Translations under genes and position numbers: made by a program
In this document: positions 1 to 64,000 of the stretch, piece by piece
Position numbering within the stretch: the first letter of the stretch is position 1
How the letters are laid out: each line of letters opens with the position of its first letter
The notes under the pieces: generated by a model
The model's database searches: none
What the model was told of the DNA's origin: nothing
Seen by the model: only the letters and a program-made list of their open reading frames with translations
Source of the DNA: Vulcanimicrobiota bacterium
GTDB taxonomy: Bacteria > Vulcanimicrobiota > Xenobia > Xenobiales > JADMJV01
Length of the DNA: 64,000 bases
Assembly (NCBI GenBank): GCA_019637395.1
Contig: JAHBVR010000012.1
Span: forward strand, 193,842-257,841
Reading direction: 5' to 3'

Positions 1-942
1 CCCCCAGGCGGGCCGGGGCAGGGATAAGGCCACCAGTTCGCCACGGTTGTTGATCAGCGGAGCGCCCCCATCCAGGGCGCCGGTATAACCGTCAAAGGCG
101 CAACAAGGCCCGGTCTGACCGCGGCTGCGCACTTCCAAGGTGCGCCCCAAGTTGCGTGGGTCGCCGCAAATCAAGTTCTGATCATGATTGGGATTCTCGG
201 GCGAGATGGGCACGGGAGCGCCGGGGGAAGCTCCCTGGATCCGCAGCAGAGCCAGGTCCTGGCGGCCGTCACCGGCGATCAAGGTGACCGCCACCCGAGT
301 CCCGGCCAGCATACATTGGCCGCCCGAGGAACGGAAAGCCGAAAGTGTCGTCAGGACCTCGTTCTCGGAAACCAGCACTCCCTGCCCGCCCAGGTGCAGG
401 CCATCGCCAAAGGTAATCCAACCGGCGCTGGCGCGCTGCCAGGCTTCCGCGGAACTCGTCTCGGACGGGCGCGGCGGGGGCCCGGCCGGCAGCGGCGCGG
501 TGGCGACCTGAGGTTGAGGCTGGGGAGCGCGTACCTTCAGATTGGACTCTCTTTGTTTATAGGCCTCACCGGGTAAGGGCAAGGAGGTGGCGCTGGGCGA
601 CGGAGTAGCCGTGGGCACATTGTGAGCCACCGCCTGCTTGCGCTCGGGAGGTTTGATTTCCAGCTTGCTCTTGCGCTTCTCCGGATCGACCCCGCCTGAC
701 GCCCCATAAGAAATGGCATAGCCGGCAGCTTGCTGATCCGTCTGGCGGTAAGCGGCCGGTTGCGAGCTTTCAGCGGCATGGCGGTCCAGGCCGGCCAGGG
801 ATTTCTCCTGGCGATACGGCTTGATGAAAATAGCGTAAGTCAACGCAAAACCAAACACGCCGGTGACCAGCGCCAGCATGCCGGCCCGAATGAGATCATC
901 TTTCGTGGGATACTCTTCGGGCTCGTCGCTCATCGCCGCCAT
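1..942 (-). CDS. Partial CDS (C-terminus runs off the window). N-terminal TM helix, a Pro-rich linker, and a C-terminal domain resembling a trypsin-like (S1) fold but with non-canonical catalytic positions
   Basis: Uninterrupted minus-strand reading frame from the ATG at about 942 down to the window edge. It is not in the ORF track because there is no stop inside the window. The translation reads MAAMSDEPEEYPTKDDLIRAGMLALVTGVFGFALTYAIF...QDLALLRIQG...GALDGGAPLINNRGELVAL. It lies directly downstream of the MacB-like permease on the same strand. Confidence 0.45.
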   Translation of the reverse strand, partial: MAAMSDEPEEYPTKDDLIRAGMLALVTGVFGFALTYAIFIKPYRQEKSLAGLDRHAAESSQPAAYRQTDQQAAGYAISYGASGGVDPEKRKSKLEIKPPERKQAVAHNVPTATPSPSATSLPLPGEAYKQRESNLKVRAPQPQPQVATAPLPAGPPPRPSETSSAEAWQRASAGWITFGDGLHLGGQGVLVSENEVLTTLSAFRSSGGQCMLAGTRVAVTLIAGDGRQDLALLRIQGASPGAPVPISPENPNHDQNLICGDPRNLGRTLEVRSRGQTGPCCAFDGYTGALDGGAPLINNRGELVALSLPRPAWG

Positions 943-1014
943 AGAAAAGGAGGTTCGATTTAGAAGAATGCGGGCCCTGTTCGTTTTGCTTAAGGTTGGC
1001 TGAAGCCTGCCTGA

Positions 1015-2229
1015 TTATTCATGGCGCAGGCACTGAATGGGATCCAGCCGGGAAGCCTGCAGAGCCGGATAAAATCCAAAAAATACGCCAATCAAGGCCG
1101 AAAATCCAAAGGCCAGCCAGACCGATGCCGGGCTGATCACGGCCGGCCAGTGGGCCACCCGGGCCACGGCCAGGCTGATGAACGAACCCAGGGCCACTCC
1201 CAAGGCCCCGCCGAAAATGGAAAGGGCCACCGACTCCACCAAAAATTGCCCCAGAATGTCGATACCGCGCGCGCCCAGAGCCATACGAATGCCGATCTCA
1301 CGAATGCGCTCGGTGACCGACACCAGCATGATATTCATGATGCCGATGCCGCCCACCAACAAACTGACCGAGGCCACGCCGCCCAAAAGCACCGAGAAAA
1401 CCTGAGTACTCTCATTGGCCTGCTTGGTGGCCTCGGCCTGGTTGTAGGCATAAAAGGCGTCGCTATCCTCGGGGCGCACCCGGTAGCGCTCTTTGAGCAG
1501 GTTGACTACCTGCTCTTCCAGCGCCGCCACCTGATCGGCCCGTTTGGCCGAGGCGCTGATCGAGTTGATCCACTGGTTCCCCTTCAGCTTTCGCTGGGCG
1601 GTGGTGTAAGGCATGATGATAACGTCGTCGCGCTGCATGCCCCAGCCGGTCTCGCCCTTTTCTTCCATCAAGCCGATCACTGCGAATGGGAAATTTTGCA
1701 CGCGAATGATCTTGCCCACCGGATCGGTGGCTCCGAAGAGTTTCTTGGCCACCTCGGTGCCCAGCACCACCACATGGGCGCCCGAACGCACTTCGTCCTC
1801 GCTGAAGAAACGGCCCCGCTCCACCAGCCAGCTGCGGATCATCAGAAAATTCGGAGTGGTGCCGGTATAGTTGGTGCCCCAATTGGCCGAGCCATAGACC
1901 AGCTGGCAGGGGCCGTTGACCACCGGACAGGCCTGGGCCACCGTAGGCAACTCCGCCACCGCCCGCCAATCGGCGGCACGCATCTGCATGCCGGTCCCGC
2001 GGCCGCCGCGCAGACCTTGCTTGGGCTTGGACCCGCCGAAGACGTGCACGCAGTTGGTGCCCATGCTGGCGATGCTGGCCTCGATATTGGCTTTAGCGCC
2101 GTTGGCGATACTCAACATGGAGATAACAGCGGCCACGCCGATGATGATGCCCAACATAGTCAGGCAGGTGCGCATCTTATTGCGCAGCAGGGCGCGCAAA
2201 GCCACGCGCAGCGTCAACATCCAGGTCAT
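1015..2229 (-). CDS. ABC transporter permease of the MacB/FtsX family
   Basis: 404-aa ORF. N-terminal TM helix, a large periplasmic domain, and three C-terminal TM helices typical of the FtsX fold (…GIRMALGARGIDILGQFLVESVALS…). It overlaps the upstream ATPase gene by 4 bp. Confidence 0.9.
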   Translation of the reverse strand: MTWMLTLRVALRALLRNKMRTCLTMLGIIIGVAAVISMLSIANGAKANIEASIASMGTNCVHVFGGSKPKQGLRGGRGTGMQMRAADWRAVAELPTVAQACPVVNGPCQLVYGSANWGTNYTGTTPNFLMIRSWLVERGRFFSEDEVRSGAHVVVLGTEVAKKLFGATDPVGKIIRVQNFPFAVIGLMEEKGETGWGMQRDDVIIMPYTTAQRKLKGNQWINSISASAKRADQVAALEEQVVNLLKERYRVRPEDSDAFYAYNQAEATKQANESTQVFSVLLGGVASVSLLVGGIGIMNIMLVSVTERIREIGIRMALGARGIDILGQFLVESVALSIFGGALGVALGSFISLAVARVAHWPAVISPASVWLAFGFSALIGVFFGFYPALQASRLDPIQCLRHE

Positions 2230-2951
2230 GGATGAGTAAAGACCTTGTGCTGCAAAACCTCCTCAGGCCGCCCATCGCCGATCAATTCCCCATCCTTGAC
2301 CAGCACCACCCGGTTGGTTTTCAGGGCCACGTCCGGTTCATGGGTCACCAGCAGCACGGTAATGTGCTCGTCGTTATTGAGATTGGCGAAAAGCTGCATG
2401 ACCTCGTCACTGGTGCGCGAATCCAGGTTGCCGGTGGGCTCGTCGGCCAGAATCAAGGGGGGCCGGGTCACCAGAGCCCGGGCGATGGCCACTCGTTGCT
2501 GCTCGCCGCCCGACATCTGGCTGGGCACATGGTGGTGGCGCTTGCCCAGGCCGACCCGCTCCAGCACTTCCATAGCCAGCGCGCGCCGTTTTTTCGCGTC
2601 TTTTTCGCCACGATAGAGCAAGGGTAGCTCGACATTCTCCAGAGCACTGGTGCGCGCCAGCAGATTGAAGCCCTGAAACACGAAGCCCAGGCTGCGATTG
2701 CGCACCCAGGCGCGCTGATCCCGGGTGAGATGGGCGGTTTCGCGCCCGTCCAGCACGTAGCTGCCGGAAGTGGGCCGATCCAGGCAACCCAGTGTATTCA
2801 TCAGCGTCGACTTGCCCGACCCCGAAGGACCCATAATCGAGAGAAATTCACCCTTTTCGATGGTCAGGTTGATACCGCGCAACGCGCGTACCTCTACTCC
2901 ACCGGCCGAACGGTAGGTGCGCACGATGTCTTTCAACTCAATCAACGGCAT
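2226..2951 (-). CDS. ABC transporter ATP-binding protein (MacB/LolD-type)
   Basis: Walker A GPSGSGKST, ABC signature LSGGEQQRVAIARAL, Walker B LILADEPTGNLD. Confidence 0.92.
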   Translation of the reverse strand: MPLIELKDIVRTYRSAGGVEVRALRGINLTIEKGEFLSIMGPSGSGKSTLMNTLGCLDRPTSGSYVLDGRETAHLTRDQRAWVRNRSLGFVFQGFNLLARTSALENVELPLLYRGEKDAKKRRALAMEVLERVGLGKRHHHVPSQMSGGEQQRVAIARALVTRPPLILADEPTGNLDSRTSDEVMQLFANLNNDEHITVLLVTHEPDVALKTNRVVLVKDGELIGDGRPEEVLQHKVFTHP

Positions 2952-2953
2952 AC

Positions 2954-4507
2954 TTAAAAAGCGAGCCGGACCTTTTTTCGCTTGAGCTTTTCCTCGTCCA
3001 GGATTTTAGTGTAGACCTTATCGCCAACTTTCAGATCGCCCTCGACCAGTTCGGAGAACTGGCCATCGCTGACGCCGATCAGAATGTCGCGGCGCTGCGG
3101 GCCGGTCTTACCCGGCACCCAGACCACGCCGGCGCGGCCGTTACGCCTGGGCTTTTTTTGCTTATCTTTCTCTTTGTTCTTCTCTTTTTCGCGAGCTTTC
3201 TTCTCCTCCTCAGGGTCAGGAGGATTGGGCGGTAGGAAGCGCAGGGCTTCGTCCGGCACCAACAATACGTCTTTCAACTCCTCGGCGGCTACCGCCACCG
3301 TGGCCGTCATACCGGGTTTCAACAGTAATTTTGGATTCGGGGCCGAAATCAGTACCCCGTAAACCACCACGTTATTCTGGTTGGTGTTGGCGCTGACCGG
3401 CGCGGAGCGCACCTGGGTCACCTTGCCCTCGAACTTATCCTCAGGGTAGGCATCCACTGTGAAAGTCACTTTTTGCCCGGTGAAAACGCGGCCGATGTCG
3501 GCTTCGGAAACGTCGGCCCGCACCTGCATGCGGCGCAGGTCGCGAGCGATCTTGAAGAGTTCGGGAGCGGTGAAAGAAGCCGCCACCGTCTGGCCGGGCT
3601 CGATTTTGCGGTCGATGACGGTGCCGTCGACAGGCGAGCGAATGACGGTGCGCTGCAGATCCACGCGGGCCCGCTGCAGTGTGGCTTCATATTGGCGAAT
3701 GCGGGCCTGGGCCGAATTCAGTTCAGCCTGGGCCGCCTGCACGTTGGCCCGATCGGCCTGCAGCTTGGCCTCGGCCGAAATGACGTTGTTCTTGGCCTGG
3801 AGCAGCTGGGCTTGGGAAGTGCGCACCTGGGCTTGCAGCGACTGCTCATTGGCCAGGGAACTTTCGTAGCCCGAGCCGGCCACCCGGTAAGCGGTGCGCT
3901 TCTGGTCGCGCTCGCTGGCGGCCACCAGCTGGTTGGCGTAGAGCTGCTCGTAGCGCTTGTATTCCAGCAGGGCGTTGTCCATTTCGGCTTTAGCCTTGGT
4001 GACGCTGGCCGTGCTGTTGCGCAGATTGGCGCGCGCTCCTTCGAGCATGGAGATATTCTGAGTGTAGGTGTTACGGGCAACTTCCACCTGCGTTTCCGAC
4101 TGGGCGATGGCGGCCCGGCTATTGGCCAGGCGGGCGTTGGCCGTCTCGGCACCGGCCAGGCCCACTTCCAGGCCGGCCTCGGCTTCCTGGACCTTGGCCT
4201 GAAACTCCGAAGGGTCGAGCACAGCCAGCACCTGGCCGGTTTGCACCTGCGAGTTGAAATCGACGCGCACTTCCCGAACCGGGCCGGAAACCTGCGAGCC
4301 CACGGTAACGGTGGTAATGGCCTCCAGCGCGCCGGTGGCCGAGACGGTGGCGGTGATGTTGCCTTTCTCCACGGTAGCGTCCAACAATTCCACCTCAGGA
4401 GTGGATCCTGGGGCGTATTTGACCCACCACCAGACGGCGGCCGCCGCCAGCAGGATCAAAAAGAGCCAGCCCCAGGGGCGGCGGGCGGAAGGAACGTCAG
4501 AACTCAC
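2954..4507 (-). CDS. HlyD/MacA-family periplasmic adaptor subunit of the ABC efflux system
   Basis: 517 aa. N-terminal TM helix, long coiled-coil segments, a C-terminal beta-barrel/lipoyl-like region, and a Lys/Glu-rich linker (EEEKKAREKEKNKEKDKQKK). It is immediately upstream of the ATPase and permease genes. Confidence 0.85.
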   Translation of the reverse strand: MSSDVPSARRPWGWLFLILLAAAAVWWWVKYAPGSTPEVELLDATVEKGNITATVSATGALEAITTVTVGSQVSGPVREVRVDFNSQVQTGQVLAVLDPSEFQAKVQEAEAGLEVGLAGAETANARLANSRAAIAQSETQVEVARNTYTQNISMLEGARANLRNSTASVTKAKAEMDNALLEYKRYEQLYANQLVAASERDQKRTAYRVAGSGYESSLANEQSLQAQVRTSQAQLLQAKNNVISAEAKLQADRANVQAAQAELNSAQARIRQYEATLQRARVDLQRTVIRSPVDGTVIDRKIEPGQTVAASFTAPELFKIARDLRRMQVRADVSEADIGRVFTGQKVTFTVDAYPEDKFEGKVTQVRSAPVSANTNQNNVVVYGVLISAPNPKLLLKPGMTATVAVAAEELKDVLLVPDEALRFLPPNPPDPEEEKKAREKEKNKEKDKQKKPRRNGRAGVVWVPGKTGPQRRDILIGVSDGQFSELVEGDLKVGDKVYTKILDEEKLKRKKVRLAF

Positions 4508-4564
4508 GCGCCCAGAATTCTAGGGCGGGGGGGAGCCTCCTGGGGCGTGGAGAAAACTCACCAC

Positions 4565-6697
4565 GTGAAAAAATTCTTGCTCCTGCTCGTGCTCCTGGGC
4601 CTGTGCCTGGGCGGCGCCTGGCTCTATTTCAAGAAAATGCCTCAGCGCAACAAACCGTCCGCCGCCGCCACCGCCCTGCCCAGCCTGCCCAAACCCTCGC
4701 GCGAATTCCGCTTCGGAGTTTTAGGCCGGCCCAGCGAGCTCCCTCTGAGAGCCCTCAGCCGTATGCCGGAATTACAGGATCTCCCCATCAAGTTTATCCC
4801 TTGCGCCAGCCCGGCCGAGCGCTGGCTGATGCTAACCAGCGGCCAGGTGGATGTGGTGGTGGCCAGCACCGACGAACTGGCCTCGGCCCTGCCCCGCTAC
4901 CGCGTAGATCTGAATCTTTTCCCCATGGCTCTGCAGAACGGCAATGAACAGGTGGTAGGCTCCAAAGACGCGGCCAGCCCGCCCTGGGTCGCCTATCTGC
5001 CCGGCGGCGTCGGCCAGAGCCTGGCTCTCGATCTGAAGGACCCGCAGCTCAGGTTGCTCTCCCTGAACAGCCCCGAAAAAGCCGCCGCCATGCTAAAATC
5101 GGGGCAGATCCGGGCCTGCAGCCTGTGGAACCCCTACCTGGAGCAGGCCAAGGCGCAGGGGTTCGAAACCAGGGGCCAGCCCGCCAGCAACCTGGAAGTG
5201 TGGGTGTCAGGCCACGGGGGCGTGGCCACCGGCCGCCTGAATGAAGGCGACGAATCCAAAGTGGTGCGCGCCTGGTTTGATCTGATGCGCCAGTTGGCCG
5301 AGCAACCGGAACTCACGCAACGAGCCATCGCCGAAGAAAACGAACTGCCGCCGGCTCAAGTCCCGAGTTGCCTGAAGGGCCTGCAGTTTTACTCGGCCGG
5401 CAGCCTGCTGGCCAACCGCGTCAAGCTGGGCGAAGATCTGCGCACGCAAATGCGCGACAAGGTCAATCTGTGGTCGCTGGCCGGCCAACCGGTGGGTGGC
5501 GACATCGAGCGCCTGCAAGTGGACCTGGACTGGTTGATGGCGCTCGGACTCGACGGAGAGGCCCCGGTTCGCTTGCCCGCCGAGACACCCACCCCGGAAG
5601 ATACGGCTACACCCATTTCCCGTCCACCCGGGGGCGACCCTTTTGATCGGCCGGGAGGGAGTTCCGGCGCCAATATTACCCAGGCCGGCGGCGACGCTCG
5701 CCATAGCGGCATTCTGCCCGGTCCGGCGCTGATCTCGGAACCCAAACAATTGTGGTCGGCCTCTCTCGGCGCGGAACCCACCAGCCCGGTGGTAGCCAGC
5801 CCGGACGGCAGCCAACTTTTCGTCGGTCTGGACGACGGCAATCTGGCCTGCCTGGAACGCTCCAGCGGTCGAATCCTCTGGAAATTTCCCATGGGGGAGC
5901 GCATTCGCAGCGCGCCTGCCTGCCATGACGGTTATGTCGAGGTGGCTTGCGATAGCGGAGCGGTTGCCAGCATCAACCGCGGCGATGGCCAGAAGCGCTG
6001 GCTGGTTCAAGTTGGCTCGGACGTGATCGGTCCGCTGACCGAAGACGACGGCGCTTTGTTGCTGGCTACTTACGAAGGCAACGTCACTTCCCTGGATCTG
6101 AGCGACGGCTCCACCCGCTGGAGCCAACCGACCGGCGCCAACATTACGGCCGGGCTGGCCGTCTCCGGCGACTCGGTAGTGGCCTGTTGCATCGACAAAA
6201 AGGTCCGTTCTTTTGCCAAAGCCGACGGTAAACCGGGCTGGGAGACTCCCTTGGGCGAAGCCTGCCGGGCCACTCCCTGCATCGAGTCGGGCCTGATTAC
6301 GGTAGGCTGCGGCGACAAGAAAGTCTACGGCCTGCGCGTCTCGGACGGCACGGTGGCCTGGAAACGCCCGCTACCCGATGAAGTAACCTGCGCGCCGGTG
6401 GCCCTGGGACGCAACGTCTGGCTCGGGTGCAAAGATAACAACGTCTATTGCCTGGATCGGGCCACCGGCGAAGAGGTCTGGCACTATCCGACCCGCGAGC
6501 GGGTGGCCAACGACCTGGTGGGAGCCGGCGATACCATCTACGCCATCAGCCAGGACATGCGCCTCTATGCCCTGGGCGCCACCGATCACAAGCTACGCTT
6601 CAAATACAAGGAAAGCAACTGGCTGCAGACCCCCTGGGTGCAGGACTCGGTGGTCTATCTGCCGGTGGCCGACGGCACTCTCAAAGCTCTCAAATAA
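4565..6697 (+). CDS. Fusion protein: signal/anchor, a periplasmic solute-binding-like domain (NMT1/SsuA-like), a Pro-rich linker, and a PQQ-repeat beta-propeller (BamB-like)
   Basis: The track ORF 3473..6697 has a 5' part antisense to the adaptor gene. The likely start is a GTG at about 4565 (VKKFLLLLVLLGLCLGGAWLYF, GGAG upstream); an ATG at 4637 is the alternative. Seven or more repeats of the form 'G…V/LY(A/C)LD…G…(W/R)W' are visible (for example DDGNLACLERSSGRILWKF and NNVYCLDRATGEEVWHY). Confidence 0.7.
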   Translation: MKKFLLLLVLLGLCLGGAWLYFKKMPQRNKPSAAATALPSLPKPSREFRFGVLGRPSELPLRALSRMPELQDLPIKFIPCASPAERWLMLTSGQVDVVVASTDELASALPRYRVDLNLFPMALQNGNEQVVGSKDAASPPWVAYLPGGVGQSLALDLKDPQLRLLSLNSPEKAAAMLKSGQIRACSLWNPYLEQAKAQGFETRGQPASNLEVWVSGHGGVATGRLNEGDESKVVRAWFDLMRQLAEQPELTQRAIAEENELPPAQVPSCLKGLQFYSAGSLLANRVKLGEDLRTQMRDKVNLWSLAGQPVGGDIERLQVDLDWLMALGLDGEAPVRLPAETPTPEDTATPISRPPGGDPFDRPGGSSGANITQAGGDARHSGILPGPALISEPKQLWSASLGAEPTSPVVASPDGSQLFVGLDDGNLACLERSSGRILWKFPMGERIRSAPACHDGYVEVACDSGAVASINRGDGQKRWLVQVGSDVIGPLTEDDGALLLATYEGNVTSLDLSDGSTRWSQPTGANITAGLAVSGDSVVACCIDKKVRSFAKADGKPGWETPLGEACRATPCIESGLITVGCGDKKVYGLRVSDGTVAWKRPLPDEVTCAPVALGRNVWLGCKDNNVYCLDRATGEEVWHYPTRERVANDLVGAGDTIYAISQDMRLYALGATDHKLRFKYKESNWLQTPWVQDSVVYLPVADGTLKALK

Positions 6698-7029
6698 GTG
6701 AAGCCCTTCGAATTTCGGCAACATTTTTGTAACACTTCCCGGCCCCGATTCGGAATAGGTTGATTCCAGCCCCCTTGGGACAAGATATTGCGGAGGTGTT
6801 CATTGAAATTACCGGCTTCCAAGTCCACGGTGCGACTCTTCTTAGGGACACGGCGTTCCACCAGCTTGGGTAACTGGGATCGTGAGCGCGAAGAAGACCA
6901 TCTCGACCTCAGTCTGTGGAATCGCGCCTTGAGCGGTTTGCGCCGCAGCCCGGAACGGATTCGGAAAGTTTAACCCGTGGTCCAGAGGGGAAGGTGGCCA
7001 GATAACCATAATTACAACGAAGGCACTTC

Positions 7030-8172
7030 ATGACTCCTAAACCCTCAGCGACTTATCCCGTCATCGTCCTTGGCGCCGGCCCGGCTGGTCTGGCCGTGGC
7101 CTATGAGTTGCTGAGACGTGGAGTCAACCCCCTGGTCCTAGAAAAGGGAGCGACGGCGGGCGCTTCTTTCGCCTCCTTCCCGCGCAATATTTTCTTCGGG
7201 CCGTGGCTCAATAATTTGCTGCCCGGCTCTTCCATCGACTGGGCCTGGCTGCTCAAGCGCTCCACCCAGCCGGCCTATTCCAAGTATTTGCAAGACTATG
7301 CCCATCAGAACCGGCTTCCGGTGAAGTGCGGCGTGGCCGTGCAGTCGGTGGTGCGCGAAGAGAACGGATTCCGCATCCAGACCTCGGCCGGTGAGTATCG
7401 CTGCCAGCTGCTGGTCAACTGCACCGGCTATTTCACGCGGCCCTATACACCCAACTACCCCGGCCTGGACAGCACCCGCATACCTCATATGCACGTATCT
7501 CAATATCGAGACCCATCGACCGTTATGGATATTCTGAAGCGTCGTAGCGGCCGTATCCTGGTGGTGGGCAAGCGGCTCTCGGCCGGTGAGACCTTCGTGG
7601 AATTGCACAATGCCGGCTATCAGATGGCTCTCAGCTACCGCGGCAAAAAGCTACGTTTCGGACCGACCACCTGGGGTGAAGCTCTATTCTCGCCCATCAA
7701 CTGGGTATTCGAGCGCATCTCGGTGGCCCTGCGCGTGCGCAAACATTCCTACCCGCTGATGGCCGGCGGTGAGAGCCGGCGTCTGATCGAGAACGGCCAG
7801 GTAGCGACCTTCTCACAGATTGCTCGCTTCAACGAGAATACGGTGGTCTTCGAGGATGGGCGTGAGGAACGCTTCGATCTGGTGATTTTCGCCACCGGCT
7901 ATCGCGCCGCCATGGCTCATCTGGAAAGCCTGCTGGGCCCGCAGCCCAACGAACCCAAGTTGAAAAACATGGAATCCACCCAGGTCCCCGACCTCTTCTT
8001 CCTGGGCGTGGATCAGCAGCGCACCTATCGCAGTCGCTTTCTGCGCGGCATCGTGGAAGACTCCCGACTGGTGGCCGAACTGGTCGCCCGCCGCGCCCAA
8101 CGCCTCCCTTCCCCCCGCCGCGAACTCCCGGAAATCGTCCCCCTCGAAAACTCCGCCACTCTCGTTAACTAA
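7030..8172 (+). CDS. FAD/NAD(P)-binding oxidoreductase, flavin-containing monooxygenase-like
   Basis: N-terminal Rossmann motif VIVLGAGPAGLAVA, a second dinucleotide motif ILVVGKRLSAGE, and the FMO-type FATGY motif (VIFATGYRA). Confidence 0.8.
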   Translation: MTPKPSATYPVIVLGAGPAGLAVAYELLRRGVNPLVLEKGATAGASFASFPRNIFFGPWLNNLLPGSSIDWAWLLKRSTQPAYSKYLQDYAHQNRLPVKCGVAVQSVVREENGFRIQTSAGEYRCQLLVNCTGYFTRPYTPNYPGLDSTRIPHMHVSQYRDPSTVMDILKRRSGRILVVGKRLSAGETFVELHNAGYQMALSYRGKKLRFGPTTWGEALFSPINWVFERISVALRVRKHSYPLMAGGESRRLIENGQVATFSQIARFNENTVVFEDGREERFDLVIFATGYRAAMAHLESLLGPQPNEPKLKNMESTQVPDLFFLGVDQQRTYRSRFLRGIVEDSRLVAELVARRAQRLPSPRRELPEIVPLENSATLVN

Positions 8173-8788
8173 CGGCTCTCCCCGCCACGCGGGCCAGGCA
8201 CAGGCACACAACCCGCTCGGCGCCGGCCGCGAGCAAGGCGTCGCGGGCATGTTTGAGGGTTTGACCGCTGGTGATAACGTCGTCAACGAGCACGACCGTG
8301 CCGCTCAGACGCCCGCGATAAGCAAAAACGGACCGTTGGGCGCGGCGAGCGTCATAACCACGGAGAGCCTTGCGTGGGGCGGGGTCGCCCAGGCAATGGA
8401 AGTCAGACAAGAGCGGCAGTCCCAGGTTGGCCGCCAGTCTCTGCGGTAGGCAATAGCCGCGCCAGCGTTGGCGCCGGGCCGAAGTGGGCACACCCACTAC
8501 CGAAACATCCCCCACCCTGCGCTGGCGTAGCAGTTTCCTCAGGTGCTCACCCAGCACGCGAAGAAGAGCCTGGTCGTTGCGCTCCTTGATGCGCAATACG
8601 GCTCCTCGCAAAGCCCCGCGGTAGATTCCCAGAGACCCGACTTCCAGTCCATCACGGAACTCCCAGCCAGTTTCCAGCCGGTCCAGGCAAGCGCGGCAAA
8701 ACGGGCTGCCGGAGCGGCCGCATTCTATACAGCGAGCCGGGAAGAGCCGGCTCAGCAGGGCACCGATCAGTCCGAGGATTCCCTCTGC
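8165..8788 (-). CDS. comF: ComF-family phosphoribosyltransferase-domain protein
   Basis: PRTase motif VVLVDDVITSGQTL. The in-frame upstream extension encodes a ComF-type zinc finger (ARCIECGRSGSPFCRACLD). The frame opens right after the stop of the upstream gene, and the first canonical start is a TTG at 8611, so the true start is unresolved. Confidence 0.6.
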   Translation of the reverse strand, partial: AEGILGLIGALLSRLFPARCIECGRSGSPFCRACLDRLETGWEFRDGLEVGSLGIYRGALRGAVLRIKERNDQALLRVLGEHLRKLLRQRRVGDVSVVGVPTSARRQRWRGYCLPQRLAANLGLPLLSDFHCLGDPAPRKALRGYDARRAQRSVFAYRGRLSGTVVLVDDVITSGQTLKHARDALLAAGAERVVCLCLARVAGRAVS

Positions 8789-17585: not shown

Positions 17586-18926
17586 TCAAACGCTCAGCCC
17601 CTCCAGCCAACCACGCACGGCGCCCGCCTCGGCTGGCAGGGAAACGGCTCGGCGGGGCCGCTGGCGCAACGCCTCCAGAGCGGGATGGCCCGGGTAAGGG
17701 CACCCCAGAGCCTCCCCCACCGCTTCGGGGAATTTGCCCGGATGAGCGGTAGCCACCACCACTTCCGGACCTATTTGGGGAAGTCGGCGGGCCACGTGCC
17801 AGGCCACCGCCGTGTGCGGGCAGAGCACCACCCCGACCTGCTCGTGATAGTCCCGAATGGCCTGGAGAATCTCGGCACGGCTGGCGCGGCCCGAGAGCAT
17901 TTCGGGTCCCTCCAGGCGCCCGGTCTCGACCCGGCCGCTTTTTTCAAACCGGGCCATCCAGCCGGCCACTCGCTCGCCTCCCCCGGCCATCGAGAAAAAG
18001 CGCTCCAAATTGGAGGCCACCTGGATATCCATGGCGGGGGCCAGGGTCTCGTGAACCGGACCGCGCTCATAAATACCGCTGCTGAAATAACGGTGCACAA
18101 TATCGTTGTCATTGGTGGCCAGGGCCAGGCGGCGCGTCGGCACCCCCATTCGATAAGCCAGCCAGGCCGAGAGAAAATTGCCGAAGTTGCCGGTGGGTAC
18201 CACTACTTGAAGCGGCTGCCCCGTCTGCAGATAAATCCACACATAGTAAACGGACTGCGCCAACAAGCGGGCAAAATTGACGGAATTGACGGCGCCCAGG
18301 CGCAGGCGCCGCTTGAACTCGGCATCGCGGTTGAGTTCCTTCAAAATAGCCTGGCAATCATCAAAGGTGCCGTCGATCTCCAGGCAATAGGTATTGGGCT
18401 CCAGCAGGGTCGTCATCTGGCGCTCCTGCAGCGGGCTGACCCTGCCTTTGGGAAACATGACCACCGCCTTGAGGCGCGGGCAGCCCACCACCGACTGCAG
18501 CGCGGCCGACCCGGTGTCGCCGCTGGTGGCCACCAGCAAATTGCAATGCTCGTCACGCCGGCTCAGGATATAGTCGAGGGTTCGGCCCAAAAACTGCAAG
18601 GCCACGTCTTTAAAGGAAAAGGTCGGCCCGTGGAAGAGTTCGAGCACGTGGCCCCAAGGATCGGGACGCAAAGGAGCCACCGTTCCCCCATACTTGGGTC
18701 CATAAGCGTCTTCACAAAGCGCCGCCAGGTCAGCTTCCGGGATATCGCAAAAAGGCGCCATCACGCGCCAAGCTACTTGAGGGTAAGTCAGGCCATGCAG
18801 GGCGGAAAGCTCAAGCTGAGGAAGCGTCTCCGGCACGAACAGCCCACCATCGCCGGCCAGACCTTGCAAAGTCGCTTCCTGAAAGCCGACGGGCGCGGCC
18901 AGGCCGCGTGTAGACCAGTACCTCAT
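17586..18926 (-). CDS. thrC: Threonine synthase (long form)
   Basis: PLP-lysine motif FHGPTFSFKDVALQ; 446 aa, the characteristic length of the long-form ThrC. Confidence 0.88.
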   Translation of the reverse strand: MRYWSTRGLAAPVGFQEATLQGLAGDGGLFVPETLPQLELSALHGLTYPQVAWRVMAPFCDIPEADLAALCEDAYGPKYGGTVAPLRPDPWGHVLELFHGPTFSFKDVALQFLGRTLDYILSRRDEHCNLLVATSGDTGSAALQSVVGCPRLKAVVMFPKGRVSPLQERQMTTLLEPNTYCLEIDGTFDDCQAILKELNRDAEFKRRLRLGAVNSVNFARLLAQSVYYVWIYLQTGQPLQVVVPTGNFGNFLSAWLAYRMGVPTRRLALATNDNDIVHRYFSSGIYERGPVHETLAPAMDIQVASNLERFFSMAGGGERVAGWMARFEKSGRVETGRLEGPEMLSGRASRAEILQAIRDYHEQVGVVLCPHTAVAWHVARRLPQIGPEVVVATAHPGKFPEAVGEALGCPYPGHPALEALRQRPRRAVSLPAEAGAVRGWLEGLSV

Positions 18927-18982
18927 GGCTCCTGGCCGTTCGCGAGGAAAGGGGCTGCTCCTGGCGAAACGCGCACCCCCTC

Positions 18983-19474
18983 ATGGAATACTTCATTCTG
19001 CCGGTCAGTTGGGAAAAGACCACTCTCTACCTGATCTACTTCAGTAACGACGACGATGGCGTCATCACCTCGCCGGATCAGAAATTCGCGCTGGCCCACT
19101 CGCGGGTTGAAGCCCAGGCCCTGGCCAAGAAGCGCAACCTGAAGCTGCAGGAGGACATGGAACTGCTCGACCTGGGTGTCATTCAAAGCTGGGTCAACAG
19201 CCGCTCGATGCGCCTGCCCGAAGCCAACCTCATTTACCGCGCCTGGAACTTCTTCGGCGACGTCGCCACCAGCCTGAAGCTGGCCGATCACTACCTGGGC
19301 TACGACGAAGATTACATCTCGCTGCACGACGAGCTATTCTGGGGCTGCAACATGCCGGGCCTGACCCAATCGGCCGAGCGCTACGAAGTCGACTTGAGCC
19401 AGAGCGAAATCCGCAACCTGCGATCCATCTTGAGATCCGGGCTGGAAATCTTCCGCCAGGGCGTCAATCAATAG
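18983..19474 (+). CDS. Hypothetical protein
   Basis: 163-aa ORF with coding-like composition, divergent from thrC. Confidence 0.45.
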   Translation: MEYFILPVSWEKTTLYLIYFSNDDDGVITSPDQKFALAHSRVEAQALAKKRNLKLQEDMELLDLGVIQSWVNSRSMRLPEANLIYRAWNFFGDVATSLKLADHYLGYDEDYISLHDELFWGCNMPGLTQSAERYEVDLSQSEIRNLRSILRSGLEIFRQGVNQ

Positions 19475-19526
19475 GGCCCCTACCCCGCAGTAGGAATTCG
19501 AAACGTACTTCAGAACTTGCTTTCGC

Positions 19527-20468
19527 ATGAAAATCTCGAACTTACTTTTGGCCTCTCTGGGGGCACTATCCCTGGTGGGAGGAACTCCGGCCCTGGCCGC
19601 CCCCTCTCTGCTGGTGGGCGCTCCGGCCACGCCGCAAGTAAGAAAGGCCTCGGCTATCAACGCGGTGCACTACCGCAAGCTCAAAGCCGCCGGCGCAACC
19701 TGCCATGTCGTCGAGGTGGACCTATACAACCCTCATGTGCAGCTACGCGCCTTCCGTGCCGCCGACCTGGGCACTCGCTACCGCACCTTCGGCTCCTTCG
19801 TGCGCCAGACCAGGCCGATCGCGGCTATCACCGGCACCTTTTTCGACACCGCCACCGGCACCATCATCTGCAATCTGGTGCGCGACGGCCGCCTGGTGGA
19901 AATGGGCAGCGTCGGGCACACTCTGGCGCTGGACGAAGTCAATCAGCCCAAGTGGATGAGCACGGCCGGCCAGTACGGCGGCGGCCACAACTGGAAAGAC
20001 AGTGAGTTTGCCGTCTCCAGCGGGCCCACTCTGCTGCGCGGCGGCCAGATCTGCCTCAATCCGCGCGCCGAGGGATTCCGCGACCCCGGCCTCTTCCGCC
20101 AGGCCTCGCGGGCCGGCATCGCCACCACCAGTCGCGGCAAACTCTTGCTGGTCACCGTCAACCAGGGCGTCACCCTGCACAAATTTGCCCAGGTGATGCA
20201 GGCCTTAGGCGCCAGTGACGCGCTCAACCTGGACGGCGGCAGCTCGACCGCGCTTTACGCGCGCGGCAATTACGTGAGCCGCCCCGGACGCCGCCTGACC
20301 AACGTGCTGCTGGTGACCGTCCGCCCCGGCGCCCCCATCCCCCGCGAAGTCGAACTCGAAGCTCTGCAGGCCGACGAAAACCAGCTTCAGCCGGAAAACT
20401 CGGAAGATTTCGGGCCTGCTCCCATGCCCGAAAAGATCGACCTTTCCACCCAGGACATCTGGCTCTGA
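19527..20468 (+). CDS. Phosphodiester glycosidase family protein (NAGPA/DUF2233-like), secreted
   Basis: Signal peptide MKISNLLLASLGALSLVGGTPALA; conserved LNLDGGSSTALY segment. Confidence 0.7.
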   Translation: MKISNLLLASLGALSLVGGTPALAAPSLLVGAPATPQVRKASAINAVHYRKLKAAGATCHVVEVDLYNPHVQLRAFRAADLGTRYRTFGSFVRQTRPIAAITGTFFDTATGTIICNLVRDGRLVEMGSVGHTLALDEVNQPKWMSTAGQYGGGHNWKDSEFAVSSGPTLLRGGQICLNPRAEGFRDPGLFRQASRAGIATTSRGKLLLVTVNQGVTLHKFAQVMQALGASDALNLDGGSSTALYARGNYVSRPGRRLTNVLLVTVRPGAPIPREVELEALQADENQLQPENSEDFGPAPMPEKIDLSTQDIWL

Positions 20469-21319
20469 TCGAGCACCACCCGCCGACCCAGGGCCAGCGG
20501 ATAGTTATCGGCGGCGTGCCCGAAAGCCAGGTCGGCCAGCACCGGCACCTGCCAGCGATCCACCCAGTGGCGCCACAGAGCGCCCAGGTCGCCGCACTCC
20601 ACAAAGCTGCCCAGAGCCACTCCGGCCAGACCCCGAAAGGCGCCACCGGCCTCCAATTGCACCAGCATGCGATCGAGCCGGTAAGCGGCCTCCCTGACAT
20701 CTTCCAGAGCCAGAATACAACCCTCCCCCTGGAAACCCTCAGGCGTCCCGCACAGGCAAGTCAAGACGCATAAATTACCGCCCCAGAGCCTGCCTTCAGC
20801 CCGCCCCGGACGCAGCCAGCGGCCCGACAACGGCAAGAGGCAGCCTTCTTGCACCAGCCGCCGGGTCGCCTCCAGCGAGTCCGCGTCCAAGACCGGCAAG
20901 GTCTGCACATTGGCGCAATGAAACAACTGGTGCCACCCACGTTTTTGCAGGGCGTGCAACAACGCCGAAACATCCGAAAACCCGAAGACCGGCCGGGGCG
21001 CCCCCAGCTCCGGCAGGCAGCCCACCAGCCGAGTCAGCCCGTGGCCGCCGCGCACCACCCAACAGGCATCCACCTCCGGCCCCAGCGCCCAGGCCAGCTC
21101 CTCCCGCCGCTCGTCATCCGCGGCCGCCAGAAAGGCTAACTCCGAGGGAGGAGCCGAACCGGCCAGACAGCGCTGCAAAATCGGCCCCGGCAACACCTGA
21201 AACCCCCAGGATTCAAGAATCTCCATACCCTGCCGGGTGCGCTTGAGATCAGGAGCGCCACACGGGCAAATCAAAGCCAGTTTCACGCCCTTGCCTTCGC
21301 CCCCCTCCGAACTCTTCAC
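20387..21319 (-). CDS. LD-carboxypeptidase (peptidase S66; LdcA/MccF-like)
   Basis: N-terminal VKLALICPCG; nucleophile motif GFSDVSALL; C-terminal His/Glu region. Its 3' end overlaps the convergent upstream gene by about 80 bp. Confidence 0.78.
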   Translation of the reverse strand: MKSSEGGEGKGVKLALICPCGAPDLKRTRQGMEILESWGFQVLPGPILQRCLAGSAPPSELAFLAAADDERREELAWALGPEVDACWVVRGGHGLTRLVGCLPELGAPRPVFGFSDVSALLHALQKRGWHQLFHCANVQTLPVLDADSLEATRRLVQEGCLLPLSGRWLRPGRAEGRLWGGNLCVLTCLCGTPEGFQGEGCILALEDVREAAYRLDRMLVQLEAGGAFRGLAGVALGSFVECGDLGALWRHWVDRWQVPVLADLAFGHAADNYPLALGRRVVLDQSQMSWVERSIFSGMGAGPKSSEFSG

Positions 21320-21321
21320 TC

Positions 21322-21422
21322 CTGAAACAAACGCCGGAGTTTGCTCTCAGGCAACTCCCACCGAACCCCTTCACCCTGGAGGTTTGTGAAACAAACGCCG
21401 GAGTTTGCTCTCAGGCAAACTC
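21322..21422. promoter_or_regulatory. Two tandem copies (period about 64 bp) of a 36-bp element containing the hairpin GGAGTTTGC-TCTCAG-GCAAACTCC
   Basis: TGAAACAAACGCCGGAGTTTGCTCTCAGGCAA(A)CTCC is repeated at about 21322 and about 21386. It sits immediately upstream of the predicted GTG start of the downstream gene. Confidence 0.6.
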
Positions 21423-21463
21423 CAAGCCAGGGGTTCGGCGCCCCAGCACCAAAGAAGGTTACG

Positions 21464-22225
21464 GTGCGTCTATGGTTACTCATATTGGTCAGCTGGCTCT
21501 GTCTGGTCTGGCCCGGACTGGCTCAGGAACAGCCCCCGGAACAAAAGTGCAGCGACAACCTGCAGCTCTTGCTGAGCAGCCTGACGCGCTACGGCAAAGA
21601 TCATCAGAACCGCTTTCCCGACAAACTGGAAGAACTGGTGCCTCGCTATCTCAGTGAATTGCCCAAGTGCCCGCTGGGCGGCCCCAGTTACACGCGTTAT
21701 AGCGCGGTCGAACACGATCCTGAACGAGCCGTGCTCATCTGCAGTTACCCGGCCCATGCCATCAAGCCGCCCGACTATCTGGTTCTGAGCAGCGACCGGG
21801 GCATCGAGTCCCCCTTCGCCCACGTCTCTGATCCCTCGATTTGCCGCCGCTCGCTGGTTCAACTGTTGCAAAACGTGGAGCAGCAAAGGTCAAAAATCAA
21901 CCGCTACCCGGAGCGACTACACCCAGAATCGATGTGTAGTTGCGGGGACCCCATCCAATACCAGCCGCTCCAGGAGGGGAAAAGCTTTATCGCTTACTGC
22001 CCGGGAGCCGCCCACCTCGGCTCCGGATTGGCCCCTTTCAGCCCTTCCATCGGTCCGGGCGGCCTCCAGGAGCGCAGCCTGCTATTGCCTCCGCCCAGTT
22101 CGGCCCCCCCCCACTCCAAAGGGCTTTCGGGAACGGCTCTGGCGGCCGGGGGAATGGCCCTGGCCATTCTCTTAGGCCTGGGCGTCTCGGCCATGATGCG
22201 GCGGCGCCGCGTGCGCCTCGATTAA
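21464..22225 (+). CDS. Secreted Cys-containing protein with a C-terminal hydrophobic helix and Arg cluster (sorting-signal-like tail)
   Basis: Start taken at a GTG (VRLWLLILVSWLCLVWPGLAQE signal peptide). The C-terminus reads …PPPSSAPPHSKGLSGTALAAGGMALAILLGLGVSAMMRRRRVRLD. Confidence 0.55.
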   Translation: MRLWLLILVSWLCLVWPGLAQEQPPEQKCSDNLQLLLSSLTRYGKDHQNRFPDKLEELVPRYLSELPKCPLGGPSYTRYSAVEHDPERAVLICSYPAHAIKPPDYLVLSSDRGIESPFAHVSDPSICRRSLVQLLQNVEQQRSKINRYPERLHPESMCSCGDPIQYQPLQEGKSFIAYCPGAAHLGSGLAPFSPSIGPGGLQERSLLLPPPSSAPPHSKGLSGTALAAGGMALAILLGLGVSAMMRRRRVRLD

Positions 22226-22822
22226 CTCTAAAGTGCGCCGCCGGGCCAGGGCCGCCGAGGCGGCCTCGTAGTCGGCCCGCTGATCGCAGTTGAAGCCGTG
22301 TCCCGCCTCATACTCAAACACTTGAACCTGCGGATAAACCTGGCGAATGACTCGTGTTCCCTCGATGTCGATGTGCTTGTCATACTTGCCGAAATGAAGC
22401 ATCACCGGCACCAGCGGCGGCTTGTCCAACAGCGAGGTAATCCGGCCGCCATAGTAGCCGACGCAGGCCTTCAAGCGGGGCAACTGTTGGGCAGACAGCC
22501 AGGCCAGGGTCCCCCCCCAACAGTAGCCCACCAGGCTCACCGGCATGTCGGCGGGAAAGAGCTCCAGACAGGCACGCACATCCAGCATCGGCGCCTCGAA
22601 ATAACCTACCCGAGCAGCCAGTTCCGAGCCGCGCTTCAGGTCTTCCGGTCCGTAGCCTAGCTCCACGCCGCGCTCGACCCGGTCGAACAAAGCCGGGCTC
22701 ACAACGCGAAAGCCGTCTCGGGCAAACCCGTCGCAAACGGCCCGAATATGGCTGTTCAGCCCGAAAATCTCCTGGAGGACGATGAGCCCGCGAGGACCGT
22801 CACCCACTTCATAGACGCGCAA
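22172..22822 (-). CDS. Dienelactone hydrolase family protein
   Basis: IVLQEIFGLN and the nucleophile motif GYCWGG. The conserved N-terminal region continues in frame up to 22861 with no canonical start codon. Confidence 0.78.
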   Translation of the reverse strand: MRVYEVGDGPRGLIVLQEIFGLNSHIRAVCDGFARDGFRVVSPALFDRVERGVELGYGPEDLKRGSELAARVGYFEAPMLDVRACLELFPADMPVSLVGYCWGGTLAWLSAQQLPRLKACVGYYGGRITSLLDKPPLVPVMLHFGKYDKHIDIEGTRVIRQVYPQVQVFEYEAGHGFNCDQRADYEAASAALARRRTLELIEAHAAPPHHGRDAQA

Positions 22823-22896
22823 ATTTTCTATACCTCCGCTGGCGACATGTTCAAGATCCGGTTACGACTTTTGCCGGCCACTCCCCTATCCTGTGC

Positions 22897-23580
22897 ATGG
22901 AAAGAGCCGTACAGGCCATCATGGGAGGATCAACTAACATGGGTAGTATCAAGCCGTTCAATTCCAGCCAGGTGATCAAACCACTGGCGCGCACCTCGAT
23001 GTTTCTTCTCAATGAAGCTCGCGAAGCCGGAGAAAACGACCCTGCACTGGCCGTGCGTTTCACCGCCGGCGGTCTGGTTTCTCCCATTATGAGCGGAGTC
23101 AACACTCCTGGCGTGGCCGAATTCACCGACCACACTCTCGTCCCCATCGTGCGCGGTATGCTGCTGGGAGCCAATATCTATCGCATGCAGCGCACCTTTA
23201 AAAACCCTGACGCCCCGGCCTGGGAAAAGGGGGCCGACGTTGTTCGCGTCATCTCCGACACCGCGGGCCTCATCGGCGGCCTGGCCGTCCTCTTCACTCC
23301 GCAGTACGCCGCGTTGGGGGCCAAACTCATCGGCACAGCTTACTCGGTCGACATCTGCTCGCACGCCCTGCGCACCGGCTCCCACGTCAACAATCGCTTC
23401 AAAGTATGGAAGAACATGCTCGACGAAGAAAAGCCGGAGGACAAACCCCCGGGAGGCAACAGCCCCGGCCAGACCGGTTCGAACACTCCGCCTACCCCGC
23501 CAGTCCCACCCAAAATCAGTATCCATAAGCCATTAACCCAGTTTGAAAGCCCCAAGCAGCTTAATCTCTTCAAGAACTAA
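22897..23580 (+). CDS. Hypothetical protein with a Pro-rich C-terminus
   Basis: 227-aa ORF followed directly by a strong terminator. Confidence 0.5.
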   Translation: MERAVQAIMGGSTNMGSIKPFNSSQVIKPLARTSMFLLNEAREAGENDPALAVRFTAGGLVSPIMSGVNTPGVAEFTDHTLVPIVRGMLLGANIYRMQRTFKNPDAPAWEKGADVVRVISDTAGLIGGLAVLFTPQYAALGAKLIGTAYSVDICSHALRTGSHVNNRFKVWKNMLDEEKPEDKPPGGNSPGQTGSNTPPTPPVPPKISIHKPLTQFESPKQLNLFKN

Positions 23581-23593
23581 ACATCAAACAAAA

Positions 23594-23626
23594 AGACCCG
23601 CGAAAGTTCGCGGGTCTTTTTATTTG
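23594..23626. terminator. Bidirectional rho-independent terminator
   Basis: AAAA-GACCCGCG-AAAGTT-CGCGGGTC-TTTTTATTT: a perfect 8-bp GC-rich stem flanked by an A-tract and a T-tract. Confidence 0.85.
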
Positions 23627-23805
23627 GTCCCAGTTTTTGAAACCGGCTCACGATTGAGAACCTGCCAGACCGAGGAGACTCGGACCTCCCTCCGGGAACT
23701 TCCAATGTTTCCTCCCGGACTTCCGACGAATCAGACCTCTTTTGACTTTTTCTCAAAGGTGAGCCGTGGTTCGCTCTGCGGACTGCGAATTCTGTGGTAG
23801 TTCGC

Positions 23806-24135
23806 TTAGGCAGACCGTTGCTGGTCGCTAGGCTTGAGCTTCCAAGCCTTGTATACACTGCCCGAAGAAATCGTGACTCCGAAACGCTCCTTGACCTCGC
23901 GCAGGAGGTCTGGAATCGGTAGATCTCTGCGAGCATGCAAGAAATCCACTACAGGTCCACTCAATTTCCTCGATCGACGCCGCGGTTTATCCTGAACAGA
24001 TTGCGAGGCGGCGGCAGCCTGCGCCTGCAATTGTTGTTGACGCTTAGGAGAGTCGAGTCGCGACTCTAAAGTTCCGGCCAATAATCCACAGACACCGGAA
24101 TCATTCAGAAGCAACTCGATGATCTTCTGCGCCAT
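23806..24135 (-). CDS. Small hypothetical protein, possibly helix-turn-helix
   Basis: Internal-ATG start MAQKIIELLLNDSGVCGLLAG…. Lies in the apparently lower-GC segment. Confidence 0.35.
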   Translation of the reverse strand: MAQKIIELLLNDSGVCGLLAGTLESRLDSPKRQQQLQAQAAAASQSVQDKPRRRSRKLSGPVVDFLHARRDLPIPDLLREVKERFGVTISSGSVYKAWKLKPSDQQRSA

Positions 24136-24369
24136 TTCGGGGGAACACCCCTTACCCCGGGAACGCACCTCTATTTTCGACACCACCCATCCCAAGATGC
24201 GGATTGAAATTCCTTCAACCCCCATGGACTCCTCCCGCTAATAGAATTATTTTCAACTTTCTTTCACCTGGTAGTCAGCACCGGATCCTGACGTCTCCGA
24301 TTCCATATGAAGAAAGGGACCGGGCCTTTCGGCACCGGTCCCGGCAAAACCTTGAAAAACTTTCAGAGT

Positions 24370-25506
24370 CTATTTTTTGGGAACGAGCTTGTAGAGAAAC
24401 AACTTACAGGCTTCCGAGGCCTCCGCGCGAGTCACGATGGCGGCCCAGTCCCACCGCTCGGAAATCCGCAGCCCGTAGATCGGGATCTTGCTCTCGTGCA
24501 CCGAGTCGATGATTTTCAACTGATTTTTGTCGGGCACCAGAAAGTCGGCCGAGCTGGTATAAGGGCTGCTGCGCATATCCATGGTCGGCACTACGAAGCC
24601 ATAAAAGGGCTTCCAGAGATACTTGGGGCGAAACTTGACGGTATAATTGCCCAGGTCTTGCTGGCTCAAATATTTGCCCGTCCAGGTATCGATCAGGTAG
24701 ACACCGGCTTTGGCGGTCGGAGGAAAGAGGTTGTAGGTGACCAGCAAATGCCCCCCACCCCACTCGAAGTCGGTGAAGAAATAAGTGAGCGAGCCTTCTT
24801 TTTTCTTGTCAGCCGGAAGGTCATTGAGCAGCGGGGTGTCGCTACCGGAGTCGATGTTGATCAGACCGGCCACGTCTTTCCAGGACTTTTCTCCGGGCTC
24901 CAGGCCGCGCCCATAGGAGAGCAGGCGCACCGGGCGTCCCTGGCGATCGCGAGTGATCAGCATATCCAGGCCGGAAATCGTCTTGTTCGGCGCAAAAGTC
25001 TTGATTTTAACGCCCTTCTTCATATCCCAGAGGGCGATGCCCTTGTTCGTTTGACCGGAAACAGCCAGTAAATCCTGGCTGGGACTGAAGGCGTAGGCCA
25101 GAATTTTCTTGGGGTCCACATTCAGAGGAATCTCGCGGACCACCTTACCTTCTTTCCAGTCGATGAATTTGAGCGGCTGGAAGTTGCGCATCAGGATCAG
25201 TTGCTTGCCGTCGGGAGTGAACTCCAGTCCATCAACGGCATCCATGCCGTGAACCCCTTCCTGGATGGAGGCGACGATTTTGCCGGTCCTGGTCTCCCAC
25301 ACGTTGAGCAGATGAGGTGAAGACATAAAAGCGGCTACGAAGGAGTTGTCCTGCGAAAAAACCGGCTTGGAGATGTCGAAGGGGTCCTCGCCCTCGAGTT
25401 GCTTGTCCAAGACATAGTCGGGAGGTACGGGGATCCTGAGTTCAGGTTTGGCGAAAGCCGGCGCGGCGGCCAGCAGCAAGGTGCAGAGAATGGTGCGTAA
25501 CTTCAA
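24370..25506 (-). CDS. Secreted beta-propeller (WD40-like) repeat protein, hypothetical
   Basis: Signal peptide MKLRTILCTLLLAAAPAFA and repeated beta-strand blades. Lys-rich, with lower GC than its neighbours. Confidence 0.6.
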   Translation of the reverse strand: MKLRTILCTLLLAAAPAFAKPELRIPVPPDYVLDKQLEGEDPFDISKPVFSQDNSFVAAFMSSPHLLNVWETRTGKIVASIQEGVHGMDAVDGLEFTPDGKQLILMRNFQPLKFIDWKEGKVVREIPLNVDPKKILAYAFSPSQDLLAVSGQTNKGIALWDMKKGVKIKTFAPNKTISGLDMLITRDRQGRPVRLLSYGRGLEPGEKSWKDVAGLINIDSGSDTPLLNDLPADKKKEGSLTYFFTDFEWGGGHLLVTYNLFPPTAKAGVYLIDTWTGKYLSQQDLGNYTVKFRPKYLWKPFYGFVVPTMDMRSSPYTSSADFLVPDKNQLKIIDSVHESKIPIYGLRISERWDWAAIVTRAEASEACKLFLYKLVPKK

Positions 25507-25517
25507 AAGAGCCTCCC

Positions 25518-26501
25518 CTAAAGTGATTCCAACCGGCAGGTTTTACACCAGGGGGTCAGGTTTCCTAGTATCTCAAAGAATTGCTGCAAGCTCTGGCTGC
25601 GCTTGAGCGCGTCGAAGTGCTCGAAAGCACCGTAGCGGCTGGCGATGCGGATCCACTGCTTGAGCCGAGTCAGGGTTCCGAAAGGGGGAAGGCCCTGACT
25701 GTGACGCACCAGTCCTCGCAGCAGGCGCGGCCAGTCCAGCTCCTGCACGGGAGCCCGCAGGCCCAGTTCGCGAGCCACCAGGCCCGGCATGCGCGGATCG
25801 GCCAGGGCACTGCGGCCCAGCATGAAATGGCTGCAGCCGGTCAGGTCGCGGCAGCGACGAAAATCCTCGAGAGTCCAAATGTCGCCGTTGGCCACCACCG
25901 GGATGTCCAGCGCGCGGCGCACCTGGCCGATCGGCTCCCAGTAGACCGGCGGTGCGTAGCCCTGAACGCGCGTGCGGGCGTGGATAGTGATCCAGTCGGC
26001 GCCTCCCTCAGCAGCCATGCGGGCGTTCTTGTGAATATCCTCGATATTTTCCCAACCCAGGCGCAGTTTGGCCGATACCGGGACATGAGCGGGCACGGCC
26101 TGGCGCACGGCCCGGACCACTTCACGGATGCGGCAGGGAGACTTGAGCAGAGTCGCTCCCCCATCGTGGCGGTTGACGGTGGGCGCGGGGCAGCCGAAGT
26201 TGATGTCCACGGCCGTGGCTCCGGTCTGCACCGCCACCAGTGCCGAAAGAGCCATTTTTTCAGGATCGCCGCCCAAAAGCTGGACCTGGACCGGCAGCCC
26301 GGTACCGGTTCGGGAGCCGGATTGCAGCTCGGGAACCTCCCGCAAAAACGCCTTGGCGCTGAGGACGTCCTGAGAAACGCGCAAGAACTCGGTCACGCAG
26401 TAGGAAAAGCCGCCTAACTCCCCCTGCCAGGAACGCATGGGAGCGTCGGTGACCCCGTCCATCGGAGCCAAAGCCAGAGCCGGTCGGTCCGCGCGCAACA
26501 T
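25518..26501 (-). CDS. dus: tRNA-dihydrouridine synthase
   Basis: Start at the internal ATG (MLRADRPALALAPMDGVTDAPMR…). FMN/TIM-barrel motifs AVDINFGCPA and IPVVANGDI. Confidence 0.85.
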   Translation of the reverse strand: MLRADRPALALAPMDGVTDAPMRSWQGELGGFSYCVTEFLRVSQDVLSAKAFLREVPELQSGSRTGTGLPVQVQLLGGDPEKMALSALVAVQTGATAVDINFGCPAPTVNRHDGGATLLKSPCRIREVVRAVRQAVPAHVPVSAKLRLGWENIEDIHKNARMAAEGGADWITIHARTRVQGYAPPVYWEPIGQVRRALDIPVVANGDIWTLEDFRRCRDLTGCSHFMLGRSALADPRMPGLVARELGLRAPVQELDWPRLLRGLVRHSQGLPPFGTLTRLKQWIRIASRYGAFEHFDALKRSQSLQQFFEILGNLTPWCKTCRLESL

Positions 26502-26585
26502 TATTTGGGCATAGTAGCAGTAAATGAGGATTTTTTCTCCCCTGTCAGAAAAGTTCGCCGGCCGGCTGCCGAATCCCAAGGCTCA

Positions 26586-27581
26586 ATGATCCGCAATCTG
26601 GCCGAAATGACCTGGCTCGAAGTCCAACAGCTCAACCTGGACGAGGCGCTGGTCTTCCTACCCGTCAGTCCCCTCGAGCAGCACGGCCCCCATCTACCTA
26701 TTGGAATGGACCTTTTCGGCGCCGAATTCCTCACCCGCAAGATGGCGGAGCTTTTCCAAAGCCTGCACCCCAGTTGGGAAGTGCTGCTCGTACCCGGCCT
26801 GCCGATTGGCTCCAACGCCTTTGACTATCCGGGCAGCCTCTTCACGCGCCAACGGGTCATCCGCGATTTGCTGGTGGACTACGGTGCCTGCCTGGCCCGC
26901 CACGGGTTGATCCACCAGGTCATGATCAGCGTACATGGCGGCACGGGCCATATCGTAGCCATGGAAGAAGCCGCCGACATCCTGGCGCGACGTTTTAAAT
27001 GCCGGATCATTGCTCCCTTCGGCGCCCTGGCCTCGAAGTATTTCCACGGCGGCTATGATGAGCAACTGGGGGCCTTGAGCGGCACGCCCCTCACTCCTGA
27101 AGAACGCAAGCAACTGCGCAGCGACTGGCACGCCGGCTGGTGGGAAACCTCGCTCATGCTGGCCGCCTGCCCGCACCTGGTGCGCCCTGAATACCGCGAG
27201 CTCCAAGAGGTGCGCGTCGACGACTTCCGCAAAGTCAACGATCAACTGGTCAAGAGCCTCAATGAAGGCCTCGGCTACCTGGGCGCGCCGGCCAAAGCCA
27301 GCGCCGAATTCGGCGAACTGCTCTCGGGCCTGCTGGCCGTGGACGGCGTGCGCCTGATCGACCGCATCGTGGTCGGCGGCGGTGCCGTCCAACCCAACGA
27401 CCGCTCCCCCCTCTACGACATCCCCTTCATGCGCACGGACTTCGTGCGCAACTCCGTGGCCGTCGGTGCCGGCGTGCTGCTCACCCTGCTCGGCGGTTTG
27501 CCCCTGCTGGAAGCCGTCCGCCGCGGTGGCATCCCGTTCTTGCCCGAAGACAAAAAACCACTGCCCCCCCGGGAAGACTGA
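26586..27581 (+). CDS. Creatininase-family amidohydrolase with a C-terminal hydrophobic segment
   Basis: Start at the internal ATG. Metal-binding motif LVFLPVSPLEQHGPHLPIGMD. The C-terminal VAVGAGVLLTLLGGLPLL looks TM-like. Confidence 0.75.
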   Translation: MIRNLAEMTWLEVQQLNLDEALVFLPVSPLEQHGPHLPIGMDLFGAEFLTRKMAELFQSLHPSWEVLLVPGLPIGSNAFDYPGSLFTRQRVIRDLLVDYGACLARHGLIHQVMISVHGGTGHIVAMEEAADILARRFKCRIIAPFGALASKYFHGGYDEQLGALSGTPLTPEERKQLRSDWHAGWWETSLMLAACPHLVRPEYRELQEVRVDDFRKVNDQLVKSLNEGLGYLGAPAKASAEFGELLSGLLAVDGVRLIDRIVVGGGAVQPNDRSPLYDIPFMRTDFVRNSVAVGAGVLLTLLGGLPLLEAVRRGGIPFLPEDKKPLPPRED

Positions 27582-28739
27582 CTATGGTTCGAGCGCGAAG
27601 TCGCTCCGCAGGGCATCCATGCGCTCGCGCCAGCGCGCCTCCACCCGCGCTTTCTCGCGTTCCGGCAAGAAGCTGGAGCGAATGCCGTTGAGACTGATTT
27701 TCTCGAGATCCTGCAGGCTCAAGCCGCATTGTTCGGCCATGGCCAAGTACTCGCCGGTGAGAGTCAGGTCGAAGATATGGCGGTCGTCGGTGCTGATGGT
27801 GACGGGAATTCCCTGGTGGGCATAAGTCATGAGCGGGTAGGACTTGAGGTCTTTGACTACGTTGATGAGCAGATTGCTACTCGGGCACATCTCCAGGGTA
27901 GCCCGGCGGCGGGCAACTTCCTCAAGCACGGCCGGATCCTCGCCCAACCGCACGCCATGGCCGATGCGCTCGGCGTGACAGACTTCCAGAGCCTGGCGAA
28001 TGCTGTCCGGCCCCACGGCCTCACCGGCGTGGATGGTGATGTGCAGCCCCTGGCTCTGAGCATAGTCGAAGACTTCCTTGAACTTGGAGGCGGGATGATG
28101 AACTTCGTCGCCGGCCAGGTCCATGGCCACCACGCCCCGGTCTTTGCGCGCGGCCGCCGCCCGGGCCACGCGCATGGCCGACTCCAGCGGATAGCTGCGG
28201 TTTAGCGAGACGATCAGACGCGACTCGATGCCGTAATCTTCACTGGCCTGCTGCATTCCCTCGAGCACTGCGTCGAGCACGCCCTCGATGGACAGCACAT
28301 CCTCGCGCTTGACCGGGTTGATGCGAATCTCGCTGTAGACCACCCCCTCGCGCGCTTCTTCCTCGACCATCTCGTAGGCCACCCGCCGCAAGCTCTCGGG
28401 ATGGTCGAAAACAAAGCGGAAAGGGTCGAACTTCTTGAGAAAATCGAGCAGATTCTCGCCCGGGCGCATCTGGATTTTTTTCTTGAGTTCCTCGACATTG
28501 GCGGCGCCCAGCTCGATATTATAGACTTGCGCCAGTTCCAGAATCGTGTCAGGCCGAACCGCACCCTCCAGGTGCGTATGCAACTCTGTCTTAGGCATGT
28601 GCTCGACCAGTTGGCGAAAGGCGTCTTTGTCGAAGTAACGGGTGGAGGCGTCGCTACGAGCAGGATCACCAATTCGAAAGGAGGGCTCGGCCGAAGCCAA
28701 CAGCGTCAGAGCGAGGAAAAGGGCGGCGCAGGTTTTCAC
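27582..28739 (-). CDS. add: Adenosine deaminase family protein with an N-terminal signal peptide
   Basis: TELHTHLEGA (the HxH zinc motif), …SLNRS…, HAGE, and the C-terminal DD (TISTDD). Signal peptide MKTCAALFLALTLLASA. Confidence 0.82.
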   Translation of the reverse strand: MKTCAALFLALTLLASAEPSFRIGDPARSDASTRYFDKDAFRQLVEHMPKTELHTHLEGAVRPDTILELAQVYNIELGAANVEELKKKIQMRPGENLLDFLKKFDPFRFVFDHPESLRRVAYEMVEEEAREGVVYSEIRINPVKREDVLSIEGVLDAVLEGMQQASEDYGIESRLIVSLNRSYPLESAMRVARAAAARKDRGVVAMDLAGDEVHHPASKFKEVFDYAQSQGLHITIHAGEAVGPDSIRQALEVCHAERIGHGVRLGEDPAVLEEVARRRATLEMCPSSNLLINVVKDLKSYPLMTYAHQGIPVTISTDDRHIFDLTLTGEYLAMAEQCGLSLQDLEKISLNGIRSSFLPEREKARVEARWRERMDALRSDFALEP

Positions 28740-29537
28740 CTAAACCGGAGGTTTCTCCAAATGAGTCTGGTGCACGCACAGATCGGCGATCTTGCGCACC
28801 AGCGCGCCTACCAGGGGCACGGCGGCCATGGTTCCGCCCAGCGAAAGAAGGTTGTTCATGATACGCGACTTCAAAGTTTTGCCCTCGAACTGCTCGCGCT
28901 TGCCCTGGGCGCTCAGGCCTTCCCCCCACAGCTTGCCGGTGGCCCACTCGTAGGCAGCGCTGGTTTCACGGCGCTGGGTGCGGTTTTCTTGGACGCATGT
29001 ATAGACTTTGCGTAGATAGCCGGATTCGCCCAGACGATCGGGATCGATTTCCACCGAGGCGCCGGCATACATCAGATTAGCCCGATTAAATCCTGGAGTT
29101 TTTTCCGACATGGGAAACAGGCAGGCGCCGTCGGTTTCCACGCGCTTCTCAAAGCAATCGAAGCCCTTGGAAACTTCCTCCGGTTTGATGGCGGCGTAGC
29201 CATCCAGGTCCGAATTGGCGCCCAGACGGCCGCGCGAGAAACTGCCGGTCAGGTAAATTTTGCTGGGATAAGCAGGCAGTTCTTGCACATTCTCGAGCAA
29301 AGACCGCTGCAGCGCGTCAATGCGCGGCCCCACCTGCGCATCGGTAAAAGGCCTGGCCAGTTCGCGATCCACCTTGGACTGCCAGCGCGCCGACAACTGG
29401 TCGGAAGAACGGTGAGAAAGGTAAGTAGCCAGGTTCTCCTGCATCACTTCGTGCTGCTCGGCCGGCAGGCCGCGTTCTTTCATCAACTTGCCGGCATCAC
29501 GCCAATGCTGGTCCGGCCATTTGGTCTGGATTCTCAC
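28740..29537 (-). CDS. Nucleotidyltransferase-domain protein (Pol-beta superfamily, PF01909-like)
   Basis: LTGSFSRGRLGANSDLDGYAAI matches hG[GS]x9-13Dh[DE]h. Forms an ATGA overlap with the upstream His-box gene. The N-terminus reads MRIQTKW…. Confidence 0.65.
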   Translation of the reverse strand: MRIQTKWPDQHWRDAGKLMKERGLPAEQHEVMQENLATYLSHRSSDQLSARWQSKVDRELARPFTDAQVGPRIDALQRSLLENVQELPAYPSKIYLTGSFSRGRLGANSDLDGYAAIKPEEVSKGFDCFEKRVETDGACLFPMSEKTPGFNRANLMYAGASVEIDPDRLGESGYLRKVYTCVQENRTQRRETSAAYEWATGKLWGEGLSAQGKREQFEGKTLKSRIMNNLLSLGGTMAAVPLVGALVRKIADLCVHQTHLEKPPV

Positions 29538-30127
29538 TGGGGCATGCCCATCCGGGCCAGTTCAGCCGTCAACTGCTCTTCGCTGATCTTACCGAGAGCG
29601 AAGTTCTTGTAGGGTTCCACTTTCCAGGCGACCGGTTCGGCGCCGAGGGTATTGTAGATGGCCTTTTCCCACTTGGGCCAGAACTTGATTTTGTCGAGCG
29701 CCTTATTGCTCACGCCGATCAGACAATAGTCGGAATCGTGCGTGTTGGTGTGCCACTTGGTGTGCTTGAGAGTCTGAGCCTGGCTGCCGTAGTTGTCGCC
29801 CTTGTGATGCCACACGCCCGAAGCCAGGTCCATGGCCACGATGATGGCGCCCGCTCCCAAAGCGGTGATGGCGGCTCGGGTCAGTCCCACCGACAGGCTG
29901 CTCGAGGTGGCCAGATCGTAGCCAATCTTGGCCACCCCGGCCACTCCGACGGCGGCCGCGGCACCACGGGCGATTTTCTTGACCACGCGGTGAGCGGGCC
30001 GGGCTCCCGAAAACTCGACGGAATCGCTCTGTTCTTTGGGCTGCGGCTGGGGAGTGGTGGCGAACTTGTTGTAGCTGATCGTTACCTTCATGTTATTGTG
30101 CTGGATTTTCATCCGTCGATTCCCCAT
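29534..30127 (-). CDS. His-box membrane protein (short paralog of the 30109..31092 gene)
   Basis: Shares GVWHHKGDNYG and HTNTHDSDYCLIGVSNKALDKIKFWPKWEKAIY with its neighbour. The N-terminus carries the MKIQ / Pro-rich / SDSVEF module. Confidence 0.6.
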   Translation of the reverse strand: MGNRRMKIQHNNMKVTISYNKFATTPQPQPKEQSDSVEFSGARPAHRVVKKIARGAAAAVGVAGVAKIGYDLATSSSLSVGLTRAAITALGAGAIIVAMDLASGVWHHKGDNYGSQAQTLKHTKWHTNTHDSDYCLIGVSNKALDKIKFWPKWEKAIYNTLGAEPVAWKVEPYKNFALGKISEEQLTAELARMGMPQ

Positions 30128-31092
30128 TTCTCTTTGCGCATCGGCATCTCGGTGGCTTTGAAGCCCTTCATCATTTCTCGGGAACGGGCGATGTATTCTT
30201 CTTTGCTGATCTTGCCGTCCACGTAGTCCTTATATTCCGGGACATTCCAGGAGTCCGGCTTGGCTCCGGTGATTTTATAGATGGCCTTTTCGTAGCGGGG
30301 CCAGAACTTGATTTTGTCGAGCGGCTTGTTGAGATGGCCGGTGACGATGCAGTAATCGCTGTTCCAGGGCATGCGGTGGTGAACGCCGTGATTCTTGGGG
30401 TCGATGGCCAGGCCGGCTTTTTGGAGCAGTTTGCCGTGCTTGGGAACCTCGGTCTGCTTCATATGCGACCACTGGTGGAATTTACCGTAAACGCTCATAC
30501 CGCCGATGAGCCCGATGGCGCCGGCCAGGATGGGAGCGGGAGCCCCCAGAGCGGCGGCGCCGACCAGCGGGGCCCAGGCTACCGTGCTGAGCGGGAAGGC
30601 CCAGTAAGACAGGGAGTAGTGACCCAGTTTACCGGGGTGGAAGTGATGGCGCTGGGCCTGCTTGGCGAATTTGCGCACGAAACCGAGCTTGGCGTCGGGC
30701 TTGGCGTAGTTGTCGGCCCAGTGGTGCAGCAGCCCCGAGGGCAGGTCGGCCAGCACGTAGCCGGCGGCCAGAGCGCCGGTGGAGAGAGCGGCCGTTCCAA
30801 TGGCCGCGCCCAGCGTGGGGGCACCGGCCACGTCGGCGATGACTTTGGCGGCGCACCAGGCGCCGGAGGCGAGCACGCCGCCGAACATCAACTTCATAAA
30901 GGGGCTGCCTTCGGTATCCTTACCGGCGACACGCTTTTCTTGGAAGAATCCTTTGATGAGGCGCTGGCCCAAACCCAACTCCGGTTCTGGCCGGGAAGTC
31001 TCGAGCTGCACGCTGTCGGCGGCCGGGGCGGCCGGAGGAGCCGGCAGCAGTTTGGGCAGATTCGGTTGGCTGGGTACGCTCTGGATTTTCAT
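30109..31092 (-). CDS. His-box membrane protein, di-iron lipid desaturase/hydroxylase-like (CarF/FAD4/TMEM189-like, tentative)
   Basis: His clusters LLHHWADNY, HHFHPGK, HQWSHMK and HGVHHRMPWNSDYC, separated by hydrophobic Gly/Ala-rich helices. The N-terminus reads MKIQSVPSQPNLPKLLPAPPAAPAADSVQL. Confidence 0.6.
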   Translation of the reverse strand: MKIQSVPSQPNLPKLLPAPPAAPAADSVQLETSRPEPELGLGQRLIKGFFQEKRVAGKDTEGSPFMKLMFGGVLASGAWCAAKVIADVAGAPTLGAAIGTAALSTGALAAGYVLADLPSGLLHHWADNYAKPDAKLGFVRKFAKQAQRHHFHPGKLGHYSLSYWAFPLSTVAWAPLVGAAALGAPAPILAGAIGLIGGMSVYGKFHQWSHMKQTEVPKHGKLLQKAGLAIDPKNHGVHHRMPWNSDYCIVTGHLNKPLDKIKFWPRYEKAIYKITGAKPDSWNVPEYKDYVDGKISKEEYIARSREMMKGFKATEMPMRKEKWGIDG

Positions 31093-31168
31093 AGGCCAAA
31101 TTTACAACTCGTCAATGAAAAGTCCCTGAATTTATCCCTTCAGGCTTCTTTGAGGAGATTCGACTAAG

Positions 31169-31927
31169 TTGATAAGCGTGAAACTACAGCGACATAGTCC
31201 GCAAACGCCTCGTCCCCTACCCCCTCCCAAACCACCCGAACCCAACGACCCGGGCAGCCTCGTCGACCACGTGGGAGCTGTCCAATTGGGAGGCCTGCTC
31301 AGTGACCTGGGGATGGGGGCTGCCTACACCTTTGGCGCCTCCACACCCGTCAGCGGCCTGGGACTGGCCATGGCCGCCTTCCATGGCGCCCGCGGGGCCG
31401 CTTTTGGTGCTTTAGCCTTAAAGGAAAAAGAAGCGTTTAAACTTAAAGCTCGCATCGGTGTGGCCGCTTCGGAGGGCCTGCTGGCCGCCGGCCATGCCCT
31501 GGGAGCCCTGGGCGGGGGCGCCTGGAGCATCCCATTGCTGGCCGCCGGCGCCGGACTGAATGCCTTCACCGACTACAAATACCGCACCCACTTCGGAGTG
31601 GAAGCCCCGGCCAAAGGCCCGGTCAGCCCGGCCCGCATTGCGGGTGCAATGGTGGATGGCGCCCTGGGCGTTAGCTACGCCGCCGGCGCCTCTTCTTTAG
31701 GTCTGGTGGCCGGTGCCGGCCACCTTGGCGCCATGGTCGGCTACTACGGCGGCAGCCTCTGGAAACCCGAAATGAAGCATCACTGGCACAGTAAAGGTTT
31801 CGGCCACGCCCTGCTGGCCGCCGGCCACCTGGCCGGAGCCGCCGGGGCCGGCGCCTGGGTTCTGCCCGTGCTGGCTGGCGGGACTTTGATCACCACCCTT
31901 CAGGATTCGCGCCAGAACGCCAAATAA
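31169..31927 (+). CDS. Gly/Ala-rich glycine-zipper membrane protein with a Pro-rich N-terminus
   Basis: MISVKLQRHSPQTPRPLPPPKPPEPNDPGSLVDHVGAVQL, then GxxxG/AxxxA zippers and the His motif EMKHHWHSKGFGH. Confidence 0.55.
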   Translation: MISVKLQRHSPQTPRPLPPPKPPEPNDPGSLVDHVGAVQLGGLLSDLGMGAAYTFGASTPVSGLGLAMAAFHGARGAAFGALALKEKEAFKLKARIGVAASEGLLAAGHALGALGGGAWSIPLLAAGAGLNAFTDYKYRTHFGVEAPAKGPVSPARIAGAMVDGALGVSYAAGASSLGLVAGAGHLGAMVGYYGGSLWKPEMKHHWHSKGFGHALLAAGHLAGAAGAGAWVLPVLAGGTLITTLQDSRQNAK

Positions 31928-32112
31928 TTTTGTTCATGAATTGGCCAAGGACTTGTCCTCGGAACGCGACCAGTTCCGCTCCTCTGTCCTGGGACAGCAG
32001 CCCATCTGCATCGCCAATGAGGACAAAAGCCGCCTGACGCGTTCGGATCTGGCGTCGACTATGGTCGGGTCGGGTGCCTAACACCCAAAAGCCAGCTACC
32101 CCTCAGCGAAAG

Positions 32113-33261
32113 CTACTGACCCCACCCAAAAAAGTCGCGCATCTCCAAATACGTCTGCGGGTTCGAGAACAGCAGGCCGTGGTTGCGGTGGTGGCGGTCT
32201 TTCAAAAAGTGGGGTTTCTCGTCGCCGATCTGGAGGGAGTTGCCGGGCACGGTGCCGTCGCCGAGCACGGGGATGAAGTAGCGGCCCAGCGTCGGGCGGG
32301 AGTGGGAGCCGACCAGGCGCACCGCTTCGCTACGGGCCTTCTGGCTTTCCCAGCGTGAATTCAAGTCAGCCAGTTGAGGGTTGGCGGGGCCGCCGGTGAC
32401 GGGGCGCAGCCAGCCCAGCGCGTCGCGGTCGGCTTCGGTGATGGGTTTGCGCGAAAGCAGCCAGTTGGTATCCCAACCCCGACCGGCCAGATCCAGCAGT
32501 CCCAGCGAAGAACGAGCCAGCGCCGAGCCGCGATTGGGCGTGCCCAGCATCATGAACTTACCCACCTGGTCGCCGCCCTGATCCAAGTAGGTGCGCGTGG
32601 CCAGTCCGCCCATGGAATAGCCGACCACGTCGGCCTTGGGACTGCCGGTCAGGGCCGCGATGGCTTTCAAATCCCGCGCCAATTCGGGAGCAGACAGATT
32701 AGGCGGAGTATTCACCGAAGGGAACACGGCCACGAAAACCTTGCCGTCGGAGCGCACCTGCGAAGTCAAAATGCGCTCCTGGCAATCCAGATCAGCGAAG
32801 AACTCGCCGTCGCGCACATAGTAAACGCGCCCGCCGTTCTGACCGTTGGCGGTCAGCTTCTCGGCCAGATGATCAAAGCGATCCTCGGGAGTCTGCCAAC
32901 CCGGTACCAGCACCACCGGACGCTGAATGCGCGAGTCGGGTAAATCCTTCAGCAAAGTCGGGGGGAGCGGCTTTTTGATGGCGCCCAGCGACTCCCACCA
33001 GCCCATTTTCTGACCCAGGTGCTCCAAGCCCTCGCCCGCCTTGGAGAGCACCACCGCCAACGGCCCGCACAGGGCCATCAGAACCTTTGAGCCCAGGCCG
33101 GTGATGAAACGCGGCTTTTCCTCCAAAGTCGTCCAGGCGGGGGGACCTTTGGGCCCATTCGGACCACCGCCAATCTGAACGCTATCAGGCGAAGCGGGCG
33201 AAACAGACGGGCGAGGCGGCACAGGCGCCGAAAGAGGACGAAACGCGGACTGGATCTTCAC
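32113..33261 (-). CDS. Alpha/beta-hydrolase (lipase/esterase) carrying the MKIQ N-terminal module
   Basis: Nucleophile elbow VVGYSMGGLATR (GxSxG). The N-terminus MKIQSAFRPLSAPVPPRPSVSPASPDSVQI parallels that of the 30109 gene. Confidence 0.78.
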   Translation of the reverse strand: MKIQSAFRPLSAPVPPRPSVSPASPDSVQIGGGPNGPKGPPAWTTLEEKPRFITGLGSKVLMALCGPLAVVLSKAGEGLEHLGQKMGWWESLGAIKKPLPPTLLKDLPDSRIQRPVVLVPGWQTPEDRFDHLAEKLTANGQNGGRVYYVRDGEFFADLDCQERILTSQVRSDGKVFVAVFPSVNTPPNLSAPELARDLKAIAALTGSPKADVVGYSMGGLATRTYLDQGGDQVGKFMMLGTPNRGSALARSSLGLLDLAGRGWDTNWLLSRKPITEADRDALGWLRPVTGGPANPQLADLNSRWESQKARSEAVRLVGSHSRPTLGRYFIPVLGDGTVPGNSLQIGDEKPHFLKDRHHRNHGLLFSNPQTYLEMRDFFGWGQ

Positions 33262-33324
33262 ACGCTTACCTTAGCAGCCCCTCGAACCAGCTTGAAGAAA
33301 CAGAAAGTTAACGGGCGGACATCA

Positions 33325-33370
33325 AAAAGGAGCCGCTAGCGCTTCGGGGGGGTCGTGGCTAGCAGCTCCT
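33325..33370 (-). terminator. Rho-independent terminator after the efflux operon (minus strand)
   Basis: GGAGCCGCTAGC…GCTAGCAGCTCC, a 12-bp stem with one mismatch and a long loop, followed on the minus strand by a T-run. Confidence 0.55.
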
Positions 33371-33454
33371 ACGTCAGAGTAGCACTCCCTCCAGGTCCAT
33401 GACAGGCACTTTATACCTAGTTTTTATCACAAAACATGGTCAAACATGACCATA

Positions 33455-34954
33455 TCATGGAGTAGGTGGAGCAGCCTGGCTGAAGTAGCCGTGTTCGAAA
33501 GGAGCGGCCAGGGCGTGGCGCAGACGCGCCCGCGACAAATTCAACTCATTCAGAGAGTTCACGTAATTGGTGCGGGCCGAAACGATAGCATTCTGGGCGT
33601 CGAACACATCCGTCAGGGTCCCCAGGGCGGCCCGGTAGCGCCCCGAAGCGATGCGCACACCCTCACGGGCCGAATCCACGGCGGCGGCCGCCGCCTCCAG
33701 ATTGCGCTCGGCCGTCAGCAACTGCATGACCACTCCACTCACGTCCCGCTCCACCAGCAACTGAGTTCGAGTGTAGGCGGCTTTGGCCACCTCGATGCCG
33801 CCCTGGGCGTTGATGGTGGCACCGGCCTGGGCACCGCCGTCCCACACCTGAAAGTCGATGGACATCTGCAGGTTGAAGGTCGGATATTGCACGCCGTTGG
33901 CGCGTCCTTGATAAGTAATTCCCGCGAAAGTCGACAGAGCCGGGTAATTCAAGGTCCGGGCCGCGTCGTAAGCAGCCAGAGCCGCATCCACATTACGCTG
34001 GGCCACCAACATATCCGGTCGCTGCGCGAAAGCCAGCTTGCTCAACTCGTTCATGTCCCGCAAAGGCACATCCGGCTCGTCAAAGTCGACCAGCTCCAGC
34101 GAACTGCGGGGAGAAAGGCCCAGGGACTGGGCCAGATCGAGACGAGCCAGTTCCAGGTTACGCCGCGCGTTGTTCAGGGCGAAGACCGAATTAGACACAG
34201 TGGTTTGGGAGCGAACCACGTCGCCCGGCGACATATTGCCGGCCTGGAAAAGCGCCCGCGACATGCGCAACTGTTCCTGACGATTCTTCAGATCGTCCTC
34301 CCCCACCTGAACCAGACGCTGCGCTTGCAAAACCGTATAATAACGCTCCTTGACCGTCAGGGACACGTCATTCTCGGTTTGCAACAGGCTGGCAGCCGCG
34401 GCCTGGCGACGCAAATCGGCGGCCCGCACCAGATCGCGGGTATGGCCGAAATCGAAAAGCAGCCAGTTGATACCCACGCTGTTGGACCAGGTATCGGTGG
34501 TCCGATTGACCGGGTTCAGGCCCAGCGAAGCCGTCTGGCTACCCGCCGAAGTGCCGGAAATATGACTGTACTGACTGGTGCCTCCGATGTGAGGCAATAG
34601 AGCGGCGCGCTGCTGTATGGTGGTGCCCTCGGCCTGCTGCAACTGGCCCTGGGCGGTGCGAATGTCCGGCTGCAGCCGCCAGGCCAGCCGCACGGCTTCT
34701 TCGGGGCGAATCGGCAAGCGGGGCGCATTCTCGTCCTCCGGCTCAGGCAGGGCCAAAGGAATCGGCGGCTTGGGAACGGCCTCACGCGTCTGGTCGGGGT
34801 TGAAAGGCGCGGGCTCTCCCGGCACCGGCTCGGGCATCAACGGCGGCGGCGGGGGCAGCGGAGGTTTTGCGAAGGCCGGCAAAGCCAGCCAGAGACACAG
34901 AAGACCCTTACGCACGCGCTTTCCTCTGCTTAAAGAAACGGCGTTCGAAGTCAT
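33455..34954 (-). CDS. TolC-family outer-membrane efflux protein
   Basis: 499 aa. Pro-rich N-terminal linker, tandem alpha-helical/beta-barrel halves, and the typical …LNLSRARL… closing motif. Confidence 0.85.
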   Translation of the reverse strand: MTSNAVSLSRGKRVRKGLLCLWLALPAFAKPPLPPPPPLMPEPVPGEPAPFNPDQTREAVPKPPIPLALPEPEDENAPRLPIRPEEAVRLAWRLQPDIRTAQGQLQQAEGTTIQQRAALLPHIGGTSQYSHISGTSAGSQTASLGLNPVNRTTDTWSNSVGINWLLFDFGHTRDLVRAADLRRQAAAASLLQTENDVSLTVKERYYTVLQAQRLVQVGEDDLKNRQEQLRMSRALFQAGNMSPGDVVRSQTTVSNSVFALNNARRNLELARLDLAQSLGLSPRSSLELVDFDEPDVPLRDMNELSKLAFAQRPDMLVAQRNVDAALAAYDAARTLNYPALSTFAGITYQGRANGVQYPTFNLQMSIDFQVWDGGAQAGATINAQGGIEVAKAAYTRTQLLVERDVSGVVMQLLTAERNLEAAAAAVDSAREGVRIASGRYRAALGTLTDVFDAQNAIVSARTNYVNSLNELNLSRARLRHALAAPFEHGYFSQAAPPTP

Positions 34955-37900
34955 CCAGCAGCAGGTAGGCCATCGGCACCACTACCAGCGTCAGCAAGGT
35001 GGATACGAACAAACCGCCGATGACGGTGATGGCCATGGGAGCTTCCAGCTCGCCGCCGCGCCCGCGCATGGCGATGGGAACCATGCCCAGCATGGCCGCC
35101 AGCGCCGTGATCAAGATGGGGCGCAGGCGGGTGGGGCAGGCCTCCAGCAGAGCGGCCTCGCGGTCCAAACCGCGGTCGCGCGCCTGCAGCGTATTCTCGA
35201 TCAAAAGAATGCCGTTCTTCACCGAAATGCCCACCAGCAACAGACAACCCACGCCCGACATCACTGAGAAAGGCGTGCCGGTCAGGAACAAGGCCAGCAC
35301 GATGCCCATGGTGCACAGCGGCACGCTCATCATGATCGAGAGCGGCACAATCAGATTCTCGAACTGAATGCACAGCAGCATATAGATCAGCATCACGGCC
35401 AGCGCCCCCGCCAACCAGAGACGCCCAAACTCGGCGCTTTGCGCCTTCATGGTGGCGCTCCAGTCCCAACTATAGCCATCCGGCATATCAAAGTCGGCCA
35501 TGGCGGCCGTCACGTCGGCGGTAATATCCGAAAGCGCGCGGCCTTCCCCGGCGCTGACCAGGGCGGCGTAGCGCTGGCGGGTGGACCGGCTGATGGTGGC
35601 GTAGCCGATGGCCTGGGTGGCCCGGGCCACCTGGCGTAGTTGCACGGCCTTGGGAACATCTTCCTGAGCGGCCGTATTGTTGCCGGCGCCCCCCTGGCTC
35701 ACATCGGAATTTACGTAAATACCACGCATATCCACCGTGGAGCGGCGCGCCTCGGGCGACAACTGCACCACGATGGGCGCGCGTACCCCCGCATCCTGGA
35801 AATAGCTGGCGGTCGTGCCGGCGGAGGCGGTCTGCAGGGCCGAGGCCACCTGCGAAAAACTCAGGCCCAGCTGACTGGCTTTGTCTCGATCCACCACCCA
35901 GCGCACTTCGGGCGCCGGCTCGCCGGCGCGGTCGCGCAGGTCCTGCAAACCGGGAATGGTCTTGAGCAGATCGACCAGGTCGGCCGACAATTCGGCCAGC
36001 CTGGCCAGGTCCGGCCCAAAGATGTCGATCTCGATGCTCTGCCCTTGCTGGCCGGTGATGATGGTCCTGACGATGTCCATGGTGGAAGGGAAGGCGCGCA
36101 CGGCCGGAATCTTGTTGAAGCCGACCTGCAGGCGGGAGCCCACCTGGTCGCTGGAACCGCGGCGGCTGTCCTTGAGTGCAATCCAGGCGTTGCCCTGGTC
36201 GCGGCGGCCGGTGCTGCCGCCCCCGCCGGCTCCCACCGTGGTCAGGTAGGAGGCCACATCCTTGTTCTTGGCCAGCACCGACTCAATGCGCTGCATGGCC
36301 TTATCGGTTTCTTCCAGCGAAGTTCCCTTCGGCATGGTCACCTGCATACGCAGGGTTCCCGTATCGGAACCCGGCATAAAATCAAAGCCCAGCAGGGGAA
36401 CGAAAATCAGGCTGCCCAATGTGAGCAGGCAACCGCCGATGAGGATCTTGTTACGGTGTCCCATGGCGCTCTCCAACAGCCGGGCGTAACCCGCGTCCAG
36501 CTTCTTGAGCCACTCTTCCCATTTGTGGAACTGGCGCTGCCAGAAAGGCCAGACTTTTTCCTCGGCCGGTTTGCGAATGAACTGGGCGCACAGCATGGGC
36601 ACGCCCGTGAGCGCGTCCAACAACGAGAAAGCCATGGAGATAATGACCACCAGGGCGAACTGCTTGAACATCTGCCCGGTCTGACCGGGGATGAGCAGCA
36701 TCGGGAAAAAGACCACCATAATGGTCAGGGTCGAGGAAATGACCGCGCCCACGATGGGGCGGGTGCCTTCGATGGCGGCTTCCTCCGGGTCCATGTCCTC
36801 TTCTTCGACCTTGCGATAGACCGATTCCATGACCACCACCGCGTCATCCACGATCAAGCCGGTGGCCAGAGCCAGTCCGACCAGGCTCATGGTGTTGAGG
36901 GTATAGCCCATCATATAGAGGAAACTAAAAGTGCTGATGACCGAAACCGGAATGGAGGTGGCCACTACCAGGGTAGAGCGAAAATTGCGCAGGAAGAAAA
37001 GCACGATGGCCATGGCCAGCAACCCGCCCACCACGGCTGCCTCCTGCAAACTGTGCACGGCGTTGGAAACGTAGCGAGACTGGTTATAAATCTGTTCAAA
37101 GTGCAGTTCCGGGTGGTTCTGCTCGACGATCTTGAGTTTTTCCAAAACCGCGCTCACGGTGGTCACGGTATTGGAGCTGGCCTGTTTGATAATATTCAGG
37201 CTGCCGGCCGGCTCTCCGTTGAGGCGCTGATAGGTGGTGGTATCCAGGTGGGAGTCGACGACCCGGGCCACCGCTTTGAGCGGAATCAGCTTGCCGTTGG
37301 CGCGCCCCACCGGAATGTTCTGCAGCTCGCGTAAGCTCTGAATCCAGCCATAGCTGCGCACCAGCAACTGCTGGTTGCCTTCGTAAGCGGTGCCACCCGG
37401 CACGTTCTGGTTTTCCTTGGACAGGGCCGTGACCAGGTCTTGCGAGGACAGGCCGCGGGCCAGCAGAGCTTGACTGTCGAATTGCACCACGATGGCGCGC
37501 TCCTGGCCGCCGGCCACGTCGGCCGAACCCACGCCTTCGGCCGACTCCAGGATGGGCTTCACCTCGTTTGTGAGCACACTGCGCAGTCGCACCGGATCGG
37601 AAATACCGCTCACACCCAGAACCAGGATGGGCATGGAGTTGGGATCGAATTTCTGCACGGTGGGAGCCTGCAGCGTCGGGTCATCGGTGGGGAACTGGCG
37701 TTGGGCCTTCTGTACCAACTGCAGAGTGTCCAGAGCGGCCTGCGCCATATCGTAGCCGGGCGCGAACTCCAGCGTCACGCGCGAGGACCCCTCGGACGTA
37801 TCCGAGCGCATACTGGAGAGGCCGGGCACGGTGGCGACCACGTCTTCCACCGGCCGGGTAATCTGGTATTCCAGATCTTCGGGGCTGACCCCGGTCCAAC

Positions 37901-38048
37901 TGGTGACCACGAACAGCGAGGGCCGGGTGATGTCGGGCAGCAGCTCGACCGGCAACTGCGTGTAAGCCAGGGCTCCCAACACCACGAAGATCAAAATGCG
38001 CATCCAGGTGGCCACCGGCCGGCGCACCGACAGTTCGGCGATATCCAT
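34908..38048 (-). CDS. RND efflux transporter permease (AcrB/HAE1-type, 12 TM helices)
   Basis: 1046 aa. N-terminus MDIAELSVRRPVATWM…, two large periplasmic loops and 12 hydrophobic helices. Confidence 0.95.
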   Translation of the reverse strand: MDIAELSVRRPVATWMRILIFVVLGALAYTQLPVELLPDITRPSLFVVTSWTGVSPEDLEYQITRPVEDVVATVPGLSSMRSDTSEGSSRVTLEFAPGYDMAQAALDTLQLVQKAQRQFPTDDPTLQAPTVQKFDPNSMPILVLGVSGISDPVRLRSVLTNEVKPILESAEGVGSADVAGGQERAIVVQFDSQALLARGLSSQDLVTALSKENQNVPGGTAYEGNQQLLVRSYGWIQSLRELQNIPVGRANGKLIPLKAVARVVDSHLDTTTYQRLNGEPAGSLNIIKQASSNTVTTVSAVLEKLKIVEQNHPELHFEQIYNQSRYVSNAVHSLQEAAVVGGLLAMAIVLFFLRNFRSTLVVATSIPVSVISTFSFLYMMGYTLNTMSLVGLALATGLIVDDAVVVMESVYRKVEEEDMDPEEAAIEGTRPIVGAVISSTLTIMVVFFPMLLIPGQTGQMFKQFALVVIISMAFSLLDALTGVPMLCAQFIRKPAEEKVWPFWQRQFHKWEEWLKKLDAGYARLLESAMGHRNKILIGGCLLTLGSLIFVPLLGFDFMPGSDTGTLRMQVTMPKGTSLEETDKAMQRIESVLAKNKDVASYLTTVGAGGGGSTGRRDQGNAWIALKDSRRGSSDQVGSRLQVGFNKIPAVRAFPSTMDIVRTIITGQQGQSIEIDIFGPDLARLAELSADLVDLLKTIPGLQDLRDRAGEPAPEVRWVVDRDKASQLGLSFSQVASALQTASAGTTASYFQDAGVRAPIVVQLSPEARRSTVDMRGIYVNSDVSQGGAGNNTAAQEDVPKAVQLRQVARATQAIGYATISRSTRQRYAALVSAGEGRALSDITADVTAAMADFDMPDGYSWDWSATMKAQSAEFGRLWLAGALAVMLIYMLLCIQFENLIVPLSIMMSVPLCTMGIVLALFLTGTPFSVMSGVGCLLLVGISVKNGILLIENTLQARDRGLDREAALLEACPTRLRPILITALAAMLGMVPIAMRGRGGELEAPMAITVIGGLFVSTLLTLVVVPMAYLLLDDFERRFFKQRKARA

Positions 38049-39652
38049 CAGTCTTTTCCGCTGGTCGGCTGAGGGTCGATCGATTGCCCGTTTTTCAACC
38101 GGCCCTGGGACTGGGTGACCACTGTATCCCCTTCATACAATCCCTTGTTGATCACGGTCTGGCGCGTGTCGCTGCGACCGTAGCTGACCTTGGTCACTTC
38201 CACTTTTTTATTGACCACCTTGTAGACGGTGGCCTCACGCTTCTCCACGTCCTTATCGATCAGGGCCGAATTGGGCACCGTCAACTGGGGATCGGGTGGA
38301 CCCACCTTGATCTTGACGCGCGCGAACATGCCGGGCTTGACCAGATGTTTTTGGTCATCCAGGGTCACGCGCACGTTGAACTGGCGGGTGGCGGTATCAA
38401 TGGCCGCGTCCTTGGAGAAAACCCGACCCGAAAAAACCTGGCCGCGCAGTCCGTCGATGGTGACCTCGACCGGATGGCCTTTGTCCACGCGTGAAATGAC
38501 TTCTTGGGGAAGCGAAGTGACCACCCAGACCTGCTGGCCGGACTGCACCGTCAGGATCGAAGTCCCCAGACTGGCCACCGCTCCCACGTCCAGTTTGCGG
38601 TCGCTGACGTAGCCATTGACCGGTGACTTCAAGACCGTATCCTGCAACTGCAGTTGGGCCGTTTCCAGGTCGGCTTCGGCGGCGTGCACCAGCGATTGCT
38701 GGGCCCGCAGTTGCTGGCGGAAGGCTTCCGATTTAGAAATTCCGGCCCGGGCTTCGGCCAGGGAAGCTTCCTTGGAAACTTCATTGAGCTTGGAGACGTC
38801 GATATCCGCCTTGGCCGAGACCGTGTCCTTCTTGGCCTGGGCCTGCGCGTTCACCACGTCTTTCTCGGCCGCCCGCACGTTGGCTTCCTGCAGATCCACG
38901 GCCGCATCCTGCGACAGCATAGTGCGATAGGTATCTTGCACGTCAGCGTTGGAGGCAAATCCCTGGCGCTGCAGGCCCAGCATGCGCTCGTACTTGGCCT
39001 TAGCCGTTTCGAAGTCCACCTGGGACTGGCGCAGCGAAGCCCTGGCTCCCACCAGTTTGGCCTGGGCCTGGGTAATGGTGGTGGCTCCCTGGGTGCGTGT
39101 GGCCGAATAGACCTGCTGAGATTTTTGCACATTGGCCTGAGCGGCCTGGAGATCGGCGCCGGCGATGGAGACGCCGCTGCTGGCCTGCACGTCGGTCAGC
39201 TGTTGCTGGGACTGCAGTTGATAGTAAGTGAACTGGGCATTGGCCAGGTCACTCTTCTTCTTGAGCAGGTTGGCGCGCGCCGGACTGGGATCGATACGCA
39301 CCAGCACCTGGCCCTGGCGCACCGGATCACCCTGGCGGACCAGCAACTCCAGGATGGGGCCGGCCGACTTGGCCACGATATCCACGTTCTGGCTGGATTC
39401 CACATTGCCCACCTGATCGAACTCGAACTGCAGGCGGCGCTTGGAGGCCACGTCGACGGTCACAGGCGGAACCGCCGCGCCCGCGCGGCTACGCCGGCCC
39501 CCGCGGCCGCTGGGCTTGCTGACGGCCTGATAGACACGATAGCCGACCAGGCCCAGGAAGAGGGCGCCGACCAGCACCACCAAAGCAAAGAGCTTCGGTC
39601 GTTGTCGAAGGCCGGCCAGCATCATTGGGCTAGTTTGGGGCATAGAGGGCAC
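38048..39652 (-). CDS. RND efflux periplasmic adaptor (membrane fusion protein)
   Basis: 534 aa. N-terminal TM helix, long coiled-coil hairpin, beta-barrel. Overlaps the RND gene start. The start codon is GTG at 39652 or a downstream ATG. Confidence 0.85.
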   Translation of the reverse strand: MPSMPQTSPMMLAGLRQRPKLFALVVLVGALFLGLVGYRVYQAVSKPSGRGGRRSRAGAAVPPVTVDVASKRRLQFEFDQVGNVESSQNVDIVAKSAGPILELLVRQGDPVRQGQVLVRIDPSPARANLLKKKSDLANAQFTYYQLQSQQQLTDVQASSGVSIAGADLQAAQANVQKSQQVYSATRTQGATTITQAQAKLVGARASLRQSQVDFETAKAKYERMLGLQRQGFASNADVQDTYRTMLSQDAAVDLQEANVRAAEKDVVNAQAQAKKDTVSAKADIDVSKLNEVSKEASLAEARAGISKSEAFRQQLRAQQSLVHAAEADLETAQLQLQDTVLKSPVNGYVSDRKLDVGAVASLGTSILTVQSGQQVWVVTSLPQEVISRVDKGHPVEVTIDGLRGQVFSGRVFSKDAAIDTATRQFNVRVTLDDQKHLVKPGMFARVKIKVGPPDPQLTVPNSALIDKDVEKREATVYKVVNKKVEVTKVSYGRSDTRQTVINKGLYEGDTVVTQSQGRLKNGQSIDPQPTSGKD

Positions 39653-39653
39653 A

Positions 39654-39696
39654 TTCTACCCGGTATCCGGGTAGAAATATACCCGAGACTATAGTC
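39654..39696. promoter_or_regulatory. Operator-like palindromes at the 5' end of the RND operon
   Basis: TTCTACCCGG-TAT-CCGGGTAGAA (perfect 10-bp arms) and the 10-bp self-complementary GACTATAGTC, both within 45 bp of the adaptor start. Confidence 0.5.
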
Positions 39697-39950
39697 CTAT
39701 CTCTGGACAGGACCCGTCCGGTGGAGTATATTGCCAGGATGTTAACAAATACACGTCTCGTTCTCGCTCAAGCTGACGCTATCGCTCGCCTGGCCCGTCT
39801 GCGCGTGTGTACCCGGGCCTCGCTGACCCAACAGGGCCATCTCTCCCTGGAACTCTCCTCCGCCCGGGCTCACCATTGGGCTCAGGACACCCTGGGCCAT
39901 TTGGGCTCCAACGTGGCGCGAGTGCTACGCTGGGAAGAGCAACATTCATT

Positions 39951-40949
39951 CTAACCGCGCGGGCCGGCTCCCACTCCAGCAAAACGGTTGAGAGCGGCCA
40001 GTTGCTCGGAATTCAGTCGGGCAGCCAGTTCGGGATATTCCAATTTGGGAACCAGAACTTTACAACAGGCCAGTACGCTCAGGCCATCTTGGAAATCCGG
40101 GCCGGGATGCTCCAGCTCCGTCAGGACCTGAGATAAAGTCTGTTGAGCCAGCAGATGGGCGGCAGGAGTGACCTGAGACTCCAGACCTCCTAGCTGGACC
40201 TCCAGCACGATTTGTCGCAGTAAAGCCAGTTGTTGCCGCCGGTAAGCCGCTTTCTTGACTTCCCCCATCAACAGTACTTGACGCTGCTCGCATGCCCCTA
40301 CCAGAAACCGATGCCAGGGAGCGCTCATTGGTGAAGGCCGTGTCAAGATCGCCTCGATTTCCGTACACAGAGCCCTGGTTTCCTCATCGCTGGCCGGCAG
40401 CGCCTTCATCATGCCCTTGGCCGCCTGACGCCGGCAGGTTTCCAGTCGGTAGCGCTGGACGGAGTTGAGGGCTTTGCCGTTTTGGCAGGCTTCCAGAAAG
40501 GCCTCATAGCGTTCGTAGTTCCAGGTCGTAGCCAGATGTCTCAAAGCAAAATCGAAGTTGCCGTTCTCGACCCGCCTGGCCCTGGCTCCCCAGATGGGGT
40601 CCCGTAAAAGAGCGACAAACTGGGGTTCGGCGTCATTCGGTTCGGCCGCGTGGCGTGCGATGATCACCTCCGGCAGCTGAGAATCGTTGCCATAGATAGC
40701 CATCAAAGCCGAGGCCGAGTCGGCGTCCGGCAATTTGTCCCAAAGCCTGACCCGCTCGCGGGTCGAGTAAAGGTAGCCGTATTCCCGCCCCACCGCTCGC
40801 AAGCCGGCAAAAGCCAGTCCAGCCACTACCATCCAGATGAAGAGAAAGCCGAAGCGCAATCGGCCGGCCAAGAAGAGACGGCGCGTCCAGGACGTCCGCG
40901 GACGTTCAAATCGAGAAATCGGGCGGGGAAGCGAGCCGAAGGGCCTCAT
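39951..40949 (-). CDS. Membrane-anchored hypothetical protein
   Basis: 332 aa with an N-terminal TM helix (LFLAGRLRFGFLFIWMVVAGLAFAGL). Overlaps the stop of the upstream gene. Confidence 0.5.
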   Translation of the reverse strand: MRPFGSLPRPISRFERPRTSWTRRLFLAGRLRFGFLFIWMVVAGLAFAGLRAVGREYGYLYSTRERVRLWDKLPDADSASALMAIYGNDSQLPEVIIARHAAEPNDAEPQFVALLRDPIWGARARRVENGNFDFALRHLATTWNYERYEAFLEACQNGKALNSVQRYRLETCRRQAAKGMMKALPASDEETRALCTEIEAILTRPSPMSAPWHRFLVGACEQRQVLLMGEVKKAAYRRQQLALLRQIVLEVQLGGLESQVTPAAHLLAQQTLSQVLTELEHPGPDFQDGLSVLACCKVLVPKLEYPELAARLNSEQLAALNRFAGVGAGPRG

Positions 40950-41776
40950 TTGAGCACTTTCAGCGCCGCCGCGATCAGGTCGGCGCGGGCCTGGCTTTTG
41001 ATCAATTCCCGTTGGGAAAGGTCGCGTTTCAAAGAATCCTCCTGCAAATAGACCACCAGGCCGGGGGGCAACTTCTCGCCGAGCTGGCGAAAACAGATGC
41101 CGGCCTGGATGAAGTATAACTGACTGAGTTCGCTATAGCGGCGGGCCCCGATCCCCCAACAGGGCTGCTTCTTCACCACCTGCACATGTTGCCGGTCTTG
41201 AGCCCAGAGTGGCGCTCGACCCGGTCCTTCCAGCAGCACTGTATTCATCCCGGTGACGAAGGGAACTTTCCGACCATTGACCACCACCGGTATCGGAGCG
41301 GCGCAGGCCAAGCGGCGCAGGAGATTGTGCTCAGCCCGCCACATTCCGATCAGGCTGGGAAAACACATGTTGAAGAAATTCAAGGAGTGTTCCAGGCCCA
41401 CATAGGTGACCACTTTGGAGCGAGAAGACGCCCCGATCAGCGTCTCGATCCAAACTTCCTCTTCATAGAGTTGAAGGACATTGCGCCCTTGCCGGTCGCG
41501 ACTTTCCACAATCAGCACATCGGGATTGTAAGTGCGCATGGCCTGCAAAGCGATGGCCAGATGGGCTCCGGAAGCGGTAAGGGGCTGCTGGCTTTCCTGG
41601 CTGGCGCATTCGAAAATGTCCTCCAGTTCGCGAGCGGTGAAGGGCTCTCCGTCGAAACCGACGCGAATGTCGCGCCCGCCAATCTCCATCTGGATTAGAG
41701 AAGCTCCGCGCATGACCGCGCAAGAAACCAGTTGCAAAATGTACTCGGCCGGATCCTGGAGACGAAACTTCTGCAT
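40946..41776 (-). CDS. Hypothetical protein
   Basis: The track ORF extends to 42529 antisense to the patatin gene's 5' end. The plausible start is the internal ATG (MQKFRLQDPAEY…), about 276 aa, divergent from the patatin gene. Confidence 0.45.
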   Translation of the reverse strand: MQKFRLQDPAEYILQLVSCAVMRGASLIQMEIGGRDIRVGFDGEPFTARELEDIFECASQESQQPLTASGAHLAIALQAMRTYNPDVLIVESRDRQGRNVLQLYEEEVWIETLIGASSRSKVVTYVGLEHSLNFFNMCFPSLIGMWRAEHNLLRRLACAAPIPVVVNGRKVPFVTGMNTVLLEGPGRAPLWAQDRQHVQVVKKQPCWGIGARRYSELSQLYFIQAGICFRQLGEKLPPGLVVYLQEDSLKRDLSQRELIKSQARADLIAAALKVLK

Positions 41777-41905
41777 TTTCTGGAGAGCTTTCTTGGCCTC
41801 CAGGCTGAACCGGCCTGAAGATTGGAAATCCGCTTCCTGCTGCAATAATTTGATGTAATCTTCGGTGCCCGCTCCCACAGCCTGAGGATTCTCCAGCAGG
41901 CCCGA

Positions 41906-44233
41906 TTGCACCCCCAAGAGAAGTTGCAGCCCGCCATGCGCCGCCACCTGATCTGGATGTTCATGCTCCTGTCTGCCTGGGCCTGGGCCGAACCGGCCAC
42001 GCTGCGGGTCGGCATTCTCAGCTTCGAGGATCCTCTCGATCTCTATAAAGACTTGCGCATTCAGTCCAAGGTACTGAAGAGAGCTCTCAACCTCACGCCC
42101 TCTTTCGCCATCGGCACCTACGGAGAACTGTTCCACTGGCTGGAGAACGACCTGATCGACGTGGCCGTCATCAACTCCGGTCAACTCTCGCGTCTGTCCC
42201 AGGAAGAGTGGCAATACATCGGGTCGGCCTCCACCACCGGCCATGAGCCCGCCTACCTTTCGGTGATTCTGACGCGCAAGAACTCCGGTCTGAACAACCT
42301 CACCGACGTCAAGGCAGCTGGAAGCCGGCTGCGTCTGCTGGCGGTCGATCCGCTCTCGGTGTCGGGCTTCATTTATCCTATTTCCGCCCTGAAGCAGAAC
42401 GGCCTGGAAGTTACTCCCGAACAGGTTCGTTTCAGCTATTCGCACAGCAACTCGCTGCGCTGGCTGGCCCAGGCCGACGGACCGGAGATCGCCTGTGTCT
42501 GGGCCTCCACCTGGGAGCGCAACCCCCATCCCGAGCTACAGGTCATCCAGGTGCCGGGACTGGACCAATACCACAGTTTGCCGGTCGCTCTGGTGGCCCG
42601 GCGCGGCGCTCCCACCACCCCTGGACTGGCCCGGCTGGTGGCTTCCGGCGGTTTCCCGGGATTTCAATACGATCCGGACTACATGCGCGAAATGAAAAAA
42701 ATCCCCGATACTCTGCCGGGCGCGCTGAACAGTCTGTACGGGCGTCCTCTCGACCGGGTGGGCCTGGATGATCTGGTCATGACCTTGCATCATTACAATC
42801 GGACCCACGACCGCCCGGCCCGCCTGGCGGTGGTGCTGGCCGGCGGCGGGGCCAAATGTTCCTACCAGGCCGGGGCCGTGCGCGCCCTGGAAGAGAGCCT
42901 GCAGACCTGGAGCAAGCGGCTGGACGACGATCAGTTGGAAATGCGCCTGGTGGTGGGCACTTCGGGCGGCGCCATCAACGCGCTCTCGGTGGCCATGGGG
43001 CTCACCTCCACAGCCGATGGCTACACGGCCTTGAGCAGCGCCTGGAGCGACCTGGATCAGAGCGAAATCATCTGTCCGCCCCTGGCCGTGCGCATCAACT
43101 TGTGGTGCTGGTTGGCCTGCGTCACCGCGCTGGTCATTCTGGCCATCAACTGGACCCTGCGACTGGGAAAACCGCGCTCCATGGTGCTGACGCTGCTGGT
43201 CGGCCTCGGCATGTATGGCGTTTCCCATCTGCCCCTGCGCATGTTCCTGGGTACTGACTCAAACATCCAGCACGTCTGGGCCTGGCTCTCCTGGGGCATC
43301 GAGGGCGCCGGGTTGGTGCTGGTGTTGGTGGCCGTCACCGGTTTCCTTACCCTGCGCCGCGACCGCCGCAGCCAGCGGGTGGTCCATCGGACCGGGGCGC
43401 TGGTGCGCCTGGCCATCGCCGGCGTCACCCTGCTGCCGCTGCTCCAGGCCTGGACGATCTTTTGCTATGAGGAAGTGGTTTCCGAGAATCGCGGGATCGA
43501 AAGGGCGCTGACCCGCAATTTCGGCCAGTTGATCCAACGCCAGTCGGGTGATTCCTCTCCGCTGGCGGGCCTGACCATCAAGCAACTCTCCCAGCGCGTT
43601 TTCGAGAAGAATCTGCTCAAGCGCGATCTGGTGCTGGCGGCCTCGCCTTTGACCGACCCGGAATTACAACTGCCGGGTGAAATGTATTTCTACGCTTCCC
43701 CCCTGAATTCACCGGAACCGGCTTTCGGCAACCGCGGCATCGCCCTGGTCAAACGTCCGGAACTCTTATTTGACGCGCTGCTGGGCAGCGCGGCCATCTA
43801 TCCCCTCTTCCCCGCGCGGACCATCCACGATTTGCCCAAAGCGGGCCAGAAAGTCGACCTGGTGGACGGCAGTTTCGCCCACCGCAGTCCCCTGGAACCG
43901 GCCGTGCTCTGGGGCGCCACCCATGTGCTGGTAATCGAAGCCTCCACCCTGGAGCCGACCGTCCGCGGGAACTTGCTCAACAATTTCGGGGCCTCCCTGA
44001 CCTACCTCTATGACGAAGCCCAATTGGTGGACGTGCGCCTGCGAGGACAAACGGTGCTTTACACCCTTTATCCGAGCGCTCCCCACATCGGATTACTGGA
44101 CTTTTCCCCCCATTTGATTCGCGCTTCCATCGATAAAGGCTACCGCGAGGCCTCGGGAGCTCCCACCTCGGCCTATCAAAAAGGCGGGGCTCTGCACAAA
44201 GAATTAGGCCCTCCGATCTTTTGGACTCCCTGA
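41906..44233 (+). CDS. Patatin-like phospholipase fused to an N-terminal PhnD/SsuA-like periplasmic-binding-like domain and a multi-TM insert
   Basis: Signal peptide, then TLRVGILSFEDP…DVAVINSG. Patatin motifs VVLAGGGAKCSYQAG (GGxK/R), GTSGG (GxSxG) and DGSFAH (catalytic Asp). Four hydrophobic helices in between. Confidence 0.78.
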   Translation: MHPQEKLQPAMRRHLIWMFMLLSAWAWAEPATLRVGILSFEDPLDLYKDLRIQSKVLKRALNLTPSFAIGTYGELFHWLENDLIDVAVINSGQLSRLSQEEWQYIGSASTTGHEPAYLSVILTRKNSGLNNLTDVKAAGSRLRLLAVDPLSVSGFIYPISALKQNGLEVTPEQVRFSYSHSNSLRWLAQADGPEIACVWASTWERNPHPELQVIQVPGLDQYHSLPVALVARRGAPTTPGLARLVASGGFPGFQYDPDYMREMKKIPDTLPGALNSLYGRPLDRVGLDDLVMTLHHYNRTHDRPARLAVVLAGGGAKCSYQAGAVRALEESLQTWSKRLDDDQLEMRLVVGTSGGAINALSVAMGLTSTADGYTALSSAWSDLDQSEIICPPLAVRINLWCWLACVTALVILAINWTLRLGKPRSMVLTLLVGLGMYGVSHLPLRMFLGTDSNIQHVWAWLSWGIEGAGLVLVLVAVTGFLTLRRDRRSQRVVHRTGALVRLAIAGVTLLPLLQAWTIFCYEEVVSENRGIERALTRNFGQLIQRQSGDSSPLAGLTIKQLSQRVFEKNLLKRDLVLAASPLTDPELQLPGEMYFYASPLNSPEPAFGNRGIALVKRPELLFDALLGSAAIYPLFPARTIHDLPKAGQKVDLVDGSFAHRSPLEPAVLWGATHVLVIEASTLEPTVRGNLLNNFGASLTYLYDEAQLVDVRLRGQTVLYTLYPSAPHIGLLDFSPHLIRASIDKGYREASGAPTSAYQKGGALHKELGPPIFWTP

Positions 44234-44235
44234 CC

Positions 44236-44276
44236 TTGGGTAAGAGGGGAGTTCTAGGGGGGTCCCAGGGGGAGAC
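44236..44276. repeat. REP-like G-rich element copy (GTTCTAGGGGGGTCCCAGGGGGAGA)
   Basis: Contains the GTTCTAGGGG and GGGGGTCCCAGGGGG units seen at about 15870. It doubles as the RBS region of the TPR gene. Confidence 0.55.
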
Positions 44277-44278
44277 GC

Positions 44279-64000: not shown

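Follow-up and report, generated by a model that had tools for sequence, protein, structure and literature searches.

In classical REP families, copies number from tens to hundreds per genome. REP/BIME elements, and the REPINs that are mobilised by RAYT transposases, have been described in Pseudomonas and Enterobacteria (PMC3116915, PMC3337134). The protein that recognises classical REPs is the RAYT transposase, and their mobile unit is an inverted REP doublet (PMC3116915, PMC3337134). No REP family in Eremiobacterota/Vulcanimicrobiota is described in the literature that we searched.

Here we report on a pair of hairpin repeats at 21323-21423 of a 64-kb stretch of DNA from this group (hereafter the window, meaning the whole stretch analysed). 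The pair lies between two divergent genes, for an LD-carboxypeptidase (Peptidase_S66) and for a 253-aa protein. We consider it likely that the feature is a short tandem array (~1.8 units) of an extragenic palindromic repeat that is dispersed, restricted to a lineage and of the REP/BIME-like class. The repeat family seems to be previously undescribed, and the first REP/BIME-like one in Eremiobacterota/Vulcanimicrobiota. The support comprises an insertion polymorphism at the orthologous site, a multi-locus family, an intergenic-only distribution, compensatory stems and recurrent tandem duplication. The likeness to REP/BIME lies in short palindromes of ~24-47 nt with a strictly extragenic position and a spread over many loci, within operons as well as between genes, in either orientation, often clustered and lineage-specific. 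The copies are very uniform, and their stems are kept by compensatory change. Both hairpins of the unit, B (9-bp arms, 6-nt loop) and A (6-bp arms, 3-4-nt loop), have the form of the ~20-40 nt stem-loop palindrome of a REP. The paired units are direct, with a period of 60-64 nt, unlike the inverted doublet of a REPIN; few copies are visible, namely seven or more perfect B hairpins on seven contigs of one metagenome-assembled genome (MAG), bin.189_sub, and one locus in the 64-kb window; and no RAYT is linked to the element, the called neighbour genes at all nine known loci being free of transposases. For these three reasons, we file the feature as REP/BIME-like only: it would work like a REP/BIME but is not a demonstrated member of a REPIN-RAYT system.

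Other classes of small repeats share part of this architecture. As generally characterized, pneumococcal BOX and enterobacterial ERIC elements are likewise modular, intergenic and able to form stem-loops, with module numbers that vary by deletion and duplication; the units here are much shorter and probably unrelated in sequence. MITEs and palindrome-associated elements derived from IS200/IS605 are commonly portrayed as small, non-coding and present or absent at orthologous sites, and the ends of our A-B unit are inverted (GGAAGTTTGC...GCAAACTCC), as MITE ends are, while two similar direct hairpins recall the left and right ends of IS200/IS605. However, neither a conserved target nor a parent insertion sequence was seen, and the pairing of terminal inverted repeats with a target-site duplication that marks a MITE was not found. 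No defined element ends or target-site duplication emerged at the loci, the flanks of eight copies being without consistent direct duplication, and the flank that is duplicated with each tandem pair is locus-specific. LexA/SOS boxes and attC sites were dropped as candidates, as the neighbouring genes and the consensus sequences commonly given for these sites do not fit.

Layout of the repeat and its non-coding setting

The earlier note on this DNA had reported two tandem, hairpin-containing repeats of 36 bp, spaced 64 bp apart. An exact 32-nt direct repeat, TGAAACAAACGCCGGAGTTTGCTCTCAGGCAA, indeed lies at 21323-21354 and 21387-21418, 64 nt from start to start, so that the arrangement holds once the coordinates are moved by one base; the 32-mer had no match in 100 shuffles. 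The repeat is real, whereas its length of 36 bp is an underestimate of the duplicated unit, as the ~20 nt before each 32-mer are also related (CCGAACTCTTCACTCC versus CCGAACCCCTTCACCC). Copy 2 extends to 21423 and contains the perfect inverted repeat GGAGTTTGC-TCTCAG-GCAAACTCC at 21400-21423. The hairpin of copy 1 (21336-21358) lacks one A in its 3' arm, giving the GGAGTTTGC-N6-GCAA(A)CTCC form that had been noticed before. A small hairpin that had been read in the spacer as GTTTG-TGAAA-CAAAC is found at 21382-21396 (GTTTGTGAAACAAAC, i.e. GTTTGT-GAA-ACAAAC). The region 21320-21440 as a whole reads ...CTCC TGAAACAAACGCC GGAGTTTGCTCTCAGGCAACTCC CACCGAACCCCTTCACCCTGGAG GTTTGTGAAACAAAC GCC GGAGTTTGCTCTCAGGCAAACTCC AA GCCAGGGGTTCGG...

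Two units on the + strand can thus be delimited. Unit 1 (U1, ~21300-21358) comprises the flank-like CCGAACTCTTCACTCC, a remnant of hairpin A (TGAAACAAAC) whose 5' arm is deleted, the linker GCC and a hairpin B with the one-base deletion, GGAGTTTGC-TCTCAG-GCAACTCC. Unit 2 (U2, ~21356-21423) comprises the spacer CCGAACCCCTTCACCCTGGAG, the complete hairpin A at 21382-21396, the linker GCC and the perfect hairpin B. The two share CCGAACyCyTTCACyCC 5' of the 32-mer; an indel of 10 nt, TGGAGGTTTG, which is missing from copy 1, sets them apart. The core is identical at 32 of 32 positions between the units, whereas the adjoining flank carries mismatches and indels; at the flank divergence of ~19%, 32 identical positions would be expected in ~0.1% of cases.

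The element has a single locus in the window. Neither a repeat finder, nor Tandem Repeats Finder, nor a pattern search of the 64 kb for TGAAACAAACGCCGGAGTTTGCTCTCAGGCAA with up to three mismatches allowed found a further copy there. A covariance model of the A-B unit (R1), run with filters off, matched only 21378-21425 (72 bits, E=2e-20) and 21323-21360 (28 bits, E=8e-7). The word AGTTTGC occurs 11 times against ~5 expected, 3 of the 11 lying inside the element, and was dropped as an uptake-sequence-like word, not being over-represented. Two other repeats were seen in the window. The first is a 90-nt direct repeat of 80% identity at 29619-29708 and 30242-30331, with a distance of 623 nt; its copies fall within two neighbouring ORFs on the minus strand (29534-30127 and 30109-31092), which are probably tandem paralogous genes. 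The second is a 21-nt tandem repeat, ATGATGCAAATGATGATGGGC, at 63051-63102 (two copies, 95% match), inside overlapping ORFs near the window end.

Three independent Logan contigs from different runs (L001, L002 and L005) all stop exactly at 21389, which corresponds to the first 31-mer not common to both copies. With k=31 taken as an assumption about the Logan assemblies, a break at this position is the expected effect of a 32-nt repeat, and the tandem duplication would therefore also be present in the samples behind these contigs.

Both repeats are assigned to non-coding DNA on the basis of the true start of the downstream gene, as had been proposed. The 253-aa protein gene (21464..22225, + strand) starts at GTG 21464: the NCBI protein P0001 (KF760_21070, 253 aa), from a Candidatus Eremiobacteraeota MAG, is 100% identical to its product, the 27 homologues found measure 240-278 aa (nearly all 247-260 aa), and in the DNA alignment of orthologous loci, similarity begins ~40 nt before GTG 21464 and continues into the gene. 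The longest ORF through the repeats starts at 21341 and runs on through copy 2; the codon there is TTG, not the ATG that the earlier note had considered as an upstream start, and it is used by no homologue. Exact look-ups with the 253-, 294- and 310-aa translations gave no match; for the first, whose database copy P0001 has equal length and full identity by BLASTP, the likely cause is the first residue (V instead of M for GTG), while the other two begin at starts that gene callers evidently passed over. The N-terminus of the 253-aa protein is hydrophobic and resembles a signal peptide, a membrane anchor lies at the C-terminus, and no Pfam domain was found. In JGI, a homologue of 74% identity carries the name MYXO-CTERM domain-containing protein, which fits the hydrophobic C-terminal segment followed by RRRR.

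On the other side lies the divergent LD-carboxypeptidase gene (20387..21287, - strand), recognised by its Peptidase_S66 Pfam match. From the alignment with the ATG of its orthologues, its start is most likely GTG 21287 rather than GTG 21319 of the longest ORF; orthologous Peptidase_S66 proteins are called at 278-299 aa. Measured from GTG 21287, the start-to-start spacer to the 253-aa gene is 176 bp in the window.

The proximal part of this spacer (21426..21463, + strand) is an ancestral upstream region of the 253-aa gene that is kept in all orthologues. It consists of GCCAGGGGTTCG...GCACCAAAG followed by the purine-rich AAGAAGG, the likely ribosome-binding site, and its invariant columns in upstream alignments are CCA.GGGTTC and GCA..AAAG. 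The stretch GCCAGGGGTTCG...GCACCAAAG could be aligned in the window, L011, L013-L016 and L098. In L013 and L014, the conserved upstream element forms a hairpin, CCAGGGG-TTCGC-CCCCTGG, ~25 nt before the start codon. No sigma-70-like promoter was detected in 21100-21600, and no sigma-54 or ECF-type spacing was seen by eye.

State of the spacer in related genomes

The orthologous loci were reached through exact look-ups of eight proteins homologous to the 253-aa one, and the gene order ThrC, hypothetical, NAGPA, S66(-), 253-aa(+), DLH(-) is conserved in them. The spacers differ widely in length and content. In L010-L012 (253-aa protein 81% identical to the window's) and in L013 and L014 (75-76%), they measure only 44 and 53 bp, respectively, and are free of any trace of the repeats: a CCTTCGCC-like sequence passes directly into the conserved GCCAGGGGTTCG...GCACMAAAG before the start codon, and in L011, L013 and L014, it runs straight to CCAGGGGTTCG. 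Spacers of 92-93 bp in L015-L017 (87-89%) hold a remnant only, ..TTTTGTGCAAACTCC / ...CCTCAGAATTTTGTGCAAACTCCGA, without the B hairpin, which looks like the window's U2 after a deletion between two CAAAC repeats. In L098 (86%), the 154-bp spacer holds a homologous but diverged repeat, with AAGTTTG...GCAAACTCC, with GTTCGC-TCTCAG-GCGAAC, a B hairpin that has undergone a compensatory T-A to C-G change, and with several xAAACTCC arm remnants upstream.

These short, repeat-free spacers, together with the remnant and diverged versions, indicate that the window carries a lineage-specific insertion of ~123 bp (21303-21425, + strand), delimited by alignment with the orthologous spacers and holding the whole tandem repeat. 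The 44-53 bp spacer without repeats, seen in six relatives, is the ancestral state, and the insertion has expanded and contracted among close relatives.

A further variant of the site was observed in L007 and L008 (253-aa protein 83% identical), whose spacers of ~600 bp contain unrelated sequence. In L008, from a lineage like that of bacterium SCN 62-11 (GCA_017307785.1, JAFKGI010000042.1, 2400-3000; L007 is alike), another tandem repeat is found, whose two units of 60 nt (2646-2705 and 2706-2765) are 80% identical and each have two hairpins with CCCCG/CGGGG arms in common. Direct repeats of 39 nt also occur there, at 2554-2592 and 2906-2944, with 352 bp between them. The architecture is like that of the window and the site is the same, but the sequence is unrelated. 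The S66/253-aa spacer may be a hot spot for hairpin repeats.

A dispersed family of extragenic hairpins

A scan for GGAGTTTGC-N6-GCAAACTCC over a genome collection in which each species has a single genome returned 78 stretches. Most were unrelated, many being terminator-like, with an A-run and a T-run, and some belonging to other repeat families. Seven matches came from one Vulcanimicrobiota MAG, bin.189_sub (JALHOV01), each on a contig of its own, their loops being reported as TCTCAG in five, TCTCGG in one and TATCAG in two. Six of these seven copies have the second hairpin (A) and the linker on the 5' side, and their consensus is GGAAGTTTGC-GNA-GCAAAC-SCC-GGAGTTTGC-TCTCAG-GCAAACTCC. The U2 of the window has the same layout, its A stem differing by a compensatory C-G to T-A change. 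The basic A-B unit is ~47 nt long, with A = GGAAGTTTGC-GNA-GCAAAC and B = GGAGTTTGC-TCTCAG-GCAAACTCC, both hairpins being built from the 9-mer GGRGTTTGC in alternating orientation. A scan of JGI metagenomes for the B hairpin gave one match only, on contig Ga0075163_10315649 (L096), and viral contigs gave none.

When the family loci were compared with the window by BLAST, the element alone was in common, at up to 80% identity over ~90-92 nt, i.e. the whole tandem pair. Model R1 scored the copies elsewhere at 69-76 bits, and hairpin B is identical at 24 of 24 positions between the window and bin.189_sub copies. The RpoB proteins of bin.189_sub and bacterium SCN 62-11 fall into one cluster at >=90% identity, and the SCN 62-11 orthologue of the 253-aa protein (P0006) is only 83% identical to that of the window; the family would therefore be common to at least two species-level lineages. 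Palindromes with the same 9-bp arms but other loops and flanks were also observed in multiple copies in unrelated MAGs, namely of termite-gut Spirochaetaceae, one Solirubrobacterales and one Oscillospiraceae (L031, L064, L085; L032, L051, L058; L044, L074, L088; L045, L053), and are probably independent REP-like families that share the stem by chance.

All nine loci of the family are intergenic. Three lie between divergent genes: the window, L019 (ABC permease and a secreted protein) and L041 (hybrid histidine kinase and cytidine deaminase). Five lie between co-directional genes, with the element in sense orientation in L043 (acpP to a methyltransferase gene) and L092 (rpoB to rpoC, 23 nt before the rpoC ATG), and antisense in L023 (PBP1 to a hypothetical gene), L091 (two PLD-like genes; B hairpin only) and L096 (upstream of hpt). 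The remaining one, L071, is convergent and overlaps the stop codon of a Crp-family gene. The neighbours show no functional theme, and the orientation of the element is not fixed. At five or more of the nine loci (the window, L019, L041, L043 and L092), it is in sense orientation 17-70 nt before a start codon.

Tandem pairs occur at four of the nine loci, with periods of 64 nt in the window, 64 in L041, 62 in L043 and 60 in L023, and the second copy of each pair carries ~15 nt of the upstream flank of its own locus. Because this flank is locus-specific, the duplications must have been independent and have followed insertion. The units also vary among loci by deletions between repeated arms: the first unit of L041 and L043 is GGAAGTTTGC-TCTCAG-GCAAACTCC, in which the 5' arm of A is fused to the loop of B, and L023 has an extra inverted B-like hairpin beside unit 2. 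The stems are retained throughout. Over the nine copies, 100% of the cells in the stem alignment are paired, and two-sided changes are seen in three pairs, versus 0.3 in shuffles.

These comparisons bear on the reading that the feature has no relatives elsewhere and arose only by tandem duplication on the spot, or that it is a CRISPR-like array in minimal or orphan form. The palindromic 36-37-nt repeats around a 27-28-nt spacer, with a 64 nt period, have the look of a two-repeat array, and the window holds one locus only. We nevertheless regard this reading as very improbable, given that the unit occurs singly or paired at eight other loci, that its structure varies among them by A/B deletions, and that the would-be spacer has its homologue in the flank that precedes U1. 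With two repeats only and no cas gene among the called genes around the site, a CRISPR array proper was rejected.

Regulatory readings of the element

The earlier note had proposed a candidate tandem operator for a dimeric regulator or a structured 5' leader. Its description of a non-coding, hairpin-forming repeat upstream of the gene stands; a dedication of the element to the 253-aa gene is not supported, since the element is absent in L010-L014, reduced to a remnant in L015-L017 and, as a unit, present at eight unrelated sites.

The dispersed copies could be operator sites of a global dimeric transcription factor and together form its regulon. A dimer would then bind GGAGTTTGC-N6-GCAAACTCC, and the distance of 64 bp (~six helical turns) would allow cooperative binding. 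The perfect 9-bp arms, a sequence that is kept across two lineages including the loop, the position of most copies near gene starts and the tandem periods of 60-64 nt at four loci are all consistent with such sites. The distribution of the element argues against them: the sites are absent from the orthologous promoter in six relatives although the gene is conserved, and the neighbours have no common function and include the rpoB-rpoC and acpP intercistronic regions and a convergent 3'-3' site. The form of the element does so too, as the two palindromes, which have the same arms, are spaced unequally, by 3 nt in A and by 6 nt in B, and variants keep their pairing by compensatory change rather than their sequence. 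No regulator gene was found among the called neighbours. Taken together, we find a regulon of this kind improbable. If the 253-aa gene has a dedicated regulatory site, the conserved GCCAGGGGTTCG...GCACCAAAG is a better candidate, as judged from the alignments.

A second possibility is that the 253-aa gene has in this element a cis-regulatory RNA or structured 5' leader. The fold prediction for the leader, a check that had been proposed, gave a z-score of -2.6 for RNA of the + strand, with a multi-branch structure that encloses U2 (DNA z-scores were -4.3 and, for U2, -5.0). Within the insertion, CCGAACCCCT (21361..21370, + strand) is the perfect inverted complement of the ancestral AGGGGTTCGG at 21429-21438, and in the folds, the two can pair into a closing stem of 10 bp that surrounds both hairpins of U2 and could modulate translation or stability. 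An attenuator-like alternative pairing (A 5'/A 3' and B 5'/B 3' versus A 3'/B 5') can also be read from the sequence, and a leader role would accord with the sense copies 17-70 nt before start codons in the window and the four loci named above. However, the structure is absent from orthologous leaders. In L023, L091 and L096, moreover, both genes beside the element run opposite to it, and in L071 it sits where two genes converge. The closing stem is locus-specific, with no equivalent seen in family members at other loci, and no U-tract follows the hairpin on the + strand. Rfam gave no match in the whole window at gathering thresholds, and a permissive scan of 21200-21600 gave only chance-level microRNA and snoRNA matches (E>0.3). 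A leader function of this type is thus also improbable in our judgement.

Intrinsic termination was considered separately. The + strand has no terminator-like site in a terminator scan. On the - strand, hairpin B followed by CGTTTGTTTC passes a simple terminator scan. However, the element also lies between rpoB and rpoC, where read-through would be needed if the two genes are co-transcribed, as we assume.

Proposed origin and spread as a REP/BIME-like repeat

For the reading that we prefer, a REP/BIME-like repeat, the following course of events is proposed. One copy would have entered the very short S66/253-aa spacer in the ancestor of the window lineage and its closest relatives, and would then have been duplicated in tandem with ~15-20 nt of its upstream flank, while sister lineages partly deleted or diverged their own copies. 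The element sequence is more uniform than neutral drift would allow, given the 32/32 core beside a diverged flank and a hairpin B that is 24/24 identical between lineages. Such uniformity suggests that the copies are still being made or homogenised, or that a protein recognises them; the hairpins would accordingly be kept alike through continuing copying from master copies or through such recognition, for which a REP-associated tyrosine transposase would be the textbook candidate. Effects on neighbouring genes would be side-effects of insertion, in the form of a 5' untranslated stem-loop or a wider gap between divergent promoters. In the window, the insertion would triple the distance between the divergent start codons and, according to the predicted folds, may equip the 5' part of the 253-aa mRNA with stable stem-loops. 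The element may therefore act on the expression of the 253-aa gene as an inserted repeat rather than as a conserved regulatory site.

Several observations weigh against this REP/BIME-like reading. The visible copy number of the family is low, its paired units are direct rather than inverted, no RAYT or other transposase could be linked to it, neither a target-site duplication nor defined ends were found, the conserved loop sequence would also fit a protein-binding site, and a role in the 5' untranslated region fits the sense copies before start codons in at least five of the nine loci. A more speculative, and in our view rather unlikely, alternative is that the A-B unit is a self-expanding hairpin module that the cell also uses, in 5' untranslated or intercistronic regions, as a portable tuner of translation or mRNA stability. 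Such a module would copy itself, together with ~15 nt of upstream flank, by a defined mechanism such as hairpin-directed nicking or template switching. The idea draws on the 60-64 nt pairs at four of nine loci, on a hairpin and loop that are identical across lineages and on the frequent position 17-70 nt before a start.

Significance

As a conserved operator or riboswitch for the secreted-protein gene, the repeats are a false lead. Their practical importance is modest. Repeats of this kind break short-read assemblies, as seen in the three Logan contigs that end at the repeat, and they mislead ORF-based annotation, the longest ORF here running through the repeat. The host lineages are of the Xenobia type, come from bioreactors and belong to an almost uncultured phylum, for which such repeats are useful as strain-typing markers and for studying the spread of mobile or selfish hairpin DNA.

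Follow-up and report, generated by a model that had tools for sequence, protein, structure and literature searches.

An adenosine deaminase with a predicted Sec signal peptide encoded next to an orphan nucleotidyltransferase in a Vulcanimicrobiota genome

Bacterial Add-type adenosine deaminases are usually cytosolic salvage enzymes, and the deaminases of the CARF-ADA (Cad1) and RADAR (RdrB) defence systems are cytosolic as well. In the eukaryotic ADGF/ADA2 (CECR1) family the deaminase is exported via a signal peptide, and ADA2 proteins have a long N-terminal extension ahead of the deaminase core. Among small nucleotidyltransferases (NTases), MNT antitoxins measure about 100-150 aa and are encoded beside a HEPN toxin. 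In the window, meaning the whole 64,000-nt stretch of DNA analyzed here, an Add-family deaminase gene directly follows an NTase gene. The deaminase features were as follows.

27582 to 28739, minus strand: Add-family adenosine deaminase gene, 385 aa, GTG start at 28737-28739 and TAG stop at 27582-27584
27642 to 28595, minus strand: Add catalytic (TIM-barrel) domain, residues 49-366, from the PF00962 match and alignment to Add structures
28689 to 28739, minus strand: predicted Sec-type signal peptide, Add residues 1-17 (MKTCAALFLALTLLASA), predicted cleavage ASA/EP, from N-terminal hydropathy and orthologues
28599 to 28688, minus strand: clade-specific 30-residue mature N-terminal segment of Add (EPSFRIGDP...FRQLVEH), from the alignment of extended orthologues

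The window Add matched PF00962 over profile positions 1-323 of 330 (E=1.5e-95, 320.5 bits, cut-off 27) and passed the curated cut-off of TIGR01430 (320.2 against 216.55 bits). Its zinc and catalytic motifs (HTH54-56, HAGE237-240, GHG260 and TDD317) were all found and aligned to those of Add structures; the nearest solved structures were the bacterial enzymes 6n9m and 6n91 (E~1e-62), with alignments beginning at query residue 46-48. By sequence, the protein is a catalytically complete Add-type adenosine deaminase with predicted activity. The full catalytic domain and the HxH, HAGE, GHG and TDD motifs are common to this protein and the bacterial Add/ADA1-type enzymes (TIGR01430, PF00962); however, the window Add differs from them in having a predicted Sec-type signal peptide and the clade-specific 30-residue N-terminal segment. 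Signal-peptide export is shared with ADGF/ADA2, but the corresponding model, TIGR01431, reached only 74.5 bits (cut-off 315) and covered residues 118-376, which is the shared deaminase core. The extra sequence ahead of the Add core, about 30 residues, is also much shorter than the ADA2 extension.

At the Add N-terminus (MKTCAALFLALTLLASA, then EP) a basic n-region precedes a hydrophobic core of 12 residues, and positions -3 to -1 read A-S-A, in agreement with the Sec/SPI sequence pattern (M-K, CAALFLALTLLA, then A-S-A before E-P). Its 10-residue hydropathy maximum was 2.65, within the range of 2.0-2.9 over 25 orthologues, in which the hydrophobic character was kept and the sequence had diverged. 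The N-terminus classifier called a hydrophobic N-terminus in 25 of 65 members of the Add clade and in none of 55 outgroup Adds (39-46% identity); orthologue P0061, with a hydropathy of 1.79, fell narrowly below the threshold. These figures bore out the proposal of an earlier note on this DNA that the deaminase carries a Sec signal peptide. The signal-peptide Adds formed one derived clade in a neighbor-joining tree, indicating that the signal peptide arose once and that its conservation partly reflects shared ancestry.

The earlier note had also raised the concern that the Add start was mispredicted, which was not the case. Each of the five syntenic genomes had a GTG-AAR start 0-5 nt past the NTase stop, with three different relative frames among them, and in each the 46-48 codon extension was free of stops and frameshifts. 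The ratio dN/dS was ~0.3-0.5 for the extension and 0.03-0.12 for the core in the four computable pairs (two further pairs were saturated), showing that the extension is under purifying selection. In nearly every extended orthologue, the 30-residue segment upstream of the catalytic domain contained an invariant Pro and, after it, an [IV]-[KR]-[IV] motif. It was common to orthologues with a signal peptide and to those with a different leader (see below), and outgroup Adds had no such segment. The Add is very probably extracytoplasmic, given a signal peptide that stood up to these checks and is conserved.

The gene upstream encodes the NTase, with the following features.

28740 to 29537, minus strand: orphan Pol-beta-superfamily nucleotidyltransferase gene, 265 aa, GTG start, N-terminus MRIQ, TAG stop at 28740-28742
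29202 to 29246, minus strand: NTase active-site motif G98-S99-F-S-R-G-R-L-G-A-N-S-D110-L-D112, from conservation and the structure model
28797 to 28853, minus strand: mildly hydrophobic C-terminal NTase segment, residues 229-247 (NLLSLGGTMAAVPLVGALV), from hydropathy
28737 to 28742, minus strand: TAG/GTG junction from NTase stop to Add start, 0-nt spacer, from the sequence

Residues G98, S99, F100, G103, R104, S109, D110 and L111 were invariant in 26 NTase homologues and D112 was conserved in at least 90% of them, so that the superfamily motif hG[GS]-x9-13-Dh[DE]h is present as G98-S99-x10-D110-L-D112. In the structure model (pLDDT 91.4) the motif sits on beta1-loop-beta2, with strands at 93-97 and 111-117. 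No invariant acidic residue that could be a third catalytic carboxylate was found on strand 138-144 in the 26 homologues and the model; D127, nearly invariant, is located in the helix after beta2. The description of this protein as PF01909-like held for the family, with its invariant GS...SDL motif, and fell slightly short for the window protein itself, which scored 20.5 bits against a gathering score of 21. Remote relatives that the family profile linked to it (E as low as 1e-29) reached 24-34 bits, above the cut-off, and also carried the signature GSxxKGRxGxNSD[LIV]D. No NCBIfam model matched the NTase.

The best structural matches were minimal NTases and MNT antitoxins (PF01909; 2rff, 8xeh and 7bxo), which share the GS...DxD core and the alpha/beta fold of solved PF01909/Pol-beta members; none of the structural matches was specific, and family-specific helical domains probably flank the core on both sides. 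Assignment to the subfamilies that the earlier note had listed for checking was negative for both MNT antitoxins and CD-NTases. The window protein differs from HEPN-MNT antitoxins in its length of 265 aa with extra domains and in its neighbors, Lipid_desat proteins and Add, and from the CD-NTases of CBASS in having no PADLOC match, in the absence of a nearby effector or Cap gene and in structural alignment over the core only. The G-x11-D-x-D motif is shared with the AMPylation domains of DrrA/SidM and GlnE, and DrrA was the best named match of the NTase family profile among PDB sequences; however, the adenylyltransferase domain of neither DrrA nor GlnE gave a significant match in sequence or fold.

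Taken by its sequence and model, the NTase is a founding member of a small PF01909/Pol-beta branch, as yet uncharacterised, with a predicted two-Asp metal site, and the family comprised ~120 cluster representatives in 1.84 billion proteins. It defines a well-folded and unannotated part of the superfamily, and two genomic associations make it approachable by experiment: within this clade with CarF-like desaturases, and in its distant homologues with PNP_UDP_1 domains. In those distant homologues a PNP_UDP_1 nucleoside-phosphorylase domain is fused or adjacent, which hints at nucleoside or nucleotide chemistry and makes a nucleoside-related partner of the NTase plausible. The C-terminal segment at residues 229-247 (19-residue hydropathy 1.64), in which G235 and P241 were invariant and G244 almost so among the 26 homologues, suggests membrane association.

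Upstream of the NTase are two desaturase-like genes and, beyond them, two further genes of the cluster.

29534 to 29537, minus strand: GTGA start/stop overlap of Des2 and NTase (translational coupling), from the sequence
29534 to 30112, minus strand: Des2, short paralogue, 192 aa from the MKIQ ATG (PF10520 E=5e-12, positions 127-175 only)
30109 to 31092, minus strand: Des1, full CarF/PEDS1-like lipid desaturase domain protein with MKIQ leader (PF10520 E=1.5e-34, whole profile)
31169 to 31927, plus strand: divergent Gly/Ala-rich protein, start TTG 31169 or GTG 31178 (giving MKLQ)
32113 to 33261, minus strand: lipase-like alpha/beta-hydrolase with MKIQ...DSVQIGG leader (weak Abhydrolase_1, DUF7379 and Lipase_2 matches)

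Des1 matched the whole Lipid_desat profile and its His boxes, as do the CarF/PEDS1 (TMEM189) plasmanylethanolamine desaturases, and the Des2 match was limited to the C-terminal part (last third) of this CarF-type domain; both window proteins differ from CarF/PEDS1 in carrying an MKIQ leader. The NF045946 CarF model gave Des1 72 bits against a cut-off of 500, showing that Des1 is not a CarF equivalog. Coupling of the NTase to an upstream His-box gene, as the earlier note had it, was confirmed, but the overlap is GTGA (GTG start, TGA stop) and not ATGA; an ATGA overlap occurs one gene further upstream, at the Des1/Des2 junction. By gene coordinates the 4-nt Des2-NTase overlap was also present in L001, L003, L009 and L010, and the Des1-Des2-NTase order with 4-nt overlaps was retained in L003/L004, L009, L010, L012, L013, L014, L018 and L020. 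The Gly/Ala-rich protein had no Pfam match; its gene was syntenic in L003, L010, L013, L014 and L020, and its orthologues start with MKIQQQ, MKIH or MNIQ. The lipase-like hydrolase had 63 homologues. Mildly hydrophobic, Gly/Ala-rich segments were found in every cluster protein, indicating that the NTase is most likely a membrane-associated nucleotidyltransferase.

The reading that we prefer, with a rough probability of 0.55, is that a periplasmic Add lies beside a membrane-associated orphan NTase module, as two separate things side by side. Translation of the Add would begin with the GTG at 28739, and the protein, exported by Sec and probably cleaved after Ala17, would convert periplasmic adenosine or deoxyadenosine to inosine in a diderm host; a diderm envelope is indicated by TolC-like OEP and RND genes, found both in the window and in L010. 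Location, cleavage and physiological role are here deduced from sequence, and the simplest role for an exported Add would be the scavenging of external purine nucleosides. The NTase would belong to the conserved, translationally coupled Des1-Des2-NTase unit, alongside the lipase-like hydrolase and the Gly/Ala-rich protein, and may be a membrane-associated nucleotidyl (probably adenylyl) transferase that acts with Des1, Des2 and neighboring proteins. In one sub-lineage the Add gene presumably came to lie directly behind this unit, with which it would be co-transcribed without being an obligate partner. A clade with a systematically exported Add would suggest that purine nucleosides are processed outside the cell or in the periplasm in Eremiobacterota, a phylum that is poorly known and mostly uncultured.

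A second reading, which we regard as tentative and on balance unlikely, concerns the leader that recurs in the cluster. This MKIQ-type leader is non-hydrophobic and consists of M-K/R/Q-I/V-Q followed by 20-40 Pro/Ser/Thr/Gln-rich residues and often by D/E-S-V-x-L/I-G/S. It might be an undescribed export or translocation signal of Eremiobacterota, interchangeable with Sec, with Add and NTase in one exported enzyme set. The speculative cargo would comprise nucleoside- or nucleotide-acting, lipolytic and lipid-modifying enzymes (Add, NTase, hydrolase and desaturase-like proteins) and an FtsH-like protease, serving as toxins or effectors in a target cell, and the Add of the window lineage would have switched to Sec. 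The NTase and the FtsH-like AAA protease would be ATP/NTP-dependent cargoes, so some of the set would have to act inside the target cell.

The leader occupied exactly the signal-peptide position in ~20 sister-lineage Add orthologues, directly upstream of the shared P-I-K-I-G segment, which favors this reading. Of 45 close NTases, 35 had a leader-type N-terminus, as did 32 of 60 hydrolases, compared with 3 of 55 outgroup Adds. Among 117 NTase representatives, 20 had hydrophobic, signal-peptide-like N-termini and 28 had non-hydrophobic M-x-[IV] ones, showing that Sec signal peptide and MKIQ-type leader alternate in the NTase family as in the Add family. The two-motif leader could be aligned across unrelated protein families, anthrax-lethal-factor-like, RHS and TPS proteins were among the neighbors of related loci, and the hydrophobic segments of the cluster are only mild and Gly/Ala-rich. 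However, the leader is tied to no secretion apparatus, and the multi-pass desaturase-like proteins would be odd cargo. Only one replacement of leader by signal peptide was seen in the Add tree, and a change of compartment explains it equally well. The window NTase retains the first four leader residues only, and the second motif was inconsistent in unselected counts; as a universal element it was rejected, with a strict regular expression finding few cases beyond the hand-picked set.

We take the leader to resemble FlgM N-termini and the type III signal rules of Pseudomonas syringae. Ten leaders had no Pfam match at E<=10 and the leader profile had no match among PDB sequences, FlgM included, and an FlgM-like or other known origin was rejected on these grounds. 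Literature searches on Eremiobacterota/Xenobia secretion and on periplasmic adenosine deaminases yielded nothing relevant. If true, the alternation of Sec signal peptide and leader at one position would be the most consequential point of the locus, as a handle on a new protein-targeting route in Eremiobacterota.

That the NTase and the exported Add cooperate, in nucleotide-signal processing or in conflict and defence as the earlier note had suggested, for example with Add degrading or detoxifying an adenylylated product or signal made by the NTase, appears improbable. NTase and Add were separated by 0, 1, 2 or 5 nt over the window, L010, L012, L013 and L020, and the junction persisted in all five syntenic genomes with Add identity down to 75%, indicating that co-expression is real and could be functional. 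In the window both genes are in one frame with a single TAG between them; stop-codon read-through or an NTase-Add fusion was ruled out by the varying spacers and the differing stop codons. Add stood beside the NTase only where the whole neighborhood was syntenic, that is, in these five, and the adjacency was gone in all lineages outside this block. The NTase was found with two desaturase genes and without Add in L003/L004, L014, L009 and L018, and alone in L005, L007 and L015-L017; Add had other neighbors in L021 and L022. The pairing is thus confined to a single syntenic sub-clade, which leaves little evidence for a conserved module, and NTase and Add as one functional unit are weakly supported. 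Moreover, with Add in the periplasm and the NTase dependent on NTP, the two would be in separate compartments. The PNP_UDP_1 fusions and adjacencies in the NTase family speak for cooperation; the gene after the NTase pair in L009, however, a Glycos_transf_3 neighbor considered as a nucleoside phosphorylase, was an ordinary TrpD (TIGR01245, 338 bits).

As to defence, the relation of Add to CARF-ADA lies in the deaminase domain, and PADLOC matched Add with this model only, through its deaminase half (E=1e-55, model positions 252-593), but the CARF domain is absent from Add. RADAR RdrB (NF041744) scored 14.8 bits against a cut-off of 800, and a signal peptide is unexpected for either of these cytosolic deaminases. 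The NTase and the other cluster proteins had no match among PADLOC models, and membership in a known defence system was rejected on this basis.

It is less probable still that the hydrophobic N-terminus of Add is an uncleaved signal anchor tethering the enzyme to the inner membrane beside the Des and NTase proteins. In favor of an anchor, hydrophobic segments occur in all neighboring cluster proteins, the hydrophobic core of Add is short and its cleavage is a prediction. Small residues at -3/-1 followed by a Pro-containing mature start are typical of signal peptidase I substrates, and the Add orthologues showed just this, with ASA, CLA, ALA, AAA or AQA recurring ahead of a conserved Pro-containing start, which argues for cleavage as in the preferred reading of a periplasmic Add. 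Translation from Met48 (MPKTELHTHLEG), which would leave the upstream 47 codons untranslated and make Add a cytosolic housekeeping enzyme, matches the canonical Add N-terminus at which Pfam and PDB alignments start and the annotation of database orthologue P0094, but is rejected as highly improbable because more than 25 orthologues share the open frame, the 46-48 codon length, the GTG-AAR start and the hydrophobic character, the extension is under purifying selection and the P-I-K-I-G segment is conserved even among leader-type orthologues.

In a scan of positions 27000-33600, counts of promoters and terminators did not exceed those obtained after shuffling the sequence. A single weak hairpin resembling a terminator was observed just beyond the Add stop.

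The window belongs to the genome of an uncultured member of Eremiobacterota (NCBI name: Vulcanimicrobiota); a protein from an NCBI MAG of 'Candidatus Eremiobacteraeota bacterium' is 100% identical to the window's adenosine deaminase (Add). Both reading frames singled out in the earlier note, Add and the orphan nucleotidyltransferase (NTase), were confirmed at their positions. They closed a minus-strand series with OEP and RND efflux genes upstream of it; downstream of Add lay a creatininase-family gene in convergent orientation, along with Dus and a WD40 protein. The features were as follows.

32113-33261(-), lipase-like alpha/beta-hydrolase, first of the minus-strand series
31169-31927(+), Gly/Ala-rich gene, divergent, between the hydrolase and Des1
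30109-31092(-), Des1, CarF-like lipid desaturase, after the hydrolase
29534-30112(-), Des2, truncated Des1 paralogue, after Des1
28740-29537(-), NTase, after Des2
27582-28739(-), Add, last of the minus-strand series

The ATGA overlap previously assigned to NTase and its upstream gene was GTGA in the actual sequence; ATGA sits at the Des1/Des2 junction. Des2 (as 29534-30127(-)) matched the CarF-type desaturase domain at profile positions 127-175 only, yet it is conserved, and these overlaps couple its translation to both neighbouring genes. A single 527-aa gene call spanned Des1 and Des2 in L020, a locus of another genome, as are all L-numbered loci below. Add and the creatininase-family gene terminated on abutting codons (27579-27584) with zero spacer, and the sole hairpin resembling a terminator of Add transcription (27563-27578, minus strand) lay within the creatininase coding sequence.

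Add matched PF00962 with E=1.5e-95, far over the curated cut-off, and TIGR01430 with 320 bits (cut-off 217). HTH, HAGE, GHG and TDD were retained. The protein shows the defining features of the Add family and belongs to it, not to ADA2/ADGF, RdrB or CARF-ADA. Alignment to solved bacterial Add structures began at residue 46-48. Because the annotated start is the first codon past the NTase stop, a start artefact was a serious possibility, and the alternative start Met48 would yield a textbook cytosolic Add. However, a GTG-AAA/G start followed the NTase stop in all five syntenic genomes, with spacers of 0 (window), 2 (L010), 5 (L012), 0 (L013) and 1 nt (L020). The relative frames of NTase and Add differed among these genomes, ruling out stop-codon read-through from one into the other. 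The N-terminal extension of 46-48 codons carried no stops or frameshifts in the syntenic genomes. Its dN/dS was ~0.3-0.5 versus 0.03-0.12 in the Add core in the four computable pairs, two further pairs being too saturated, and a signal peptide plus linker would be expected to show such a pattern. In 25 database Add orthologues a basic residue, a hydrophobic core and small residues preceded a conserved Pro; their 10-residue hydropathy maximum was 2.0-2.9, and their sequences had diverged in this region. Another orthologue, P0061, reached 1.79, slightly below the threshold. No hydrophobic N-terminus of this kind was found in 55 outgroup Adds (39-46% identity). The conserved GTG start, the open extension, the selection on it and the hydrophobic N-termini of orthologues oppose a start at Met48 and, together with the outgroup result, bear out the signal peptide claimed in the earlier note, showing that this predicted feature is conserved. 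In the best-supported reading, Add would be exported via Sec, its signal peptide probably cleaved and the enzyme probably periplasmic, handling external adenosine and possibly serving salvage.

About 25 fetched loci were searched with the window proteins, and the results were read together with gene tables. The hydrolase, Gly/Ala-rich gene, Des1, Des2, NTase, Add, creatininase and Dus recurred as a block in L010, L012, L013 and L020, with Add at least 75% identical, and the tight NTase-Add junction in this lineage implies probable co-transcription. Des1-Des2-NTase was kept with 4-nt overlaps, and no Add followed, where NTase was ~68% (L003/L004, L014) or ~50% identical (L009, L018). A second, stand-alone NTase paralogue occurred in L005, L007 and L015-L017, and Add orthologues lay among unrelated genes in L021 and L022. 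The persistence of Des1-Des2-NTase without Add indicates that the conserved partner of NTase is the desaturase pair, and Add is a lineage-specific neighbour. The Add-NTase pairing proposed earlier as a nucleotide-signal or conflict/defence module is therefore weak, as Add adjoins NTase in the syntenic lineage only. In the best-supported reading, the probably exported Add lies downstream of a putatively membrane-associated Des1-Des2-NTase unit, possibly of lipid-related function. The apparent nucleoside-enzyme neighbour of NTase in L009 was an ordinary TrpD, hence no parallel. In related genomes, NTase homologues had toxin- or effector-type genes at distances of a few kb at most, encoding a TPS-domain protein (L003 1775-4828), an RHS/YD-repeat protein (L007 14134-16825) and an anthrax-lethal-factor-like (ATLF) protein (L009 5266-6324).

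Across 26 NTase homologues G98, S99, F100, G103, R104, S109, D110 and L111 were invariant and D112 was conserved in at least 90%; a third catalytic carboxylate was sought among them and none was located. The close homologues formed 45 clusters, none of them named, and those with a named source were all Eremiobacterota. When 1.84 billion cluster representatives were searched with a profile, only 120 matched at E<=1e-3, and these share the signature GSxxKGRxGxNSD[LIV]D. The window NTase alone scored 0.5 bit below the PF01909 cut-off; several remote members exceeded it and thereby link the family to the PF01909 superfamily. AlphaFold gave a confident model (pLDDT 91.4), in which a four-helix N-terminal domain precedes the beta-loop-beta core of the NTase, and the C-terminal domain is helical and contains a mildly hydrophobic segment (residues 229-247). 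Motif, predicted fold and transitive profile evidence together place NTase in the Pol-beta/PF01909 superfamily; membrane association and adenylyl-transfer chemistry are plausible. Structure-search matches were confined to the core, Foldseek gave no match at E<1e-3 in PDB or BFVD, and NCBIfam and PADLOC gave none. NTase is thus not a known housekeeping enzyme, and it failed or had no placement in every sub-family tested, MNT, CD-NTase, ANT and PAP being unassignable. Public gene calls place its start differently, at a later ATG that gives 247 aa (L023 2257-3000) or at the GTG that gives 265 aa (window); conservation of residues 9-18 favours the GTG as the probable start.

A PNP_UDP_1 domain, of the nucleoside phosphorylase/nucleosidase superfamily, lay directly N-terminal of the NTase domain in 5 of 8 large multi-domain homologues. 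In the deltaproteobacterial L019, an overlapping gene upstream of the NTase homologue encoded an MdcG-like plus PNP_UDP_1 protein (gene pair 7095-10028 and 9992-11089). The linked distant homologues were P0176, P0228, P0252, P0253 and P0275, some cases carrying an extra MdcG-like NTase domain. Such fusion and adjacency suggest that the family acts in the chemistry of nucleosides or nucleotides. They are no proof that Add fills such a role in the window but, like the N-termini described next, they point to a possible NTase-Add link.

At least five window genes (hydrolase, Des1, Des2, NTase and 14968-15843(-)) start with M-K/R-I-Q, and a sixth, the Gly/Ala-rich gene, starts with M-K-L-Q only if its start is GTG 31178. 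In five of the six a non-hydrophobic Pro/Ser/Thr/Gln-rich stretch of 20-40 residues came next, often running to D/E-S-V-x-L/I-G/S; NTase has MRIQ without the rest of this leader. In related genomes the leader was also present on proteins of unrelated families; the leader sets compared were partly hand-picked. About 20 sister-lineage Add orthologues (among them P0072, P0074-P0084, P0086, P0090, P0092, P0093; L021 7001-8260) bear it instead of a Sec signal peptide, for example MKIQAHSTQRS...DRVELAQGSDWKPIKIVG, directly before the P-I-K-I-G segment, which in the window Add comes after the signal peptide. All extended Adds formed one clade in a neighbour-joining tree of catalytic domains, with polar-leader forms basal and signal-peptide forms a single derived clade, indicating that a signal peptide took the place of the leader once. 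Leader-type N-termini were found in 35/45 close NTases, 32/60 hydrolase homologues and 3/55 outgroup Adds; among 117 NTase representatives, 20 had a signal-peptide-like and 28 a non-hydrophobic M-x-[IV] N-terminus. This replacement and these N-terminal statistics are the basis for a more novel, rather unlikely reading, in which the leader itself would direct export or translocation by a hypothetical machinery, and Add and NTase would share a destination, not a pathway. This reading is attractive because its ATP/NTP-dependent cargo (NTase; a leader-bearing FtsH-like AAA protease in L005, L007 and, putatively, L015) would function only inside a cell, as is seen for toxins and effectors. The leader matched nothing in Pfam or among PDB sequences. 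The locus offers an apparently exported variant of a known enzyme beside a new small family of a known superfamily, its interest carried mainly by the exchange of signal peptide and leader.

FtsH-like AAA plus Peptidase_M41 proteins with the leader (MQIGPLRIQ...DSVALG) were encoded at L005 521-2185 and L007 2586-4244, in each case two genes before the NTase paralogue that stands alone, and had no hydrophobic segment within the first ~40 residues; an ORF at L015 3964-5631 had a similar leader. Elsewhere in the window, each of three successive ORFs at 54045-56577(-) had a short hydrophobic segment at its N-terminus, prepilin-like in at least one of them (MRRGMTLIELMVWS...), which suggests a putative pseudopilin or type IV pilin-like cluster.

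Follow-up and report, generated by a model that had tools for sequence, protein, structure and literature searches.

A leader shared by unrelated protein bodies in a Vulcanimicrobiota genome looks like an undescribed address label

The DNA analyzed here, referred to as the window, is a stretch of 64,000 nucleotides from a member of the Eremiobacterota/Vulcanimicrobiota, a largely uncultured phylum. Six of its coding sequences begin with M-[KR]-[IL]-Q, five at 28740-33261 and one at 14968-15843. The bodies that follow are unrelated to each other and comprise a PF10520 lipid desaturase, a truncated desaturase paralogue (the short desaturase), a Pol-beta-type nucleotidyltransferase, a family-I-like lipase and two Gly-zipper proteins. 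The features are as follows.

28740..29537, minus strand: Pol-beta-fold nucleotidyltransferase-like protein with the motif GSFSRGRLGANSDLDGY, 265 aa, GTG start.
29520..29537, minus strand: remnant leader of the nucleotidyltransferase, MRIQTK, abutting a conserved W-x-D-x-x-W-x-D-A-G block.
29534..30112, minus strand: short desaturase, 192 aa, matching the C-terminal part of PF10520 (46.6 bits).
30011..30112, minus strand: short desaturase leader, residues 1-34, MKIQHNNMKVTISYNKFATTPQPQPKEQSDSVEF (from translation, start scan and orthologues).
30109..31092, minus strand: PF10520 lipid desaturase (CarF/TMEM189/FAD4 superfamily), 327 aa, nine conserved His, four predicted TM helices.
31003..31092, minus strand: desaturase leader, residues 1-30, MKIQSVPSQPNLPKLLPAPPAAPAADSVQL (from translation, alignment and the AF2 model).
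31125..31144, no strand assigned: inverted repeat CCTGAA-N8-TTCAGG between the divergently transcribed Gly-zipper gene and desaturase operon, in their promoter region.
31178..31927, plus strand: Gly/Ala-rich, His-containing Gly-zipper-type membrane protein, 249 aa, GTG start.
31178..31294, plus strand: its leader, residues 1-39, MKLQRHSPQTPRPLPPPKPPEPNDPGSLVDHVGAVQLGG (from start scan, orthologues and a leave-one-out HMM).
32113..33261, minus strand: alpha/beta-hydrolase, family-I-like lipase with a GYSMGG nucleophile elbow, 382 aa, GTG start.
33172..33261, minus strand: lipase leader, residues 1-30, MKIQSAFRPLSAPVPPRPSVSPASPDSVQI, conserved in orthologues P0046-P0049, L003 and L007.
14968..15843, minus strand: second Gly-zipper protein, 291 aa, 22% Gly, 25 zipper motifs, ∼13 kb from the cluster.
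15721..15843, minus strand: its leader, residues 1-41, MKIQQAPNFNSTPLVRTQNQEAPKPSDNNPTPPPPQEKVSI, scoring 14.3 bits with an HMM built without this protein.

The desaturase, short desaturase and nucleotidyltransferase genes form a translationally coupled operon that is conserved over deep lineages; the short desaturase start overlaps the desaturase stop (ATGA), and the GTG start of the nucleotidyltransferase overlaps the stop upstream of it (GTGA). The desaturase matches PF10520 with 120 bits (cut-off 26.4), its family alignment contains invariant and near-invariant His columns, and its AlphaFold2 (AF2) model has a mean pLDDT of 84. The body has the same domain and histidines as the CarF/TMEM189 (PEDS1) and FAD4 desaturases, and differs from them in carrying the leader and in its partners, a truncated paralogue and a nucleotidyltransferase; the eukaryote-type matches P0171 and P0178 begin differently. 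Orthology to CarF was rejected, as the CarF equivalog model gives 72 bits where its cut-off is 500. The short desaturase retains its first and its last His box but not the central part of the domain, and in several genomes, including P0002 and P0010, it is fused to the desaturase C-terminus. In these fusions the short-desaturase half is no longer N-terminal and has no MKIQ anchor, implying that the anchor needs a free N-terminus. The nucleotidyltransferase has a weakly hydrophobic C-terminal segment.

The Gly-zipper gene at 31178..31927 is divergent from this operon and its product contains nine [GAS]xxxGxxx[GAS] motifs. Neither Gly-zipper protein has a family match in Pfam, NCBIfam or PADLOC. 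The inverted repeat between the two transcription units is unique in the window (0.14 expected), and in five loci its arms are invariant and its loop variable; it probably serves as an operator through which the Gly-zipper gene and the operon are regulated together. The lipase gives weak matches to Abhydrolase_1/Lipase_2/DUF7379 and PDB matches to Pseudomonas, Burkholderia and Bacillus lipases (E 3e-7 to 1e-3), and has a single weakly hydrophobic segment (residues 53-71) ahead of the catalytic core. An in-frame stop lies three codons upstream, so that GTG 33261 is the earliest possible start. All six leader ORFs of the first-pass annotation exist as described apart from two starts: the short desaturase most likely begins at ATG 30112 (MKIQH) rather than 30127, and the Gly-zipper protein at GTG 31178 (MKLQR) rather than TTG 31169. 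Orthologues of the latter start MKIQQ or MNIQH.

The leader is a module of three parts. A terminal anchor, Met-(Lys/Gln/Asn/Arg)-(Ile/Leu/Val)-(Gln/Ser/Thr)-(Ser/Thr), is followed by a net-positive, nearly acid-free spacer of ∼15-35 residues rich in Pro, Ser, Thr, Ala and Gln, which drifts freely in length and sequence, and then by a strand-prone (Asp/Glu)-(Ser/Thr)-(Val/Ile)-x-(Leu/Ile/Val/Phe), often with Ser or Gly behind it. In place of a basic residue, position 2 frequently has Gln, Asn or even Asp, and several leaders contain PPP or PPPP (PLPPPKPP, PTPPPPQ), although polyproline is missing from many others, such as those of the window desaturase and short desaturase. In five of the six window proteins the anchor is followed by a Pro/Ser/Thr/Ala-rich spacer, with no acidic residue for ∼20 residues. 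To call the N-termini near-identical was too strong; the desaturase and lipase leaders share 10 of 30 residues by hand count on the translations, in register and including M1 K2 I3 Q4 S5 and D26 S27 V28 Q29. The proposed fifth member at 14968..15843 has MKIQQ and the spacer, and ends in EKVSIG in place of the D-S-V-x-[LIF]-like motif that closes the spacer in the others. The MRIQ start noted for the nucleotidyltransferase is present and the rest of its leader is missing; its orthologues have spacers of 0-40 residues after the anchor, and 38 of 43 family members have an aliphatic residue at position 3.

Several tests show that the element is real, with positional conservation on unrelated bodies. 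In a six-frame scan of start codons with at least 80 codons downstream, M-[KRQ]-[ILV]-[QT] occurs at 15 positions in the window, six of which are the starts of the six leader proteins, and none of the 40 other genes called in the window has such a start. Leave-one-family-out HMMs of the first 48 residues recovered the lipases (14-17 bits), short desaturases (10-17), Gly-zipper proteins (5-19) and the 14968 protein with per-sequence E of 1e-5 to 1e-8; only the nucleotidyltransferase, at 6 bits or less, was not recovered. An aliphatic position 3 is found in 114 of 134 members of four families versus 10 of 40 control genes (Fisher p = 2e-12, indicative only because member sequences are related). 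The first Asp or Glu falls at a median position of 23 in module families and 17 in controls, and an acid-free stretch by itself is a poor discriminator.

Leaders are kept in orthologues down to ∼48% body identity, where M1 and the aliphatic position 3 persist as the spacer drifts, and wobble positions of the leader codons vary, so the constraint acts on the protein. In an alignment of 28 sequences M1 and I3 of the desaturase leader are at least 90% conserved. Short desaturase orthologues begin MKIQQFHSN...DSAQIDF (L005), MKIQNFNAN...DSIDF (L006) and MNIKTQ...DTVTI (L001), and Gly-zipper orthologues begin MKIQQHNPQTPKPLP, MKIQQQSPQLPRPLP, MNIQHLPSP and MILQRLPSP. The leader is found in orthologues and paralogues throughout the Eremiobacterota, whose expanded lipase, desaturase and nucleotidyltransferase families carry the same style at their head. 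Leader-like N-termini with weaker support occur on an M36 fungalysin-type protease, an ATLF/M90-type metalloprotease, another alpha/beta hydrolase and further Gly-rich proteins beside lipase paralogues. More distant 'new families' are marginal (E 0.09-0.5 among 2834 candidate N-termini, a search in which a spurious antisense ORF scored E 5e-4).

The lipase family is informative about what the leader replaces. Lipases of this type are normally secreted. Of 48 homologues with a full pre-catalytic region, 32 carry the leader, 26 of these without a TM-like segment, and a classical hydrophobic signal is seen only in the distant outgroups P0106, P0107 and P0111; the best 10-residue Kyte-Doolittle mean within the first 35 residues is at most ∼0.8 in MKI-type lipases versus 2.6-3.0 in the outgroups. 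The leader thus occupies the place of the signal peptide. Each of the six window proteins has at least one hydrophobic segment, peaking at 1.3-1.8 on the same scale, compared with ∼1.2-2.6 for the RND and ABC-permease helices of the window (most peaks at least 2.0, means 1.9-2.1). Residues 1-33 of the desaturase are predicted to be disordered, with pLDDT below 50 beside a confident body, and the AF2 model together with the His-box topology suggests that the leader faces the cytoplasm on desaturases.

We tentatively favor, at rather less than an even chance, an N-terminal presequence that is exposed to the cytoplasm and targets its carriers for export or delivery, with a logic closest to that of type III secretion signals. 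Those signals (injectisome or flagellar, as in the Pseudomonas syringae effector rules) are likewise disordered, at the extreme N-terminus and dependent on its being free, have an aliphatic residue at 3 or 4, are acid-free early and rich in Ser, Thr, Pro and Gln, and head enzymatic bodies of unrelated kinds, with lipases, proteases and membrane proteins of weak hydrophobicity among them. Of 233 called genes, 15 satisfy a filter of three rules (an aliphatic residue or Pro in position 3 or 4; residues 1-12 free of Asp and Glu; Ser, Pro and Thr making up at least 30% of residues 1-50) and 13 of these are module proteins, although such rules are permissive singly, the first being passed by 55% of genes and the second by 47%. 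That six families of one genome share the module, which is statistically recoverable across families, also counts in favor of this reading. The leader is, however, far more position-specific than type III signals, with M-K/Q-I-Q-S almost a consensus and DSVxL as a second motif, and its carriers include a four-helix di-iron desaturase in a conserved operon that has more the look of housekeeping lipid metabolism than of exported cargo. Neither the window nor the Pfam matches listed for ∼250 kb of related loci include a T3SS, flagellar or other translocon candidate, and the phylum's sole cultured member has no flagella (PMC9758169). The N-terminal half of FlgM has the same three-part layout by eye (M-x-I-x, S/T/P-rich, D/S-V-x-L-S), and its disordered N-terminus is a flagellar export signal; no sequence relationship is detectable: the module HMM gives E. 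coli FlgM -2.4 bits, and Pfam, assumed to include FlgM, matches none of ten leader fragments. Nor does the module HMM score other E. coli flagellar export substrates.

Other short N-terminal elements offer partial parallels. YSIRK-G/S in Gram-positives and ESPR in type V secretion also sit at the extreme N-terminus of many unrelated exported proteins of a lineage and are believed to steer them toward one site or pathway, but they precede a hydrophobic Sec signal, and most leader carriers have no hydrophobic core. Microcompartment peptides, encapsulin targeting peptides and contractile injection loading signals recruit unrelated cargo by a terminal peptide and flexible linker. Microcompartment peptides are amphipathic helices, unlike the Pro-rich leaders, several leader carriers are integral membrane proteins, and no shell, encapsulin or sheath/tube genes lie near the cluster.

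The main rival to export, which we consider unlikely but take seriously, is an assembly or co-localization tag without translocation: a cytoplasmic short linear motif docking the desaturase, short desaturase, tail-anchored nucleotidyltransferase, membrane-anchored lipase and Gly-zipper proteins on a scaffold or on each other, to give a membrane lipid-remodelling complex or membrane patch. The hydrophobic segment in every window carrier, the coupled and conserved operon, the desaturase fusions (a Rosetta-stone sign of physical association), the palindrome tying the Gly-zipper gene to the operon, the apparent cytoplasmic position on desaturases and the clustering of leader genes at other loci too are all consistent with docking. 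Many leader-bearing lipase paralogues, however, have no membrane segment and lie in unrelated neighborhoods, protease-type bodies carry the leader as well, no conserved scaffold candidate adjoins the cluster, and a strict free N-terminal M-x-I is unusual in docking motifs. Shared control of abundance, by an N-terminal degron for an AAA+ protease (FtsH, ClpXP) or an EF-P-dependent translational throttle that would co-regulate the set post-transcriptionally, seems improbable. In its favor, FtsH begins to degrade membrane proteins from disordered N-terminal tails that are cytoplasmic and 20 residues or longer, the order Met-basic-hydrophobic resembles one class of N-terminal motif recognized by ClpX, and N-terminal degrons are present on eukaryotic desaturases; polyproline runs near a start, as in several leaders, require EF-P. 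A degron nonetheless accounts neither for signal-peptide replacement in the lipases nor for DSVxL, and the many leaders without polyproline or with Gln, Asn or Asp at position 2 fit poorly.

A bacteriocin-style import domain is a long shot. Here the module would be an unstructured translocation domain as in colicins and pyocins, [DE]-[ST]-[VI]-x-[LIV] would be a TonB box, and the lipase, pore-forming Gly-zipper, nucleotidyltransferase and protease would be toxic bodies. TonB-box consensus sequences are similar to this motif, and colicin and pyocin domains are also disordered, with a similar strand-forming motif, and swapped between bodies; but they act from outside the target cell, whereas the leader appears cytoplasmic on desaturases, themselves implausible toxins. 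There is no sign of an immunity-gene pattern, conservation of the three-gene operon is deep, and the conserved extreme N-terminus has no colicin counterpart. An ordinary Sec, Tat or lipoprotein signal, or a low-complexity or wrong-start artefact, is the least credible reading and we consider it ruled out, even though the N-terminal position and net positive charge of the leaders recall a signal n-region and the window lipase has its weak segment at 53-71. The leaders have no hydrophobic core in the first 35 residues, no twin arginine and no lipobox cysteine, or any Cys in the first 50; starts are fixed by upstream in-frame stops or by the ATGA/GTGA overlaps, and the anchors are positionally conserved between families as codons vary.

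The first-pass proposal of a shared targeting signal therefore stands in part: a positionally conserved, phylum-wide element on unrelated bodies that is not a Sec, Tat or lipoprotein signal fits it better than chance or recent duplication, but the partner gene it anticipated was not found, with no translocon, peptidase or scaffold in the window or ∼250 kb of related loci. It had missed two constraints, the cytoplasmic leader suggested for desaturases and the deeply conserved, translationally coupled operon; the operon argues against its alternative of a simple mobile effector cassette. If the export reading is correct, a dedicated factor would recognize the leader in the cytoplasm, before or without folding, and bring its carriers to one shared place, either a specialized membrane site or a location in or beyond the envelope. 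Weak TM segments allow exported membrane proteins to evade SRP (PMC6110835), and the weakly hydrophobic Ala/Gly-rich segments of many leader proteins may similarly engage SRP poorly. The module would then act like a type III secretion-type N-terminal signal, either uncleaved or cut after DSVxL. On this reading it is a lineage-specific, intrinsically disordered element read as a linear signal, and in appearance it is an address label of a kind not described before, serving delivery or assembly.

Six proteins of the window begin with a common leader, in which an N-terminal M-x-I anchor is followed by an acid-poor spacer of Pro, Ser and Thr and then by a DSVxL-like motif. The coding sequences named in the first-pass annotation, which had proposed a mobile N-terminal module on differing bodies, are all present, and the six carriers are as follows.

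32113..33261 (-), predicted alpha/beta-hydrolase lipase with a GYSMGG nucleophile elbow
31178..31927 (+), Gly/Ala-rich glycine-zipper protein without family assignment
30109..31092 (-), PF10520 lipid desaturase (120 bits against a gathering score of 26.4) with four predicted membrane helices
29534..30112 (-), short desaturase, a truncated desaturase paralogue that keeps the first and last His boxes alone
28740..29537 (-), nucleotidyltransferase with the Pol-beta motif GSFSRGRLGANSDLDGY
14968..15843, Gly/Ala-rich glycine-zipper protein without family assignment

The lipase, desaturase and short desaturase each start with MKIQ and have a DSV motif 26–30 residues in; the 14968..15843 protein starts MKIQQ and the nucleotidyltransferase MRIQTK, its leader being nearly deleted in the source genome. 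Both the lipase and the desaturase starts have an in-frame stop three codons ahead of them, and GTG 31178 (MKLQR...) is a better start for the Gly-zipper gene than TTG 31169, as is ATG 30112 for the short desaturase over 30127. The short desaturase start overlaps the upstream stop as ATGA (30109..30112) and the nucleotidyltransferase start does so as GTGA (29534..29537), so that the desaturase, short desaturase and nucleotidyltransferase form a translationally coupled operon. To call the N-termini near-identical, as had been done, is too strong, in that the desaturase and lipase leaders agree at 10 of 30 positions by hand count; the identities are nonetheless in register, and include M1 K2 I3 Q4 S5 and D26 S27 V28 Q29.

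A scan of all six frames, limited to start codons with 80 or more codons after them, finds M-[KRQ]-[ILV]-[QT] at 15 positions, six of which are exactly the six gene starts, and none of the 40 other called genes, a control set from our own simple GC3-based calls, has a leader-type start. An aliphatic residue or Pro occupies position 3 or 4 in 6/6 window proteins; counting position 3 alone, the figures are 114/134 for members of four families against 10/40 for the controls, statistics that are drawn from related sequences and are indicative only. The first Asp or Glu is found at positions 21–27 in five of the six proteins, and at position 9 in the nucleotidyltransferase. Hidden Markov models built on the first 48 residues with one family left out still detect the omitted lipase (14–17 bits), short desaturase (10–17), 14968..15843 protein (14) and Gly-zipper protein (5–19); the omitted nucleotidyltransferase reaches at most 6 bits. 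The first codons of the leaders vary at the wobble base, and the choice of Ile or Leu codon varies as well, indicating that the constraint acts on the peptide and ruling out a shared 5' coding RNA element.

No Pfam, NCBIfam or PADLOC model matches the leader, Pfam giving zero matches on ten leader fragments with E up to 10, and a literature search found no paper describing it. Metagenome DNA scanned with TGAARATCCAG-N(60-90)-GAYAGCGTNCAR (MKIQ...DSVQ) returned 34 matches, none with leader features and none a new member; they are mostly out of frame, stop-interrupted or inside longer ORFs, and ∼14 are expected by chance. At the 61% G+C of the window, long antisense ORFs over real genes are expected (3473..6697, 30334..31167 and 33446..34600, all +, and others), and these are not genes. 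One of the antisense ORFs (14468, +) scores with the module HMM, a profile of the first 48 residues of leader proteins, and low-complexity matches are to be treated with caution.

With its G-x-S-x-G elbow and its similarity to solved family I.1, I.2 and Bacillus LipA lipases in the PDB (phmmer E 3e-7 to 1e-3), the 32113..33261 product can be classed by sequence as an alpha/beta-hydrolase lipase; its kin are lipases of Pseudomonas, Burkholderia and Bacillus, and its Pfam matches fall just under the cut-offs. The window encodes a second lipid-active enzyme (41906..44233, +; 775 aa), with phosphonate-binding-type periplasmic and patatin-like phospholipase domains and no leader. PADLOC anti-phage defence models match none of the six leader proteins.

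Nine His residues of the desaturase are conserved, H123, H124, H235 and H239 being invariant and H149, H150, H206, H210 and H238 at least 90% conserved. It is not a CarF/plasmanylethanolamine desaturase equivalog (NF045946), scoring 72 bits against the NCBIfam cut-off of 500. The short desaturase is fused to the desaturase C-terminus in the database homologues P0002, P0010 and P0040 and at the related loci L003 and L007 of other genomes; the fused copy lacks MKIQ and retains V-D/N-F-S/D-x-x-x-P-A-H-R. Such fusions are single ORFs of 503–531 aa (e.g. L003 10001..11596), and at another locus, L001, two tandem copies of the nucleotidyltransferase are fused (11594..13279, 561 aa). The 28740..29537 protein has both a G-[SG]-x(9-13)-D-x-D motif and a Pol-beta core fold in a confident AF2 model (pLDDT 90.9), and no solved relative was found for the rest of the fold, outside the Pol-beta part. 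With its PF10520 desaturase, truncated partner and new nucleotidyltransferase, the operon probably serves to make or remodel some unusual membrane lipid.

In the 85 nt that separate this operon from the divergent Gly-zipper gene lies a perfect inverted repeat, CCTGAA-N8-TTCAGG (31125..31144), that is unique in the window (0.14 expected). Its arms are invariant and its loop variable in L003, L004, L005, L007 and L008, and by sequence it looks like a candidate operator for a dimeric regulator. Promoter and terminator scans of the cluster gave nothing above shuffled expectation.

Among database entries, the nearest relatives are labelled Candidatus Eremiobacteraeota, Vulcanimicrobiota or 'bacterium SCN 62-11'. 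Five syntenic loci (L003, L005, L006, L007 and L008) carry differing combinations of the lipase, Gly-zipper protein, desaturase, short desaturase and nucleotidyltransferase genes, with the leader on every copy and on no neighbouring gene. The distant loci L001 and L002 (∼53% G+C, desaturase ∼49% identical) retain the three-gene operon, and its products all begin M-x-I (MLIKTS, MNIKTQ and MRINAH in L001; MQIQST, MQISSS, MNIGKN and MRIDGF in L002). In an alignment of 28 desaturases, M1 and I3 are kept in at least 90%, and the spacer differs in both length and sequence. The nucleotidyltransferase search gave 45 matches, all hypothetical, with position 3 aliphatic in 38 of the 43 full-length members and then a spacer of 0–40 residues. 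When 1.84 billion representatives were scanned with HMMER, the desaturase clade of the window collapsed to one representative (478 bits). The remaining desaturase matches score at most 188 bits, and the named ones are same-phylum paralogues that open with M-[KQN]-[ILV], have a tail poor in acidic residues and frequently show [DE]-T-V-x-[LI]; the eukaryote-type matches P0171 and P0178 are without such an N-terminus. The leader is restricted to one phylum, and is unusually sequence-specific.

The lipase family is the most telling case. The search recovered 66 homologues, 48 of them with more than 60 residues ahead of the catalytic core, and 32 of these 48 have a leader-type N-terminus (e.g. MKIQS, MKISS, MQIQNT, MNISAA, MRIAST, MQITAT and MDVSRL), with no membrane-like segment in 26 of the 32. 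Many lipase leaders end in ESVELSK, DSVQVT, DSVSISG or alike, and classical hydrophobic N-terminal signals are limited to the distant outgroups P0106, P0107 and P0111. The paralogues lie in unrelated neighbourhoods, often beside other leader-like proteins; these and further candidate carriers are listed here by locus.

L044, Gly/Ala-rich 300-aa protein, MNVSSKPSSS...PKDSVSLSKG
L045, 592-aa protein, ...PQDSVEVR
L047, weak Gly-zipper_Omp protein, leader-like, beside a lipase paralogue
L048, M36 fungalysin-type protease, MNSISSNRPNVPASSPK...GDTVSIPG (24.6 bits against 23.3)
L048, other alpha/beta hydrolase, MEIRPQTISRTSSQ...PSDSVELA
L050, 215-aa protein, MRIDGVSATSTPNL...PVDSVAVG
L002, ATLF/M90-type protease, upstream of the operon
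L052, 226-aa protein, after a desaturase paralogue

Among 2834 candidate N-termini the module HMM gives the distant candidates E values of 0.09–0.5, with one antisense-ORF false positive at 5e-4, and the evidence that the additional proteins beside lipase paralogues belong to the module is suggestive. A small, highly acidic protein (L047 6589..7230, -) and an acidic coiled-coil protein (L044 11080..11913, +), neither with a family match, adjoin leader-bearing lipase paralogues, a position that recalls secretion chaperones. A 262-aa protein of the window (62938..63726, +) has a Gln/Gly/Met-rich N-terminus (MAFVGNVGFNQMSPFGFGGMQQQNPYQQGFMMGQQMAQMQ...) and no Pfam match.

The possibility that the module is an ordinary Sec or lipoprotein signal, which the first-pass annotation had allowed for, did not hold. 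Sec signals have a hydrophobic core of ∼7–15 residues within the first 30–35, then a cleavage site, lipoprotein signals have L-[AS]-[GA]-C after a hydrophobic core, and Tat signals have S/T-R-R-x-F-L-K and then such a core. The window leaders have no hydrophobic run, and over the first 35 residues the Kyte-Doolittle mean of the best stretch of 10 is -0.6 to 0.8 in MKI-type lipases against 2.6–3.0 in the outgroups P0106–P0111; none of the six proteins has a Cys in its first 50 residues or an RR in its first 35. Sec, Tat and lipoprotein signals are therefore excluded.

Over their first 25 residues the leaders have a net charge of +2 to +3. In the AF2 model of the desaturase (mean pLDDT 84), residues 1–33 fall below 50 and the body is confident from about residue 38, so the leader is predicted to be disordered. 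Membrane desaturases have their His boxes on the cytoplasmic face, and since two helices separate the leader from the first His box, the desaturase leader must, we infer, be cytoplasmic; that of the short desaturase must be too, being fused elsewhere to the cytoplasmic desaturase C-terminus. Hydrophobic segments of the six leader proteins (14968..15843 and 28740..33261) are Ala/Gly-rich, with Kyte-Doolittle peaks of 1.3–1.8, as compared with peaks mostly of 2.0–2.6 (means 1.9–2.1) in the RND pump, ABC permease and other membrane proteins of the window (1015..2229 and 34908..38048).

We compared the leader with type III secretion (T3SS) signals using three rules, a simplification of those published for P. 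syringae effectors: an aliphatic residue or Pro as residue 3 or 4, a first 12 free of acidic residues, and a first 50 rich in Ser, Thr and Pro. These are permissive when applied singly, and only 15 of 233 called genes pass all three; 13 of the 15 are leader proteins. The leaders thus show the composition of T3SS signals at all three points, together with predicted disorder. A resemblance by eye to the N-terminal half of FlgM (PF04316) found no support in the scores, E. coli FlgM giving -2.4 bits with the module HMM (on the E. coli flg region) and the ten fragments giving no Pfam match; it is kept solely as an analogy. In its logic the leader would be akin to a T3SS signal or to routing motifs of the YSIRK/ESPR type, though it does not show the full set of features that define either.

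A partner translocon or peptidase gene, suggested at first pass as a thing to look for, did not emerge: no candidate machine was seen in the window or in the related-locus neighbourhoods. T3SS genes (sct or flh/fli) were not seen in the window or the flanks of 17 related loci, nor were T3SS, T1SS ABC transporter, T6SS or contractile-injection genes seen in the neighbourhoods of leader loci. RND/MFP/OEP pump and pseudopilin genes do recur near leader loci, and both are common in these genomes. The lipase gene is directly downstream of an MFP/RND/OEP efflux operon on the same strand (33455..39652, -), an order kept in L003 (62..6224), and in L044 some 2 kb separate a paralogous lipase from a further RND operon, which has one MFP and two OEP genes (13260..20549). 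Prepilin-type (pseudopilin-like) genes cluster in the window, with a 1938-aa protein following them (54045..56577, -, and 56763..62579, +), and within a few kb of leader genes at L003 18234..21225, L044 24..6702 and L047 3370..5797; these genomes may just be rich in them.

With ordinary signals and artefacts excluded, an explanation has to account for an M-x-I anchor at a free N-terminus, a drifting spacer with few acidic residues, another short motif and cytoplasmic exposure, and further for many unrelated bodies with expanded paralogue families, a place where normally secreted enzymes have their signal peptide, and weak hydrophobic segments. An N-terminal targeting or export presequence fits these best; a dedicated factor would recognise it in the cytoplasm, and the nearest known logic would be that of the type III secretion signal. 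The outcome of the three-rule filter agrees with this, as do the weak segments, since exported membrane proteins reportedly rely on weak transmembrane segments to avoid SRP (PMC6110835). Against it stand the lack of a T3SS or other candidate machine in the window and locus tables, the absence of flagella in the cultured relative V. alpinum (PMC9758169), and the resemblance of the desaturase operon to conserved housekeeping lipid metabolism. Our literature search on Eremiobacterota secretion or flagella found nothing relevant to Xenobia-type genomes.

The main rival is that the leader is an assembly or co-localisation tag for a membrane lipid-remodelling complex. The desaturase/short desaturase fusion, the translational coupling of the operon and the conserved operator-like palindrome common to it and the Gly-zipper gene all speak for such a tag, although it leaves the many soluble lipase paralogues and the protease carriers unexplained. 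A degron or translation-control element is less likely, as is a colicin-like TonB-box domain. Taking the targeting presequence to its fullest form, Eremiobacterota might possess their own undescribed targeting or export route, separate from Sec, from Tat and from all type I–XI systems now known, with a presequence made up of M-[KQN]-I-x-[ST], a Pro/Ser/Thr spacer lacking acidic residues and [DE]-S-V-x-L; we regard this as a tentative and rather doubtful proposal. Its cargo would be of two kinds, soluble exoenzymes without signal peptides (lipases and metalloproteases) and weakly hydrophobic membrane proteins (Gly-zipper proteins, and PF10520 desaturases with their partners).

N-terminal address labels are a means by which cells sort proteins and, to our knowledge, each new label has pointed to a new machine, as with Tat, type III secretion, YSIRK routing and microcompartment encapsulation. 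Here the carriers include several expanded protein families, lipid-active and hydrolytic, and just one member of the lineage is in culture; the leader also flags a conserved, uncharacterised three-gene operon. Were it only an assembly tag or degron, the interest would be narrower. If it is a targeting signal, it would allow the cargo of a pathway not yet known to be catalogued by simple sequence search in any Eremiobacterota genome and the machine to be sought through co-occurrence, and would supply a portable tag for experiments.

What the first reader, a model, noticed from the sequence alone, without database searches (positions are those of the whole stretch)
29534..31092. Tandem His-box membrane paralogs (di-iron desaturase/hydroxylase-like) next to a lipase
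Both proteins contain HHW(A/K)DNY, HxxxH and HxxHH-type clusters between hydrophobic helices, the arrangement used by membrane di-iron lipid desaturases/hydroxylases (for example the CarF/FAD4/TMEM189 type). The short paralog looks like an internal-deletion derivative of the long one; both share …SDYC(L/I)…KIKFWP(K/R)(W/Y)EKAIY…. An alpha/beta-hydrolase lipase with the same N-terminal module is adjacent. This suggests a lipid-modifying cassette.
Basis: partly seen in the sequence, partly recalled or inferred. Interest (0 to 1): 0.55.

Follow-up and report, generated by a model that had tools for sequence, protein, structure and literature searches.

The report
CarF-family desaturase with truncated partner
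This soil-type bacterium (phylum Vulcanimicrobiota) carries a membrane iron-dependent lipid desaturase gene of the plasmalogen/FAD4 enzyme family, followed by a shortened, catalytically crippled copy of itself and a nucleotidyltransferase gene; the enzyme family is known, but this conserved arrangement is not described in the papers I searched.

Summary
The long ORF (30109-31092, minus strand, 327 aa) is a full-length PF10520 protein (CarF/PEDS1/FAD4 family; 120 bits against a cut-off of 26.4). It has all eight family-wide His and the essential Asp, and these are invariant in 24 orthologs. The short ORF (true start 30112, 192 aa) is a paralog that lost about 103 residues. The lost part holds helices 3-4 and five of the eight His, so the short protein cannot build its own di-iron site.

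The short gene is not a decaying remnant. Its dN/dS is 0.17-0.34 and four His plus one Asp are invariant. It overlaps the long gene's stop by ATGA, and it follows the long gene in 10 loci. In two lineages the two are fused into one polypeptide. A third gene, a novel Pol-beta-type nucleotidyltransferase, overlaps the short gene's stop by GTGA and usually accompanies the pair.

The long protein is neither CarF/PEDS1-type (NCBIfam 72 bits against 500; the ninth His is replaced by Tyr) nor FAD4-type. Its substrate is therefore unknown. The lipase neighbour is conserved only in the closest relative.

Best reading: a two-subunit membrane desaturase made of a catalytic protein and a pseudo-enzyme partner. 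This is a new variant of a known kind, of moderate interest.

The parts
30109..31092 (-). Long paralog, 327 aa. It is a complete PF10520 (CarF/PEDS1/FAD4-family) membrane desaturase-like protein: a 66-residue N-terminal leader, hydrophobic hairpin 67-115, His box region 123-150, hydrophobic hairpin 164-205, His boxes 206-239 and a C-terminal extension.
   Evidence: Pfam PF10520 at 120 bits, profile positions 1-175 of 175. Hydropathy. H123 H124 D127 H149 H150 H206 H210 H235 H238 H239 are invariant in 24 orthologs.
30706..30726 (-). Codons for HHWADNY (H123-Y129). H123 corresponds to mouse PEDS1 H96 and D127 to D100.
   Evidence: residue roles from PMC8960569.
30643..30648 (-). Codons for H149-H150, corresponding to PEDS1 H121/H122.
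30463..30477 (-). Codons for HQWSH (H206, H210), corresponding to PEDS1 H187/H191.
30376..30390 (-). Codons for HGVHH (H235, H238, H239), corresponding to PEDS1 H215/H218/H219.
30391..30699 (-). Segment of the long gene (residues 132-234: His box 2, helices 3-4, the HxxxH box) with no counterpart in the short paralog.
   Evidence: Paralog alignment.
29534..30112 (-). Short paralog, 192 aa. It has a leader, one hydrophobic hairpin (43-100), HHKGDNY, HTKWH and the shared C-terminal region. It is a degenerate PF10520 protein lacking five of the eight His.
   Evidence: PF10520 at E 5e-12 in two stretches. 14 orthologs with invariant H102 H103 D106 H117 H121 and an RPAHR motif. dN/dS 0.17-0.34.
30109..30112 (-). 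ATGA overlap of the long gene's stop with the short gene's start (translational coupling). The same overlap is present in L001 and L003.
28740..29537 (-). 265-aa Pol-beta-superfamily nucleotidyltransferase-like protein (G98-S99 ... D110-L111-D112) with a C-terminal hydrophobic helix. It is the third gene of the conserved module.
29534..29537 (-). GTGA overlap of the short gene's stop with the GTG start of the nucleotidyltransferase gene.
31178..31927 (+). Divergently transcribed 249-aa Gly/Ala-rich membrane protein (start GTG, MKLQ...). It contains KPEMKHHWHSKGFGH. It is conserved next to the long gene in L002 and L003. Function unknown.
   Evidence: No Pfam or NCBIfam hit.
31125..31144 (.). 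Inverted repeat CCTGAA-N8-TTCAGG in the 85-bp divergent intergenic region. The arms are conserved in L002 and L003 while the loop differs in L003. It may be an operator or a 5' hairpin.
32113..33261 (-). 382-aa alpha/beta hydrolase, lipase-like (GYSMG), with an MKIQS leader and one hydrophobic segment (52-79). It is a neighbour only in the closest relatives.
27582..28739 (-). Adenosine deaminase with a signal peptide. It starts on the base after the nucleotidyltransferase stop and is probably co-transcribed here. It is present in L001 and L002 but not in more distant loci, so it is not part of the conserved module.

Best explanation
The long protein is an active member of the PF10520 family of membrane di-iron lipid desaturases. 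It has four predicted membrane helices. The complete ligand set of eight His plus the supporting Asp is expected on the cytoplasmic face, by analogy with CarF. It most likely uses O2 and two electrons from an unidentified donor to dehydrogenate a hydrocarbon chain of a membrane glycerolipid close to the glycerol end. Both characterised branches of the family act there: PEDS1/CarF at C1'-C2' of the sn-1 alkyl chain, and FAD4 at C3-C4 of the sn-2 16:0 chain. The long protein belongs to neither branch, so the substrate and product are unknown.

The short protein arose by tandem duplication of the long gene, followed by loss of helices 3-4 and five His ligands. It cannot form its own di-iron centre. 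It most likely serves as a non-catalytic partner subunit (a pseudo-enzyme) that assembles with the long protein in the membrane. The downstream Pol-beta-type nucleotidyltransferase belongs to the same module, and its role is unknown (regulation by nucleotidylylation, or action on the lipid head group).

Shown: family membership, ligand conservation, the deletion, purifying selection, gene coupling, the fusions and the synteny. Inferred: iron binding, desaturase activity, physical association of the two proteins, and any role of the nucleotidyltransferase.
For: 1. Family: PF10520 full length at 120 bits.
2. Ligands: all eight His that are essential in PEDS1/CarF, plus Asp100, are invariant in 24 orthologs down to 47% identity.
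3. Topology: two hydrophobic hairpins are placed as in the four-helix topology of CarF.
4. The short protein retains only the equivalents of H96, D100, H215 and H219. It is nevertheless constrained, with dN/dS 0.17-0.34 against 0.08-0.32 for the long gene and 46 invariant columns in 14 orthologs.
5. Coupling: the ATGA overlap is conserved in L001 and L003.
6. Synteny: long followed by short is found in the window, L001, L002, L003, L005, L006, L007/P0039, L008, L009 and L011.
7. Fusions: long and short form one polypeptide in P0002/L002 and, with an unrelated linker, in P0010.
8. Precedent: purified CarF ran at roughly dimer size (PMC8960569), so an oligomeric state is known for the family.
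9. Nucleotidyltransferase: GTGA overlap, conserved downstream position, invariant GS...DxD motif and a confident Pol-beta-core model.
Against: 1. There is no direct evidence that the two proteins touch. The AlphaFold2 model of the natural fusion was uninformative (pLDDT 60, pTM 0.40).
2. One lineage has the long gene alone (L004 = L010). One locus has short plus nucleotidyltransferases without an adjacent long gene (L015). The short protein may therefore be tied to the nucleotidyltransferase as much as to the long protein.
3. No electron donor (cytochrome b5, ferredoxin, reductase) is consistently nearby.
4. The equivalent of PEDS1 Phe118, whose mutation left 6% activity, is Ala here.
5. No lipid data exist for this lineage.
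Confidence: 0.55

Rival explanations
1. The long protein is an ortholog of CarF/PEDS1 and makes plasmalogens (vinyl-ether lipids) from plasmanyl-ethanolamine.
For: It belongs to the same Pfam family and has the same eight His and Asp. NCBI names a related Vulcanimicrobiota protein 'fatty acid desaturase CarF family protein'.
Against: The NCBIfam CarF equivalog model scores 72 bits against a cut-off of 500. The His specific to functional PEDS1/CarF (mouse H131) is an invariant Tyr in this clade, and the neighbouring His of the window protein is not conserved. Homologs lacking that His (plants, Alphaproteobacteria) did not complement carF (PMC9131029). Of the 149 representative hits scanned, 82 have Arg at this column (FAD4-like) and only 15 have His. 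No ether-lipid genes (AGPS, FAR, ElbD-like) appear among the window genes scanned against Pfam.
Confidence: 0.1
2. The long protein is a FAD4-like enzyme that makes a trans-delta-3 double bond in the sn-2 acyl chain of phosphatidylglycerol.
For: Outside its own phylum-level group, most of the closest representatives are FAD4-like R-type proteins. Like FAD4, it lacks the PEDS1-specific His.
Against: It lacks the Arg and the PWTIT-x-R signature of that group. Identity to those proteins is only about 30-35%. FAD4 is a thylakoid-associated function.
Confidence: 0.12
3. The short ORF is a decaying duplicate with no function of its own.
For: It lost about 103 residues, including five metal ligands.
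Against: dN/dS is 0.17-0.34. There are 46 invariant columns across 14 orthologs down to 44% identity. The ATGA coupling is conserved. The order long then short is kept across roughly 50% sequence divergence. It is retained in frame in two kinds of fusion.
Confidence: 0.03
4. The short protein works mainly with the nucleotidyltransferase, for example as its membrane anchor or substrate. It sits next to the desaturase gene only because it arose there.
For: L015 has short, then nucleotidyltransferase, then a second nucleotidyltransferase, with no long gene upstream. The GTGA overlap joins short to nucleotidyltransferase in the window. The nucleotidyltransferase has a C-terminal hydrophobic helix.
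Against: Long plus short occur without a nucleotidyltransferase in the P0039 contig. The fusions join short to long, not to the nucleotidyltransferase. Solo nucleotidyltransferase paralogs exist (L013, L014).
Confidence: 0.15
5. The leader-bearing genes (lipase, Gly/Ala-rich protein, long, short, nucleotidyltransferase) form one lipid-remodelling cassette. Their products would be sorted or exported through the shared M-x-I-Q N-terminus.
For: Six window genes start M-[KR]-[IL]-Q (P about 4e-10), and five of them lie within 4.6 kb. Position 3 is Ile in 58 and position 4 is Gln in 44 of about 84 homologs of three unrelated families.
Against: The lipase is a neighbour only in the window and L002. 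A leader profile finds no homology beyond the long protein. No secretion machinery is linked to the cluster. A di-iron desaturase needs cytoplasmic electron donors.
Confidence: 0.08

Closest known systems
CarF / PEDS1 (TMEM189), plasmanylethanolamine delta-1'-desaturase
   Same: The PF10520 domain is matched end to end. The eight essential His and Asp100 are conserved. The two hydrophobic hairpins fit the four-helix topology. Purified CarF runs as a dimer-sized species.
   Different: The CarF equivalog model scores far below its cut-off (72 against 500 bits). The ninth, PEDS1-specific His is replaced by Tyr, and the Phe118 equivalent is Ala. The long protein has an HH doublet in box 1, a 66-residue N-terminal leader and a 45-residue C-terminal extension. 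It comes with a truncated paralog and a nucleotidyltransferase, neither of which appears in the CarF/PEDS1 papers I read.
FAD4 (plant/algal phosphatidylglycerol 16:0 trans-delta-3 desaturase)
   Same: Same Pfam family. It also lacks the PEDS1-specific His. FAD4-like proteins dominate the nearest representatives outside the Vulcanimicrobiota group.
   Different: The window protein has no Arg at the diagnostic column and no PWTIT motif. It is a bacterial protein with no thylakoid context, and it has the paired truncated paralog.
Di-iron enzymes paired with a ligand-deficient paralog, such as yeast ribonucleotide reductase Rnr2-Rnr4 and the alpha/beta subunits of soluble methane monooxygenase (from my own knowledge, not tested here)
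   Same: A catalytic di-iron subunit is accompanied by a homologous subunit that has lost metal ligands but is retained as an obligatory partner.
   Different: Those are soluble four-helix-bundle proteins. Here both proteins are membrane proteins of an unrelated fold, and their association is inferred only from gene coupling and fusion.
Minimal Pol-beta nucleotidyltransferases (MntA-type antitoxins, Sulfolobus 2rff, aminoglycoside and lincosamide nucleotidyltransferases)
   Different: Only about 95 of 265 residues align. The rest of the confident model has no solved counterpart. It has a C-terminal hydrophobic helix, no HEPN partner, and no Pfam family above threshold.

Membership tests
PF10520 Lipid_desat (CarF/PEDS1/FAD4 superfamily) - long protein | Profile match above Pfam's gathering score over the whole domain | tested here: met
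   120 bits against 26.4; profile positions 1-175 of 175.
PF10520 Lipid_desat - long protein | Eight family-wide His (mouse PEDS1 H96, 121, 122, 187, 191, 215, 218, 219) and Asp100 | tested here: met
   H123, H149, H150, H206, H210, H235, H238, H239 and D127 are invariant in 24 orthologs and align with reference-type sequences.
PF10520 Lipid_desat - long protein | Four membrane helices with the His residues on one side | tested here: inconclusive
   Hydropathy shows two long hydrophobic hairpins (67-115, 164-205) in the expected places. Sidedness was not tested, and the structure model was poor.
PF10520 Lipid_desat - long protein | Binds two iron ions and desaturates a lipid | not testable with these tools
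   Needs protein purification, metal analysis and lipidomics.
PF10520 Lipid_desat - short protein | Eight family-wide His | tested here: not met
   Only the equivalents of H96, H215 and H219 (plus D100) remain. The equivalents of H121, H122, H187, H191 and H218 are absent in all 14 orthologs. The short protein is a homolog (PF10520 at E 5e-12) but not a competent enzyme.
CarF/PEDS1 plasmanylethanolamine desaturase (NCBIfam NF045946 equivalog) | Score at or above the curated equivalog cut-off | tested here: not met
   72 bits against a cut-off of 500.
CarF/PEDS1 plasmanylethanolamine desaturase | Ninth His (mouse H131 / CarF H113), present in functional PEDS1 and absent from FAD4 | tested here: not met
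   The column holds an invariant Tyr (Y159). The adjacent H158 of the window protein is N, K or D in other clade members.
CarF/PEDS1 plasmanylethanolamine desaturase | Genome also encodes alkyl-ether lipid synthesis (AGPS with FAR/GNPAT, or ElbD) | tested here: inconclusive
   Pfam scans of the window genes show no AGPS, FAR or ElbD-like gene, but only 64 kb of the genome is available, so the genome as a whole could not be assessed.
FAD4-type desaturase | Arg at the H131 column within a PW(T/A)IT-x-R motif | tested here: not met
   The window clade reads HPGKLG(H/N)Y there.
Pol-beta superfamily nucleotidyltransferase - third gene | hG[GS]-x9-13-Dh[DE] motif on an alpha/beta core | tested here: met
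Bacterial lipase (family I / class 2) - 32113-33261 | Alpha/beta hydrolase with a GxSxG nucleophile elbow and similarity to characterised lipases | tested here: inconclusive
   GYSMG is present. The best PDB relatives are Pseudomonas, Burkholderia and Bacillus lipases at E 3e-7 to 2e-4, over about 80-125 residues only. All Pfam hits fall below their cut-offs.

The most novel reading that the evidence does not exclude
Long protein, truncated paralog and nucleotidyltransferase together form a previously undescribed three-component membrane lipid-modifying machine specific to Vulcanimicrobiota (Eremiobacterota). In it, the pseudo-desaturase subunit bridges the di-iron enzyme and a nucleotidyl-transferring enzyme. 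The invariant N-terminal M-x-I-Q tag, followed by a Pro/Ser/Thr-rich linker of variable length, would be a new lineage-specific assembly or sorting signal shared by all components and by neighbouring membrane proteins.
Probability: 0.15. Interest if true: 0.65.

Novelty: new variant of a known kind. Interest (0 to 1): 0.42.

Why it matters
PF10520 enzymes make two unusual lipids: plasmalogens, and trans-delta-3 phosphatidylglycerol. In the reviewed literature, bacterial members are said to be confined mainly to myxobacteria, with a few in Leptospira and Alphaproteobacteria. This finding adds a third, sequence-distinct bacterial branch in a barely cultivated phylum whose polar lipids are largely unidentified.

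The branch consistently comes with a ligand-deficient paralog that is sometimes fused to it. If the pair is an obligate hetero-oligomer, it would be the first such pseudo-enzyme partnership I am aware of for a membrane di-iron desaturase. The natural fusion might also be a convenient construct for structural work, since no member of the family turned up in the PDB by sequence. The practical consequence for annotation is that the short gene should not be called a desaturase.

Tried and rejected
1. AlphaFold2 model of the natural fusion P0002, to look for a long-short interface. MAFFT would not place the long and short homologs on their own halves (A3, A4, A6). Only A5 could be used, which is deep for the short half alone. 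The result was pLDDT 60 and pTM 0.40, so it was uninformative and was not searched against structure libraries.
2. The afdb50 fold library was unavailable.
3. Sequence and profile searches of the PDB for the desaturase found nothing. The nucleotidyltransferase profile gave only sub-threshold hits, including DrrA at E 0.26.
4. A profile of the N-terminal leaders of long-protein homologs retrieved only the window's long protein from a six-frame translation. The 'same N-terminal module' is therefore a short motif plus similar composition, not a demonstrable homologous domain.
5. A double-glycine leader reading of ...VQ(L/I)GG was considered and dropped. The register does not fit, the motif is not conserved in distant orthologs, and I noticed no C39 peptidase transporter among the scanned genes (inspection).
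6. PADLOC defence models gave no hit for the cluster, apart from the adenosine deaminase domain.
7. The promoter and terminator scan gave counts at chance level.
8. The genome and metagenome scans returned only 4 and 5 loci, so the synteny statistics rest on about 12 independent loci.
9. A horizontally acquired island was considered. GC content is flat at 0.60-0.62 across the region.
Full report
**What is there**

The stated interval holds two minus-strand ORFs, 30109-31092 (327 aa) and 29534-30127. The DNA reads GGATGAAAATCCAG at the junction. The TGA stop of the long gene therefore overlaps an ATG that opens MKIQHNN.... The 192-aa product from that ATG (30112) is 100% identical over its full length to an NCBI-annotated protein of a 'Candidatus Eremiobacteraeota' MAG (P0028).

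The short gene's TGA in turn overlaps the GTG start of a third gene, 28740-29537 (CAGTGAGAATCCAG). An adenosine deaminase gene with a signal peptide starts on the very next base. Codon-position GC supports all of these as real genes.

Relatives place the window in Vulcanimicrobiota/Eremiobacterota. L001 is a Vulcanimicrobiota MAG at 84% identity. L002 is isolate SZAS-1 EREM-KAN-1 at 79%. P0006 is from 'bacterium SCN 62-11' at 94%.

**Family of the long protein**

Pfam PF10520 (Lipid_desat, the CarF/PEDS1/TMEM189/FAD4 family) matches residues 112-282 over the whole profile at E 1.5e-34 (120 bits, cut-off 26.4). No other Pfam His-box family matches at E up to 1.

Mutagenesis in the literature defines eight His as essential in all members (mouse PEDS1 H96, H121, H122, H187, H191, H215, H218, H219). 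It also defines an essential Asp100, a ninth His (H131) found only in functional PEDS1/CarF, and Phe118 (PMC8960569 and PMC9131029).

In an alignment of 24 orthologs reaching 47% identity, H123, H124, D127, H149, H150, H206, H210, H235, H238 and H239 are invariant. An alignment with database sequences of the His-type and Arg-type branches puts these residues on the eight universal His and the Asp. I added a human TMEM189 sequence recalled from memory to that alignment as a lead only. It fits the His-type group and the published numbering.

Hydropathy gives two long hydrophobic hairpins (67-115 and 164-205) that flank and precede the His clusters. This matches the four-helix topology established for CarF.

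**Which branch**

The long protein is not a CarF/PEDS1 equivalog. NCBIfam NF045946 scores 72 bits against a curated cut-off of 500.

At the diagnostic column the clade has an invariant Tyr (Y159). The adjacent His158 of the window protein is Asn, Lys or Asp in other members. The Phe118 equivalent is Ala.

It also lacks the Arg and the PWTIT motif of FAD4-like proteins.

An exhaustive HMMER search of 1.84 billion cluster representatives with the natural fusion P0002 found 1330 relatives at E up to 1e-3, but only 13 below 1e-30. One representative stands for the long clade (P0025) and one for the short type (P0043). About a dozen proteins at 31-38% identity form a surrounding group. The one member of that group whose cluster carries a source name is from Vulcanimicrobiota (P0054/P0246, which NCBI names 'fatty acid desaturase CarF family protein'). 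Of the 149 hits I scanned by motif, 82 have Arg and 15 have His at the diagnostic column.

The gene thus represents a distinct branch centred on this phylum. Homologs lacking the ninth His did not replace CarF in M. xanthus, so plasmalogen synthesis is not the default prediction.

**The short protein**

It matches PF10520 at E 5e-12 in two stretches, at the beginning and the end of the profile. Aligned to the long protein, residues 132-234 of the long one are replaced by eight residues. That segment holds His box 2, helices 3-4, the HxxxH box and the following loop. What remains is a leader, one hydrophobic hairpin, HHKGDNY, HTKWH and the shared C-terminal region. HTKWH is the remnant of HGVHH with its middle His changed to Trp.

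Only the equivalents of H96, D100, H215 and H219 survive. Five of the eight His are missing in all 14 orthologs. The short protein cannot hold a di-iron centre by itself.

Its closest non-short relatives are the long clade (median 63.5 bits). The surrounding group scores 48.5 and other PF10520 proteins 36.

**Not a pseudogene**

Nei-Gojobori dN/dS between the window and four relatives is 0.17-0.34 for the short gene. It is 0.08-0.32 for the long gene and 0.05-0.18 for the third gene. dS is near saturation for the distant pairs.

Fourteen short orthologs down to 44% identity share 46 invariant columns. These include H102, H103, G105-G109, H117, T118, W120, H121 and an upstream RPAHR motif.

**Linkage**

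The ATGA overlap is kept in L001 and L003. The gaps are 4-10 nt in L005 and L006.

Long followed by short occurs in the window, L001, L003, L005, L006, the P0039 contig/L007, L008, L009 and L011.

In L002 and P0002 the two are one 529-531-aa polypeptide. In P0010 (65% identity) they are fused through an unrelated linker. Because each part has an even number of membrane helices, the fusion keeps both soluble parts on the same side (my inference).

There are exceptions. One lineage has the long gene alone (L004 and the identical L010). L015 has short, then nucleotidyltransferase, then a second nucleotidyltransferase, with no long gene upstream.

**The third gene**

All 45 homologs are unnamed and carry no precomputed Pfam domain. 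Of the 41 homologs scanned, 38 match PF01909 weakly. G98-S99-x10-D110-L111-D112 is invariant or nearly so.

A hydrophobic C-terminal helix suggests membrane association.

The gene follows the pair in L001-L003, L005 (a two-domain 561-aa form), L006 (two genes), L008 and L009. It is absent after the pair in the P0039 contig. It occurs alone in L013 and L014.

**The lipase and the 'cassette'**

The 382-aa protein at 32113-33261 is an alpha/beta hydrolase with a GYSMG elbow. Its nearest solved relatives are family I bacterial lipases (E 3e-7), and its Pfam hits are below threshold. A divergent gene for a Gly/Ala-rich membrane protein (31178-31927) separates it from the long gene.

The lipase is a neighbour only in the window and L002. 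In L003 a glycerophosphodiester-phosphodiesterase-like ORF (my reading of its sequence, not scanned) occupies the corresponding place. More distant loci have unrelated neighbours. The Gly/Ala-rich gene is kept in L002 and L003. Pfam scans of the window genes showed no ether-lipid or fatty-acid synthesis genes.

**The shared N-terminus**

Six window genes begin M-[KR]-[IL]-Q: the lipase, the Gly/Ala-rich protein, long, short, the nucleotidyltransferase, and a second Gly/Ala-rich protein at 14968-15843. The tripeptide's internal frequency predicts 0.08 such starts (P about 4e-10).

Over about 84 homologs of the long, short and nucleotidyltransferase families, position 3 is Ile in 58 and position 4 is Gln in 44. 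The following Pro/Ser/Thr/Ala-rich linker varies from about 4 to about 45 residues. In the fusions the internal copy of the tag is lost.

A leader profile does not detect the other proteins. The DSVQ match between the lipase and the long protein arises in 2.3% of shuffles. The tag is real but unexplained. It is a short N-terminal motif, not a shared domain.

**Mechanism and verdict**

The long protein is most likely an O2-dependent di-iron desaturase acting near the glycerol end of a membrane lipid, with substrate unknown. The short protein is most likely its non-catalytic partner. I infer this from the translational coupling, the conserved gene order, the two kinds of fusion, and the dimer-sized behaviour of purified CarF. 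The attempt to model an interface failed. L015 keeps open the reading that the short protein serves the nucleotidyltransferase.

The papers I searched and read on PF10520 do not mention a truncated paralog partner, and the 2025 survey of GTDB genomes does not mention Eremiobacterota. I rate this a new variant of a known kind, with moderate interest.

Noticed in passing
window 33261, 31178, 31092, 30112, 29537, 15843 (gene starts): Six genes start M-[KR]-[IL]-Q, followed by a Pro/Ser/Thr-rich stretch. The same M-x-I-Q start recurs in homologs of three unrelated protein families from this phylum, with linkers of about 4 to 45 residues. It may be a lineage-specific N-terminal tag of unknown function.
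   Followed up: partly
window 31125-31144: Inverted repeat CCTGAA-N8-TTCAGG in the 85-bp divergent intergenic region between the long gene and the Gly/Ala-rich gene. The arms are conserved in L002 and L003, and the loop differs in L003. It could be an operator or an RNA hairpin.
   Followed up: partly
window 31178-31927 (+): 249-aa Gly/Ala-rich membrane protein with a conserved KPEMKHHWHSKGFGH motif. It has no Pfam or NCBIfam family and is kept head-to-head with the long gene in L002 and L003.
   Followed up: partly
window 14968-15843 (-): 291-aa protein with the MKIQ leader, followed by extremely Gly/Ala-rich hydrophobic segments. It has no family match.
   Followed up: no
L013 6001-6777; L014 6001-6825: Solo paralogs of the nucleotidyltransferase-like gene lie next to an SNF2-family helicase gene (immediately downstream in L014). 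L013 comes from the same assembly as L002. The nucleotidyltransferase family is therefore multi-copy and not restricted to the desaturase locus.
   Followed up: partly
L015 5405-7733: A short-type PF10520 gene is followed by two nucleotidyltransferase paralogs, with no long desaturase gene upstream; an HI0933-like flavoprotein gene lies there instead.
   Followed up: partly
window 27582-28739 (-): Adenosine deaminase (TIGR01430, 320 bits) with an N-terminal signal peptide, so it is probably exported. Its GTG start directly abuts the stop of the nucleotidyltransferase gene.
   Followed up: no
window 41906-44233 (+): 775-aa protein that combines a periplasmic phosphonate-binding-type domain with a patatin-like phospholipase domain. 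This is an unusual pairing.
   Followed up: no
window 22897-23580 (+) and L002 17720-18502 (-): Conserved protein of unknown function (…MGSIKPFNS.QVIKPLART…) with no family match.
   Followed up: no
window 54045-56577 (-): A run of three genes whose products start with pilin or pseudopilin-like hydrophobic N-termini (for example GMTLIELMV). It lies next to a 1938-aa bacterial alpha-2-macroglobulin gene (56763-62579).
   Followed up: no
window 30334-31167 (+): A 277-aa antisense ORF covers most of the long gene. The sense ORF is the one matched by Pfam and by homologs, and long antisense ORFs are common in GC-rich DNA, so this one is probably not a gene.
   Followed up: partly
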